DNA of 64,000 nucleotides from Setoptus koraiensis (lineage: Eukaryota; Animalia; Arthropoda): assembly GCA_048013815.1 (NCBI GenBank), contig CM106586.1:16802001-16866000 (forward strand). The letters are read 5' to 3'. A program made the translations under genes and the position numbers. Below the pieces are notes generated by a model, which was given only the letters and a program-made list of their open reading frames with translations, was not told the origin of the DNA and searched no databases. This document shows positions 1 to 64,000 of this stretch, piece by piece. How positions within the stretch are numbered: the first letter of the stretch is position 1; each line of letters starts with the position of its first letter.

Positions 1-3000
1 TATATTATATATTTATGATATTTATATTTATCGGTTATTTTATATGTGTCGGTGTGTGGATATTTATTTATACTGGCACACGGACACTTGTATTATACAA
101 GTTGCAAAGATTTGCATATGGATAGCACATGGCCAGCGGGCGCACTTGTGCAACGTCGGCCAGCACGCGATACAAGCCAAGTTTTGTAATAACGCGCTAT
201 AATAACTGACACAACAACGGGCCTTGGCCGCAGCTTATGCAAATGGGCTCATTTAATATTTAGTGGCTAATATTTGGCATTTCAATATTCACAAGTGTCA
301 GTGCTCATTATTACGTGCCCGTTTCGATTTCGTTTAGATTGATGTGCGCGCCGAGAGTCGACTGTCGCTGCCGTTATGCGTTTGAGCCGTTGCTGTTGTG
401 GTTGTTGTGGTTGTTGCTGTTGCTGTTGCTGTTGTTGTGGTTGTTGTTGTTGTTGTTGCTGTTGTTGTTGGTGGTGTCGCTGTTGATGGCGCTGTTATGT
501 GTTGTCTGTCTGCGTAGTGATTGTTATAGTGGCGGTTGTTGGTGTGGTTGCCGTTGGTGTCGCTGCCGTTGGTGACGCTGCGAGCTGTAAAGGTCGCAGA
601 GGAGGAGGCCGCTCTGAGAGAATTGCCCGGCTAGTCGTGCATTGCGTGTAGGCCGACGTTCTGGCAGCAGAAATTGCCGGCCACAACGTCGGCCAACAAC
701 GTCGGGCCAAAAGAGTTAGGGCGCCCTGGCAAAGCCATAACGGCGTCGTAATGGCTGGCATGCACTGGCCAGCCACTTGTTGCATTCGATGGTGGCGACG
801 ACAATGAAAACCAACAGCAGCCAACAACAACAACAGCAGCCAACGACAGCCAACGACAGCCAACGACAACAAACAATCGGTGGCCATCCGATGGCAGGCA
901 CTGCTCAGCTGACGGCCGACACAACAGAAGCGCATTCGAAATAGCTGCCAAGACACCTGTATAATTGAATGAGCCAGCGCACCTGTGGAAGCCCGATGAA
1001 AGGTTAACTGTAATTCAGTTTTGTGCACGCGATAAGCCGCACAAGAGTGCCTCTTGTCAATCGCGCTTGTCGTTGTCGGTTGTGGCTGCTGTTGTTGTCG
1101 CTTGTCGTTGTCGGTTGTCGTTGTCGGTTGTTGCTGTCGGTTGTTGTTGTCGCTTGTCGTGGTTGCTGCTGTCGGTTGTCGTGGCTGCTGTTGGCGGTTG
1201 CAGCCAGTTGCAGTGTGACGCCGATAGTGCACCGTTGCAAAATGGTGAATAATAAATGGTGAATAAATGCGTTTAGCATGCAGCCGAACCGTAATGAAAT
1301 GGTAAATAATGCAGCCGAGACACAGAGCGAGCGAGCGAGCGGAGGCCCAACGAGCGCTTGTCTATTATCTCCGATGTGCGCTTGTCGTTGTCGTTGTCGT
1401 TGTTGTTGTCGTTGCTGTTGTTGCTGCTGTTGTTGTTGCCGGTGTTGCCGGTGTTGTCGTTGTTGCTGTTGTTGCCGTTGTTGCCGTTGTGCTCACCACT
1501 GCGACGGAGCTCAGTTGCCACAAGCACCGTCTACCTGGCCGCTGCCAATGCTGTCGCCTGTCAGTGCCAGCGCTATCCACGACGAGCTAACCCGTTGCCG
1601 CTGTTGGCTGCACGACAGCGACGCCAACAACGACGCCAACAACAACAACGACAGCAACAACAACGACAGCAACAACAACGGCGACGCCAACAGCGACTCA
1701 ACTGGCGCTCAATTACAAGCGACAGACTCGAACAGTTGGCAACAACCTTGAATTTCGTCGAGTTTCGTGCGCTGAAAGGAACGCAAACGCAACTCGCAAG
1801 CGCAATTGCAAAGTGAAGGAAAAGAGCGAGCGGAAAAAAACTAAAAATGGATGGTGGGCAAAACGAGCTGACAACGTCGAACAAAGGCCGCGCTGAACAA
1901 CAACAGCAACAGCAACAACAACGACAGCAGCAGCAGCAGCAACACCGACAACAACAACAGCAACAACAACAATGGCTGCAACGGATGAGTTTAAACAACG
2001 GCAACTACGGCACAGGTGAGCTCGCTTGTCAACTGGAGCAGCCCGTTAGCTGACAAGCTCGCTGGCTGCTGGCTGCTGGCATCAATCTCAACGAATTGTG
2101 CGTTTTGTGACGGCAATGTCAACAATTGTCGTATCAATTTGCGATGTTTACCCAACAATGATTGTAAGTCACTCGCAATCAGCATTGACAGTCAGCTGAT
2201 CATCGGTTGATCGGCCATCAGCTGATGCACTGAGGGCCACTCAGCTGATCCTGTGATGGCCAGTGACTGGCTGATTGACAATTGCAGTGAGTATGCAAAT
2301 TATGCTTATGCTGACTGATGGCACACAAACAGACACATGACACAAACAGCTGACAAGAGCGTATTGCGCAATATATTGTCAGTGGGTTTAAAGACACATT
2401 AGAGACACAAGCATACGTACGATTATATATGATATGATATGATGTGCTCATGGTGCACCTGTCACGCCATAATAAACACAACATACAACATATAATGTAC
2501 ACGTAATGACAGCGACCAGCTGACTTGTGAGGGCCAGTTGTCATTATGTTGTGAAACTGGCTTACTTATGTTTATGTTGTGACTCACAACTTGTGAGCAA
2601 ACTGCGCGCCTTACGCAACAAGCGCGCTGAGATTACAATTGTAAAAGCTGGCAGCAGCAGCGGCACTACCTGTAGTGTTGTCTGCAGGTAAACGGCAGGC
2701 GGCGCGACGAGCGGCCCAACAAGTGGTCGATTAGCGCACAACGGAGGTGTTGATTGGCGTTCGAACGGTGCGTTCGATGGCGTTGATAGTGCCGTTCGAT
2801 CAAGAGTTGCGCGTCCAATCAGGCGAGCGGGAATGCGCGCCCAAACCGGCCCAGTGTCCGCTGCGTCGGCTCGGAATTCATTAGCGCGCATTAGCTGGCC
2901 GCGTCTTGGCGAGCGGCGAGCGCTGCGACAGCTCGCCTGGCCCAAATCGGGCGACACCCTCGACCGACGGGCCGGCCGACTCACGCTAACCGGCGGCCGA

Positions 3001-4425
3001 CTCACGCTAACCGGCGGCCGACGCTTGCTTAGCGGCCGGCCGACGCTTGCTTAGCGGCCGGCCGACGCACGCTGACCGGCCGGCGAGCGAGCGGGCGAGC
3101 GAGCGAGCGGAAACAGTCTGGCGAGCCCGACTCGCTCGGGCTAATCAATCAATTTATGCAAATGCGCGACCGTCAGCCGATCCCTTCGGCCGTGGTCGGC
3201 GCTGTTGCTGGTGTCGCAGTCGGCGTCTCGGTCGTCGCTGGCGTCTCACAATGGTCAGTCGTTGTTGTTGTTGTTGCCGCTGTTGTTGCTGCTGTTGCTG
3301 TTGTTGCGACACAACTGTGCCGGCCACAAATATGGCACAGTTTGCGCCACACACGCATTGCGCAAGCGGCCAATCAGCGAGCTTGCGAGCCAGCTAATTA
3401 GTGATTAGCAATCAAGACTGGCGAAGAATCGCCAATTGTGCGCAATCGCATTCGCAACCAATTGGCCGCCAACGAGCCCATTATTGTAGCGGCCGGGTCA
3501 ATTAGTCTAATTGGCACTACGTCTGGCGTTACCAAGTGTGTATAAAACAAACTGCATTACATCACACTGCTAACAATATACTGTGTGGGCAACCTGATTT
3601 GCGTTCAATCGATGCGCGCCAACACACGAACCGGGTCGCATCCGGTCCGGCGCCGCTGTCATTGGCGACCCCTTATTTTTGCTTTTGCTTTTATGCTCGC
3701 TCGCTCTGTTTATTTTCGCTTTTATGCCCTCTCGTCCGGCGCATTTCTGCCTGGTCTGCACACGCCATCCACAGCGACATGCGAACAATTGAAAATTTTA
3801 AAATATTCCGCGCCGACGCTGCCACTTCCGGCCGCCGTCGGGCCCGGCCGGGCTCACAAGTTGTCGGGCCGCCGGGCTCACAAGTTGTCGGAGCTCACAA
3901 GTTGTCGGAGCTTGGAGCTCACAAGTTGCTGGAGCTTGGAGCGCCGAGCTGGGTGGCGAGTGGAGCCGGCCGCTCGGGCAGCGCATCAATTCGGTTTTAA
4001 TTGCAACTTCAGCGCCGAGCACATAATACATAATACATGATACATGATGAGATAATACACGATATATGATGAAGCGGCGATGCGAGCGCCAATCGGCCAT
4101 AAAATGCGGCCGTCCGATTTTACAGTCACTGTTTACTGTTTCGGCTCTGTTGTACCGACTATTGGAGGCTCTGTCAGAGATGGAGGCGCCCTAAAAGAGA
4201 GCCAATAAACGGTCGGCCGGTCAGTTAGCCAGTCGGCCGGTAGCTGGTGCGATCTCAGGTGAGACAACAAACACATATTACATTACCGTTATATTGTTAT
4301 TGTTTGCCGCTTTGTTGTTCCGATTGCTCGGCTCATTTGCATTAGTTGGCGAGCGCCGTCAGTCGTAGCGGACACACTTGTGAGCCGGCTCTTTTTTCGG
4401 CCGCTCTCATAGTTGTTGCACTGTC

Positions 4426-4426
4426 C

Positions 4427-4494
<68 letters not shown>
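4426..4494. repeat. Perfect (CAA)23 microsatellite
   Basis: Uninterrupted caa run read directly. It is typical of the many CAA/GTT tracts that generate the spurious poly-L/V/C/Q/T ORFs in the track. Confidence 0.95.
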
Positions 4495-4496
<2 letters not shown>

Positions 4497-7400
4497 AGAG
4501 TGATGCGGCCATAAACTGAACTGCGGCCCAACAGCCGGGCCGGGCCGGCCGGCCCGGCCCAGAACAGTTACGCCGCCAGGGGATAGGCAAACGAGATTTA
4601 AATGAAATGAGCGCCACGGGTCTAGGCGGGCCTGTTGAGCGTGATTAATCAATTAGCATGCCGTTGTTTGTGCGCCGTATATTGCCGTATATAACCGTTA
4701 TATTGTGACGGTACATGTAACGGGCCGCAAGCTTGCTTACGCAGCTCGCTCTTACTGTGTCGGGCCTGTTTGGCGTTCACCCTCGTGAGGTGGCGCTGCT
4801 GGCCAGCACAACTCGAACCAACAATCTGGTAGATAATTTGAAAATAATTGCAATTCGCAATCCACTCGAATTCCTCCCAAATCGCTCACATTTTGCGCTC
4901 CGAATCGCTCAAATTTCGCCTTCCGAATCGCTCAAATTTCGCCTTGCAAATCGCTCAAATTTTGCGTTCCAAGTCGCACAAACTTCGCGCTCCGAATTGC
5001 AGCCGTTCGTGGCCAGGTAGCCGGTCGCGGGCCGGCAGCGGCCAGGTAGCCGGTTGCGGGCCGGTCACAACTGGCCCGACGCGACAGCCCGAATTCCCGG
5101 CTGGAATTTGTCCGTTTTGAGCGCCGACTTGCAATATTTTGGCTTCAGTTACCTGAAAATATTGGCAGCAAGTATCGGCTCGCCGCCAACGTCGCAACCA
5201 ACTGTTGCTCGTCGGCGGTTTGTCCGACTAGCGAAACTGCGCCCGTCACAACGCGGCCAAACAGTTGCATTTGGCTAAATACGGATGCACGTTATTAATC
5301 AGCGAGCGAGCTGTGTCAGTGAAAATATGTTCAACTCAAAGGTGAAGGTTGACGGCTAACGAAGATGGCGCTCGTGTGCCAAGAGCGTGTTTATTGAAGG
5401 GCTCACGCCTAAACGGCACACGACCAATGATTACATCATCATAATGGTAAAATTCATATTATGAATTTCATAATTTGTGTCGACATTACACCTACCCGCT
5501 ATCGCTGCTGGCCCGATCGCTGGGCAATAATCGGAGGGCAAGCGCGTAATGAGTATTAATAAGTATCTTATACTAGTTGTAAGTGGGCAGCCGCTCGCTC
5601 GCCGAGCTGGGGCCGCTTACAATTAGCGGCGAACCCGACAGGTAGAGCGACAAGCGAGACGGCGCCTGGCGGTGATTTATTGATTTATTGTTGTTTGTTG
5701 TTGTGTCGACTGGCGAGGCCGTTGCGCGGCGCAACAATTGCGGGCTCGCCGGCTCGCGCAACGTCGGCTCGCCCGCTATCGGCTGACTCGGCGTCGTCTC
5801 GCCGGGTATCGGCTGACTCGGCGTCGGCTGACTCGGCGTCGGCTGACTCAACGTCGGCTCGCGCGACACAACGACATCCGCAAGTGACGTTGTGATTAGT
5901 GTGACAGTTGTGATTGGCGTGTCACATTTGTCGCCGTCAGACAGTGACGCCGGCCCGAGCGACAGGTGAATTGTTTGATGAGACGACGCCAGTGGCGCGA
6001 TCGTCGGCAGCCCACCTGGCTGGCGCTGTTTGCTGCTTTTTTGTGTGCCGCTGTCAGTTGTAATTATTATGTAATGACATGCGCTATTAAAACAACATCC
6101 TTGTCGGTGTGTGTGTGTGTGTCATAGACGACTTAATAACTCACCTATGTTACCTGTGCTACCTGTGCCCTCTTTGCATATCACCCATGGGCCGGCAGCG
6201 GTTGCAGTTGCGCAACAGGCGCATATTGTTGACATCATCACCACTGACAACTAATAATGAATGTGAACTAATAATGCTTTTAATGTTAATGTTGTGCATA
6301 GCAGTTTGCGACGCAACATTAGCAGTATCGGCATGTATGCAATGGCCCAGTAATGGATACAAGCAGCTAAAGATGAAACATTGCAATGCAAATGCGAATG
6401 CAAACACCGCTTACGTAACTCACAATGTCACATGTTGGCCGACAGAGAGTGTTGCTGTCGTTGTTGTCGCTGTTGTCGGTTGTTGGTTTTGCTTTTTATT
6501 CTGATTATTATGTCAATGCAGCTGATCAATTATTTCTATCTGTAGTTGAGCAGTGGCGCCTGAGCTCGTAGGCGTCGCTGCCCAACTACAACTACCGCTC
6601 AACCACAACTACGACAACCGCTCACCTACAACTACAACAACCGATCAACTACAACCAGTAGAAACACTCATGTGCAGCCAACTTGAGTTGAACAGCAAGC
6701 AGCAAAAGTATAAACTGTCCGGCGAAATATTTTCTGATAATTGTGTCAGTGAGCCTGTGTGCCAATTGACAGAAGCGGCACAACGAGTGCCCTAGGTGAG
6801 TGGTCAATCGTGTGCCACAATGACCAAATTATTATTATTATTATTGTTGTTATTATTGCTCCATTCCATTGGCCAATTCGACAGCTTGTCAGACAGTCAG
6901 ACAGTCAGCTGACAACCTGTTACTGACGCAAGCAACTGGAGCAACTTCAAGTTGAAGGTTTATTGACATTGTTGTCTCACAACGTTGTCAGCTGTGTCGT
7001 TGGCGGACAATACTGTCCGTCAAGTGGAGTTAACCCTTTTGCCGGACTCTTGGCCGTTTCACTGCAACGGCCCTCGCTTCCACCGGCCGTTGGCACATTG
7101 TGCCGGGCACAATCGACATCAGCTGTTGTTGGCAGTTGTCGAACACGACACCGCAACAACAATGACAACTGTCACAATGTCATAATACATGTCGCAAGCG
7201 TGCACTGCAAAATGCGCGCTGCCGGGCCGAGCTCGCCAACAGTGTCAGTCTGACAGTGTTAGTCTGACAGTGTCAGATGGAGCGATTTAGATCAGCCGGT
7301 AAGTGCATCAATGTGTCACGATATTACTGTGGCGACTGTCAAAGTTGTCGTGTTGTGACAGGGCCTTCACCTGTCACAACACGACGATATTCACGCGCTC

Positions 7401-9690
7401 TTGAGCGCAAACTGTCCAACTGTCACAACTTGTGGCGCACAAGTGGACAGGTAGCCTATCTGTCAGATATCTGTCAGACGGGCTCGCATCAGATGGGCAC
7501 GCACAGAGAAATATTCACGAGTGACGCGTGAATATTTGTCTCGTGCGTTGTTTTCGTGCGCCGTCGCGCCGTTTCCTGTCACCGTGAGTCACGGTGACAG
7601 TGTCACGACACGCCAGGTTCACGGGTGAATCGCGGGCGACCGGCGGCACCTTTGCGCAACCTTTCGGGGCAGTTGGCATTCGGCAGTTGGCATTCGGCAA
7701 AGTGCAATGCAAACAGCAAACGCAAATATTGGTACGTATTCATTTGTGAATACCGACCCGACCGACGCTAACGAGGGTCGCGTCGCAAGTCTCAACGTTG
7801 GCAGTGCAACCTCGAGAGGGTATTTCAAATTTAAATACCGTTCAAATACCGTATTTGTGCAAGTCAGTGATCTCTCGCAATTGATCTCTCGCAACTTTTG
7901 AATCGCAAGTCGGCGAGATGCGGCTCGCCGATTACTGTCTCATTATCTATGTCACTCATGATTGCGCTAGCCATAGATGGAGCTAGTGGAAATTGCTGGC
8001 GCCTGCACGCAGATGCGCCGAGCCGCAGTATAGATAATAAATGATGAAACAAGCGATTCCAATTGAAAGTCGTCGCTCGCTTGCTGCATGAATCGCATGC
8101 GATAACCATAAATAATATCTAGTTTGGTTTCAATTTCATCACTTCGAATTCGCTTCACAGGCCCGAGCGAGAGCCGCGAATAAAGTTGCAAATGCAGCCG
8201 ATATAAATAAGCGATTCCGACTAGCGAGCCGATTTAATTAGCATTAATACATCATCTGGCTGATGATGATGACGCCACTTTTATATATTTATACGACTCT
8301 TGATATTTATAACTGTACCGGCCGACTCACGCAGATTGCCGTTGAGTCGCGCTGAGCCGCCTCTGAGCCGCCTTTGAGTCGTCTTTGGGTCGCCGCTGAG
8401 CCGCCTTTGAGTCGTCTTTGGGTCGCCTTTGAGTCGTCTCTTGGTCGCCATTGAGTCGCCTCTGAGCAACGCCTGAGTCGCGCCTGAGTCGCCTCTAGGT
8501 CGCGCCTGAGTCGCGCCTGAGTCGCCTCTAGGTCGCGCCTGAGTCGCGCGCCATTACGCTGGTGTTCGGGCGCGGGCTTGTGTGAGTCGCCGGCGAGCCG
8601 GCGGCCTGTGACGGCCCCCGCGACTCAGCGCGCGCTGCGGCTGTCGCTGCGCGTCGCTCCCGAGTCGGTCCAGAGTCGGGCTCAACTCTTGCCGCAAGCT
8701 GTGCCGACAGCGACGACGCCGTGAGTCGGGCTTGCGCGGCTGCCGGCCGGGGGCGGGTGCGGGCAGCGCTCGGCAAGGTTCAAGTTGAGCCGGTTGTTGA
8801 GCCTGCTACTACTAGGCTCAGCGCGGCCCAGTACGATGAATGGCAACAGCGCCAGCAACAACAAAGAGCCAAACAACAACAACGACACCAACAGCAACAG
8901 CAACAACGGCAACAACAACAACGGCATCGTCGTCACTTGCAAATGGCGAACAAACAAGCGATGACGTTGCCTGGGTAACAGTTTGCTTTTCGCCATTGAG
9001 CCGAGCACAACAACTCGCCAGACGAGCGACGTAACGAGGCGCAGCCAACAATTGGCAATAAAGAAGCGAGCGAGACAAAAATCAAAACAACCAAACAACA
9101 CAAAAACAACAACAATCATCGCTCGTCGTTGGCCTACAGCGGCAACCACAGCGACACCAACAACAACAACAACAGCGACACAACAGCAGCGACACAACAA
9201 CAGCGACACAACAACAACAAAGACAACAACAACAGCAACAGTTGTTATCGCAATTAGTGGGCTCGTGCATACAAATAGCGGCCATTAGCGAGTTGAGGCA
9301 ACAACAACAGCGACGACGACGCGCCAGAGAACACGTCACTGCACGTTCCGCGAACAACAGCAAGCGACACGAGAGCGCGGCACAAACAAAGTGATTGATT
9401 GGTTATCGCGCGCGAGTTAATTAGCGCATCGAGATCAATATCGCACGGCAAGTCGCAACAATAACAAGAACATCGCACAGCAAGTCACAACAATAACAAG
9501 AATATCACATCACACACATACGAGAATATCGCACAGCAAACGACAACAATAATGAGAATATCGCTCGGCAAATCGCAACAATAATAAGAATTGTTTGGGT
9601 GTATTGTGCCACCATTGTGCCATCATTGTGCCATCGCAAGCGGCCAATTGTCGCCAATTATTACAGTGATAATATCCTGCTGCTAGCACC

Positions 9691-9791
9691 AGCATCGACA
9701 GCACCGACGGCATCGACAGCATCGACAGCACCGACAGCATCGACAGCATCGACAGCATCGACAACATCGACAACATCGACAACATCGACAG
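9691..9791. repeat. 9-bp tandem repeat (agcatcgac/aacatcgac), ~11 copies
   Basis: Read directly; degenerate head-to-tail copies without spacers. Confidence 0.9.
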
Positions 9792-11766
9792 CCAGCCAGC
9801 GAGCTAGCCGCCGAGAGAACAAGTGCAACAAAACAAGTGCAACAATTGGAACATCGCCGTTTGTTTGTGTCATATTGGCACACGACGACAACAACAACAA
9901 CAACAACAATTATTATCACATAGTTGCATTGTGTCGCACAATTCAACAGCCAGTCTCATTATTGTCGCCGTCACAGCTAAATTGATCCAATCAATCAGAT
10001 TAGAGCAGATTTAGCATTGGGCACCAAGCCAGCCACTAGTCACTGCATTGCGCTGGGCACGCCGGGGCACGACAAGCGCCGACGCAACAACCGACGCGAC
10101 AGCCGACGCAACAACCGCGCAACAACCGGCGGGACACACTCTGTGAGCGGCCCGTTTCACCGGTGAGTGTAGTGCCCACACAATACCCACCCACAGTACC
10201 CCCAGACAGCGTGTGGCGACATTGTGATTGGGTTGCAAAAGTGCATTGCATCACGCACACGTAGTATCGTCGACGGTTGGCACAATTGTATCAATTAATT
10301 AACATTAGCAGCCGGCAACGACAAGCAAGCGACGGCGCAACGAGCAAGCAAACAAGCGCAACGAGCAAGCAAACAAGCACAACAAGCAAGCAAACAAGCA
10401 CAACGAGTGCCAATAGCAACAGCGACAATCACCTGTTGTGTAATCGAAACATGGAAGGATGAAGAGTTGACACCAATTACTATTTCCCATATCGCACACA
10501 CCATCGGCGCAACTATCGGCGCGACTATCGATGCAACTATTCAGCATGACACAACTATTTACTAGGTGAGTTACTAGCAACTCTGACTCACAGTCTCTGT
10601 CGGAGTCTGTGAGCCGTCGCTCGAGACGAGCCGACAATAATACAACATTGTGAGATAATAATACTAATAAGGCGCTAATAACGCGACCGAGCTCGAGCTG
10701 GTCGTGCTGCTATTAATACGCTGCTGCCGCCGCTGCTAATACAACAGCCAGTGCAACAGCCAATGCAACAGCCAATAACAAAGAGTATATCACGCGACAG
10801 CGCTGCTGATGTTGTCGGTGTCGGTGTCGTCAAGTCGCATACTTTTAGTTGTTCAGCTCATTTCGCGTCGTCGCCATTTATCGCCCATCACCTGAACTAT
10901 CTACGACTAGCTACTGATCCATAGCATAGAGTACAGTGTGTAATGTTAGTGGGCGCATTGTTGGTGCACTCATTACACTCATTACACATATTGCGCGACG
11001 CAATCGAGTATTGGAGTATTGATATTGGCACAATGCACAACATTACATAACAACTGTTGCGACTAATCTGCTACCAACAAATACATAAATATACAGTATA
11101 AGTATATAAATATATACTTGTACATATAGTACTGTACCGGTATATATAGAGGGCAGATTCACGAGGCATGATTCATAGAAGCAAATTCAGAAGCAGATTG
11201 CCTCGCACAACCACTGACAACTCGCGCTTTGCTACTCACTATTTACACTCACAATATTTATAACTATTTATAGCTCACCTGTCCGCCTCACCTGTTCTCA
11301 CCTGTTCTCACCTGAGCGCTTCTCGTGCCCAGTTGTAACAGCGTCAATAAGCACTGTCGCCAACTCGCACTGTCGAGCACTGCCGAGCACTGTCGAGCAC
11401 TGCAGCAAGTCGAGCACTCATTACGCCGTACTAACCATTATCGTTATTATCGTTATTATCGCTATTATCGTCTCTCCAATATCCAATATCCAATAATCAA
11501 TCCATTCAATCGGCCCCCTCAATCGGCGCCTGAACTCAACATTGTCAACATTGTCGACATTGTTCGTCCGCACATCATCGACATTAACTGTCCGCAACTC
11601 GTCAATGCAAATTTGTCCGCAACAGCAACAAATTTGACCCATTGTGAGTGACACCAAACGTGAAACGTCCATCGACAAATGACAAATGTGAGCACATCGA
11701 CAAACAAAGTGAACGACAAACAACAAACAAACAAACGACCAATACAAACAATCACCAATCAAAACT

Positions 11767-14700
11767 ATGGCCATTAACGGCCCTGGTGGTGTGCCCAGTT
11801 ACTACACAGCCAGCCAGCACCAGCAAGACCATAATATTGCATTCATCAACCAGCAAACCAGCAGCAACGGCAAACAACAAAATTTACAACTATTCACTTG
11901 CAACGATTTCAGCAAGCAGCACCAATCATTGGCGCCCATTGCGCCACCGCCAAGGTTACGTCACCACACAACAGTAGCAGCGCCAACAGCGCCGCCGCCG
12001 CCAACAACAACAACAACGGCACCAACAACAACACACAACAGCAACAACAACAACACCAGCAGACTAAATAATCATATTACGTCATCGTCGGTGATAAACA
12101 ACAGCAACCACAATGATTCGCCGCTATTGTCAAACTACAACTACAAATTGTCAACGGCGGCCAACGGCGCCGCCACAGGACCCCAGCGGGGCCACCAGCG
12201 CCGCCAATCGGTGGCTCGCCTGTTGCCCGACATCAGCAAACTGAGGCTGCTCAGCTGGCTGGTGGAGGCCTCAAACGAAATGATAAACTGTGATATGGCC
12301 ATAATGGACGGCGTGTACGCCAAGTTAAATCACAGCCAGGAGTCGCTGTTGTTCTGGTCGGCGCCCGCGCCCCCGCAGCCCGTGGCGTGCGGCGCGTCGC
12401 CCCACCTGTCGCCGGTGGCACCGCGGGCCGGCGGGCTCATGTTCTCAGCCGCGTCAGCACAATCCATCGACAGCAACTCGTCGTCGGGCTCGCTGCGGAC
12501 GCTGCGGGCCCACGAGCACCTGTGCGGCCTCAATTCTGCCTGCCGGCAGCGCCAAGCGGGCGCCGGCTCGCCCAAACTAAACGCAACAAACTATACGCGG
12601 CAAATTAGCGGCAATTGTGAATGTCAATTTCCGGCCCCGGGTGAGCGCCGGGCCGGAAATGAATTGTGCGACAAGACAAACAGTGAGCAATCTAGTCAGC
12701 AACCTAGCGGCAAACGTGAGCAAAAGGCTGCCAAAATGAGCAAGAAACAATTGAAGGAGCAGCGAAAACAGGAAGAGAAACTGAGACAGCAACAGGACAA
12801 ACTGATGTCGTTGTCGCTGGCCAACGACGACGATGTCGCCCCAGTCGACACAACAACAGCGACAACAACAGCAACGGCAACAACAACAACAACAACAACA
12901 ACGGCAACAACCAACGTTCAGAGGCCGGCCACAATTTGTGATCAACACACAACATTGACAAACTGTGAAATCAACCACGACACAGGTGAACCGTCGTCGC
13001 CGCTCGCCTGTGCCGTGCGGCTACCCGTCGACCCGAGCGCGGCCCGGGGCTCGTCGTCGGGCTCGTCCACCTCGTCCTTCATATCGGGCGCCAGCGACCA
13101 CGGCTCGTCGTCGGTCAACTCGACGCCCACCTCCTCGTCGCCGCCAACAATATTTGATTCGCCGCTCACCGACCAACTGCAATTGGTGGCGGCCGAACAA
13201 TCGCCATACGCCATGTTTGCGCACGCGTCGTCGCTGTCGCCCTCGTCGGCGCCCTGCTCGCCCAGCTCGCCCGATCCGCTGCCCGCGCCCGTCGCGGTCG
13301 GCCCGACGAGCGGTGCTGACCAGCAGCAGCAGCAGCAAGCGGCAAGTGCGGCCCGCGCCGAGAAGGGCACCGAAAACATTCTGATGCGCATAATATCGCG
13401 CCTGCCCAAAGATCGCAACAACATAAAGTCGGCCTCGCTGTTGCGCAACCAGCGGCTGTTCTCGTCGAGCGGCGGCCCGGCCGCCGCCGGCGCCGACCCG
13501 AGCGACCTCGAGTCGGCCAAGCGGCTGAGCTTGCGCAACCACGAGAACGCCTCCTCGGCTTGCAGCGAGCCGGGCGCCGTGCGGCCGGAAGTGGAGCAAG
13601 TGAGCAGCAAGTGCGGCGACGATCTCGACCAGGGATTCGAGGAGGACTTCAATTGCGACGACGACTCGCTGTCGTGCTCGCGCCAGGACAGCATCACGCT
13701 GTCGGACAATTTGGTGGGCGCGGCGCCGGGCAGTTGGCCCGGTGCGGACGCCGACCCGCTACCGGACGACCGGCAAGTGGGGGGCGAGGGTCAAGTGCAC
13801 TTGTTTTCAATGGAGCGCACGGGCAGCGCGGACGGGCCGACGGGCATGTGCGTCAGTTTGCACGATCTCAGCGGCGGCCCGACTGTGCATAATAATAACG
13901 ACGACGATAATCATAATAATAATCATGCCCGCTTTTGCGATACCGGTAGTGGGCGGGCGGACGACCCGGCTTCAGACGCGGCGCACCACCGGGTAATGAC
14001 GGCAAACCGGAAGTTGCAGCACTATCAATCATCCAATTCGCTCACCATGTCCAATGTGTCGTTGGCGCCACCGTTTGCGTTGCAAAATAAATCCTGCCAA
14101 TGTTACGAGGAGCGCCAGTGCCGGCTGCTGGCGGGCCAGTCGTCGGGCAGGCGGCGCGCGTCCGTGCAGCGGCGGCTGGCCGCGCGCAACCCGTTGCAAC
14201 AATCTCACAACAACAACAACAACAACGCCAACAACGGCGCCGGTGATACAAACAACAATGACGACGGATTAGCGGATTCGGCGTCGCTGTTGTCGGGCCA
14301 AAATAGTCAGACGAGGCCAATTATGAGCGCGGCCACCCTAAGTGATATTATCCGTCAAATAGTTATGGATCACAACAAATTAAGCCGGCTACTGCAATCG
14401 ATCATAACGCGATACGACGCCGAGCGACTGCTTGTCATGTCGGCAACAGCTGACCAGCAGCACCAACAGCAACAACAGCAACCACATCAGCAACAACAAC
14501 AGCAACAACAACAACAACAGCAGCAGCAAGATACGGCCGGCGAGCAACAGCAACAACTGCTGAACAACGGTCATCGCATCGACATCAGTGCCATTCTGAA
14601 CGCGCTCGACGAGTGCTCTTGCAATTGCCACCACCACAACCGTCACCACCACCACCACCACCATCACCACCACCACCACCACAACAACCAGTCGCTAATC

Positions 14701-15455
14701 GGCTGCTCGGCGCCCGATCACCTGTTGCGGCAATCTCACCTGTTGAAACAATCGCCGGCCGACAGCGGCCAGCCAATGAGTTTGTTGACGCCGTCGAGCG
14801 AGCGCCAGTTGTGTCAATTGGGCGACTCGTTCGGTCAGGCGGACAGTGATACGACAACAACAACAACAACAACAACAACGGCAACAACCGCGCAGCAAGC
14901 CAACAACAACAACAACAAGTCCGTGAAGCGCCCCAAGCGGTTCAAGGGCAAATCGAAGAAGAACAACAGCGGGCACGACGACGCCGCCTCCGTCCAGCTT
15001 CCGGCCAAATGGTGCGAAAATTGCAGCGAGAACCACTTTGAGGCCTGGTTCGAGAGCGTGGCCGCGGCGCACGACATGACCGACCTCACGGGCCACTTTT
15101 CCGCCGCGGACCACGTGACAACGGGGGGCGGTGGCGGCAAAATGTCAAACAACGGCAAGCAGCAGCAGCAACAGCAGCAGCAATTGAACGTGGGCCAAAA
15201 GAACGCAAATCTCATCAAGCTCATTCAGCAAGAGGTCAGGGCGACCCTGCTGAGGTCCATTGAATTGATTGACCTGATCAGAAAGCAGATAAAATCGCCA
15301 GAGTCCATTCAGCAGCGGCACCTGTTGCGTTGCTTCGCAAACTCCATTCACCTGTTGACAAGTGTTGGCTGTTACGTGATGCCGGCGCAGGATGTTTACA
15401 ATCATTTCAATCAGTTGATTACCAGCAACGCAAACGGGCCCACCAATTCAAGCGC

Positions 15456-15495
<40 letters not shown>

Positions 15496-17019
15496 GGCGG
15501 CGGCCTCAACAACAGCAACAACCACCACTCGAACAATGCCAGCAACATCAACTGCACCATGAGCAACAACAACAACAACAGCAACGGCCATCAGACACAC
15601 AGCACAACCTCAGCTCACCACCACCACCACCACCACAATTACCTGGCCAGTGGTCACTACAATGCGGCGCCTAGCGGCCTGTGTCGCTTGCCACCTAGCG
15701 ACTTTGACCACAATCATCATGTTTTATTGCAGCAATACGGCAGCGGCGGCGGCGGCACATTGTCGTCTTCGTCGTTGTGCAACAATGGCGTTGATTACGC
15801 AATGGCCGGTTGGCCGCACAATAACTCGACAGCGGCATCAAACAGCAGTCAAAATCAAAATCACAGTCAGCAGCAGCAGCATCTGGGCAAACAACAACAG
15901 GGCAACAATTTGCAAGGTTTGCAATTCAACAGAGACAGACAACACTCGGCCTCCGTGAGGCTGCAATCCGTGCACTCCAGTCAAAACAACAACAACAGCA
16001 ACAACAACAGCAACAACAACAGCAACAGCAACAACAACAGCAACAACAATGCCGGCTATTGCGCCAACTACAACGCTAACAAGCTGGCCCAATCGGGCTA
16101 CGCGACCCACAACGACAACAATAGCTCGTCGTCGTCGTCGTCGTCCTCCTGTCACTCGCAACAATCGTCCTCCTATTACCTGTCGACGTCGTCATCTTCC
16201 TCGTCATCATCGCCAATATCTTCGCCGCCTGTTTCGTGTTTGTCCACAACGCAAACAACGCCAGCGAGCGTCGCCAACAGTCAGCTGATTGTCAACTGCG
16301 GCTCTCCGCTGGCACTGTCCACTGGTTGTTGTTTGTATCATCAACAGCAACAACAACAGCAACCGTTATTAGCTTTACACCGTCACAATCAGGCTAGTCG
16401 TCATCATGTTTACCTCCAACAGCAACAGCAACAACAACAACAGCAGCACCAGCACCGTCTCAGCCATAACTCACCGGCCTCCATGTCGCCCAATTCCTCG
16501 GTTTATTCTTTCAGATCGTCGGCCACATTCTCGGGTCAGCCGTCGCACAGTTTCCTCAACCGCGACGCCTATTCGCCCATTAATCACAACAACTTGTCGC
16601 AGCACCACCATTCGGCCACCATTGGCAGTCCGTTCAATTTGCACCCATTGGCCGACGCAACGCATTACCTGGCCAACAACAGCAACAGCAACAACAACAA
16701 CAATTATTTTCCCAGCAACAACAACAACAACAATAACGGCACAAACGGCAACGGGCTCAAGTTTTGGCAGTCGCCAAAATTCAATTTTATACGCAAGATC
16801 TGGCATGTTCGCAGGCAACGGCTCATGAGGCAACAATCGAAAGACAGGAAATTGTACAACAACAAGATACAGAATAAACTCAAATTGGTTATTGGCGATT
16901 ACGTTCACTTTCACAAATCGCAGACGTTGTTGAACACGGAAAACGGCATTAATTCGTTGTGCACATCAATGAAGAACGCGCTCGAATTTGGTCTTTACCT
17001 GTCGCAAAAGCTCTATTAA
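11767..17019 (+). CDS. Hypothetical 1750-aa low-complexity protein (poly-Q/N/H/T/S tracts with short helical islands), single exon
   Basis: 5.25-kb stop-free frame with an ATG in an aaaactATGG context. Repeat tracts stay in frame, and GC-rich coding-like segments separate them. No family recognised. Confidence 0.8.
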
Positions 17020-17638
17020 CACACGCAAGCACCTGTCTCGTCGTTATTATCCGTCTTATTAACGGGCCAGTGATCGGCGTGATGATAGCCATCGACGACG
17101 GCACGATAACGGACGACTTGCGACACGACCTGGGCGCGCCAACTGCACACTGATTGTGATCTAATTATCAGTGCGACTTAATTGTTAATTACCATAACTG
17201 CTGTTGTTGCGCAACAACAACCGTGAGCATCGATGAACGACAGCGGCCGTCACTGGCCGTCACTGGCCGTCATTGGCCGTCATTGGCCGATACACGACGA
17301 GCGAGCGACCGGCGAGACCAGTGAGCAGTAAGTGATTAGCGCCGAAATGTATCGAGATTTTATTTTATTACTGCGCTGCAAATGGACACGAGAACGCAAA
17401 CGAAAACTGGAATGCATGATATATAGATCACGATTATAATTATGGCTGCACCACTGCTGCTGCTGCTGTTGCGATTATGATGATTGCGGTTGCCAGAAGA
17501 ACAAATTGCGCAACAAAAGCAACCACTTTTGCCTCACTGACAAGCACCAGCGAACAGCGAAATATCAACAACTGCCGCCTGTCGCTGGATCACAACAATG
17601 CCGTGTCGTGTATCATTAGCCATGAACAACAACAACAA

Positions 17639-17685
<47 letters not shown>

Positions 17686-18479
17686 ACAACAACAACAACG
17701 ACAACAACGAGCCGCTTATTGATTAGTATCGGAACTAGTTGCGCAACAGCGACAGTTCGACGGTTGCTGCGCGTTGCCGGATTGGTCGTCATCGTCGTCG
17801 TGTTCCTTTTTTATTGTCTAACATTAATTGATAGCACACCTCTTATTGCAACTATATATTATTATACATAAATAAACATTTGTGTTAATTGACACAACAA
17901 CAACAACAACGACAAGCGCACACAATCAATTTGGCCTCGAATGTCGCTTTCGAGAGCTCCCCTTCGTTCTTTGCACCATTCTTTTCGCTGTTCTTTTCGC
18001 TGTTCTTTTCGCCATTCTTTTCATGTGTGGCTTGCGTGTGTGTGTCTGAGTGTGCCAACAAGTGCTTTCAGACGGCAGTTGCATCACCTATTCACAAGTC
18101 ACCTATTGAGTCGCTCTAACAACAAACACACACTGTGTCAGTCAGTGGCAACGAGCAATATAAATGTTTCCGTCGTCAAGCTAGCTTGCCGCCACGGCAA
18201 CACCAACAACGGCAGCCAACATCGATAGGCATGAATAATCTGTGTGCGAAAACATACACAACGAATCATACTATTGGCGTGTGGCCATAGAAAATTGGAC
18301 TGTCTATTTTCGGCATTGTTTTCGCTATTTTCACTGTTCCCGACCGAAAAACGGAGCCGCTAAAAAGATTCGGAAAAAGAGTCGAAAAAAGTCCAAAAAA
18401 GAGTTGGAAAAAGAGTCGAAAAGAGATGGAAAAAAGGGTAAAACCCTAAAAACGAGATTTTCGTGGGCACTAGTTTTAG

Positions 18480-18485
18480 TTTATT
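18480..18485 (-). promoter_or_regulatory. AATAAA poly(A) signal for monooxygenase copy A
   Basis: tttatt on + strand, ~140 nt downstream of the copy A stop codon. Confidence 0.5.
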
Positions 18486-18626
18486 TCAACACAGATTAAG
18501 GTATTGCGCGTTCACATTTTGAGTCGCCGATCGTCAGCTCGAGACGTGACCATCACGACTTTTTTTCTACACTTTTTATATCCGTACGAATTGTAATAAT
18601 CACTTCTGGCAAGCACCACAAAGCCG

Positions 18627-20918
18627 TCAGATATTTCTGACGGATCGCTCTTTCACCACGGGCACGAGACCTTCGATTATGGGCCGAGCCTTGGGCACGA
18701 GAGCGTCCACACCTTTTTTGCCGCCCCCGTTAGCGGCCACAATTAGTCCCGTCACAGCGTTCATGGAACTCATGAAGGCGCCCTCTAGCCAACCGCCCAA
18801 ATGAGAATAGCTGTCGCCAGCCAAAAAGAATCGATTGTCGAGCTCGCCATCGAGGGCGTGCGTGTGATAACGGAAACACAGGTGAGTGTTGAAATGTCCG
18901 CCTGCCGAGTCCAGTTTGAAGGCGCCCGAGGCGTGACTAGTGTTCCAGTCGTACGACAGTGTTTGCGTCATGTGTCGCTCTCCTTGGTTGCCCATCAATT
19001 GTCCGAACCACCAGCGCTTGTATTCGCCATCGAGGGGGTCCTTGACGTCGTGCACAGTGTGATTTATAATGTTCGTGATCATTTCTTCATGTTTTTTCGG
19101 TTCTGACTTGTCCCGTTTAGAAATGGGGTACGTCTTGAGCTTGTGCTGCAGCCTTTTGGTGTCGTCCTCCCACGCGTAGCTGATTAGAAAACTGTAATAT
19201 TTGGGGTTTTCTTTGTCATGCAACGAACTGGGCACAATGTAACTCGAGCCAAGCCCACAATCCGATACAACGGCCTTGATTTTTTCTTGCTTAAATTCGT
19301 GAGCGTACTTCTCGAAAACATCCGCCTTAATGGTGCCGAAAATCTTGGACGAGCCAACGAGATTCAATTGATTGATGGCGGCAAAGATATTTACATTGAC
19401 AGGCTCGAATTTGTCGCTCAACATGAGAGCCGGCCTCACCGAAATCGCTCTATCGGCCTGCCGAGCGAAGTCGCCGATAGTGACATCGTGTGCGCGTCCC
19501 GAAAAACCGGCCCGACGAGTTATAGAGCTCAACTGATGCGGCGGCACTGCCAAAATGACGTAATCGTGTTCGTTTTGCAACAGGCGATTCTCTTCTTTTC
19601 CGTAAAAGAAAACTTCTTTCTTGTAAAAGAAAACGAGGGCCTTCTTGGATCCGACACCGTCGCCGGTGTGACAGACATCGCAGACGCGCCCTCGAACGAA
19701 ATCGACCTCGAGGTTCTCATTGTTGCATATGGATTTTTCATAGAGTCCACTGATAAATTCAACGTTCTCCCTGACGGGGAGCGTGAATTCGTAGCTATAA
19801 CTCCACAGGATCAGGCGCATCATTTCGAGAATGGACATGTTGAACAGCGGCTTGAAGCTGCCCGTGCCAAACCCGAAACAGCCGAACAGTTCCACGCAGT
19901 AGTTGAGCTTTTCGTCGTAGTCCTCTAGCCCTTCGATTTCCAGCGGATTCTTTAGTTTTTCCCTGAGGATCATGTTGACTGCCGACCCGAGAGTGAGATT
20001 ATCGTATTTGTTGACAAATTCTTTCCAGCCTCGCTGAATCTCTTCAAGTTTTGAGGGTGTAATTTGGTCGCTTTTGAGGTCTTCACTGATTTTGGCCGGA
20101 TCTTTGCCAGCTATCTTGAACATACTGATGTTGATGTTGTCAAGATGTTCGTTAGTTTTCTCGTCCACACCATACCCTTTCCCTACTAACCCGTCGGCCA
20201 CCCATTCTGAGACTTTTTTAGTGAGCGAATCCTTTTTATCCCATTTGCCGGCTGTGTACCTGTCGACACGATCGCCGAAAACAAACTCGGTAGGAACCTT
20301 GCCGGGGTTGGGAAAGACACCAATGGGTGCATCTTTTCCGAACACAGCATCGACGTATTTCCATGTGAGGCCAGCGATTTTCGGAAAACGCATAGCGCCG
20401 ATCTCGTAGACCGCGTGGTCGCGTTTTGATTCGGCTCCTCTGCTTCTGGCTGCGAACACCCTGCCAGCTCGCTTACATTTGGTGTCCACAGTCGAGAAAT
20501 TTACTGGAGTGCCGCCAGTTAATGAGCACACTCCGTGTTCCGAAGAGCAAAAAGAGAAATGATTCGGGTCCGGCTCGTATACTTTGACACGAATTTTTCC
20601 CGATTTTCTCGCTCGGGCCACCTTTGACAGCTCGTACAGGGAGGCAATGCCCGACGCGCCACCACCAACGATCGCGATGTTGAAATCTTTGCCCTCTGGT
20701 AGCGTGCCAAGAGCCTCTTGGTTCTGAGTGACGTCGGCGTATGGCACGTGCAAAGAATCTGGATGCCGATAATATTTGCCGTCACCAATGACCTCAGAGA
20801 CCTTTTTCGGAACATCGGGACGTATCCCAATAGGCTTCGCCGATTTTGAACGGATACTAATCAGCATGTCCTCCTGAACAGGCTCATCGATGAGCCTCGG
20901 CATGACGGTAATACCCAT
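18627..20918 (-). CDS. Phenylalanine 2-monooxygenase precursor (proPAO)-like flavoenzyme, IaaM/tryptophan 2-monooxygenase family, copy A (763 aa)
   Basis: FAD motif IAIVGGGASG; EIGAMRFP; FPNPGKVPTEFVFG; GFGTGSFKPL; GSSK; SYAWEDD; GAFKL; LCFRYHTHAL; SYSHLGGWLEGAFMS. The N-terminus MGITVMPRL...RHPDS matches the recalled Pseudomonas sp. P-501 proPAO start (MGVTVIPRL...RHPDS). Intronless, CAACAATGG start context. Confidence 0.93.
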   Translation of the reverse strand: MGITVMPRLIDEPVQEDMLISIRSKSAKPIGIRPDVPKKVSEVIGDGKYYRHPDSLHVPYADVTQNQEALGTLPEGKDFNIAIVGGGASGIASLYELSKVARARKSGKIRVKVYEPDPNHFSFCSSEHGVCSLTGGTPVNFSTVDTKCKRAGRVFAARSRGAESKRDHAVYEIGAMRFPKIAGLTWKYVDAVFGKDAPIGVFPNPGKVPTEFVFGDRVDRYTAGKWDKKDSLTKKVSEWVADGLVGKGYGVDEKTNEHLDNINISMFKIAGKDPAKISEDLKSDQITPSKLEEIQRGWKEFVNKYDNLTLGSAVNMILREKLKNPLEIEGLEDYDEKLNYCVELFGCFGFGTGSFKPLFNMSILEMMRLILWSYSYEFTLPVRENVEFISGLYEKSICNNENLEVDFVRGRVCDVCHTGDGVGSKKALVFFYKKEVFFYGKEENRLLQNEHDYVILAVPPHQLSSITRRAGFSGRAHDVTIGDFARQADRAISVRPALMLSDKFEPVNVNIFAAINQLNLVGSSKIFGTIKADVFEKYAHEFKQEKIKAVVSDCGLGSSYIVPSSLHDKENPKYYSFLISYAWEDDTKRLQHKLKTYPISKRDKSEPKKHEEMITNIINHTVHDVKDPLDGEYKRWWFGQLMGNQGERHMTQTLSYDWNTSHASGAFKLDSAGGHFNTHLCFRYHTHALDGELDNRFFLAGDSYSHLGGWLEGAFMSSMNAVTGLIVAANGGGKKGVDALVPKARPIIEGLVPVVKERSVRNI

Positions 20919-21015
20919 TGTTGATGATTTAGATGTTACTTTCGCGAATAAAACTGATTCTTTCGGTTTGGATAACTTCGAGCTTGATTGTCCGATGACA
21001 CTTTGAAATTTGACA

Positions 21016-21370
21016 ATGAGGTTTTGACCTGTGAGTTGTGACGAGTGAACTTTGACGATTTAGTTTAGATTTTCAAGTTTTGACTGTTGAGTTTTGACTG
21101 GGAGTTATTGACTAATGGTTTCTGACTATCATGATTTGACTGTTGGTTTGATTATCTATTTGTTTAATTGTCTGATTTGAGCAAGTCAATTGAATTGAAG
21201 CTTAAACTTTAACTGATGATAAAATGCTCTGAAGTGAACGGTCTTTTATATTGTCTTACATCGAGGACAACCAAAAAATAGTCTCACACATAGCCATCGT
21301 GAAGCACCCAACGATGCACTCGAGTCGAGCGCGTGTGACAAGGCTACAGTACGCACAGAAAGTATGAAAC
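21016..21370 (-). repeat. Duplicated 5' leader/promoter block of copy A (paralog of 24851-25245)
   Basis: Near-identical to the block upstream of copy B, including an 84-nt perfect match (21016-21099 = 24851-24934). Confidence 0.9.
21211..21250 (-). promoter_or_regulatory. TATA box (TATAAAAG) plus arthropod-type initiator (TCATCAGTT) for copy A
   Basis: The minus strand has TATAAAA starting at 21250 and TCAGTT at 21216-21211, 33-36 nt downstream. The arrangement is identical in copy B. Confidence 0.7.
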
Positions 21371-21428
21371 AGTGGTGGCTATCAAGAAAAACTAAAAAAA
21401 AATACTCCATGCCAATTCTCTTTTTTCC

Positions 21429-21899
21429 CGAAGCACGCTCGGCGACGAGCTTGATGAAAAGTCGCCCACTTATGTCATTCAGAAGTTGGAGACAAGAGGG
21501 CAGAGAATCAGAAAAGGGTGTCTCTGGAAAACACCAGTTCCTTCGTTATTAGTCGTAAAGACATACAGGCTTACAAGGAAACCTCCTTGTTAGGCAGTGA
21601 AAAACTGAAAGATGCCGAATCTTCGGAAGGAAGTTTCAAGAGATCCAGTGAGAAATAGGTATAATTCGTTGATGATATCGTCAACCTCAATTTGGAGTTG
21701 TCGGTTAGAGCGCGAAAGAGTGTGCCAACATGAACATGCTCATTGCAGTCACTCGATAGAATTTCGAACCTTCGAAATTCGATTGGTTGAGATTCGAAGG
21801 TCCGTCCAAGTTTCTCGGAACCATCGAGGCAAAGCGAGCAGCTTGCCCGCGATGGATGACGGTGCCTTCGACAAGATGGCTTGGCCATATTTATATTGA
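21429..21899 (+). pseudogene. Heavily deleted inverted remnant of the monooxygenase gene (psi-D)
   Basis: + strand patches translate as RSTLGDELDEKSPT (copy B: RYTRNDWLNEDSPT), GPSKFLGTIEA at 21799-21831 (copy A: GSSKIFGTIKA) and WLGHIYI (GLGSSYI), with stops and frame changes between them. Confidence 0.65.
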
Positions 21900-22079
21900 T
21901 TTGCTTGTGACTGGCACACACCGCGCCAGACCAACAGGTGAGACGAGTTTAGCGCTAGCAGCGCCGAGCCATTGCCAAGTTGCGACAGCAGCAGTGAGTG
22001 TGTTCGCATGTCAGTGGTGAAACAATTCTTTTATGCGTTCTTTTTTGACGTCTCTTTCGAGCGCGTTCTCTTCTGTGAC
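21891..22079. repeat. Conserved non-coding block Q1 (paralog of 26336-26605)
   Basis: Shares tgtgactggcacac, gccagaccaacaggtgagacgagttt and gaaacaattcttttatgcgttc with Q2. Confidence 0.85.
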
Positions 22080-22400
22080 TCACAGACTGTGAGAGCTTTT
22101 CTGTGGAGTCGTGGGCTGCGTCTCCTGTTCACTGCCTGTTAGACTGTACCGCGTGGAAAACTGTACCGCCGATGTCTCCGACTGTAGTTCAAAGAAAGGA
22201 CGGGAGGGGCGCTCACATAAGTCGATAAATGCATCAAGAGCTTAGGTCACCTGGGTTAGGTGTTGCGATAAAGTTACGTTTCTAGTTTTTTTTTCCTGCT
22301 AACTTGTTTTTCATTCATTCCATATCGCGCACGAACCTTTCACACGCAGAAAGCGACTTCAAACGATTCTTTCTTGAACTACAGCGATTATCGCAACTTT

Positions 22401-22406
22401 TTTATT
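22401..22406 (-). promoter_or_regulatory. AATAAA poly(A) signal for monooxygenase copy B
   Basis: tttatt on + strand, ~55 nt downstream of the copy B stop codon. Confidence 0.5.
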
Positions 22407-22460
22407 ATTACTGTTACATTATTACACAATGGGTATTTTATGGCTGGAAATCCGAATTAT

Positions 22461-24707
22461 TCAGATTTTTCTGGTGGATCGGTTTTTCACCACGGGCTCG
22501 AGACCTTCGATTATGGGCCGAGCTTTGGGCACGAGAGCGTCCACACCTTTTTGCCCGCCCCCGTTAGCGGCCACAATTAGTCCCGTAACAGCGTTCATGG
22601 AACTCATGAAGGCTCCCTCTAGCCAACCGCCTATGTGAGAGACGCTGTCTCCGGCCAAAAAGAATCGATTGTCGAGCTCGCCATCGAGGGCGTGCGTGTG
22701 ATAACGGAAACACAGGTGAGCGTTGTAATGTCCGCCCGGCAAGTCCATCTTGAAGGCACCCGAGGTATAGCTGGTAGTCCAGTCGTACGACAGCGTTTGT
22801 GTCAGGTGCTTCTGGTGCTCGTCGTCGGCCATTAGTTGTCCGAACCACCAACGTTTGTATTCGCCATCTTCGGGGTCCCTGACTTCGCGCACAGTGTGAT
22901 TTATGATGCTTGTGATCATGTGTTCGTGTTTTTTCGGCTTGGACTTACCCGCGTGGTTAATGGGGTACGCCTTGAACTTGTGTTGCAATTTTCTCGAGTC
23001 ATCATCCCACGCGTAGCTGATAAGAAAACCGTAATATTTGGGGTCACTTTTGTCGCCCAGTGAACTGGGCACAATGTAACTTGAGCCGAGCCCACAATCC
23101 GATACGACCGCTTTGATTTTTTGTCCGTGAAAATCGCGAGCGAACCTGTTGAAAACGTCAGCCCTAATGGTGCCCCAAACCTTGGATGAGCCACACATGT
23201 TCACCTGATCGATGGCAGTGAAGATATTCACATTGACAGACTCGAACTTGTCGCTCAACATGAGAGCCGGCCTCACCGAAATCGCTTTATCGGCCTGTCG
23301 AGTGTAGTCGCCAATTTTGACATTGTGAGCGCGTCCCGAAAAACCGGCCCGACGAGTTATAGAGCTCATCTGATGCGGCGGCACCGCCAGAATGACATAA
23401 TCGAATTCGTCGTGCAAAAGGCGATTGTCTTCCTCTCCTCTTTCACTCCTGTAATAGAAAACTAGAGCCTTCTTGAGTCGGGCATTGTCGCCGGTGTGAC
23501 AGACGTCGCAAACGCGCCCTCGAACTACTTCGACCTCAAAATTCTCATTGTTGCAATGGGATATTCTGAACAGACCCCTGATGAATTCGACATTCTCCTT
23601 GACAGGTAGCGAGAATTCATAGTCGTAGCTCCACAAGGACAGGCGTATCGTTTCTAGGACGGATGTACTGAACTCGGACCTGACGCCTCCCGTGCCAAAC
23701 CCGAAACAGCCGAACAGTTGTACGCAATATTGTAGCTTTTCTTCGTCGCTTTCTAGTCCTTCGATTTTCAATTTTTTCATTTCCGCCAGTTTGGTCTTGA
23801 GAACCTTGGTCACTGCCGACCCCAGGCTGAGATTGTCGTGTCTCGTGACGTATTCTTTCCACGCTCGCTGCATCTCTTCAAGATTTGAGATTTTTTCGGC
23901 TTTGAGGTCTTCGCCGAATTTCGCCGCATCTTTGCCGTTGATCTTGAACTCGTCCAAACAAACATCTGGAAGCGGGTTTCCCTTTTTGTCTTTGTACGGA
24001 TTTCCTATTAGCGCATCATTAACCCATTTCGAGACCAGTTTAGTGGGCGAATCCTCATTCAGCCAATCGTTGCGTGTGTACCTGTCGACGCGATCACCGA
24101 AAACAAACTCTGTAGGGACTGTTCCGGGGTTGGGAAACTCGCTTATGATGGCGTCTTCGCCGAACACAGCCTGAGCGTATTTCCACGTGAGCCCGGCAGT
24201 TTCCGGGAAACGCATGGCTCCTATCTCGTAGACAGCGTGGTCCTCTTTAATCACATCGCCCTTACTTCTGGCTGCGAACACTCTACCGGCTCGCTTACAT
24301 TTGGTGTCCACCTTCAAGGAATTCAGCGATGAGCAGACTCCAAATTCACAAAAAGAGAAATGATTCGGGTCCGGCTCGTATAATTTAACATGGATTTTCC
24401 CCGATTTTCTCGCTCGGGCCACCTTTGACAGCTCGTGCAGGGAGGCAATACCCGATGGGCCACCGCCAACGATTGCGATATTGTAATCAACGCCCTCTGG
24501 TAGCGTGCCGAGAGCCTCTTGGCCCTGGGTGACGTCGGCGTATGACGCGTGCAAAGAATCAGGGTGCCGAAAGTATTTGCCGACACCACTGACTTCCGAG
24601 ATCTTCTTTTTGAGAATTACATGGGGAATGGCCGATTTCGAAGTGCTTCGAGGGATATAAGCCTCAGGAGCACCGGCGAACAGTCTTGGCATCATGGTAA
24701 TACCCAT
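22461..24707 (-). CDS. Phenylalanine 2-monooxygenase precursor (proPAO)-like flavoenzyme, copy B (748 aa), with altered substrate pocket
   Basis: Same motif set as copy A. The true ATG is at 24707 (CAAAATGG context, MGITMMPRL); the track's start at 24737 is a TTG. Intronless. Confidence 0.93.
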   Translation of the reverse strand: MGITMMPRLFAGAPEAYIPRSTSKSAIPHVILKKKISEVSGVGKYFRHPDSLHASYADVTQGQEALGTLPEGVDYNIAIVGGGPSGIASLHELSKVARARKSGKIHVKLYEPDPNHFSFCEFGVCSSLNSLKVDTKCKRAGRVFAARSKGDVIKEDHAVYEIGAMRFPETAGLTWKYAQAVFGEDAIISEFPNPGTVPTEFVFGDRVDRYTRNDWLNEDSPTKLVSKWVNDALIGNPYKDKKGNPLPDVCLDEFKINGKDAAKFGEDLKAEKISNLEEMQRAWKEYVTRHDNLSLGSAVTKVLKTKLAEMKKLKIEGLESDEEKLQYCVQLFGCFGFGTGGVRSEFSTSVLETIRLSLWSYDYEFSLPVKENVEFIRGLFRISHCNNENFEVEVVRGRVCDVCHTGDNARLKKALVFYYRSERGEEDNRLLHDEFDYVILAVPPHQMSSITRRAGFSGRAHNVKIGDYTRQADKAISVRPALMLSDKFESVNVNIFTAIDQVNMCGSSKVWGTIRADVFNRFARDFHGQKIKAVVSDCGLGSSYIVPSSLGDKSDPKYYGFLISYAWDDDSRKLQHKFKAYPINHAGKSKPKKHEHMITSIINHTVREVRDPEDGEYKRWWFGQLMADDEHQKHLTQTLSYDWTTSYTSGAFKMDLPGGHYNAHLCFRYHTHALDGELDNRFFLAGDSVSHIGGWLEGAFMSSMNAVTGLIVAANGGGQKGVDALVPKARPIIEGLEPVVKNRSTRKI

Positions 24708-24850
24708 TTTGGATGTTTTTCGTTGACACTTTGACAAATAAAACTGTTTCTATCGGGTTGAATTACTATCTGTGGCTTGATTACTTGGTATCACTTGGGA
24801 TTTTGACTATGGGATTTTGACCATGGGATTTTGACTATGAGGTTGTGACT

Positions 24851-25245
24851 ATGAGGTTTTGACCTGTGAGTTGTGACGAGTGAACTTTGACGATTTAGTT
24901 TAGATTTTCAAGTTTTGACTGTTGAGTTTTGACTAGGAGTTCTTGACTAATGGTTTCTGACTACCAGTTTTGACTGTTGGTTTGATTATCAATTTGTTTA
25001 ATTGTCTGATTTGAGCAGGACAATTGAACTGAAGCTTTAACTTTAACTGATGATAAAATGCTCTGAAGTGATTGGTCTTTTATATTGTCTTACATCGAGG
25101 ACAACCTAAAAATAGTCTCACACATAGCCATCGTAAAACGCCCCTCGATGCACTCGAGTCGCCCGATCAACGAGTTGCGTAATATCGTTACATGACATTT
25201 GAGCGCGTGTGACAAGGCTATAGTACGCGCAGAAAGTATGAAACA
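24851..25245 (-). repeat. Duplicated 5' leader/promoter block of copy B
   Basis: Paralog of 21016-21370, with a B-specific 40-nt insertion at 25161-25200. Confidence 0.9.
25045..25084 (-). promoter_or_regulatory. TATA box plus initiator for copy B
   Basis: TATAAAA at 25084-25078 and TCAGTT at 25050-25045 on the minus strand; same spacing as copy A. Confidence 0.7.
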
Positions 25246-25304
25246 CAGTGCTGTCTGTCAATAAAAACCAAGAATAAACACCCCATAACAATGTAATGAG
25301 AATG

Positions 25305-25957
25305 GTAACAATTGGTCGACAAATGCGTCAACATCAATCTAGAGAGGCCGAATAAAATCGTTATCAAGGCCAACTCAAAGAAAACGGTATAGTCAAAACA
25401 AGACTCGCTGAAAATTGAAGGACCAATAAACGACGACGACAAGCTTGGCCACTGCGTTCAGCCAATAATGACACGCGATATTACTGTTTTCTCATTGACT
25501 GTGCGTGGGAGGGTGTCACCAACACACAAACCGAAATCGTGCCCCATCAGTCGTATGAGCGGCATGTCAAGTCGGACAGTCAATAATATTGACTCAATAT
25601 GGTCTAACGCGTCATAGATCACACTGAGCGTCATGTCGGATATCCCAATCTCGGCTTCGAATGCAGACGTTTGTGGTTCTGAAAACTGTGGGCTCATGAA
25701 GACAATGGGCGACACTTGTCGGAAACCCTGTTCTGTGGTTGCGGCACGAGCCATGCCTCGGGGCCTTTAGCTGTACGCGACACGCAGCGTCTAAATGAAT
25801 TCCGTCTCTGCCTGGTCACCTTGAACGCGGAGCCGGGATTTATTGTGAAGCCAAATCGAGGTCTGAACGGCGTGGTTCCCGAGGCACGCCCCATGATTCG
25901 CGAATAGCTTGTTGTGCCGACCCGACCCGTGAGGAATGGACGAACGAAAAAATCGGA
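25305..25957 (+). pseudogene. Inverted pseudogene of the C-terminal half of the monooxygenase (psi-C)
   Basis: One + frame reads VTIGRQMRQ, YYCFLIDCAWEG, VIDHTERHVGYP, RHLSETL...TSHASG and VVPEARPMI. These match VTIGDFARQ, YYSFLISYAWED, IINHTVHDVKDP, RHMTQTL...TSHASG and LVPKARPII. In-frame stops include 25584, 25590, 25605, 25680 and 25905, and the GAFKL...GGW segment is deleted. Confidence 0.85.
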
Positions 25958-26335
25958 ATTTGATTTTCTGTAGCATGAAAAAAAAACTTTGCCTGGTTGT
26001 TCGAAATTTGGTAGACTAATAAAAGTTACAAAAAGCAGCCATGTTATAAAATAAAATTTCCAAAATAAAACAAGTTCACCCTCCGCAGGGCATGTCAACC
26101 AGGGGTTCCAGGTGTGATACTATCACAGTGATAGCAATCTAAATCACCTTTTTTTGCGCGACTTTTTCCCTTTTTTCGCGACTCCTTTTTTCGTGGCTTT
26201 CGTTTTTTTCTCTGAAAAAGTCTCTGATGAAAACATTGCTGAAAATAGACACACTGCGACTTGCGAATCGACACTCGCGCGCACGCCCATCACACAATAA
26301 TATTGTGACAATATACACACACATGGATATTTTAT

Positions 26336-26605
26336 TTTATATTGATCAACCTGTGACTGGCACACTACGCCAGACCAACAGGTGAGACGAGTTTGGCTTG
26401 CCAAGGCTCGCCGTGCCGAGCCGTTGCCGAGTTGCCGATTCGGCGATTCGCAGAGTTGCCGAGTTGCCGATTGGCCGATTCGCAGAGTCGCCGAGTTGCC
26501 GAGTCGCGAGCGCTGAACCGAACTTGAACGAATGTCAGCGTTGAAACAATTCTTTTATGCGTTCCTTTTTGACAACTCTCTTAGCAGCGCGTTCTCTTGT
26601 GTGAC
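26336..26605. repeat. Conserved non-coding block Q2 with internal tandem expansion
   Basis: Paralog of 21891-22079, with an internal gccgagttgccgatt-type duplication. Confidence 0.85.
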
Positions 26606-29600
26606 AAGCGTCTCTCTTGCGAGTTGCTTTTGCTCTTTTCTATAAAGTCATCTCTGTGTTGCATCACCCATTGGCCGCCTGTCTGGCTGTGACAAGTGGC
26701 GCTACATCAAGTGTCACAACTTGTTTATTATTATTACATTATTATACATCATAAACGTTGTTTGTTTCTACTCGGCGGCACACACTGTCAGGCCTGACAA
26801 AGTTGCTCTTTATTGGGCTCTCGGTGTTTGTCTACGCCAAGCGCATTATTTCTGGCGAGCGTTTTGCTGGCCGGCGAGCCGCACACAAAAGCCTTTTCGT
26901 TTTTCCAGTTTCAGCTGCTCCGTCGCGGCTGTTGCCGTTGTCGTTGTCGCTGTTGCCGTTGTTGCCTTCAATGTTGTCGGTATTGCCGTCGTTGTTGTCG
27001 TTGTCGCTGTTGTCGTTGGCGTACCCTGCAGTCGAGCATTCGCCCGCCGAGAGTTGAGCCGGTTGTCGTTGTCGAAGCGAATTAATGCAGCGCATTTCAC
27101 CTTGCCGCTCGCTCATGACTCATGACAAACTCACCAAAGCCGGCCTGACAATTCGGGCACAGTGTCGCCAGTCGCCAAGGTGAACAAATATTGACTACTG
27201 CGCTGGCTGCGAGTCGCAATTGGGGCTCGCTCGTTAGTCTCGCCGCTCGTTAGTCGCACGCCAGCGAGTCGGCGAGCCAGCGACACAACTAACCAGCGAC
27301 ACAACGAGACAGCGACACAACGAGACAGCGACACAACGAGACAGCGACAAAACGACAAGGCGAGACGGCGAAAGCGAGCTTGGCATTGGCGAGCATCTGG
27401 CCGGCTCGCGAGCGCTGTCCACCCGTACCTGTTGATATTTTGTGTTGTTTATTATTAATATTTGCGCTGTTACATTTCGCTATCTCGCTCTGTTCAACAG
27501 AGTCGGTTGCGAGTCGGCGCTCGACAGCCACGCAATGGGTTGACGTTGCCGGCCGGCGCCAGCAAAAGCGAGCCAGCAAAAGCGAGCAAGCAAACGGAGA
27601 CGGAGAGCAGGCAAATTGTTATGTCAAATTGCGCTGCCAGTCGGAGTCGCAATGACGAGCGAGCGAAAGTTGAATGAAACGGTTTATAATCTCTGATTTA
27701 GTTGTTATCTCTTTAGACTAACTGTGCATTGTGCAGTTAAACACACGACTGATTGGACCGCTTTATCCGCAGTCGTTGTTGCCGTTGCCGTTGTTGTTGT
27801 CGTTGTTGTTGTTGCCGTTGTTGTTGCCGTTGTTGTTGTCGTTGTCGTTGTCGTTGTTGTTGTTGCCGTTGTTGTTGTTACAACTGTTTTGTTTGAAATA
27901 AAACACTTGTCGTGCATTGTATTTCAATAACAGTGGGACATTGAACGGGTCCGCTCACTGCTGCCGAGCGACACGGCCACCTATGTGCGCTGCCCAAGAG
28001 CGACTCTCGGCCGATCTCACGGCTAGCCCTGGCCGACAGCATTTAATGGCAACCACAGCAACCGCCAAAAACCAAACAACCGCTAACCTTCTTACCTGTC
28101 CGTTTCGCATGTCCGTCGGGCGCCCTTTCCGAGCGCTGTGCCGGTTGCCGGCCCGACCCGGCCACTCTTGTCGCCCACTTGCAGCGGCCGCTGTCGAGCA
28201 CCGCGACAATCAATGAATTTTTGCCCGATTTCTTACCGATTTTTGGCCCATTTTCGCACAATTTTTGCACAATTTCGCTTGGCTCCAATTCATCCACTTT
28301 CTCCGCCGTCTTTATGCCCACATGACCATGTCAGGTCAATCGATTCATCGGCCCGCTAGACGAGCCCCGGCCGACCGAACGAGACGCGCCCAAGCGTTCG
28401 CGACAATTTCGCTGCTGGCCGCGGCAAAATGGCAATCACTGTCACCCGCGAACAATTTGAAATGGGCAAAACGAATTTGCGAGCCGTTCGGCCGATACTG
28501 GCCGCAGCATCAACAATTGGCCATGTTGCCAATTGTCGACACCGGTCATCGGGCGCGCTGGCCATTGTTGCAGGCGGTGCTCGCGCTGGCGTTCCGCGTC
28601 GCCTCAATTGTCAAACGGCGACACAGCAAACTTTTCGTCAATGTGACGTTCCGCTCGCCGCTGCTACATGTCTCGCCGCCGCGAACCAACGACAGGCCGC
28701 CGCGAACCAACGACAGGCCGCAACAAGCAAACGACAGGCCGCAACAAGCGGCTCTGATGGACGATAATTGAATTGGAAACAATTGGACGGAAACAATTAA
28801 CAAAAACGAGCGCCTGTCCGATGGTGCGACGTCGAACGTCACGCCGATAATAAATAAGGCGCCGGCCATGATGCGCCGATAATAATAACAACAATAATGG
28901 CTTTAATTGCGTCACACAAACAATGGCCAAGAGGCACGAATGGGACAATTGTTTGTTTTTCGCTTCTTCCATCGTTTGGCGCCGCTCAAACCGACCAATT
29001 TCGCCCGTCAAAACCGCCTGCGCGCTGTCATTGTCGCTGCTGTTGGCTGCGCGGTTGCCCGTACTGTCGGCGCACTTCCGGCCCGATACAGGCCCGTCCG
29101 TGTATTTTTAGTCGCTCGCTAACCTTGTGCGACGGCGACAGCGCCAGCTACGGCAACTACGGCAACTACGGCAACTACAGGAACAGCGACAGCAACGACA
29201 ACAACGACAACAACGACAACAACGACAGCAGTGACACCGACAACAGCGACGACGACAACAGCGACGACGACAACAGCGACGACAACAACAACGACAGGTG
29301 ACGGCCTCGCGAGCCGAGCGCGAGAGCGAGAGAAAGGGAGAGAGAGCGAGAGAGGGAGAGAGCGATGGAGAGAGAGAGGGAGAGAGAAAATAACAGAGAG
29401 AGAGAGCGCAATTAGTTCTGGAGCGATTCACCTGGTCGAGAGCGATCGCTGGCATTGTTGCATGAAATGAATGGATTAATCAAATAGATATAAATCACAG
29501 CGGCGATTACAAATGGCAAATTAATGCTGGCTAACAAGCTCGCTGGCTCGTTGTGAGTCGCAATTTACAGGTTGCGACGGCTCGCAACTTGCCAGCGAGC

Positions 29601-31374
29601 TTGTTGTGAGCGAAAACCGGAACTGATGGCTTCGTTCGGCAATTTATGATATTAATAAATTCAGCGTGTGCTCGTCGCCCTATTTAACTCGTCGGCTCGC
29701 AGCATAAAAGTGTCACTGAGCCCACCATATATCATATTTGGCGCCGCGCTGGCTAGGCCCGCGGATCATTAATTTCGTTCGTCGGGCAACTGGTTATCAG
29801 GCTATTTGTTGCATTTATGATTGAGCAACCAGCCGACCGGCCGGCCGGCCGACTAACCGATCGCTGCGCTCGGCAAGCCAACCGGTGAATAGCGACCGGC
29901 GGCGCGAAAAAAACAGCAAGCGGACGATCCATTAATTTTTGACATCTCTCTCTCTCTCTCTCGGTTTCGCGCTGTGCCCACAAAAGTCACTCTCGCCGCT
30001 ATCGAGACTCCCGATAGCGGCGACATGATTTGCATGGATTCGCTCAGGTGAGGGGCTCGCTATTGCGGCGACCGGCTCGTCTCGTTGCCGCGCCACCCGG
30101 TCGCCGGCAATTCGGCGCCGACTGGCAAGCTAGTGGTCGTCGGTCGGTTGTTGACGACCGGCCGACAGCCCGGCGGTTGTGTGCGAGCGGCAATCATCAT
30201 CATGCAAATCATCGTCAATCGCACATGTCATTCGGGTGAGTCGGAAGCTGCGTCGGCCGGCCGCCGAATCATAATCGCGATTACGATAAAAGTGATTTAT
30301 TCATTTTCTCATGCAAACGATGCAAGCCTGTCCGAATTGTTGCCGCTGTTCGAGTGCAATTACACCTTTTCTCCCGTCCGCCGCCCGACATCCGCCGCCC
30401 GATATCCGACGTCCGATATCCACCGTCCGATGTCCGCCGCCCGGAACCCGCTGCCCGGAATCCGCCGCCCGGCATTGGGCGCCCGATACTTGCCGTCTGA
30501 CACGACGATCGCCCGATCAGTCTGATCGGATCAGAGTTATGTAACGTTAATTGTTGTTGTTGTCGCTGTGATTCCGCTCGCAGTTGTAGTGCCACTCGCG
30601 GCTAATTAGCAATCACTGCTTATGCACGCCGGCCGCGTTCGTGAGTTGTGATTGGCGCCAATTGGGCAGCCAATTCGAGCGAGCCGCTTCGAACGGGTTA
30701 CGGCGACGAGTTTTTGATTTTTTGTTTTAGTCGGCCGGTCGGTCGGTCGGTCGGTCGGGCCGGCCAACCGAAACGTCGACGGGAGCGCCGGCCAGCGACA
30801 ACCAATGGGCTTGTGGCGCGGGCGTCCACTGATGCGGCCCGATCGACGGATTGATTTTGACAGACGCCGTCTGTTGTCAGAATCAATTGGTTGTTTGTGT
30901 GTGTGTGTGTGTGCGACACAATTAACGGCTCGGTGACATCAACGGGCAAACAGTGCAAAATCAATCAGGGTTAATTGAGATTTATCATTTTATTTTTGGC
31001 CACACTCGAACTGTTCGAGTCGAACAGCGGCTGCAAAGTGGCCAACGGGCCGGCTCTCGATTGCGTGCCCGTAGCCGTTGGAAGCCCGGCAAGCAGACTT
31101 TTGCCCCATCACAGGTGATGCCGGTTCCCATTGGCAATTGTTAGTCAATTGAGAGTCAACACACACACATTTAGTTTGTTTGCAAAGCCAAACAAGCGAG
31201 TGACGCAACAGCAAGCCAAAAGGCCGACAGACTCACTTTCGGGCCGTCGACGGCAAGCGGCCATCAGATGATATTTATAGCCGTCCGATTGGTGCCACTC
31301 TGGTCACTCATTCTAGTTAGTGTCTTAATTATGCCGCTGTTGTTGTTGCTGCTGCTGTTGTTGCTGCTGCCGCA

Positions 31375-31405
<31 letters not shown>

Positions 31406-32355
31406 CTGCTGCTGCTACAGTTGATGTTGTTGTTGCAGTTGTTGCTGCTGCCGCAGTTGATGTTGTTGTTGCCGCTGCTGTGTGACCGTCAATGGGCTCG
31501 ATTCGATTCAATGTTAATCGCCGAGCGCTCTCATTACTTTCGTTGCTGGCAACGGCTTAATCCGTTGCCAGTTTCAAGTTTCCAATTTGGACTTGCGCTC
31601 GAATTGGCGCACCAATTGAGCCAGTTCAATTTATTTAACGCTGCGCTCACAACAAGCCGCTCTCACAGATAAATTAAATGCGTTGGCCGGCCGCTCGTCG
31701 GCGAAACCGGCGCCATCTAGACAACAGGTTGTCGTGGCCAGACATAGGGCACAGTCGATGTTTATGTGGCTCATTAGTGGCATTATTGGACGCTCATCGT
31801 TTGACGCTAACCAGCTCGCCGAGTCTCGCCGTCTCGCCGTCGAAAGTCTTGCCGTCCGCAGTCTCGCCGTTGGCCGGTCCGGCGATGCTGGCCCCAATCC
31901 GTTGAGCCGACCGTCTCATCAGCAGCGACTCATGGCGCATGAGTCGCATGCGGCAACTGGCAGCAATGGCATCGGGCCATTTGTTGTGCAAATGCGCAAT
32001 TCATTGCAACTCGATTCATGCATCAAATCAGCTTGCGTAATCGAACACACTAGCTCATTACGTAACTAGCGACCAGTTACGTAATGAGCCAACCACTGTC
32101 TGTGTCTCTGTTGTGGGCAGTCTGCATCATACGCAGTCGCCATTACATTACAGACTGCTTACATGTGCGGCTGCACCGGTAACGGATGAGTGATGCTGGC
32201 CGCGGCAGCGCAACTTTTAAAGAGTTTCGTTGCGTCGCCGCGAACGCCGATAACGCCGAGAACGCCGAGAAAGAGCAACGTCCAACTTTCAACACTTTTG
32301 CGGCCAACTGCCCATTCAAGCAACATGTTGCGCCTGTTGCGTCATTCTCACACAC

Positions 32356-32358
<3 letters not shown>

Positions 32359-32412
<54 letters not shown>
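32359..32412. repeat. (AC)27 microsatellite
   Basis: Read directly. Confidence 0.95.
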
Positions 32413-32416
<4 letters not shown>

Positions 32417-32550
32417 GAAGAGACAGCGGATAAAAGCGCGCTGACACACAAACGCAACGAGCACAACAACAAACACAAACAACAAACACAGGCCAACAGG
32501 TTGATCGAGCGCTGCACAGATTCAATATTGAGAGCGCGCCGGATGGCCTA

Positions 32551-32690
32551 TTACGCAATGGTCACTATGACGCAATGGTCACTATTACGCAATGGTCACT
32601 ATGACGCAATGGTCGCTATGACGCAGTGGTCGCTGTTACGCAATGGCCAATATTTCGCAATGGTCAATATTACGTAATGGTCAATAATGG
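32551..32690. repeat. 17-bp minisatellite (t[t/g]acgcaatggtcacta), ~8 degenerate copies, most carrying a bZIP-type site
   Basis: Head-to-tail copies read directly. Confidence 0.9.
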
Positions 32691-34669
32691 CCGAGCTCAT
32701 CGGGCGCGAGTGACTGGTTGCAGGCGCTGTACCATGCTGTATAATGCTGTATAATGCTGCATAATGCAGCATAATGCAGAGTGTGTGTGCTGCCATTATG
32801 GCCGACACTTGGCGCCGCCAACGGACCGACGCAGCGATGAAAGTGACCCGAAGGTGGCCGGTCCGGCCCGGCCGCCGCATCGCGATCAGGTGTGCGGCGG
32901 CGGCGGGCGCGGTGAATCGCGGGCGGCCAAACAAGCGCGCCCTAACGAGCCGTTGCGGCGGCTTGCGTTGGCTTGCGCACACACAAACAAACACACACAA
33001 ACAAACACACTGACAAACACACTGACAAACACACACTGACAAACCGTTTGTTGTTACTAATGAAAAATTAATGATTGCGTAACAGCAACACAAGTGTGTG
33101 GCCGGCCGAAACTCAATCGGCGCGCCAGAGTCAATTGAATGGCCGCCTCATTAATTGCCCATAGCCATCTGTTGGCCATAGGCAGCAATTAATTGTGTTT
33201 GCGTTGGTGGCCCACAATCGGTTGATGCCAACAGTTGCCGCAGTGTTACCTACGCTGGTGTCTATATGCTACGTCTAAATGGTTTAAATGAGGCACAAAC
33301 AAACAGACAGACGGACAGACGGACACTTGTTTGTGTTGCGTCTCACATTGTTGTCGTTGCGTAACCGCGGCCAATGTTTGCTGTTGTTGCTGTTGTTGGC
33401 ATAGTTACGCAATGGCCGCTAATGGCCGACGATGACGATAATAGATGCGAGAGTGGAATCGCTAGCGGCCAGCCGATGGCAGCCAGCCGATGGCAGCCAG
33501 CCGATGGCGGCCAGCGAGATCATTGGCAGCCGCTTAATGATGCCAACCGCTACAACTAATGAGCCGCTATGCATACACACACAGGTATTCATATCGATGA
33601 ATATTCACTTGTTGCCGGCTTCGGCCGGCAGAGTGTGCTCGGCGTAGCTTACGTAACTTGTGCGGCTGCTTGTATCAGCCAGTGGCCGGTGCCCACACGA
33701 TTATCACGCTGACCGTTTGTGACTGTGGGTCGCCGGTGAACCGCCGGCAAGCGACTTGGCTGAATGATATTTGCATGGCCAGTGGCGCCGACATCGATGG
33801 CTTGTGCGCCGGCGAGCGAGCGACGGGCCGAGCGACGGAGAATCGGCGATCAAAGTGGCAAACTGTTGCCCAATTGGATTAGGCCGACGCGATTGCGTAA
33901 CCGTTGCTGCATCTGGCCAGATACACATTACATCTCATTACGCATGAGCATGTGCAAAACTAAATGCGGCATCGCTGACGAGGCGAAGCTCATTGTGCGA
34001 CTCGGCAAACCGAGCTCGCCGCTTTCTTTTTTTGTCCATTCGTCTAGACAGGCCAATGGACCGATGGTGTGGGCTCGTTGGCTCATGGGCCTATGAGACA
34101 TAGGCAAATATGTTTTTATTTGGCCATTCTCTCTCAGTCTCAGTCTCGCTTATCTGTCAGTTCCATTTATCACTCACAAAAGTCATGTGACTCTGTGACA
34201 GGCCCGCTCACTGCCGGTCACTGGCTGGCCGGCCAGCAGTGAGCGGGCCGGCTGACCGGCCGGCTGACCGGCCAGCTGACCGGCTGTCAGTTGGCAGTTG
34301 CGCAGCGAGCAGTTAGCGCATTGTTGGCGATCGTAAAAATATCGCAAAAATGCCTGCTCGCCTGTCCGCTCATGTGAGCGTTGGTCAGCGCGACGGCGAG
34401 TGACGCAACAATCGCCGCTGCCAACAATCCACAATGGGCCAGCAAACGCACTCTGGCACAACAGCCAACGCACAAGGGCCAATGCAAACACACAAAGGCG
34501 GCGTGATTATATTATTTTCCTCGCCGTGGCCATCCGACCGAGCTGACCACTGTCACTGACCGCGCTCGAGTAACGGCCGACAACAGGTTGCAGCATTCGC
34601 GGCGGTCACTCGCTAATGTTTTGTTTTTGCCAGTGTTTGTTTGCGATTGTGTTCGCCTGTCATTGTCAT

Positions 34670-34676
<7 letters not shown>

Positions 34677-34746
<70 letters not shown>
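34677..34746. repeat. (GT)35 microsatellite
   Basis: Read directly. Confidence 0.95.
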
Positions 34747-34747
<1 letters not shown>

Positions 34748-36370
34748 CGGTTGCGGGCTTCAACTCGGCCGAGAGTGGCGCGCTATCGGATGAGCGGGTC
34801 CCCAGTTCAGGCTCGCGCGAAGCGCGCTGACAATTGAACGCCGGCCCGGGCGAATCTCGAGTTTTCGAGCTCGCCAATCCGCTTGCTAGCGCATTCTTGT
34901 GGGTTTATCTGGCGCCATCCTGTTGCGGCCGGCGGCCGGAAGGTGGCCTCGCTCGACGCACTTGTTGCCACACTGATGGTGCCAACGAGGCAAGGCGGCA
35001 ACGTGGCAAGACGACACGGCACGGCAATGTGACAACTTGACATTTTGCCATCATCGATCATGCAGGGCCTGGTCTATGTCGAGAATCTCGGCACATAAAA
35101 CCTCGACAGTCCACAATCTCGACGCTCAATGGCTCGACAGTTTGATACACCGAATGTAAACAACATCGACACCGTGGACAAAGTCATAATTCGAACAAGG
35201 TTCCTGACAAAACATCGACACCCGAGAACATTGTACAGTCGACAGTGCGAAATGCCGACAATGCGAAACGTCGACTGTGCGAAATGTCGACAGTGCAGAA
35301 TTTCGAATCTGGCAAATTTGTCAAATTCGGGCTTCGAGACTTTTCGGCCGCTCCAACTTTCGGATGTCGCTCGATAAGCACTTGTTGACCATCATCGAGC
35401 ATCGCCGACCGTCGTCGAGCATCATCGAGCATCGCCGACCGTCATCGGCGGCCATCAGCGGCCATCAGCGGCCATCATCGGGCGCATTCGTGGCATTTCG
35501 GCCAGCTTCGGCGGTTCTTTTCGAGCGGCCAGTTCAATGGCCAGCGAGTTCGGCCAACAACGGGCAGATTACTCTCATTTGTGTCGCTCGTTTTCATTCA
35601 GTTGGCTCGTTTTCATTCAATTGGCTCGTTTTCGCCAGCATTCTGCCAGCTCGGCTCATCTTGGCAGCCCGATGATAATGAGCGCCAACGGTGCCGGTGG
35701 GCAGCGCGCCGGTGATCAACGACACCACCATAGGGCACCCTCATAGTGTGTCAGTCGTAGATGTATCGCATATGTGCCATGCCCGACAGAGATCGCTCAC
35801 GCAGATATTTGGCCTGTCGAGCTTGCAGTTGTTGGCGTTCCTTCGGCCAGTTGCGTTCTTTTGGCCGCTTGCCTCTTCTCTCATAGTGAGTTTGCTGACC
35901 GTCCTGGGGCGCAATTGGCCGCTCCGACGCACCGAGTGCGAACCAGCGAAAGCCATGCTGATGACCACTTAAGGCTGATTAATGGCCTTAACCTGGCGGC
36001 CAGCTCTCTCTGTCCGACGCAGTCCAGCGCAATTCACATTTCGTCGAGCGACGCTATTCGAGCGACCGTATTCAAGTGGCCACTTTGCGGCCTGATCTAA
36101 ATCTGATTACGGCCACGCTGGCCATTATGCGCCCATCGGCGTGGTCGCGGCTGGCTCGCCGCGCCGGCTCGCTCCACGTCGCCGGGCAACGGACGCCAGA
36201 TTGGCCCGCGAGGGACTCGCTGATTTGTTTGTTTGGCGGGCCATTTTCGCAGCCTCAACAGGCCAATTGGCCGTCTGCCGGCCAATGGCCGGCAGACGGC
36301 GAATGGGCAAATGACGAAACGACAAACGTCGATCATTGACGCTCGAAGGCCGCTTGGCGGCGCCATTTCG

Positions 36371-36437
36371 AAGCGGCGAAAATTCTAAGCGGCGAAAATT
36401 CTAAGCGGCGAAAATTCTAAGCGGCGAAAATTCTAAG
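36371..36437. repeat. 16-bp tandem repeat aagcggcgaaaattct x4
   Basis: Four perfect copies, no spacers. Confidence 0.95.
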
Positions 36438-37558
36438 GCTGCCGCTCCCGCAACCAGCTCGGCGGAGCGGCCTCCCCCGCTCGGCATTGGCCCGTCGTGC
36501 CGGCCGACAGGTAGTCGGTCACAAGCTCGAGTAACGTTGCGCGAAGCTCACGGCCGCTCGCAAGCGCTCGGCCGCTAGCAAGCGCTCGGCTGGACTGGCT
36601 AATGGGCCGAATTGCGGTTGCAAATCGGCTCAGAACGGCTTGCCAGTGAGAAGCGCTTAGGCCGCCAAGCACTCAAAGTGGCTTCGAAATGAGCCGGCTC
36701 GCCATTTCGAATGTTGCACGCGAATAGAGTGGCGAGCGCCAGGCGAACAGGCGCTGCCCAAAGGCGAGTCGTGCTGGCCGCCGAGGTTAAGGTTGCGCCG
36801 GGCATGACATCGAACGGTGAATGTCGAATTGGTTTTGTTCGTGAGCTTGCACTAATGAATTCGCCGCTCGCCGCTCGCCGCTCGCAGCCAATTCATCTCG
36901 AGCTTGGCCAATTCGGCTGGGCCGCTCTTGAGCTGCAATCCGTTCCATTGTGGATCTATTATGGCTGTATCATGGCTGTATGATGGCTGTATGATGGCTG
37001 TATTATGGATATTGTGGATATTGTGGCTGCATTATGGATGTGTTGCGGATTGTGGCATTGTGGATGCGCTGCCGTCAGTCACAATCGCGCCAGATTTAAT
37101 CATCGCAATAGAAATGGTCTCATGGTTCAATGGGATTAGCTCACTTATCGGCTTACGCGGCCACCGCGGCCCGACCAAAGCAAACAAACACCAAAATTAT
37201 CTCATTTAATATTCTGTCCGCTCGCGCCAACGAAATTTTCGGTGTATTTTCGTCACACAATAACGATTATTGTTTGACCCTGCGCTGGTGTCAATACGCA
37301 TACGTATATATAAATACATAACAAGCTCGCTTGTTTGTTTGGTCGGCTCGGTTGCGAGCCAATTAAACAAACTTTGCCAGCGAAACTTTGCCAGCGAGCG
37401 GCCACAAACTGGTTGCGCTAATTTGCTCGAAATAGCCGCCAGATGAGCGCCATCGATTCAATCACGTCACCACTGAATGAGTGCCGAGATGTGATTGCAT
37501 AATTAGCGCCGGCCGAAGTGCGTTGCGCGGCCGGCCGTCGAAACGACGCTGCATGTCA

Positions 37559-37625
37559 TGTCGACGATTTCGTCCTGTCGACGATTTCGTCCTGTCGACG
37601 ATTTCGTCCTGTCGACGATTTCGTC
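37559..37625. repeat. 17-bp tandem repeat tgtcgacgatttcgtcc x4
   Basis: Four near-perfect copies, no spacers. Confidence 0.95.
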
Positions 37626-39992
37626 ATTTCGACGGGCCGCCTTGTGGGCTTCTGCCGGTGTGATTGGCGCGGCCGCCGGCAGGTGATTGATCGTTGGCAG
37701 GCTGACAAATCTATTAATAAATCCGGTTGGTGATAACATCGTAAAAATTGCCATCATAAATTGCGCGCCTTTGCACTACTGTTGCGAGTTTGTCAGCGAG
37801 TCGCCAACAGCCAGACCAGAATAGCTCCAAAGCGAGGCAAAGAAAAGCAGGCCGAAAATGAAAATAAAAATAAAATTAAACGTGCACCAATGACGAAATT
37901 AGGAGCCAAAAAACAAAACTTTCCCAGGCGATTGATCATGGCACGACGATGACAGATTGCATTGGCCGCGTAATTAGTCGTCGCGTTGCGTCATTTGCAG
38001 CCATTCTGACGACATTATCAGATTATTACATTCAGATACAGTGTTCAGATACAGTGTTGAGATACGCGGACAGCGACGCAAAATGTCGCTGTCTCGCTGT
38101 TTCTGTCTGTTTGTGTATCCTTTATCTGGCTGCGGCCAGACTGACCGAGTCGTGATTCGCATGCCAATTCGCTCGAACCTGTGAATAAATAAATGTGTCA
38201 ACCTGTAAATGAATGCTAATCGCCAGAAACAGCTAATCGGCTCGCCTGTTTCGAAGCGTGTTATCAGTTTGCGACAGTGGCCGATAACGGCGACACTCGT
38301 GCCAGTGCCAACGGTGACAGTAGTGACAGTAGTGACGGTCGCGACAGTGCCAACGGTGACAATTGCGAGCCGATTCAGTTGTCAGTTTCGAACGATTCGA
38401 CCTTCGCTGCGGCCGCGATTCACCTGTGGTCGCTCACCTGGTGTCGTAGCGCATTGTATTTCGACAATTTCTGGCCGCCATCCATTCAATGTATGCGGCT
38501 TTGTTTTCGCAATTATACTAAAAAAATATTAATTAAATATTCTGGGATTTCTCCACTTTGCGCGACTTTGCGTCGACGGCTGCCGACATTGCGGGCCAAT
38601 GTCATTTGTCTGACCAATTTGTTTGGCAAGCCACATCCATGACGCCATCTGTCGGTGCGGTGGTGCGACTTCAGCTGGTCATGTCGTTGTTCACAACTCG
38701 CATATGTATCGCATTGATCAGGTTGATACGAGTAGTTGTTACATTATTAGTCAGTATATATTATATTACTTTCTCATTATGTTTGTATTGGCTGACAAAT
38801 AATCTGACAATAATCTGTGTATCTGTGATGCCAGCAGCCAGCTAAACAATAACAAATAGGTACACGCGAGAACAATTATGCGATGCTACGAGCCACTCGA
38901 ACAAGAGCAACGAGATCATTCAATTCGAGCTGGCCCTCAATCGAGTGAGTCGAATTCTGGCAAGCTTTACATTATTATTACTTATTTGTATGTTGCGTCG
39001 AGCGTTCTCACAGCGCAAATCACTGACTGACTGATAATTTACGAAGCTTTGCCCTAGTGTTTGTACACCCAACACACTTGTTGCTGTTGCCAGACGATTG
39101 GCTGACAATTGTAAGCCAACAAAATATTACACGGCCTGCATATGCCGCCTACGCTCAATAATAATAGCTCGCTGTCTCGCGCATTGACGCCTTGATGTTG
39201 TCGTTGTTGTTGTTGTTGTTGTTGCTGGCAAAAATGTACCACTTTTCACATTATTCACATTATGCAATGCGTTGCGCTTGATTGAAATGCATAATGGCAG
39301 CAGCAACCATAATAATAACAATATAATGATAGTGATGATAATGTTATTCATCAATCATTTGGCTTTTTGATTTTTGGCACAAACTCTTTATTGTTATCAC
39401 TATTATTATCGCTGTTTATTATTGCCACCACTATTACATTGCTATCTGCTGGCGCTGATATGCAATGGGCCGCTTGCATGCATATTGTGCGTGAACTATA
39501 CGCAAACGCTCTCTTAATTAATCGCGTCGTCGCCCAACCGCCACAAACCTGACAATTGTAATGTAATCTTGTGGCAAGCTAATTACTGGCCAAAAATAGA
39601 GTATTCGCCGGCAACAACTGTGACCGAGAGGCCAATTTAATCGCTTGCCGCATCATTAGGCGGCCGGTTGCGGGAGGCGCGAAAATGGTTTTCGTATGTT
39701 GGTTTGTTCAAAGCGTGCGCCACAATAATGAACTGTGATTACATCATGATGATTTCATAAAAACAAACAAACAAGTGATTTTTCGTAATGCGATGAAGAG
39801 TTAAAAATAGCCGAGCTTCGCCCGGTGCCTGCTGTACCACACAACAACAGTAGCAACGGCAACAGCGTATATGGCAGTAGCGATTTGTTGGTGGCAATTT
39901 GTTTGTACGCAAATCACGCAACGGGTCACACCATATCGAGTTAATCGTCGTATCGTTATAAAATAATAATTCAGTTTCGTGAACTCGCAAAC

Positions 39993-40826
39993 ATGCTGTC
40001 CTTGTTATCGGCCGCATTTGCATTCTTATTAGTATTGGGAGCCTCGCCCGCTGCCAACACTAACACTGTGCCGCCTTCTACTCTGGACGAGGCCAGGGAT
40101 GCCCTGTATAAGATTATCCAAACAAGGTATCCCAAGTATTGTTCGCTGGATCAGGTGGAAAAATTCAATAAATTAGCATATTCGCTGAGAAGTTCAAGCG
40201 ATTTGGCCAGGGCGAAACAACTGAACAATATTCTAGACGAATATCGGGCACAAGTGGAGAATATTTGCGACAGTGTATGGAGCGAAAAATTGAAATTTGA
40301 TGCTCGTCATGGCAACAAATTCCATGAACGTGCCAAAATTGTCACCAATTTTGAGTCGGTGAAAAAAGAATACGATCGCGCCTTCGACCTTGGCTCTCCG
40401 TTCAGGATTGTTAACATTCTTGAGAAATACGTTGCCAAACATAGGAGTTGTAAGCTGCACAAGGGCAAGGGCAAGGCACTGAAAGAACTCTATTCGGCAG
40501 CCTTAGAACTCGCCGAGATTATTCGCAACGACATGGGCCACATACTGGAACCGAGAGGACCATTGAGTTCAAACGATACGCATCTGAGAGAGTTGTATGA
40601 TACATGTTCGTTTATCACCTTCGCCATACCATTGTATACGGCTAGAGCTTTGCCAGATAAACCGGCCGCAACAACACTGGCCTCAGCCGACACCCCGGCC
40701 TCCATAGATTCTAGATACAGACCACAGCTTGACGAATTGACTGCCAGGCTGGTCAAGAAAACAATTAGAACAATTCGTTCCGAAGGGGCACTGTTGCTGT
40801 TAGAGACAATGAATAAAAAGGCGTGA
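39993..40826 (+). CDS. Orphan secreted protein (277 aa, signal peptide, probably helical), single exon
   Basis: ATG in a CAAACATG context; hydrophobic N-terminus MLSLLSAAFAFLLVLGASPA; non-repetitive coding-like composition with 4 Cys. No family recognised. Confidence 0.75.
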   Translation: MLSLLSAAFAFLLVLGASPAANTNTVPPSTLDEARDALYKIIQTRYPKYCSLDQVEKFNKLAYSLRSSSDLARAKQLNNILDEYRAQVENICDSVWSEKLKFDARHGNKFHERAKIVTNFESVKKEYDRAFDLGSPFRIVNILEKYVAKHRSCKLHKGKGKALKELYSAALELAEIIRNDMGHILEPRGPLSSNDTHLRELYDTCSFITFAIPLYTARALPDKPAATTLASADTPASIDSRYRPQLDELTARLVKKTIRTIRSEGALLLLETMNKKA

Positions 40827-40994
40827 GTGTCTCGAAACATGAGCCTCATTTCATCGGTTTCTTCTGAAATTCAGAGTCTGAATTGAGATTCTGTTTACCA
40901 CATTTTTTTACACATTGAGCATTGATACATTAGTGCTGCGGACGGACGGCTGTGAACAACAATTGCGGGTGGTATTTATACCAAATGATCGACC

Positions 40995-41119
40995 TAGTCT
41001 CGTATGGATGCAATTTATTGATTGTTTATTAATTGCATTCATACGAGACTATGTTTGATAAATATCGATAATAGTTACGTATGAATGCAATTTATTTATT
41101 AATTGCATTCATACGTAAC
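40995..41119. other. Two adjacent hairpins sharing the same arm sequence
   Basis: Stem 40995-41015/41031-41051 (21 bp, one G:T) and stem 41074-41092/41101-41119 (19 bp, perfect). Confidence 0.85.
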
Positions 41120-41913
41120 ATTGTTTAGATTTTGATCATTCAACAACGGCCGCCCAAGCTCGGCATGCCCACTGCCCAAATTCAATCCGATCGCAGCGCT
41201 AAGCTGAACCAATTAATGATAAATTGTTTGCGATCACCATGCTTATATTTCTCGCAGAGAAAACTGACGTAATTCTCATCGGACGATCTTATCTTGTTTT
41301 GTGAGTTAGCCATGATATTTACACAAAACTGAACTGCCAGCACGAACAGAGCTATATGCTGCAATCAAGCAGATACACTTTTTTGCTGAATCTCGTCTTT
41401 TGAATGAGAACGATGAGCACTGAAGGAAACTAGTATGGAATCTTGTAGGCCGATACGATTTTCATAGTACAAGTCACCGGTTATTGACTGATCTGATGAG
41501 CTTCTGCAAGATCGAAACGCACTGGATAATGGTGACATGTGAGTCATAATGAGCCCGTTCATGTCTCCGTTAAATGCTTTATTTAGATGATTCATCATTG
41601 CTATCGATTTCGGTGATTCGCCGTCTTAAATGAGTGAGTTTATATGAGATGTAGATATGTAGAGCCAATAATATACAAATTGTCTCCCTAATGCTCGCCA
41701 AATCATTTGATATCCAACAACAGATTCGACAAAACTAGAACAAAGCGATAATAGTCAAACAGCCGCATTCAAAAGTCTCCCTTGTTATTTGAGCTAATTC
41801 CTGATTCACAAGCGTTGTTTAGCGTGATCTACAGATCAGGGAGGCCTTCGACGAGCACAATTGCATTATAATATCCATCTTTCTGGATTCATGATCAGCC
41901 GGTGTCGACGGCA

Positions 41914-43749
41914 ATGGATCGAAAATTACTCAATTTAATTGCTATAGTTGCGTATTTTCTGCTGAATTCAACAGCGACGCACCAACAGTCTGACGTCATT
42001 GCATTTGGAACTCCTTGTAACTATCCGCCGTATAGATTGTTTCGACCGACTGAAACACAAGGATCCATTCTCATCGATCGAACAATCACCGATTTCTATT
42101 CGAATTGTTCAACTTATTTTTTCACGTTGGCAAAAGAACAGACGCCTCTTGTTCTGCATTTGGAAAATATCATCGTGCACGATGGTGACAGAATAGTATT
42201 CAAGTCAGGGAATAAGACTGATGAGATTCCATTCCCCGGAAATGCACTAGTGGCAATAGGAGAGGGCCAATGGACGTTCAACGTCGATTTCAATCGCTTA
42301 ATCGAGGGACAGCGACTTTTGAATATAAGTTACAGTACAGACTTGAAGCTGGACCTTGATATTTCTCAAGTGAACAATTTGACCATACACAAACTTGTTG
42401 GTTCTGATGACCAAAAACTGACATTTAGCCTGACTATCGACAGTTACAGTACGGCCAATTCTGTAAATGACCACATTCTGGTAAAAATAAAACCAAAAAA
42501 CTCTATGAGCCTGATAACGGTCAATGATTGGTGGTATAATCGCACACACATGCTGAAAAACACTGGATATTTATATAGTTCTGAACCTTACCTAGGCATC
42601 AAGATAGAACCTCAACTCAACGAAAGATTCACTTTGACAGCCGAGGGCGTGCGAAATGACTGTTCTTCTATCACAGAGGATCCCAAATTTTATTCATCAT
42701 ATTATTATGATTCTTCGTTTTCTTCCCCAGAAAAAGTATTTGATGATCCAGTGATACCAGATGAATCGAAAAACCTCAAAAAGTGTGTACGGATATTCAC
42801 GTTGAGTGACCCCGCCGACGCCTATTTCTGTATTTATATACCATTCTCAGAAGATTTTATTCGAGGCAACAACAAACTCATTATGACTGATTCAACAGGT
42901 TCATTAGTCATTGGAAAGGAGTATGGTAGATTTTTAAACTTCACCGGAAGCGAATTAGTCGTCGAACATGATTATACATTAAGCTCTGACACTCTCCAAT
43001 GGGCTGGAAAATATAATGTGTTCTTAGAAGGTCAAAAAACGGGCATCATTCGAAAATTGAGGAACAAATCGCTCAAGAAAATCATCTATTCGTATTCCGA
43101 GCAACCACATCCCTCAATATCGTTGGGATACCCGTTGCCCTCATCAGTATCAATGAAGATATTCGCAAATGACAATTTGGGCAAACCTCTTGTGACTTTC
43201 AAAGACAATGATACTCTTCCACCAATTTTCTCATTGAAGCAGAACGGAACATTAGTTGTTGAGTTTAATGCGACTGAGGAAGATGCTCTGACTAAGCTAC
43301 CAGATTATGAATTCAAGACACAGCCAGATTCGTGCTATAAATTTTCCAGATGGCAGTCTGGCTATTTCTCACTTTGTAATTTCACTGAAAAAGAGTGTAT
43401 CTGGCTAATTAGTCCCTCTGGACCTCAGAATGGATATTCGCTGGTTCTTTCTATAGACGAGTTGTTATTTAAAAATGATGGCGATTGTGCACAGGTCATT
43501 AAATTGTCAAATATCGGAGAAGAAGAGGTGATGGCTGATTTATGTGGTAAGCGCCGTTTGAGTAGGCAACCGATTAAAATTCAGCTGGATGGCAAATTCA
43601 AACATTATGTAAGGCTGACAAAAGACGACCAAACTTCAGCACTTTCGTTCGAAGCAAGCTACTCTCATGTTATGGCGACAGGGCATACTTGTCAGTGTGA
43701 TTGCAGAGAGAAAGTGCCATTGCATGAATCGCCCCCGAAACTTGTGTAA
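41914..43749 (+). CDS. Secreted/surface glycoprotein with CUB-like domain(s) (611 aa)
   Basis: ATG at 41914 (the track's start at 41902 is GTG); signal peptide MDRKLLNLIAIVAYFLLNSTAT; many N-x-S/T sites. The C-terminal segment SCYKF...ECIWLI...DC...DLCG...SFEASY follows the CUB Cys pattern. Confidence 0.7.
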   Translation: MDRKLLNLIAIVAYFLLNSTATHQQSDVIAFGTPCNYPPYRLFRPTETQGSILIDRTITDFYSNCSTYFFTLAKEQTPLVLHLENIIVHDGDRIVFKSGNKTDEIPFPGNALVAIGEGQWTFNVDFNRLIEGQRLLNISYSTDLKLDLDISQVNNLTIHKLVGSDDQKLTFSLTIDSYSTANSVNDHILVKIKPKNSMSLITVNDWWYNRTHMLKNTGYLYSSEPYLGIKIEPQLNERFTLTAEGVRNDCSSITEDPKFYSSYYYDSSFSSPEKVFDDPVIPDESKNLKKCVRIFTLSDPADAYFCIYIPFSEDFIRGNNKLIMTDSTGSLVIGKEYGRFLNFTGSELVVEHDYTLSSDTLQWAGKYNVFLEGQKTGIIRKLRNKSLKKIIYSYSEQPHPSISLGYPLPSSVSMKIFANDNLGKPLVTFKDNDTLPPIFSLKQNGTLVVEFNATEEDALTKLPDYEFKTQPDSCYKFSRWQSGYFSLCNFTEKECIWLISPSGPQNGYSLVLSIDELLFKNDGDCAQVIKLSNIGEEEVMADLCGKRRLSRQPIKIQLDGKFKHYVRLTKDDQTSALSFEASYSHVMATGHTCQCDCREKVPLHESPPKLV

Positions 43750-43870
43750 AAAAGAGAGGAGCAAGAAAACCCATGTTTACCCAATTTTATCGCGTAGAGA
43801 TAAGATTTAAGAGCAAAAGATTGCACAAAAAACGAACACTCTCAGCGACCGAGGCTAAAAACTTTTGCTT

Positions 43871-44236
43871 CTACGATCGTTCGGAATATACCGAATCATT
43901 CGACTGCGTAATTAAAAATTCCCTGTAAAATTCTGCGTCAGATTTGTTGCGGCCGAAATAAAAAATTGCTTCTTCTATCAAACAGGCGTCTTTGTTGACT
44001 ACATTTGTTTCTGATTGGGGTAGGCGAAAACTCGAGGACCTCTTTTCTCCGAAAAACACATCCAGTGAGTTTATGTGCGAGACCCGCCAAACTTTGGCGA
44101 CCGAAGTACAGGGTGTGCGCACGAGTTTCGGCGTCATCAAAATAGTGATCATATGATTTCGGGTGAGCACATGTTTTTGTTTTCTGAAGAAAATCGGCTT
44201 GATTCGAGGTGCAAATGCATAATTAATTGTGCTCAT
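43871..44236 (-). CDS. Possible small hypothetical protein (121 aa), head-to-head with USP39
   Basis: ATG-started, non-repetitive ORF 108 nt from the USP39 start; no recognisable motif. Confidence 0.25.
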   Translation of the reverse strand: MSTINYAFAPRIKPIFFRKQKHVLTRNHMITILMTPKLVRTPCTSVAKVWRVSHINSLDVFFGEKRSSSFRLPQSETNVVNKDACLIEEAIFYFGRNKSDAEFYREFLITQSNDSVYSERS

Positions 44237-44344
44237 ATTTAACGGTGCACTGGTATGGGTCTATTTTAACGATTATTATCATCATTAGTTGGATATTCAT
44301 TCATTAATTTATTTATTGTCACAATCAATTAGCCAGCGCCGGCA

Positions 44345-45793
44345 ATGGCCAACAACGGGGACGGCGTACAACAGCAGTGCCCATATTTGGACACCATCAA
44401 CAGGAAAGCGTTAGATTTTGATTTCGAGAAACTTTGCAGCATTTCATTGTCAAAAATAAACGTCTACGCCTGTCTAGTTTGCGGACAATATTTCCAAGGC
44501 CGGGGTAAGACCACTCACGCTTATTTACATTCTTGCTCCAGCAATCATCACGTCTTCTTGAATTTGGAGACGCTCAAATTTTATTGTCTGCCTGACAACT
44601 ACGAAATACAGGACTCCTCATTCAACGATATAGTATATGTGCTAAAGCCCACCTTTACACGCCAAGAAATCAACCAGATCGACCAATCCGACAGACAGGT
44701 GAGGGCCTACGATGGCACACTGTATTATCCCGGCATCGTTGGATTGAATAATCTCAAGTACAACGACTATTGTAATGTTGTATTGCAAGGGCTCAGTCAC
44801 GTTATACCGCTAAGGGACTATTTTCTACTGGAAAACACAAATCCGAACACTCACAACAAGCCTGTTTCAAGTGACAGAAATCAATTGCTGGCGCAAAGAT
44901 TCGGCGAACTCATCAGAAAATTGTGGAATCCGCGAAATTTTAAGGCACACGTGTCGCCCCATGAAATGCTGCAAGCTGTTGTTCTTTGCTCTGACAAAGA
45001 ATTTGAATTCACGAAACAAGGTGATCCAATTATATTCTTGAGCTGGTTTCTCAATTCATTATCCGGACCAAAAAGACAAAAATTGTCAATAATTAAACGA
45101 ACGTTTCAAGGCGTCATGAAAGTTATCACCCAGCAAGCTACCACGACAGTCAATCAGGACCAAATCGATACCGACAGTAATATTATACCATCAGAGGAAA
45201 CTGTTTCATCTATCAATTTCCTGTACCTTACTTTGGATCTACCATTGAGACCTTTGTATCCGCAAGGCGAGGAACGTGAGGACATCAAACCACAGACATC
45301 ATTATATACTTTGCTGGAGAAATTCAATGGGTATACTACTCACGAATCAAAAACAAGCGCATTGACACTCAAGAGGAGATTCCAAATACTCAAATTGCCT
45401 AGGTATTTGATACTTTACATCAAAAGATTTACCAAGAACACTTTCTTTCTAGAGAAAAATCCCTATATTGTAAATTTCCCAATCAAGGATCTAGATATGA
45501 GCGAGTATTTGTGTCCAGAATCAAAAGGTAACAATCCTCATACAAGCTACAATCTGATAGCCAATATTGCACATGAGGGTGAACCAGACGCAGGTAAAGG
45601 AACTTATAGGGCTCACATTTTGCATAAAGGCACTGGCAAATGGTTTGAACTACAAGATTTACATGTCACAGATATTCTGCCAGAAATAATAACCCTTAGT
45701 GAATCTTACATACAAATTTGGGAGATGGCTGACACAAATGAGTCAAGTTTATCTCAACAACAAATCAAAAAGGTTAAAATGAATGGTGATTGA
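44345..45793 (+). CDS. USP39: U4/U6.U5 tri-snRNP-associated protein 2 (USP39/Sad1), intronless
   Basis: ZnF-UBP CPYLDTINRKALDFDFEKLCSISLS..NVYACLVCGQYFQGRG; GLNNLKYNDY with the family-typical Asp in place of the catalytic Cys; HVSPHEMLQAV; WFELQDL.V. Confidence 0.97.
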   Translation: MANNGDGVQQQCPYLDTINRKALDFDFEKLCSISLSKINVYACLVCGQYFQGRGKTTHAYLHSCSSNHHVFLNLETLKFYCLPDNYEIQDSSFNDIVYVLKPTFTRQEINQIDQSDRQVRAYDGTLYYPGIVGLNNLKYNDYCNVVLQGLSHVIPLRDYFLLENTNPNTHNKPVSSDRNQLLAQRFGELIRKLWNPRNFKAHVSPHEMLQAVVLCSDKEFEFTKQGDPIIFLSWFLNSLSGPKRQKLSIIKRTFQGVMKVITQQATTTVNQDQIDTDSNIIPSEETVSSINFLYLTLDLPLRPLYPQGEEREDIKPQTSLYTLLEKFNGYTTHESKTSALTLKRRFQILKLPRYLILYIKRFTKNTFFLEKNPYIVNFPIKDLDMSEYLCPESKGNNPHTSYNLIANIAHEGEPDAGKGTYRAHILHKGTGKWFELQDLHVTDILPEIITLSESYIQIWEMADTNESSLSQQQIKKVKMNGD

Positions 45794-46391
45794 AAAGAAG
45801 TGTAAGCGAGTGTTGCAGTTTATTTATATAAATAAGAAAATAACAATCAATAATAACAATAATACATCACGATCGTACCAGATCAATCAATTGTGATGTA
45901 AAATTGCATATATTTAGTGAACTAGATCGAATTAATTCAAGAGGAGCAACACTTATCTATACTTTGATTATTGTAATCTCAAACTTTCGATCTAACTCAC
46001 GAGAGATAAATCTTTATGAAGTTATTACTTTCAATCAATATCAGAATCATTGATAAACAATTAAGTTCATTGGTATGGTCTATATATATGAATGTGTTGT
46101 TGTGTGTTTCTTGAAGATACGTCTCGATCGTTGCTTGGAAACTAAGAAAGATAATAATAATGATATATAGACAGATAGTGTTATTATGTCAAACTATTCT
46201 GTCTGTGACGATTTGTCTGGCATATAAAATGAAGATAACATAAGATAAATAAAAAACAACAATATCAAAACAAAGAAGTCGTATATAAATGGTTTTGCAA
46301 AATGATCTAGCTGATTTAACTTGACTACGTAGTTACATAAAATTGTTGTTATTTATTAATGATTGAAATAAAAGCGGAAAATTGACAAGAC

Positions 46392-47569
46392 ATGAATGCC
46401 ATGGAGTGTACTGAAAGAATGGAGGCTACCAACTCTGACACTTTGTCGAGCGAAAACGGTAGTCCATTGAGAAGTGAAAGAGCGAAAACAGAAGATTTGA
46501 ATGTCTCAAAAAAATTTGACTTCTTGGATCTACTGGGTGAGCTGAGAACTATCTTCAAAGAGGATAAGGTAGATATAGACTATGTGAAGAAAGTTATAGC
46601 AAGTTACAACTCAGAAGCAAAGGATTGGAGAAAGTATGCACACTTCGACCCATTCAGGTGAGTTTCCAAATGATTATGCTCTAGCTTTTAGGAAAATTTA
46701 TTGTAGACTGAAATATTCATCTCAATATCGATTCGGATGTTTGGATTTCATAGATATACTCGAAATCTAGTTGAGGACAACGAAAAATACAATGTGATGA
46801 TTCTTGGATGGGCAGAGGGTCAAGGCAGCAGCATACACAATCATTCTGGGACACACTGTCTGATGAAGGTGAGTTTTACTTGAAAAAGTAGCGACAAATT
46901 ATCTGTGATTTAGTATAACCATACTAATTGTACGATGTCATACCGATGATGATAGATTCTCGAAGGAAACTTAAAGGAAACAAGATTCGAATGGTCAGAG
47001 GTTGATGATTGCGAGGATGAGGTCCAAGAAATGAAGATGATTGACGAGCAAATACACAACAAGAATGAAGTGACATACATAAATGGTGAGTCGACATTAT
47101 CACAAGTACAAGCTCATTTTTCGAATATGAAATTTGTTACAGTATCAACTAATGAAAACAAAATATTGTCGCTCTGATCAGATCAAATTGGCCTGCATCG
47201 TGTTGAGAATCCAAGGTAAATACTCGATCTATTCGAACAGAGCGCTAGTGCCGGGTTTAATTGCTAACTAATGTTTTACATGATTCCACAATAATCAAAA
47301 TCATGACCGAAAATCAGCCACACGGAAACCAGTGCAAGTTTGCATATTTACATTCCACCATTCAAATCGTGCAAGTCCTTTGATCAGCGTACGGGGCATT
47401 CGAGAGAAGTGATGGTTACATTTTACAGCAAAAACGGAGATGTCTACACGGTGAGTTTAGCCTCTCTCTCTCTCTCTACTATATACATATAAGAGATATA
47501 GAAACAATCACGAGTCAAAATCGCTAATCGTTTCTACTGCATTCCCATCAGGAACCCGAGGACAATTGA
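46392..47569 (+). CDS. CDO1: Cysteine dioxygenase type 1, 6 exons (46392-46657, 46754-46868, 46956-47085, 47182-47215, 47318-47450, 47552-47569)
   Basis: The spliced product has RYTRNLV, SSIHNHSGTHC, GLHRVENPSH and SLHIYIPPF. All introns are GT-AG with consistent phases. Confidence 0.93.
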
Positions 47570-49293
47570 GCTCCGAGTGTCATCAATGCCAACGCATTGT
47601 ATAAACTGCAGGATGTATTTTACACAGGAACGATAGGCTCTAGATTTTCACCAGCTAAGAAATGCAAATTGTATAAAGAATAAACTTCATCTTGCTCAAA
47701 CTCTTGCGTATTGTGCTTTCCCTCCTTTTTTGCCTCAAAGTAGAAATTCTGGGGGCGACTTGTTGTGCGCGAAGAACAGTTTGGTCGAATTAATTGCAGC
47801 CAAACGAAAGATTCGCAAAATAATTTGTCGCTTGATGCGTGATTCGTTTAGTACTGATCATCCTATTGAAAGCGTCGAGATTTTTTGAAACATTCACTTG
47901 TTGATTTAGCAGTTATTCAGTGTCATCTTTCTACCTCTCACAAACACAGAGGTTACTTAATATTAACGAAGTTTTTTTTAATCTGAGAAGCATACAAAAG
48001 TAAACAGATTGTAATAGACCGATAACTAGCTACAATTTAAAGTTACTCTTCGTTGGCGTCAACATTACATTTTTCTCGTCCTAAAGTATTCATGACTCAA
48101 ATAAATTTTTTCGCATCGGGTCAATTCGTATGGTACCAGTACCGTATCTAATCAACGACATTGCAGCACGGTCGTCTTAATTGTTAGCAACTATAGATCG
48201 AGCACGTGTGACTTCAGACATTCTATAAATTGCAACAATTATCGATTGGATACCATTGCTCAATTGTAGATAGATGAAAAAATATCTTACGGTCGCTACC
48301 CCAGAATAATCAAGCTGAACAAAGAGATAGAGTCAACGGAAACACATGAAAACAAGTGGCAGTCTACAAATATGAATATCAAGTACACTTGTTGCTAATT
48401 GTTCAATGATGAGCAGCTTCATATAGATCCTCTTGTGCTTTTTACTCTTGAACAAGGCTTTCTTGTGCGAATGATGACATTGAATCGCAATCATCATATA
48501 CAAGTTACAATCTTAAACAATTCAATCGACATCAATGACCCGTGTATTACGCATTGCCCAACAAAACTTGAATCCTTCTAATACCTTGCAATAGAAGATA
48601 TACTCCGTGATGCTGTTGCACGTCGAGACATGTGTTCGTTAGTTTTGGTAGAATAGTATTGTTCTCTAGAAGTGTTTCCTATCAGACCTCAGATAGTGAA
48701 AATTTCATTTCGTCAAATGTACGATATTAGAATGAGGGTGATAATTGATTATTGGCTATTAGTGATTTGCTTGATAACTATTGTTTTGGTTGCATTTCAT
48801 TATTTGATGTCAGTGTTTCAGTGTGGCTGTTTTTGCCGTAGTTTTCTTATGCCAATCTCTTTCTCATTGCCTGCTACCTACCAGTGGGTATAGCAAAGAC
48901 AGGATCTGACGATTGTTATGGAATAATCATTTGATCATCAAATATGACAAGCGAGCTGTGTGGCCGCCGGCCAGGTAAGGATAAGTTGCCATGATAATTT
49001 TTCTCGACTGATTGACAATTCCGATTGGCAACAGATTGAAAGTTTTAAGATGATGGCTCGAACAACAACTATTGAGATGTGTCTTGGAACAATTGATATA
49101 AATGAGTACGATCCTCAGAATACACAATCACTGTGAATCACTGTGACAACAGTCAAAGTATATCTGTTTTTATCCATTCGAACCCATGGTAATTGTTCAG
49201 ATAAAATTTATAGTGGACATTGAAGTTAATTAATTATTAGTATATTCTACTTACTAATCAAGTTACGGTCACAAAATCGTCAAAAAACCAAAC

Positions 49294-51509
49294 ATGCAGA
49301 TTGCAATCGTGCTGATCAGCACTTTTTATTTCGCCGTGCTTTTGATCCATTCAGTGTCAGCCTCACCATTTGATTCCATCAAGTATAAATCATCGCAAAC
49401 TAAAGGCAAAGAGTCCCCCAATGTTTGCATGACGCCGGGATGCGTCAAGGCGGGTGAGTATGCCCTTTTTTAGGAATGCTTTTTCAATTCGAGAGCTCAT
49501 AATCAATAACTTATTCTTACAATCAATAATTTGAAACTTTTATCTCGCTTCGATCATTTAGCTGCCGAACTCTTGAATAATATGAACGAAACTGCGAACC
49601 CTTGCGAGGACTTTTACCAGGTCAGTTTCCAAATAATAGTTTCATTCATTCATTCTTGCTGTGGTAATATCGTATTCTGACTTGTGTATTTTTTATTAGT
49701 TTTCCTGTGGGAATTGGAAACAGTCTAGAGACCTATTACAGGACAGAAATGATATTAATCAGTTTTCAATCAGTTACAATGCTGAATGGATTAAGTTGAG
49801 AGACGCCATAGAGGATGGTTCTATAGGATTGAATCGGCCAGTGTTCGCGAAGATGATCAGCTTTTACCGTAGCTGTATGAAATCAAGTAAGTAAATCTAA
49901 ATAATGATGAATCATGTCAAAAATACAAGTTACCTGTCATGTGCAATAACAAATTCAGTATTTGATAATAATAGCATTGTGTCTTTCTACCAACCCTCAG
50001 ATTTGTCTGTTTTTGCTGACACAGTTTCGTCCAGAAAACACATCCGATTGGGACAGGATTACCCACAATTCAACTATTTTGACACCGATCTCCAAACTCG
50101 AGTAAGCATCGTGAAAACTTTTTAATAGAGATGTAATAAATTGCGATGATCATGTAAAATTGATTGGTCAAGAGCTGGCTGGTATAAATTGATTTGCTAT
50201 CAAAATGCAACACTCACTAACGTTGAATTGTTATCTCGTTCAATCATGTAATAATTAACAGGTTGACGGCACCTCATCATTTTTATCAGATAACCTAAAC
50301 ATGACAATACAAGGTGAGCTAACCGCAGTATACCACACTCATAGATGGATATTTTATCTTAATTGTCAAGCTCTCGTACTGATTGCTCATACCGATTATC
50401 TGTGCATGCAATCATCTATCTGCATTCGAACCTGAATTATCGCAGACTATCCTGGTGCGGACTCCAGCCGAATATCTCCAAGATGGAAAGTTTGTCTAGA
50501 GCAGGTTCTACAATATTTTCCAGCACCCCTGTCATCATTATATGTCAGAAGAGTGTTCGATGAGGAATCTAAAAAACCCGTTGAGCAAATGACGCGCTAT
50601 GTGCAGAAAGGGTTCACAAAGTTGCTGGACAAGGCTACATGGATAGACTCGGAGACGAAAGATTCGGCTCTTACAAGGGCACAAAGGATGAAAAGTGAGA
50701 TTGGGTACCCGAAAAATTTATTGAATGATCGTTTATTGGAACAGATGTACAAAGGTTTGGTAATCGACGAGAACGATTTTTTTAAAAATAACGAAACCCT
50801 AACGAAACTGACCAACAGTTGGCTCTACCAATATCTAATGGTTGTTAAGTTTGATGGGCTTGTAGCTGTACTTCGATTATCTCCCTTCTACTCCTATTCT
50901 TTTGAAGACCATCCAGGTCAGGAATATATTCGCAACGAAGCGATTCATATACCGGCATCAACAATTAAAGCTCCGTTTTATGTGAAATCTCGACCGAACT
51001 ACATCAATTTCGGTCTCATAGGTACTATTTTAGGCCATGAGATAACGCATGGGTTCGATTCAGAAGATCACCTTTTTGGCGGTATTGGAACAACTAATGC
51101 TCATAATGAATATAAGCGACGTGAAAAATGTATCGTGGATCGGTACAGCAACCAGACTGACCCAACAACGAAATTAAGATTAGACGGCGAAAAAACTTCG
51201 CGAGAAAACGTTGCAGACTACGGCGGTTACAAGACCGCTTATATTGCATACAATATGTGGAGGAAAGACTACGGCGACGAACCCTTATTGCCAGGGTTGA
51301 AATATACTGTCGACCAGCTTTTCTGGTTATCGTCAGGTAATTTATGGTGCGGCGAATATTCGGCCTCTCATCTGAAGCAACAGATCATGACCGACACACA
51401 TAGTCCAGCCAAATTCAGAGTTAACGTTCCCCTATCTAGTATTCCCGAATTTAGAGCGGCATACAACTGCCCAGCGATGGATCCTTCACTGGAATGTTCA
51501 GTCTGGTGA
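49294..51509 (+). CDS. Secreted neprilysin-like M13 metallopeptidase, shortened (540 aa), 6 exons (49294-49453, 49562-49620, 49700-49886, 50001-50101, 50262-50313, 50446-51509)
   Basis: Signal peptide; CMTPGCVKAA..NMNETANPCEDFYQFSCGNW; PRWKVC; HEITH; ENVAD; HSP..FRV; C-terminal CSVW. Exon lengths sum to 1623 nt with consistent phases. Confidence 0.88.
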
Positions 51510-52680
51510 TTTTTCATCACGATATGATCAATAACAAATGTAGTTTTTTGTTATTAAGACATTAAGACATTTTAGAACAAATAAAGGCGAATGACAACAA
51601 TGCATTACGACCAACGAGTCGCTTTGTCTCTTAGGTATATTATAGCTTCGACCTACACGTGCCAGGCGTTATCTCAGATCTAATAACATCACGCTCTATG
51701 AGCGATTCTCTTTCTCTGATTTAGTGTCGAAAGTCTAGATAATTATCTAGACTGTTGTTCCGTACAAATCTCCATTGGTTGTGATCGAATTTGTTTTTCA
51801 AATACCATAGGAGTTCGACGTTGAGTTCACCCTTGATAACTTGATAAGTTCCATCAATCTCAGTATCAAGAAAGATGAACCAAAGAAAAAACCGTAAGTG
51901 TGCAGGTTATTGGTAAGCTAATAGGTTAATCGAGGATCAGCGAATTTGAATACCTTAAATAAGCAACTGCCAGTCTAAGGTAATCAACTGCCGTGATGAA
52001 CTTGACTCCAGTTGAAACTTCGAATTACAATCGCACAACTTTAACTTTGATGTAATTCTATGTGGCAGTCAATGATTCCAGTGATTGTCCACAACATGAT
52101 GATCGCATAGTTAGATTCGCAAATCCACCGTGCTGACAAATTCAGTGGTATATGTCGAAGATGAATTGTTGTAGTCAAATTATTGTGCAGATATCACCTG
52201 AGATTGCGCTTATTCCAAAGTCCAGTCAATTATATCAGTTACATCAACATTTACTTTGTGTCGAAACAACGGGCCTCGGTATCCGCTTCTAAAGCTGAAG
52301 ACCGATAGGCTACCATTCATTCGAGTCAACATACATTTCTCTTCATATTTGCTCCTTGCTAAAAGTGCACCGGAAAGAATTTAACTCTCGAAAATTCGAG
52401 AAATGAATGTTTTTTCTTTTTTCTTTATTGTGAAAGAACTCACAGGTAGCTCGCATTCCCTGAAACATTTTTGCTACTTAAATCTCGCGCCCAGAAACAA
52501 AAACGCGAGAATGCACGTCATTGGAGAGGAATAAAAAACATTTGTTATTATCAAGTTTTGGATATTATGGATAAGATTTACCGTAGTCTTTGGATGGACT
52601 CATGAAATAAACTAAACTGGCCCACATCAACTGACACATCATTACCGAAAATTGTTTTTTCACTGTTCAACTTACCTAAG

Positions 52681-53049
52681 ATGGATCAACAATGTGATAA
52701 AATAGACCTGTCCGACTGGACAAAGGATCAAATAAATGGGAAAATGAATCAACTTTTTAGTAAACTCATCATAGACGTGGATGCCAAAGTTATATCTGTT
52801 TCAGAGACCCAGTCAGAATTAGATCTACAACTAGACAGACTAATCAAAACGTTGGATGAAATTAAACTGAACGACAAACTGACTAATCACATCAATGTCA
52901 ATTTCAAGAGACTCTACGCACTTAAAAGGCGACTGACACTAATACACACTATACTTAGTAATTCCAGTTCCAGATGCAAGAGACTTCTTGCGGCCAATCG
53001 ATCCACAGTGGCCTCTCTATCGCAGCTTACATTAGGCCCCAGTCAATAA
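52681..53049 (+). CDS. SNAPIN: SNARE-associated protein Snapin (BLOC-1 subunit 7), intronless
   Basis: The two coiled-coil helices DVDAKVISVSETQSELDLQLDRL and KRLYALKRRLTLIHTILSN resemble Snapin (LDSHVHAVRESQVELREQID; KKLLNARRRVVLVNNILQN). Confidence 0.8.
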   Translation: MDQQCDKIDLSDWTKDQINGKMNQLFSKLIIDVDAKVISVSETQSELDLQLDRLIKTLDEIKLNDKLTNHINVNFKRLYALKRRLTLIHTILSNSSSRCKRLLAANRSTVASLSQLTLGPSQ

Positions 53050-53396
53050 TAGAGCAAAATAGAAGTCAAATTTTTAGTGTCACAGGCCTTCGATGGGCCA
53101 CTTCGTGATTGTTACTCTATTCATCCAGTTCAGTTTGTTATGATAACAATTTTTCAAAGGACCAGTATTATCAAAGAACAAATATTTATTTATTTTAAAA
53201 GTCATTTACAATGTCAAACTATGTAGACGTATTAAGAAAACAACTTGATCACATGTTGTAAATGTTTTGCGGATACGTCGATGTGTAGGTGTGATTATAG
53301 TAATCCAAACTAGCTTCAGGAATTTCAGTTTCAACAATATTTATATATATATATATATATATTACATAATAATTATTATAATTTTGTAATAATCCA

Positions 53397-55849
53397 TTAA
53401 CCATGAAATACAAACAAGTTTCCTCCGAGATTAAGGTCGTTGACGAAACTACAGATGATTGGTAAAGCAAAGGAGAGAAAAGATCATTCGGATTGATTAG
53501 GAATGTGAAATGAGATAGAAAATCTTCTTCTGTGATATGTATAAAACAAGAACTTACGTTGATGTGAGTTGAGTGAATCCTCTCGGTCCGCATGCCAAAA
53601 TGTACAATTCGTCTGGACTAAATCCATCCACTGTCTTGTTCACCAAATCTTTAGTTATTCTGCCACGGGCGCCAGCCCAGTCCGATTTGGAATCTTCCTC
53701 GGACAGTACGTGTTCAACATGAAAGCGGTCTTTGTGGGCTTCTTTCATTTTATCAAGTTTATATCTCCAGATTATATCTTTTTGAGTCTTGTTGAAGAAA
53801 ACAAGCCGTACCGACTTGGTAATATCATTGTCTTGAGACAATAGGTATGACATGACTCTGACCATAGGAGTGAAACCAGTTCCAGCGGCGAACAATATCC
53901 AATGCCTTTTGTTGATAGCAAGTTTTTCAATGTCAAAATCCACCAATTGATAATCGCTTATATCTATGCTATCACCGAGTTTCAACTCATTTATCTTTGG
54001 TGTCAAAACTCCATTAGGATAGATTTTGATAATGAAATAAAGTTTGTTCATAAAGCCCGACTCATCTGTGAGACCATCATTATCAAGAAGATCAGATGTA
54101 ACGGGAGTGTAGTTTTTATGAACACGATAATCATAATCGTCTAAAGAGCCATCCTGTGAGATTTGGTTTTTTCCATCAGAGAACTCTCTCAGGAGTACGT
54201 GCCAGCCAATCGGTACGTACATTAAGCCTTTGAATTCAAACTCATATAGGTATGTGTCATGGGTGAGTTGTTTTTTACTAGCCAACTGACAAGGCCTAAA
54301 AAATTTTTCTACAAAATAATTTATAATGTGAGTGAAGGCGCAAATGAGGAGAAAAAAGAGAGTGTCTCATAAGTTGTTTGTGTGTCAGATGAAAGGGCTG
54401 GGTAAATAGAGCGGAAATAACTTAATAGATAGGTTGATTTTTATATTGATGAGTAAACTTACCAGCTAAACTCATTTCGCAAAGTGAATCATTAAGATCC
54501 AATGATGATCCTATCTTGGGCCAAATGACAGATTCTTTTTTCGACAAATTGAGCACTATACATCCGTCATCGCTTAATAGTTGGGCCTCTATATTACCGC
54601 AAACCTTTTGTTCCAATTTTAGATGAACGCGATACAGCCAATCGTGCGTTAATATTACTGATATTTGTAATTCCATTTGATCAATGAGATCACAAATGAG
54701 ATTTCTACTCCTTACTAGGGCTAATGTTAGTTCTTGTATTTTAATCTTGATTGAAAACTTATCTTGAGAAATCACATACGTTGGTGGTTGCTGTATTTGG
54801 TTGGAGCTAGCGCTCAGTGAATTATTCAATAATAACGATTGATATTTGGTGGGCGATTGGACTGTCAACGCAATGGATTGACGCCTGGGAGGTACTTGAT
54901 TAGCTACAGTGGGGTCTTTGTTCTTGTTTCTACTATCTTTGTTAGTAGCGTGCTTGTTGTTTGTTGGACTAGTGGTGGAAATAGGATCGCATTTATATCT
55001 GCCAACTAAACACTTGGCTAAGATAGACTCGTAATTGACCCAACGATGAACCTCGTTGAACAAATCTGTGGCATCTTGGCCAGCGGCTCGCATTAATTCC
55101 TCTTCTCCTCCTGGATGATAGCTAAGATATAATGTTACATTATATACATTGCCCTTGAGCGCCACCCAACAATCATCGGTTGTATTGTGTTGCGCCAACT
55201 GTTCCGGTGTGACATCCAACAATTTGCCATTTGTTCCGCTAAGATCTTTCGAAGTAGAGGCCAATCTGATCCATCCCATAAGCGAGTGGCCGGGCTTTAG
55301 GGCCACCTTGTTCCTGAGTGATCCTGTGGCATTGCCCGATGTTGCAACAGCTAACTGGGAGCCCTGAGTAGAGAAAGCGCCAATGCCGTCCACTGTGAGC
55401 GATTGTCTTCGTGTATTGGTGATGTTAAGACTGAGCCGTCTGTTATTGTTTTGATTTATGAGCGCAGACGCTTGCGTTTTAACCTTAGTGGGCGACTTTG
55501 TGCAACCGGCAATGGTAGACTGTCTAATCATTGAATGTTGTTGCTGTTGTTGCTGGTGAAGCTGATGAATGAGCGCCGATTGTTTGTCTTGGCCGTTACT
55601 ACAATTGGCCGTTGATTCTTCATCTTGGTCATCTTGGTCGTGTTGTAGCTGCTGTTGCTGCTGGTTGCTGTTGTCTTGGCTTTGATCTGTAGGTGACACA
55701 TCTTCTGTTGTTGGCTCGTCAACGGATTCGTTGATGAGCCTCGAGTCTTGATTGAACGTCAGGCCCAGCGACTGGACCACAATAGAGGGGGTGCGCTCGC
55801 GCCTGTAGGGCACACTCTGTTGCTGCTGTTTGTTGTCGTTGTCGGCCAT
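53397..55849 (-). CDS. CYB5R4: Cytochrome b5 reductase 4 (NCB5OR), 3 exons (55849-54463, 54308-53558, 53448-53397), 729 aa
   Basis: KVALKPGHSLMGW; b5 heme domain HPGG..GQDATDLFNEVH; CS domain; reductase motifs KNYTP, AAGTGFTPM and CGPRGF. Splicing gives 2190 nt in frame, ending FVFHG-stop. Confidence 0.93.
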
Positions 55850-58800
55850 TTTTGCTGTATTTTTGTATTATTATGCTGTTGTTTATTATGCCGGATTGTG
55901 GGATTGGTCAGTTTGTTGCGTATGTGGCCGGCCGCTTGTTATTAAAGTTATTATTGTTATTATTGTTTTCGTTATTATCGGGGTGGCGCGCACAGCTGAC
56001 TAATGTTGTTGTTTTGCAGTGTGAGCACTGTGAGCACTGGGCGAGTGTAAAATAGCGACTGTTGTTGCAAAATGTAATGAGTGATAATGAGCGCAATCTG
56101 CTGTTTCCACTGCCGGTGATATATGTTGCTTGCAAACTATTCTCGTTGTCGTGATGATAATAATTGATTATTGTTGCCGTCTATTTCTGGCTCGCTACTG
56201 CCGCTTGTGTACTACGATTACGATTGCCGCTGTGGCCACAACCGGCCAACGAAGGTCTCTCACAACAACAACAACAACAGCGGCAACAACAGCGGCAACA
56301 ACAACGACAACAACAACAATTGTAAAGACGATAATAACAACGGCGGTACTGCTAATAATGTGGCGAGAGTGTGTCTGGCGGTGTCTGCTTGTTAATGATT
56401 GATAATGTAACACTTTGCCACCGAAAGGTGTACTGCTGGCAATAATAATAATGATAATAGTAATAATGGTAATAATGATGATAATAATAATAATGATAAT
56501 AATTGTCGATAACAGTTTCGACCAGTCGCTTGCCGAGTCCGACTGACTGTGAGCCGCGCCGCGCCGAACGCAATCGAATCGGGCCGAGCCAAAATCGAAT
56601 GACGCCTATTGTGCGCGCGCCCCCCGCACACGCCGCCAGCACCCCCATCTGTACACATGTTCGCTGCACTGGCTCGCAGCGCACACAAGCGAGTGCGTCG
56701 AACGGCGCACACACACGCACTCGTTCGCTGAGCGAACGGTTGGCCTGCGTCGGTTGGCCTGCGTCGCGTCGCCTGCGTTGCGTCGCCTCGATCGCCCTGC
56801 CGGCCCCGTCGCTCTCCCCGTGGCGAACTTTTCTCGCCGCGCGCTGTGTTCGCTGCGCGCCGTCCGCAGCCGCCCGTCTCACAGCGAGGCGCCGCCGAAC
56901 TGTCCCGACCAGCGCCGAACTGCCGGACCGAATGCGGACTGCGGATTGCCGGCCCAAAGTTGCGGGCAGGCCGCACCGCGATGCCAGTCACGAACCGCCG
57001 GCTGGCTCGACGGCGGCGCCTTGGTGAGCCGTGCGTGCGTGTGTGTGTGTGTTATTTTTGCGCGCACACTATATTAATTTATAGTAGACGTGTGTGAGCA
57101 GCCAAACACAAACACGCACAGAGCCCCTGGCTGTGCACAGTGCGTGTCTGGGGCGCGCTAACTATTGTTATTTCGCCCGAAGCGTCGTTAGGCGCACTTT
57201 TCCAAATCGAAATCTCTCTCTCTTTTTTTATAGACAACCTTTGCCCGTCTGAACGAGTGTATTTATTTGCTCTCCTTTCTTTTTAATGATATTGTTGTGC
57301 CCGTGTAATAATAATATTTCCACTTGTCGCGGGCTGGCGCGAATGCGAGCTGGCGAGCCGGTCGGCCGGTCCGGCTCGTGCCGGCGTCGCAGCCGGCAGC
57401 GCAAACTGGTTCGGTTCGGGCCGGGCCGAGACGAGACGAGTCACACAGAGATTGAGTGCAATGCGACGCAATCGCCTCTCTTCAATGTCATATTTGGCTA
57501 GCTTGCAATAACAACAATGACGACCCAGCTAGCGACAGCAGCACGCCTCCCGGCCAGCTCGCGCAATCACACACACACACACTCCATCTTTATTTATCTT
57601 TCACGCAATCTTTCTCAATTCGCCGCTTGCGGCTCATAATTCACCATTGGCGGGCCCCATTGGCTGGCCCCGAACAGCGACAACGGCGAGCGACAGGATA
57701 GTGGCGTCTCGGCAAAAGTGGCACAACGCGAATGCCGCTGACAGGATAGACACTCCTTATTGTGAGCTCGCAATGTGTGTAGAATTATGAAAATGTGTCA
57801 GTCCGACGAAATGTTGCCATCCGTTGCTCACAGCAGCTTCTTGGGCTGCTCGCTTGCCATTAACGCGCTCGCTCTCGAGATAAGCCCGCGACACTGTTAC
57901 TGGCAGCGGTTATTGCCGGTTATTGCCAGCTCCCGTAGTGATGGTAACATAATCGCACCGTGTTCCACTTGCAATACTTTGTATTTGCTGCTGCAACACC
58001 TAGCGAGCGATTCCATAGTCTAAATTACTGCCACCGCGCAATATGTCGCTGCGTCGCTGTGTCGCTGTTGGCCGGGCCGGCCCGGCCGCCGACGGGCGAC
58101 ACAGTCGTAGCGCTGTATAAGTCAATATAACCTGTTTGCATTGTTATATAATACACAATAAAACACGACAACACTGCAACATGGCCCGCGAGTTGTGTGG
58201 GCGTGCAGCGCCGAATTATCGCCGGCAACCATTTGTGCGCGCTAGGCCGGATATCTGGCGACGATTGCGGGTCGGCGTTGCGCCGGTCCTATGGACGGCG
58301 GCGCATGCTGGAGCGAAATTAGCGCCGGCCCGACTAATTCGAGTCGCGAGTCGCAACACTAATTGTGGCCCATTGTTCGCGCCTCTGTCATAAGTCGCCC
58401 GGTCGCATTGTTGCGGGCGCTTATTAGCGGCCTTGCCGGCTCTCATTGGCGCTTATCTGGGATAATCTGTCTAGTTTAAACCATCCAGTCAGCTGACGCC
58501 AATCTGACAGGGCGACCGGGCCGCCAGTGGATTAGCCCGTGTGCGAGAGCAGTTGTCGGCGACGATTTCTCAGTGCTCAGTGCGTTCTCGCCGAGTTCTT
58601 GCTAATTTCTCGGCGAGCTCTCGGCGGGTTCTCGCCGAGAACTTCTCAGTGACAACTCACCGAGTACACGAGCCAGCTATTGTAGTGATTCCTCATTCTG
58701 CGAATTATCGTGCTTTCGCGTTGCCAGTCACGAGCAGAGCCACGGACAAGCGCCGTCGAGAGTCACTGGAGCGAGCACAGCGGGCGGCTTGTTGTCGTGT

Positions 58801-61800
58801 GACGCAAGAGCCAGTCGAGAGCCAACAAAGTCGACTGTTGTGATGTGTGTTGTGCAACATGCGCATGAGTCAACGGCGGAGAAGAAGCTCCAGAGAAGAG
58901 ATAATCCGATGGCGACGATCGCGCCGCCAGAGACGCCAATTCGCTAATTAGTCACTGGCCCATTGACACTCACTTGATCAGCCACTTGCCGCCAGGCGAG
59001 CGCTTGCATAATTCCATTGCCAACTATCGCTGGCAACCTCGCCTGGCTAACAATTACTTGCGAGCAACTTGTTGTTGCCGTTGTTGCAACTTGCTGCCGC
59101 CGCCGCCGCACACAATACACGTAATGCGCGAGTTACGCTACACTAGTACCCGTTGCCGGCGACCGGCTCGCAGTGTCAGCCAACTTGTGACTCACAAGAG
59201 TCAGAAGTGAGATAACGAGCAATAAAGACACGCTGCTAACGAGCCCAGCCAAGGCAAACGTCGGCGGCAGCGGTCTTGCCAGCGGGCGCCTATATGGCGG
59301 CGCTTGGCGGTGGTTTGTTTGCTGGCTCATTTATCAGCCTGACTTGCGAGAGATTCATGGCTCCGACAACAAATCACACCACAAATAATTCCGTTGTGTG
59401 TCTTGGAACAACAATCGACATTCGGCGAAGGCCAACTTGTTCGCGCCGCCGTCTGGCGTCTCGAGCCACTCGGAAAAGCCGGCCGCCTTCCTGTTGTCGA
59501 GGCTGTTGTTGTTGTTGCTGGTGCTGTTGTTGGCGCTGTTGTTGGCGCTGCGGTTGTTGCTGCTCATCTTCGTCGCTGATGGCCCGGCTTATTATTATAT
59601 AAGCCTAAGTAGGTTGTGTAGTAAATTGTGTGTGTGTGTGCTCACACACAACTTATAACACAACTTATAACGCGTAAGCTGCTCGCATAAGCAGATAGCC
59701 GGATAAAAGTAGCGAGCGAGATACTTTTATCTCTGGCGCTTTGTTGCCGCGCGCCACCCACCGAAGCCATTTATGGGCGCACATCCGTCAATCCGGCGGG
59801 CCCATCTCCCGTCGCCGATCGACACTCGCCCGACAACAACAAAGCAGCCCAAGCAACTTTGTGACCTTATTCATGCGCCCTGCTAAATGATGACGTCACT
59901 CGATGATTCCGTCCTGTCGTCTTCATTGCTCTCCCAGCAACCAATTAATCATCCTCATAAAATCGTTTATACATGCGCTGTCCCCTCCCCCCTCAGCAGC
60001 CAGTGCAACAGTGAGCCAAAGTTGGGGCCCGATTAACACGCGCACACCATCCAATAGCGAAAAGTAAATCTTGATTATCCGCTGCGCTGCGCTTGGGCTT
60101 GCGCCGGCCCCGTCTAGACGGGCAAGCGGCACAAAAGTCACGAGTAAATCATTTCGCCGTTATTTTGTTCTCGCGGGGCCCGTTCGGCCCGACCGTCGCC
60201 AAGCGACGCCAGCCCTCGTCAGCCAGCGCCAGCCAGCCAGTGCCGGCGAGGCCCAGTGAGGCCCGAGCGAGCAGCCTCATCGGTGTAATTGAGTGCCATC
60301 GTTTCAGTTTGTGCGGCACTGCAACTTGCGTTCGCCGGGCCTCTCGGCCCGGCACTTTGGGCGCGCGCTGCTCATCCTACTTAAACTCATATTAGTCGGC
60401 CGGTCCCTATTCCGGGCCGCGCCACTCGCGGATGCCATGGGGCACTCCTTGTCTCGCCAGCCTCCTTATATCACCATCAACAGCGCCAGCCGGCAAGAGA
60501 TTGCCAATAATTATATTATGTCATTAATTTGGCCAGCCTGCCAGCCCGCCAGACGTATGCGCGCCAGCAAATGAACCCGATGGAGGCCCGAGCGACATAA
60601 ATAAGTAACTAGGCAAAGAGGCCGGCCCTTATTAGTGGATGCCAGCGCAACAGACCAGTCAAGTTGTTGTTGTTGTTGTCGCTGCTGCTGCTGCTGTCAA
60701 ACAGTGTCTTGGCTGCCGGCCACTGGCCAGCGGGGGCAGCGGCGTGACGCAACAAATCCGCTGATGAAACCTGGCGCATGTTTTATTGTCACTTGAGTTT
60801 AGCTTGCCACGAGGAGCTGGCTGGCTGGCTGGCGCGCTGACAACAACAAAAAACGAGCGGCACGCGAACGGACCTATGCGCCAATGACATAGCGGTCTGG
60901 CCGCCGTTATCCACTATAACAGAGCAGTGAACAAATGTAACAGTAAGTGCTCTCTATATCTGCATACTGTGTGTGTGTGTGTGAATCTAATTACTTGGGA
61001 TGGAATTGTCTGCACCCTTGCGCTGCCGGACCCGACTCGAGCCAGGCCAAACAGCCAGACAGTTCATTGGAAATAAGATCGAGCGCTCTCTGGAGATGGT
61101 GAAATGGTTGCATATGCAAATGATTTGCATTTGCCGGCGCTACCATTTCATCGCTATTTCGTGCCGAAATGTTGTTGCCGAAATGTTGTTGCCGAAACGG
61201 CTGATGCTGTTTTTTCGCCCCCGCTCCCTCACTCACTCCCTCTATCGCCCGTCGCTAATAAATCGATATATCACACAGTGGCGTTAGTCGTATGCCGTTG
61301 CTCGTCACACCAACAGCCAGCCGATGACTGTCTGCCAGGGAATGGGGCCAGTCGCAACGGCGCGGGGCCCGAATCCATCTATTAATATATGTAGCTGAGG
61401 CGGCTCGTAGCTCGTGCCAATTTAAGTATTTATTTGCGCGTACGCGCGCGCGCGCGCACGGACAGCGGATCTGGGATTGCGGATTGCGTCATCAACGGGA
61501 TCAACTTTTTCAATTTGATTTTTCATGGTTGGCACACAAACAAACAAACACAACACAGATGGCACACAAATGAAAGACTGAGAAACAAAACACAATCTGT
61601 CAATTGGCAACGCTGTCCGGCGCTAGATTGGCCAGCCCGACGAATGGGGCCCGGCGCGGCTCGCCGGACGATCGCGGCCGTTTTGCAAATCTGGCCAGCC
61701 GGCCAGTGTAACTTACAATTTGTAAGTGCGCGGCGAGTGGCCAGTTGAGGCCGGCTGGCCACTCGCAACAAAGTCACGGTAGCAGTTACAACAATTGTGA

Positions 61801-62038
61801 GTGCGGCCCGGCGCTTTCGCTCGCTGGCCCGAGCTGGCTGACTCGCGAGGGGGCGGCGGGCGGCCGGGGGATTTGCGAGTCAGTGGCCGGCGATTCCGCC
61901 AAGCTCCCGCCGAGCGTGGGGCGCAGTGTTTTGTTGCTGTTGCGCTGTGGCGCGGGCGGAGCGCAGCGCTGTAGGTGCGCGAACTAAACTCAAAAATTGT
62001 TGAGATGCTGATATTGGCCATTCGAATCATTTGAAGCG

Positions 62039-62129
62039 TATAAAAAACGAAATATAAAGTGCAAGTTACACAGTAGTGTCAGCAGACAGCCAGAGAGCGC
62101 GCCAGAAGTGTGGCGCCGAACAGGTAAAT
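62039..62129 (+). promoter_or_regulatory. Possible TATA promoter and short first exon of a downstream gene
   Basis: TATAAAA (62039) and TATAAAG (62053), each ~30 nt before a CAG(T/C) initiator-like motif, then CAG|GTAAAT at 62123/62124. Confidence 0.35.
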
Positions 62130-64000
62130 CTAATCCAATTCACTCTCACCTGTCTTGGCAAAGCGCGCAAATTTTACTTATTTTTACTTTATTCTTTCTC
62201 GCTCACTTCTTCTGGGCGCTTGAGTGACAGGCTGGCGCTGGCGGTGTTGCTGTTGCTGCTGTTGTTAACTTAGTTGTTGTTGTTGCTGGCGCAGTCACAC
62301 AAACATGCTAGTAAAAACACACATCATGCTCGCCAGCCAGTTGCACAACAGTTGCGCGTAACACGTGTAAAAGTTCTAGATTTTATTATTTGTTGGTCTG
62401 TCCAAATATATGTGTCTGTTTGTCTGTCTGTCAAACATACAATGAAGTTCAATTACTAAACTCGTACACGCGCACGAGCTGGTAACAAGCGGCCCACTAA
62501 AGAAGCCATTTATTTTCAGCCGGCAGCACCGGCGGCGGCTATTCTCGGCTGGTGGCGCCAGTGCATGGAATGATACACTCGAGAGCGCGCGCCATTCTTT
62601 GCGCCCCGATGTGTTGATCGAGCGCCTCGAACGCCTCGAACGCCTCGAACGCTTCGAACGCTTCGAACGGCGCGACCGCCGCGAACGCACCGAACGCACC
62701 GCCGAGTCGGGCCGACGAAGACCCACTGGGAAAGGGTTGTAGGCGCAAAAATGAACCGGGGTATCGCAACTGTGGCGCGATTGCGATAACAAATCGATCA
62801 TAGATTAGATGAGAACGGACAGTCGTGCCAAAACTACGCCGCCGTGTACAGGTACCGCGATTTTGACGGGTGCACGGCGCACGGTGGGCGGAATTGACTC
62901 GCAGTCGAAATGAATTGAATGACTGCAAGTTAACTAACTAAAACGCTGTCAAGCGTTGGGCCCTGGGCCCAATAATGGCATTAGCTGGTTGGCTCCATTG
63001 ACAACTATCCTCGAATTGAGTGGCACAAAAAGAAGAAAAAACGCCGAGCGGGCCTCAATCACCCGCTCGGCGGAGCCAGCCGCCACCGCCGCCGCTGCTG
63101 CCACTTCCACTGGGCGCTCCTATAAATATCTGGCGTAGCACTTTGTATATCCTTCCTCTGTGCGCGCGCCTCGTTCGCCTATGGGGCCCGCTTGTGGGGC
63201 CCGGCGTTATTTCAAATATAACCTGGCGCATTAGCGGCCCGTTGGAGAGCTTACACAGGTAAGCCTCTCAATGACAAGTTCCCACACACACGCACACACA
63301 CACACACACACACTCGTTTGCGAGCTAGCGGGCTGGCCGGTTCTTTTTGGGCGCCCATTGAGCGACCGAAAAGAAGCGGAGCGCCGATTTCCAACGAATT
63401 TCGGTCTACTTTTTGTGTGCGTCACCGCGATTCGATGGGTGTCATGTGATTAGTGTCTTGTGTTACAACTATTCCAACAATTTTCGCGGGAATTAAACAC
63501 ACCGGGCCAGCCAGCCAGCCAGCGATTAAGTTGGCTTACGCATCGCTGGCGAGCCGCTTCGTTCGAGCCGCCGACGACCATAGTTAGTTGGCCCGAAAAA
63601 GAGCCAACGAGCCTTTGTGAGCTTTGTGCGCGTTTTTTCATCACATCGCTCGCTCCCCACGTTTGCGCGATAGTTGAAAATCGCGAAATTTTCGGCACAA
63701 AATATAATTGCTAGCTAATAGAAAAGAGCGCCGAGCGAGAAAAATTGCGAGCCTCGCCAGCGTGCCACGAGGCACTCTCCCTGGAGACCTTTTTCGGGCC
63801 CGAGCGGCGCCCGCTTTTTCTGGCCGCTTTTTCCGGCCCGCTTTTTCTGGCTCAGTTTTTCGGGCCCAGTTTTTCGGGCGCACATTTTCGGGCGCACTGT
63901 TTCCAGGCGGGCGCGCAGTTATCCGCACCGGTCAAAACACGGGCGAGTCGCCAATTTCGGCGGGTCGATTTTTCAATCGGGCAATTTGGCCCGGCGCCCA

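Follow-up and report, generated by a model that had tools for sequence, protein, structure and literature searches.

Two tandem genes for phenylalanine-oxidase-type proenzymes of bacterial origin, most likely from symbiont mobile DNA, in a mite chromosome

In the proenzyme of the L-phenylalanine oxidase (PAO) of Pseudomonas P-501 (PDB 2yr4 and 3ayj), the substrate funnel is plugged by the first 14 residues, and the precursors of L-amino-acid oxidases are described as being held inactive because H2O2 is toxic (PMC7844570). The L-Lys-specific oxidase/monooxygenase of Pseudomonas sp. AIU 813 (3we0 and 5yb6; AIU 813 below) uses Arg102, Tyr416, Trp418, Ala515 and Trp516 to bind the carboxylate and amine of its substrate and to form the aromatic cage, and the equivalents of these residues are stated to be conserved in PAO (PMC5832979). 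Its Asp238 binds the side-chain amine of the substrate, and a change of this residue to Glu (D238E) raises the activity on L-Lys. A further member of the flavin amine oxidase branch is IaaM of Pseudomonas savastanoi and Agrobacterium (TMO; 4iv9), which converts an amino acid to the amide and CO2. Genes of the tms1 type are already known to have entered arthropods: the “tryptophan 2-monooxygenase oxidoreductase” (tms1) of the mealybugs Planococcus citri, Trabutina mannipara and Maconellicoccus hirsutus, and the “phenylalanine 2-monooxygenase precursor-like” genes of sciarid flies, are of bacterial origin, are nuclear, occur as several paralogues per genome and keep an MG.T plug. The published donors for the insect copies are Pseudomonas, Burkholderia or Ralstonia. 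Toxin genes of APSE phages (cdtB, aip56, sltxB and rhs) have likewise been found in insect nuclei (Verster et al. 2021). No foreign hormone-pathway gene was reported with the genomes of the eriophyoid mites Aculops lycopersici and Fragariocoptes setiger. We describe here a pair of PAO-type genes of a mite, which joins the known arthropod transfers.

The two genes, A and B, lie in gap-free eukaryotic DNA of a 64-kb window (the whole stretch analyzed, with zero N runs). Both are intact and both are on the minus strand. The features of the locus are as follows.

18627–20918, minus strand: gene A, a 763-residue PAO-type flavoenzyme proenzyme with the canonical aromatic pocket (ORF list)
19845–19856, minus strand: pocket codons of copy A, F355-K-P-L358, equivalent to PAO Phe316..Leu319 (27-member alignment; roles from PMC5832979)
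20877–20918, minus strand: N-terminal 14 codons of gene A (MGITVMPRL...), the conserved zymogen plug (alignment)
20919–21416, minus strand: leader and promoter block of gene A, with TATAAAAG at 21243–21250, 14-nt AGTTTTGACT-type repeats and one 6-codon uORF
21417–22460, no strand assigned: spacer between A and B, with the AATAAA of the gene B 3' end at about 22401–22406
22461–24707, minus strand: gene B, a 748-residue paralogue of A with an altered pocket (ORF list)
23673–23684, minus strand: pocket codons of copy B, V342-R-S-E345 (F316V, L319E; 27-member alignment)
24666–24707, minus strand: N-terminal 14 codons of gene B (MGITMMPRL...), the conserved plug (alignment)
24708–25292, minus strand: leader and promoter block of gene B, with TATAAAAG at 25077–25084, the same 14-nt AGTTTTGACT-type repeats and one 5-codon uORF

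Gene B is counted from the Met of MGIT; the reading frame continues upstream to a TTG at 24737, with no in-frame ATG upstream of that Met. The two proteins are 70% identical. Contigs of four runs have no joints, so A and B are intronless. The leader/promoter block of gene B is 83% identical to that of gene A; both leaders are long and have TATA-like boxes, and AATAAA signals are present. Short tandem repeats, such as (AAC)14 at 17625–17708, flank the genes. A sequence-only reading of this DNA had described two intact intronless frames of 763 and 748 residues within microsatellite DNA, and the coordinates and contigs agree with it on these points; its distance of 15 kb to animal housekeeping genes needs correction, as USP39 (44345–45793), the nearest recognizable one, is 19.6 kb from gene B. 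The nearest host frame encodes a 1750-residue Q/N/H-rich protein and ends 1.6 kb from gene A, and the eukaryotic neighbours include, besides USP39, an M13 peptidase and a cyt-b5 reductase. The 20 further ORFs of the window yielded neither an amidase nor any other bacterial domain, which bears out the earlier remark that iaaH is missing from it, and Rfam gave zero matches across the window.

By their sequences, A and B fall in the PAO branch of the PAO/TMO/Lys-monooxygenase group. A phmmer search aligned query residues 38–757 with residues 15–704 of the 2yr4 chain at an E value of 6e-169, and this full-length match to a solved structure fixes the fold; the Pfam Amino_oxidase score was also above its cut-off. 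The FAD dinucleotide motif (GGGxSG, followed by a conserved Glu) is present at G85, G87, G90 and Y114-E115, and its residues do not vary when both mite copies are aligned with the homologues P0001, P0002 and P0003. PAO residues Arg143, Tyr536, Trp538, Gly659 and Trp660 are kept in A, in B and in all 27 aligned members. The plug motif MG[IV]T[VI]xPxL is maintained from Burkholderia and Ralstonia through to the mite and is retained in all arthropod copies of the 27-member alignment. The mite proteins differ from the P-501 enzyme in being encoded in an animal nucleus, in about 16 extra residues after the plug, and in the internal loop of the alpha/beta cleavage site, which is present in both copies in an enlarged, Cys-rich form. 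The resemblance to the P-501 proenzyme and the retained prosequence, both of which the sequence-only reading had proposed, hold in both copies, the former over the full length. Its link to the IaaM/TMO family stands at the level of the group, but the genes are not IaaM orthologues: the match to TMO (4iv9) reached an E value of 7.8e-18 only, in two patchy stretches, and IaaM has a Phe/Val/Gly pocket (Phe244/Val247/Gly518) where copy A has Phe/Leu/Gly. No signal peptide was seen in A or B (the N-terminal Kyte–Doolittle maximum is 1.4), as the earlier reading had stated. An upstream exon or alternative start supplying one was considered and excluded by in-frame upstream stop codons and by contigs that run colinear through the leaders. 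A peroxisomal PTS1 is absent from every family member, and one member of the insect clade has acquired a signal-peptide-like N-terminus.

The two copies differ in the side-chain pocket (Phe316/Leu319/Gly659 of PAO). Copy A has F/L/G, as in the P-501 oxidase; copy B has V/E/G, a combination unique among the 27 aligned sequences, together with Tyr654Val. At the position of TMO Val247 there is a Leu in A and a Glu in B. The acidic residue of copy B sits at the position of Asp238 in AIU 813, and by this analogy the pocket suggests basic substrates such as L-Lys; the shift is read from two residues, and the analogue enzyme is very distant, at only about 19% identity. AIU 813 also has a pocket-narrowing Trp235 where copy B has Val, and the pocket of copy B would thus be the wider one. 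Activity of copy B on Phe or Trp appears unlikely.

The USP39 of the window grouped with that of Aceria tosichella at a support of 100/99 (one gene, with long branches), the housekeeping genes are intronless, and the host is probably an eriophyoid among plant-feeding mites. A high-scoring USP39 match in a Phthorimaea operculella assembly was considered as mite contamination and rejected, being a genuine intron-containing moth gene. L009, a syntenic relative, covers the USP39-to-cyt-b5 region only. Among other eriophyoids, a full-length search and a search with a C-terminal fragment aimed at broken contigs gave nothing above 54% identity, and 200 supplementary files for A. lycopersici do not mention the enzyme family. 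The animal matches, among 82 in all, were from mealybugs and sciarid flies only, in keeping with the few metazoan relatives that had been anticipated. A search of 5.8 billion proteins found the gene in hardly any other arthropods, and only 15 clusters with E<1e-30 were found among 1.84 billion representatives.

That the genes could belong to a symbiont and have been misassembled into the mite sequence is very improbable, although the published T2T eriophyid assembly, if it is the one in question here, was put together from reads that contaminated a plant sample (PMC11879100). The genes are physically integrated in the host chromosome: they lie between eukaryotic genes in a window free of gaps, and have a flat DNA depth in run X1 across gene A, the non-bacterial spacer and gene B. 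The spacer bins 21101–22300 had a depth of 127.7 in X1 and of 0 in run X5, which covers both genes in a transcript-like pattern: its depth was 19–35 over gene B and 16.7 across 24701–25100 in the gene B leader, and it reaches about 21045–21100 within the leader of gene A. The library type of X5 is not on record, and expression in that run is therefore read from the coverage pattern. The RNA-flagged runs X11 and X25 contain parts of gene A, one contig bridges the spacer into gene B, and transcript-like contigs were found in runs apparently from an infested host plant; the contigs used for coverage are without strand or poly(A) information, and their library types are partly guessed. By these transcript-like patterns, A and B are probably expressed in the host. 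The stretch is present in several independent runs, from at least six studies under three organism labels. The GC3 of the mite genes, about 0.60, is twice that of the nearest bacteria (0.21–0.31), the TATA-containing leader was duplicated together with the tandem copy, and no further donor-type sequence lies nearby: tblastx of the locus against donor-type loci gave only noise beyond the two coding regions, and no phage, IS or symbiont remnants around the mite genes. The duplication is old (dS 0.54 between A and B), purifying selection acts on both copies (dN/dS 0.34), and gene B evolves faster than A (terminal branches of 0.32 and 0.14).

The mite pair shares a clade of 100/100 support with P0001, P0002, P0003 and the insect copies, and in the trees this clade has bacterial sequences around it. 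With the flat depth and the GC3, this position bears out the proposed bacterial origin by horizontal transfer; the expectation of a Proteobacterial donor needs qualifying, since the nearest relatives are on mobile elements of arthropod endosymbionts and a free-living Proteobacterium would be too simple a description of the donor. P0002 is encoded on an APSE phage (98.8% identity to APSE-2 over 9.3 kb), between the tail-fibre gene P37 and the integrase and adjoining attP in L004/L005. A prophage of Arsenophonus carries a copy, and the single locus found in species-representative bacterial genomes was in Arsenophonus. P0001 is bordered on its contig by IS elements and by genes for an Rhs and an ankyrin protein, and its link to Cardinium consists of short IS matches to Cardinium plasmids and the ankyrin repeats. 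The family was not found in any deposited phage record. The tree gives no firm branching order among P0001, P0002, P0003 and the mite pair. The sequence comparisons indicate that the donor lineage was most likely on mobile elements of intracellular arthropod symbionts, rather than a free-living plant bacterium; these elements hold closer relatives than the donors published for the insect copies. What is new by these trees is a clade that unites the known mealybug and sciarid transfers with symbiont mobile-element genes and the mite pair. Compared with the APSE toxin genes, which are also APSE-type cargo found intact in arthropod nuclei, the PAO-type family is not among the described cargo, lies beside attP instead of in the classical toxin cassette, and encodes a metabolic flavoenzyme and not a recognized toxin.

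An independent capture from a symbiont is set against a single ancient gain common to mite and insects, or a transfer from arthropod to arthropod, which we judge quite improbable. The AU test did not reject the mite and insect copies as one clade (p 0.41), and for terpene synthases a transfer between mites and Sciaridae has been suggested (PMC11665903). The best tree nevertheless joins the chelicerate pair to the symbiont-borne genes and not to the insect clade, with a moderate support of 86/81 (92 with P0001 in another tree) between sequences that share an unusual composition; the mite identity is only 45–48% to the insect copies, against 54–58% to P0001, and the near-absence of the gene from other arthropods also counts against a shared origin.

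The best explanation, which we hold to be probable, is that these are nuclear mite genes derived from one captured bacterial PAO-type gene, with a donor on symbiont mobile DNA, and from a later tandem duplication that would have included about 0.6 kb of upstream sequence. [quoted passage not shown] Activated copy A is predicted to convert L-Phe, and probably L-Tyr, mainly to phenylacetamide and CO2, with phenylpyruvate, NH3 and H2O2 from a side reaction; in copy B, the replacement of Phe316 by Val and of Leu319 by Glu has probably shifted the activity to another class of substrate, basic amino acids such as L-Lys being the most plausible. Since neither protein has a signal peptide, the mite is more likely to act through a small-molecule product (amide, acid or H2O2) than by injecting the enzyme.

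For the use of such a product, manipulation of the plant by way of phenylacetamide and PAA, a chemical defence and the handling of amino acids are each unlikely when taken singly, and none negligibly so. The sequence-only reading had proposed an animal analogue of iaaM, in which the mite delivers phenylacetamide or IAM, AMI1-type amidases of the plant produce PAA or IAA, and the tissue is reshaped or galled. This is attractive but somewhat weakened, and we regard it as rather unlikely. The Phe-type pocket is intact in copy A, PAO decarboxylates Phe to the amide, and, as that reading had stated, plant amidases do convert phenylacetamide to PAA and IAM to IAA, with a preference for phenylacetamide (PMC4844348); these amidases are the same ones that take the product of IaaM. 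Salivary secretions of mites are reported to show auxin-like activity (PMC8907322), and the plant-feeding, probably eriophyoid host and the transcript-like contigs from apparently infested plants would fit as well. On the other side are the PAO-type rather than TMO/IaaM-type character of the genes, the non-aromatic V/E/G pocket of copy B, the missing secretion signal, and a window with neither the partner iaaH nor any other pathway gene. Mealybugs and sciarid flies also keep multiple copies from the same clade, without galls, and symbiont phage carry it; because it is retained in insects not known as gall-formers and as phage cargo, keeping the gene requires no gall or auxin function. The narrower version, in which the mite makes phenylacetamide for a plant AMI1-type amidase to convert to PAA while the second copy has diverged to another amine-derived product, is unlikely.

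A defensive or antimicrobial zymogen inherited from the donor, cleaved to release H2O2 or phenylacetate-type compounds or to deplete Phe and Tyr, and directed at microbes, predators or parasites, is only somewhat unlikely. It would fit a close homologue that is APSE cargo beside attP, as such cargo typically consists of toxins against eukaryotes, which pass into insect genomes (PMC8455502), and also the Rhs toxin gene adjoining P0001, the inactive state described for H2O2-producing precursors, the plug in every arthropod copy and the signal-peptide-like N-terminus of the insect-clade member; yet PAO acts on Phe mainly as a monooxygenase, with little H2O2, and the mite copies have no secretion signal. 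Catabolism or buffering of aromatic (A) and basic (B) amino acids, or nitrogen recovery, is unlikely as the main role. Proteins predicted to be cytosolic and without targeting signals, and two paralogues with different pockets, would suit it in a stripped-down genome (many genes are lost in eriophyoid genomes; PMC7738191), and the mealybug tms1 has been classed with amino-acid metabolism and is slightly over-expressed in the bacteriome (PMC5322300). A housekeeping catabolic enzyme would, however, hardly be expected to be made as a plugged zymogen, and no partner enzymes were identified.

The locus bears on screening for foreign genes, on the phages and on the mites. Screens that rank genes by their best non-metazoan score minus their best metazoan score could miss a PAO-type transfer, because other arthropods carry the same foreign gene. 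APSE-type phages gain a previously unrecognized cargo gene, and the relatives on symbiont mobile elements suggest a common route of acquisition for mealybugs, sciarid flies and the mite. The question of how plant tissue is remodelled by eriophyoid mites is a long-standing one, and an intact, maintained enzyme whose predicted product is the preferred substrate of the auxin-forming amidases of plants makes that question concretely testable. If true, the phenylacetamide route would account for the auxin-like activity that eriophyoid saliva has long been reported to have.

The sequence-only reading had proposed two intact, intronless genes resembling the L-phenylalanine oxidase (PAO) proenzyme of Pseudomonas sp. 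P-501. Both ORFs are present and, since none of the runs examined showed joints, intronless; the window has no assembly gaps. The likeness is real, as PAO (2yr4) matches copy A over its whole length (E 6e-169), compared to 7.8e-18 in two patches only for tryptophan 2-monooxygenase (4iv9). A and B are not iaaM orthologues. Pfam assigns only the generic Amino_oxidase domain. The two copies are 70% identical. An in-frame 21-nt tandem duplication in gene A (19592-19634, VFFYKKE / VFFYGKE) is without counterpart in copy B or the bacterial relatives.

Features of the window
18627-20918, minus strand: gene A, intact ORF of 763 aa
22461-24707, minus strand: gene B, intact ORF of 748 aa counted from the MGIT methionine
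21076-21113 and 24796-24983: arrays of a 14-nt repeat, core AGTTTTGACT, in both 5' leaders
44345-45793: USP39/Sad1 orthologue, intronless
end 1.6 kb away from gene A: Q/N/H-rich protein of 1750 aa
further eukaryotic ORF: M13 peptidase
further eukaryotic ORF: cytochrome-b5/reductase fusion

Bacterial contamination is a most improbable source of these genes. The other large ORFs of the window are eukaryotic, and no further donor-type sequence was found around A and B. The matching runs carry three organism labels and come from at least six studies. Over 19101-25100, the depth of a DNA run (X1) was flat at 84-190 through both genes and the spacer, and one of its contigs crosses the spacer into gene B. 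GC at third codon positions is 0.60 in A and B, compared with 0.44-0.70 in the adjoining host genes and 0.21-0.31 in the bacteria most closely related. In run X5, depth was 9-35 on both gene bodies and leaders and zero over 21101-22300. This pattern is transcript-like; the library type is off record, so expression is what we infer from it. The RNA-flagged run X11 yielded two pieces of gene A. The copies differ by a dS of 0.54 with dN/dS of 0.34 (745 codons), and thus the duplication is old and both copies are under constraint.

Some 0.45-0.6 kb upstream of the gene was duplicated too; this stretch is 83% identical between copies and contains a TATAAAAG box. Each leader (325-370 nt) holds one tiny uORF and the AGTTTTGACT-type repeats. 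Exact copies of the repeat are absent from the rest of the 64-kb window; a regulatory role within the duplicated promoter unit is possible. A contig of run X6 departs from the window at 25053 and continues with opposite-strand letters approximately 550 bp off (about 25587-25612). Either an inversion or variant across the TATA region of gene B in another sample, or an assembly-graph artefact, could account for this.

The USP39 protein is 90% identical to that of a syntenic Logan contig (L009; 78-84% nucleotide identity). Its identity is ~63% with other Acari and 59% with Aceria tosichella, an eriophyoid with which it grouped at 100/99 in a maximum-likelihood tree, both branches being long. Published eriophyoid genomes are ~32-35 Mb and mostly intronless, with two chromosomes where assembled telomere-to-telomere (PMC7738191, PMC11879100). 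We therefore take the host to be a probable eriophyoid. To the right of gene B, ~15 kb (25300-39900; 50-55% GC) lack any ORF above 170 aa and any match in Pfam or Rfam, which is unusual where the genome type is described with tiny intergenic regions.

The family is rare, with 15 clusters at E<1e-30 among 1.84 billion representatives. As the earlier reading expected, the genes nest among bacteria with few metazoan matches: the only named animals are Planococcus citri and sciarid flies (Bradysia, Pseudolycoriella), all at 45-48% identity. The P. citri copy corresponds to the tms1 transfer reported by Husnik et al. 2013 (listed in PMC4943190, discussed in PMC5322300). Three proteins are closer (49-58%), all bacterial and all on mobile DNA. 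The nearest, P0001 (L001 1-11506, 37% GC), lies among several IS elements, an Rhs/YD-shell gene and an ankyrin-repeat gene, and its source is probably an intracellular arthropod symbiont. An IS110 at this locus shares 83% identity with one on the Cardinium plasmid pCher, and a Cardinium plasmid from a dust mite matches over a short stretch, which hints at a link to Cardinium. The DNA carrying a second, P0002 (L004, also L005), matches bacteriophage APSE-2 at 98.8% identity along 9.3 kb. Unlike this variant, APSE-2 has just ~380 bp and attP at the position of the gene. Among species-representative bacterial genomes, the sole match was the Arsenophonus endosymbiont of the whitefly Aleurodicus floccissimus, whose copy shares 95% identity with the APSE-borne gene and adjoins APSE-like tail genes.

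PAO-type genes in symbiont-associated DNA
L004 10001-12202: gene of the APSE variant, 733 aa (P0002), between tail-fibre gene P37 and the integrase, adjacent to the site of attP
L010 3916-6109: Arsenophonus copy, broken into three ORFs of 445, 121 and 173 aa

We found no homologue encoded in deposited phage records, and P0002 may be an unrecognised APSE cargo gene. Transfer of cargo genes from APSE to insects is an established pattern, in the account of which this family is not mentioned (PMC8455502). Our trees unite the mite pair, these three bacterial genes and the insect copies at 100/100; the stem of this group is long, and the group is nested within bacterial sequences that include Ralstonia, Burkholderia and Pseudomonas. 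Inside it, A and B join the symbiont-borne genes (support of 92 for the grouping with P0001 in a quick tree, 86/81 in a careful one), and the insect copies form a separate clade (99/98). One mite-plus-insect clade was not rejected by an AU test (p 0.41), so the case for independent acquisition depends chiefly on how patchily the gene is distributed across taxa. For the arbuscular mycorrhizal fungus Scutellospora calospora a full-length member (P0051) is annotated, whose long branch falls outside the arthropod clade; this may reflect a further transfer, or the sequence may be endobacterial in source.

PAO matures by loss of its first 14 residues, the substrate-funnel plug, and of residues 107-108 (PMC7844570). 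Its aromatic pocket is shaped by Phe316, Leu319 and Gly659. Specificity hinges above all on the Leu319 position, which corresponds to Asp238 of a Lys-specific enzyme; the D238E mutant of that enzyme has even higher L-Lys activity (PMC5832979). We aligned 27 family members and took residue roles from the literature (PAO numbering). Both mite copies keep the plug motif MG[IV]T[VI]xPxL, the FAD motif, Arg143, Tyr536/Trp538 and Gly659/Trp660. Both carry ~16 additional residues following the plug, and their internal cleavage-site loop is enlarged and Cys-containing. The pocket of copy A is the canonical F-K-P-L. That of copy B is V-R-S-E (F316V, L319E) with Tyr654Val, unique among the 27, and its branch is more than twice the length of A's. 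This divergence fits neofunctionalisation, plausibly toward basic amino acids. The absence of a signal peptide, noted earlier from the sequence, was borne out (Kyte-Doolittle maximum 1.4), and neither copy has an upstream in-frame start or a PTS1. Unlike them, P0008 of the insect clade has a signal-peptide-like N-terminus (residues 1-23, core LVFFFASCLL) replacing the Met-Gly start, which suggests that secretion of the enzyme arose in one arthropod lineage or more.

A and B are well supported as horizontally acquired, selectively maintained PAO-type proenzymes, with expression inferred. Judged from sequence, copy A would probably convert Phe (and Tyr) to phenylacetamide and CO2, with a side reaction giving H2O2, and copy B would probably act on other substrates. 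An auxin-precursor role, in which plant amidases turn phenylacetamide into PAA, makes chemical sense, given that AMI1-type amidases of plants prefer this amide and form PAA from it (PMC4844348). It would also speak to a genuine gap: the Fragariocoptes setiger genome yielded no hormone-pathway gene, and the transfers found in Aculops lycopersici were limited to UGT and pantothenate genes. Yet the proteins lack predicted secretion and iaaM orthology, copy B is not aromatic-specific, the clade is retained by symbiont phage and by arthropods not known as gall-formers, and, as already noted from the sequence, no amidase lies near the genes. We consider this role unlikely. A defence or antimicrobial zymogen is possible but doubtful, and internal amino-acid handling is likewise unlikely.

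Transfer of this gene to arthropods is already known for mealybugs (published) and sciarids (visible in annotations); our literature search found no report of transfer of this family into mites. The published A. lycopersici screen used the best non-metazoan score minus the best metazoan one (PMC7738191), and such a screen could miss the gene once mealybug copies are in the database. New here are the remodelling of copy B and the connection with mobile elements of symbionts.

Follow-up and report, generated by a model that had tools for sequence, protein, structure and literature searches.

A remodeled substrate pocket in one of two tandem phenylalanine oxidase-like genes of a mite, with a possible shift toward cationic amino acids

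The window analyzed here, a stretch of 64,000 nucleotides from the mite Setoptus koraiensis, contains two neighboring genes for FAD-dependent amino acid oxidases/monooxygenases, hereafter copy A and copy B, which differ in the loop that lines the substrate pocket. The question raised by this locus is whether the two copies oxidize the same amino acid or whether the pocket of copy B was altered in such a way that it now accepts another substrate.

The gene pair, its origin and its maintenance

Judging from their translations, copies A and B are intact homologues of the L-phenylalanine oxidase (PAO) of Pseudomonas P-501. The two proteins are 70% identical and are encoded in tandem by intact open reading frames, in an animal genome setting with USP39-like, M13 peptidase and cytochrome-b5 reductase genes as neighbors. 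The flanks of the two copies are 91–97% identical, whereas the central coding part remains divergent. Copy A, the unchanged sister at a distance of 3.8 kb from copy B, serves as an internal control. Residue numbers of copy B are counted from the ATG at 24707; a TTG start upstream would add 10. The coordinates of all features are collected in Table 1.

Table 1. Features of the gene pair and of the pocket region (positions within the window)
Feature	Position	Strand	Basis or remark
Copy B CDS, PAO-family FAD amino acid oxidase/monooxygenase, 748 aa	22461..24707	-	ORF and 2yr4 match; ATG at 24707
Copy A CDS, PAO-like paralogue, 763 aa	18627..20918	-	ORF
Block upstream of B, part of the duplicated unit	24846..25245	.	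93–97% identity with the A upstream block
Block upstream of A, counterpart of the B upstream block	21011..21371	.	Same duplicated unit
B pocket loop, V342-R343-S344-E345-F346	23670..23684	-	Codons GTC AGG TCC GAG TTC
A pocket loop, F355-K356-P357-L358-F359, family-typical	19842..19856	-	Codons TTC AAG CCG CTG TTC
Val342 (GTC), pocket wall at the plug-loop end	23682..23684	-	Alignments and PMC5832979
Glu345 (GAG), ceiling of the side-chain pocket	23673..23675	-	Ungapped HMMER alignments and PMC5832979
B GFGTGG plug loop, G336 to G341, as family consensus	23685..23702	-	Invariant columns; plug loop per PMC5832979
A S354 (GTGS; G354S), A-specific, at a 98% conserved plug-loop Gly	19857..19859	-	Family columns
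B E330Q, at a Glu conserved in PAO, TMO and L-AAO/MOG	23718..23720	-	B-specific
B M353T and M354I (LEMMRL to LETIRL), helix after the loop	23646..23651	-	B-specific columns
B M654 (FKL>FKM; L654M), two residues past the aromatic-cage Phe652	22746..22748	-	Also in X1 and X4 contigs
B V689 to I692 (SYSHL>SVSHI; Y689V, L692I)	22632..22643	-	Copy-A letters in X1 and X4 contigs

Copy B matched PAO (PDB 2yr4) with an E value of 1.5e-157 over residues 49–752, at about 40–45% identity. The best PDB match of its AlphaFold model (pLDDT 89, pTM 0.93) in a Foldseek search was likewise PAO (2yr5, TM 0.93); the N-terminal extension, residues 1–30, was modeled with a pLDDT of 57–71. Enzymes of the PAO family are made as proenzymes that become active when an N-terminal prosequence is cleaved off. 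The FAD-binding GxGxxG motif (IVGGGPSG) and the C-terminal GD...GGW...EGA motif (AGDS..GGWLEGA) are found in both copies, at invariant columns. All 45 family-invariant residues are kept in copy B, including R166, Y565, W567, F652, G694 and W695, the counterparts of R102, Y416, W418, F473, A515 and W516 in the lysine 2-monooxygenase-type enzyme L-AAO/MOG, for which roles have been described (PMC5832979). The set comprises the residues that handle the alpha-carboxylate and the alpha-amine, with R166 and Y565 binding the former, as well as the aromatic cage. Since the catalytic residues are unchanged, copy B should still oxidize L-amino acids at the alpha-amino group; oxidative decarboxylation would yield an amide, and/or a keto acid and H2O2 would be formed.

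In the family tree, A and B are sisters nested in the PAO family with 100% support, and the nearest relatives of the mite pair are bacterial, one flanked by IS elements (P0001) and the other located on a P22-like prophage (P0002). The pair goes back to a PAO-type gene that was horizontally acquired from bacteria and then duplicated in tandem. The A/B comparison gave a dN/dS of 0.34 at a dS of 0.54, and the branch of B (0.26) is twice as long as that of A (0.13). With its intact ORF, this dN/dS and the invariant residues kept, copy B is a working gene that is selectively maintained under purifying selection.

The bases of the copy B loop are covered by contigs of three other public runs with zero differences and are therefore not an assembly error. 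In one run of unknown type (X1), contigs cover both A and B in their genic parts, with none over the 1.2-kb spacer, and it is on this coverage pattern that their reading as RNA rests; their depth over B is similar to that over A. Copy B is probably transcribed. A further run that is labeled as RNA and has the species label of X1 (X13) contained zero reads and thus offered no test of expression.

The pocket loop of copy B

An earlier note on this DNA had described the segments GTGS-FKPLF in copy A and GTGG-VRSEF in copy B, and the minus-strand translation agrees with it at both places. Between the two loops, 6 of 15 bases differ, and all but one of these six differences are nonsynonymous. A compensated frameshift was considered as the source of VRSEF and rejected, because the codons of A and B align base for base and differ by point substitutions.

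To place the loop on solved enzymes, ungapped HMMER alignments around the invariant GFGTGG were used. They matched E345 to L319 of PAO, V247 of TMO and D238 of L-AAO/MOG (chain index 258 in the alignment, the offset being a 20-residue tag), and V342 to F316, F244 and W235 of the same enzymes. Superposed structures give the same equivalences, with Asp238, Leu319 and Val247 on one another and with loop position 1 forming the pocket wall as Trp235, Phe316 or Phe244 (PMC5832979). The earlier note had stated that an F-x-x-L/V pattern lines the aromatic pocket in PAO/IaaM, and that the second Asp of GTGG-WDSDF in L-AAO/MOG holds the cationic end of the substrate; the published structures bear out both statements, with Phe316/Leu319 and Phe244/Val247 as the lining pairs and Asp238 as the acid in question (PMC5832979), and the Glu of copy B occupies the position of this Asp in a gap-free alignment, as had been claimed. 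In the model of B, residues 343–345 form a helical turn, so that residues 342 and 345 (i, i+3) would share one face, like F316 and L319 of PAO. We infer that Glu345 faces the pocket in copy B.

The family comparison sets this loop apart. Among 81 full-length family members, the loop reads F(Y)-K/R-P/S-L/I/V/F-F/Y/other, with positions 1 and 4 conforming in every case, and the Phe at position 1 is 99% conserved in outgroups; the loop of copy B is unique among the 81. By plain outgroup comparison, which was used to polarize the changes, Val342 and Glu345 are derived states, while A keeps F and L. In all outgroups, 122 columns are strictly hydrophobic, and E345 of B is the sole polar or charged residue that either copy has in them; the outcome was the same with 190 columns that are at least 90% hydrophobic. 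Three fragments (P0088, P0090 and P0095) were examined as mite orthologues and rejected; their loop, where present, reads FKPL. When residues 328–372 of B were searched against 5.8 billion proteins, one candidate and no hit were obtained, by a word sampling that missed known relatives. The switch of the copy B pocket that the earlier note had proposed is supported by a Glu345 that is derived, unique in the family and aligned without gaps to the specificity position.

Beyond the family, 8 cluster representatives of the superfamily carry Asp at position 4, and one of their clusters has a member named lysine 2-monooxygenase by its source; apart from a single one with Asn, every other representative with a readable loop has a hydrophobic residue there. 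The NCBIfam names of the Asp-bearing superfamily members were uninformative. Two residues earlier these enzymes carry N, D, G or Q, whereas B has Arg343.

The functional weight of this position is known from mutagenesis. Asp238 of L-AAO/MOG binds the epsilon-amino group of lysine and also the terminal group of Orn or Arg; D238A has a ~20-fold higher Km, D238E is active on Lys and was reported as more active, and D238F changes the substrates to Leu, Met and Phe (PMC5832979). The D238F variant also gains cadaverine activity, and most replacements at site 238 (K, V, N) are inactive. Among the fold matches, some PDB titles name a glutamate oxidase R305E mutant with bound L-arginine and a lysine oxidase D212A/D315A mutant with bound Phe or Tyr. 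As precedents in more distant relatives, these titles show by analogy how acidic pocket residues can toggle between basic and aromatic specificity.

Outside the loop, the two further differences listed in the earlier note, FKL>FKM and SYSHL>SVSHI, are both present in the window. The former is shared by other samples, whereas the latter is not fixed: the SVSHI difference is polymorphic or strain-specific. The excess of B-specific over A-specific changes was borderline, at 57:44 (p 0.23), 60:36 (p 0.018) and 56:36 (p 0.047), and at columns that are at least 95% identical B departs 12 times and A 8 times. A clustering of the B departures at the loop reached a nominal p of 0.024, which became 0.16, no longer significant, after correction for scanning all windows.

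Candidate substrates of copy B

The best explanation overall is that copy B is a maintained PAO paralogue in which the wall and the ceiling of the pocket were replaced, with a shift to cationic substrates, and we assign it a probability of about 0.45. After the tandem duplication, Phe was replaced by Val342 at the wall and an aliphatic residue by Glu345 at the ceiling, with the FAD motif, the alpha-group residues and the aromatic cage left as they were. What would set B apart is the carboxylate of Glu345 at the bottom of the pocket, and its most likely effect would be a preference that shifts from Phe, Tyr and Met to substrates with a positively charged end, namely Lys, Orn and Arg. Copy B would then have arrived at the solution of the lysine 2-monooxygenases by an independent route. 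It probably acts on a different amino acid than A, likely a basic one, and Glu345 may be the residue that selects it; we tentatively predict that copy B favors Lys, Orn or Arg.

PAO-type enzymes act as oxidases/monooxygenases on Phe and Tyr, and the activity of the lysine 2-monooxygenase type is restricted to Lys, Orn and Arg. The hydrophobic pocket of PAO, with the equivalents of Phe316 and Leu319, is found in A (F355, L358) and not in B (Val342, Glu345). Among the lysine 2-monooxygenase-type features, B has the acidic residue at the Asp238 position, in the form of Glu345. The narrow hydrophobic lysine tunnel that Trp235 and Ala515 form in L-AAO/MOG (PMC5832979) is not seen in B, where Val342 and Gly694 are as in PAO or smaller, and by sequence B lies outside the lysine 2-monooxygenase clade, at 16–17% identity and as sister to A inside the PAO clade. 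Features of the pocket, too, speak against a shift to cationic substrates: it stays as wide in B as in PAO, with Val and Gly in place of the Trp and Ala of the lysine enzyme, and Arg343, two residues ahead of Glu345, could neutralize its charge.

The wide pocket also bears on the possibility that B has remained an enzyme for aromatic or heteroaromatic amino acids and now favors the ones whose side chain ends in a hydrogen-bond donor (Tyr, DOPA, Trp, 5-hydroxy-Trp or His). Here a ring OH or NH would be hydrogen-bonded to Glu345 as the acceptor, and the change from Phe to Val342, a smaller wall residue, would admit a larger ring; Gly694 is equivalent to Gly659 of PAO, the aromatic cage and W567 are retained, and Tyr, and to a weak extent Trp, are substrates of PAO itself (PMC12724004). 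However, among the solved relatives compared, no acid at this position serves an aromatic substrate, the Trp enzyme TMO having Val, and an acid at site 238 has been documented solely as binding a cationic group; we consider this reading unlikely. It is also rather improbable that B has gained no new specificity and is instead relaxed, weakened or catalytically poor, or that its Glu345 is neutralized by Arg343, the gene being kept as a young duplicate or as a partner subunit of A. The longer branch of B, its larger number of departures at highly conserved columns, a dN/dS above that of a typical core enzyme, the loss of activity with most replacements at site 238 of L-AAO/MOG and a possibly compensating change from K to R343 beside the new Glu are all consistent with such a copy. 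On the other hand, the ORF has remained intact through a dS of ~0.5 with all invariant catalytic and FAD residues kept, the coding center is divergent in spite of the near-identical flanks, and the RNA-like contigs extend over B at a depth like that of A. Moreover, the single radical change falls on a known specificity switch, for which the random odds are 1 in 122 to 190 hydrophobic columns.

A cationic but non-standard compound, such as a diamine, an agmatine-like molecule or a plant non-protein amino acid, for example canavanine, appears very unlikely as the substrate of B. The cadaverine activity gained by L-AAO/MOG D238F indicates that site 238 influences the acceptance of amines, but the alpha-carboxylate binders R166 and Y565 are kept in B and favor alpha-amino acids. 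Returning to the shift toward basic amino acids, it is possible, at somewhat less than even odds, that the animal made one copy of an acquired and duplicated bacterial phenylalanine oxidase into a Lys/Orn/Arg oxidase or monooxygenase, mainly through one carboxylate at a known switch position.

If this is true, the locus would represent a clean natural neofunctionalization of a horizontally acquired gene by one or two pocket residues, and nature would have run the laboratory D238F switch in reverse. Copy B would be the first enzyme of the PAO family for cationic substrates, extending the substrate range of this family, and biosensor enzymes for Lys, Orn or Arg could be built on it as a new scaffold. 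The foreign genes of this animal would contribute two chemistries rather than one auxin-precursor activity in double dose, and two distinct amino acid-derived products would result: A might yield an arylacetamide, for instance, and B 5-aminovaleramide, a piperideine carboxylate or H2O2.

Comparison with known enzymes and acquired genes

The closest solved relative, PAO of Pseudomonas P-501 (PDB 2yr4, 2yr5, 3ayj), is homologous to the mite proteins over their full length and has the GFGTGG plug loop, the alpha-group residues, the aromatic cage and the N-terminal extension in common with them; both of its pocket residues, Phe and Leu, are shared with copy A. It differs from B at Phe316 and Leu319, where the Val/Glu state of B was seen in none of the other family members compared, and the mite genes differ from it in forming a tandem pair in an animal genome.

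The lysine 2-monooxygenase-type L-AAO/MOG of Pseudomonas sp. AIU 813 (PDB 3we0, 5yb6-8) is, like B, a member of the PAO/TMO/L-AAO-MOG branch within the flavin amine oxidase fold. It reaches a TM of 0.72–0.74 to the model of B and has an acid at the same loop position. It is only ~17% identical to B, which is ~190 aa longer, and carries Trp235, Ala515 and Asp236 where B has Val, Gly and Arg. Since B nests inside the PAO clade, any resemblance to L-AAO/MOG would be convergent. TMO/IaaM of Pseudomonas savastanoi (PDB 4iv9), at ~18% identity, is a further member of this fold branch; in its loop, GSGG-FLPVF, Phe244 and Val247 line the indole pocket, with a hydrophobic residue where B has Glu.

Genes comparable in history are the PAO/'tms1'-like genes of insects (Planococcus citri and sciarid flies), which are of bacterial origin, reside in arthropod genomes and often occur in several copies (PMC5322300). 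They share a 25-member clade with the mite pair but lie on a separate branch and, unlike copy B, all of them have a hydrophobic residue at loop position 4.

Predicted position of Glu345 in the substrate pocket

HMMER alignments were gap-free across the loop that directly follows the invariant GFGTGG motif. They place V342 of copy B at the pocket wall, together with F316 of PAO (L-phenylalanine oxidase of Pseudomonas P-501), F244 of TMO (tryptophan 2-monooxygenase) and W235 of the lysine-type oxidase/monooxygenase L-AAO/MOG, and E345 at the pocket ceiling, together with L319, V247 and D238, respectively. W235 and D238 correspond to chain indices 255 and 258 (20-residue tag offset, checked on R102, Y416, W418 and F473). 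The same equivalences are given by superposed crystal structures of L-AAO/MOG ligand complexes, where VGFGTGGW is a mobile plug loop and Trp235 forms the pocket wall (PMC5832979). In this enzyme, D238A raised the Km about 20-fold, D238K, D238V and D238N abolished activity, D238E surpassed the wild type in activity on Lys, and D238F shifted the preference toward Leu, Met and Phe (PMC5832979). Because of these structures and mutants, loop position 4 is an experimentally proven specificity switch within this fold branch, and the background facts given in the earlier note, hydrophobic residues in PAO and TMO and a second Asp in L-AAO/MOG, are correct. More distant relatives behave likewise: the Foldseek matches include an arginine-bound R305E mutant of a glutamate oxidase and a D212A/D315A mutant of a lysine oxidase with bound Phe or Tyr.

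The AlphaFold model of copy B (57-sequence alignment) had a mean pLDDT of 89 and a pTM of 0.93. In the Foldseek PDB ranking it came closest to PAO (TM 0.93), followed by TMO (0.76) and L-AAO/MOG (0.72-0.74). In sequence, too, copies A and B were both much weaker matches to TMO (4iv9) and L-AAO/MOG (3we0). The model has a helical turn at residues 343-345, so that residues 342 and 345 would share one face, like F316 and L319 of PAO. The premise that this loop position sets specificity is supported by the published structures and by the family-wide comparison.

Rarity and polarity of the pocket change

The two copies lie head to tail, 3.8 kb apart, and their proteins are 70% identical. Translation of the loop codons confirmed the coordinates of the earlier note exactly; 6 of the 15 bases differ between the copies, five of them nonsynonymously.

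Coordinates of the two oxidase genes and their pocket loops in the window
Feature	Positions	Strand	Details
Copy A ORF	18627-20918	minus	763 aa
Copy B ORF	22461-24707	minus	748 aa counted from ATG
Alternative copy B start	24737	minus	in-frame TTG upstream of ATG, +10 codons
Copy A pocket loop	19842-19856	minus	F355-K356-P357-L358-F359 (FKPLF), codons translated
Copy B pocket loop	23670-23684	minus	V342-R343-S344-E345-F346 (VRSEF), codons translated

Among 81 full-length family members other than the mite pair, loop position 1 is always Phe except for a single Tyr, and position 4 is Leu (58), Val (14), Ile (8) or Phe (1); copy A has Phe and Leu. As the outgroups and copy A are hydrophobic here and the two copies are sister genes with full tree support, Val342 and Glu345 arose on the copy B branch after the duplication. 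Across the 122 columns where every outgroup has a hydrophobic residue, E345 of copy B is the only polar or charged residue in either mite copy, and it is still the only one when the threshold is relaxed to 90% hydrophobic (190 columns). For one radical replacement to hit the only documented switch residue by chance, the odds are roughly 1 in 122 to 190. Copy B departs at 12 of the 143 columns that are at least 95% identical in the family, F342V and K343R being two of them. Cluster representatives of the wider superfamily carry Asp at position 4 in eight cases (loops of WNTD- and GQD-type), one of these clusters holding a member named lysine 2-monooxygenase by its source, and Glu in none.

In copy A, S354 (19857-19859) stands at the final Gly position in the GFGTGG plug loop, where 98% of the family has Gly, and given this G354S change copy A does not simply represent the unchanged ancestral type. 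Its two pocket residues match those of PAO, which makes Phe, Tyr and Met-type substrates a reasonable expectation.

Outside the loop, the FKL to FKM change (M654 of copy B) was found in the window and, like VRSEF, is common to all samples, the loop letters being unchanged in contigs from three further public sequencing runs. The change from SYSHL to SVSHI (V689, I692), which the earlier note had listed as well, is present in the window but was not counted toward a fixed change of the pocket. Two of the other runs, X1 and X4, have a contig on 22414-22720 that carries copy B letters at the distinguishing positions within 22414-22524 and copy A letters at all 12 within 22553-22653 (V689Y, I692L and Q719K), with an adjoining 3' UTR of B type. 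The X1 depth of this contig (50) is close to the sum of the A and B contigs starting at the homologous points 18857 (23) and 22691 (22). In X1 and X4 the 3' ends of the two copies are therefore one sequence, and copy B has SYSHL there and Lys instead of Gln at position 719, so that SVSHI is strain-specific or polymorphic. This points to a gene-conversion tract at 22525-22720 that differs between samples.

The upstream blocks of A (21011-21371) and B (24846-25245) share 93-97% identity and the final 300 coding bases (18627-18926 and 22461-22760) 91%, whereas identity drops to 75-81% in the central coding part. Either gene conversion is homogenising the flanks, or strong constraint acts on the regulatory DNA; in both cases the two copies probably share regulation. 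Homogenised flanks around a divergent centre fit selection keeping A and B different, but do not prove it. A block that is single-copy upstream of A (21011-21131) occurs three times upstream of copy B (24818-24966), the copies overlapping and spaced 14 nt apart, which is a short tandem expansion in the 5' region of B.

Family and genomic setting

The PAO family is small: an exhaustive HMMER search through 1.84 billion cluster representatives yielded only 14 clusters at E <1e-30. The closest relatives of the mite pair are bacterial (54-58% identity), and the copies of mealybugs and sciarid flies, known or presumed bacterial transfers (PMC5322300), fall on separate branches of the same 25-member clade. 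The closest bacterial homologue (locus L001) is ringed by IS transposases, and one of the two closest (49% identity; L005 8001-10202, L006 8001-10202) is carried as cargo by a P22-like prophage, with tail-spike/tail-assembly genes on one side and the integrase on the other; in bacteria the family is therefore mobile. At columns with 88-96% conservation across the family, both mite copies show the same departures (N>Y, Y>F, H>K, R>H and D>G; for example Y363/F365 in WSYDYEF, K176, H604 and G659 in copy B). These changes date to the long stem (0.45) that followed separation from the bacterial relatives, and two of them fall in the stretch aligned with the surroundings of L-AAO/MOG Cys254, a residue governing the oxidase/monooxygenase balance.

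The window is animal DNA. Its ORF density is low, and the best named matches of the USP39-like neighbour are from acariform mites and ticks (62-64% identity). A block at 38000-56000 with a GC content of 36-42% contains ordinary animal genes (USP39-like, M13 peptidase, cytochrome-b5 reductase), and GC is 46-56% outside it, foreign gene pair included. Just upstream of the pair, a 1750-aa ORF (11767-17019, plus strand; GC 0.54-0.61, strong A-over-T skew) has no match in Pfam or NCBIfam and is followed by CAA/CAG repeats at 17615-17716. A literature search found no description of a PAO-like gene in eriophyoid mites, and the Aculops lycopersici genome paper names only UGT and pantothenate genes as transfers. 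An 11.4-kb Logan contig from another public run (P0250) encodes a USP39 protein 90% identical to that of the window, which means that sequence data exist for a close relative of this animal. As our searches found no PAO-like protein above 58% identity, that relative may not have the pair, or its copy may be unassembled.

Predicted function of copy B

The alpha-carbon chemistry of copy B would be unchanged, because it retains the aromatic cage and the residues that bind the alpha-carboxylate and alpha-amine. In the simplest reading, the carboxylate at the pocket ceiling would select a cationic end group, since this is the sole documented role of an acid at this site and Glu is functional there in L-AAO/MOG. 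Glu345 could also serve as a hydrogen-bond acceptor for Tyr, Trp or His, or pair with Arg343. We consider a substrate profile materially unlike those of copy A and PAO to be likely (probability about 0.7); a preference for Lys, Orn or Arg is a more tentative prediction from the sequence, somewhat short of an even chance. The shift toward basic amino acids proposed in the earlier note is a well-motivated hypothesis.

Copy B may instead be weakened, or act as a partner subunit. Its branch is longer than that of A (0.26 vs 0.13) and its lineage-specific changes are more numerous, with borderline count tests (p 0.018 to 0.23). Its ORF is intact, A-B dN/dS is 0.34 (dS 0.54), and 45 of 45 family-invariant residues are kept in both copies, including the FAD motifs, R166, Y565, W567, F652 and G694-W695. 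Runs X4 and X8 also cover the A-B spacer and are DNA-like. In run X1, coverage is confined to the genic stretches of A and B, with nothing at 21150-22349 and adapter at a loose end, so that this run is RNA-like; this coverage pattern suggests, with moderate confidence, that both copies are transcribed at similar depth.

Compared with known enzymes, copy B is a PAO-family member by descent but lacks the hydrophobic-pocket feature of that family, while it shares only one of three pocket features with lysine 2-monooxygenase, by convergence. It keeps the wide pocket of PAO: the wall Val is less bulky than Phe or Trp, and the cage Trp is preceded by Gly instead of Ala. This pocket and the two other possible roles of Glu345 speak against a simple copy of the lysine enzyme. 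Copy A is the same as PAO at both pocket residues, but has its own rare substitution in the plug loop.
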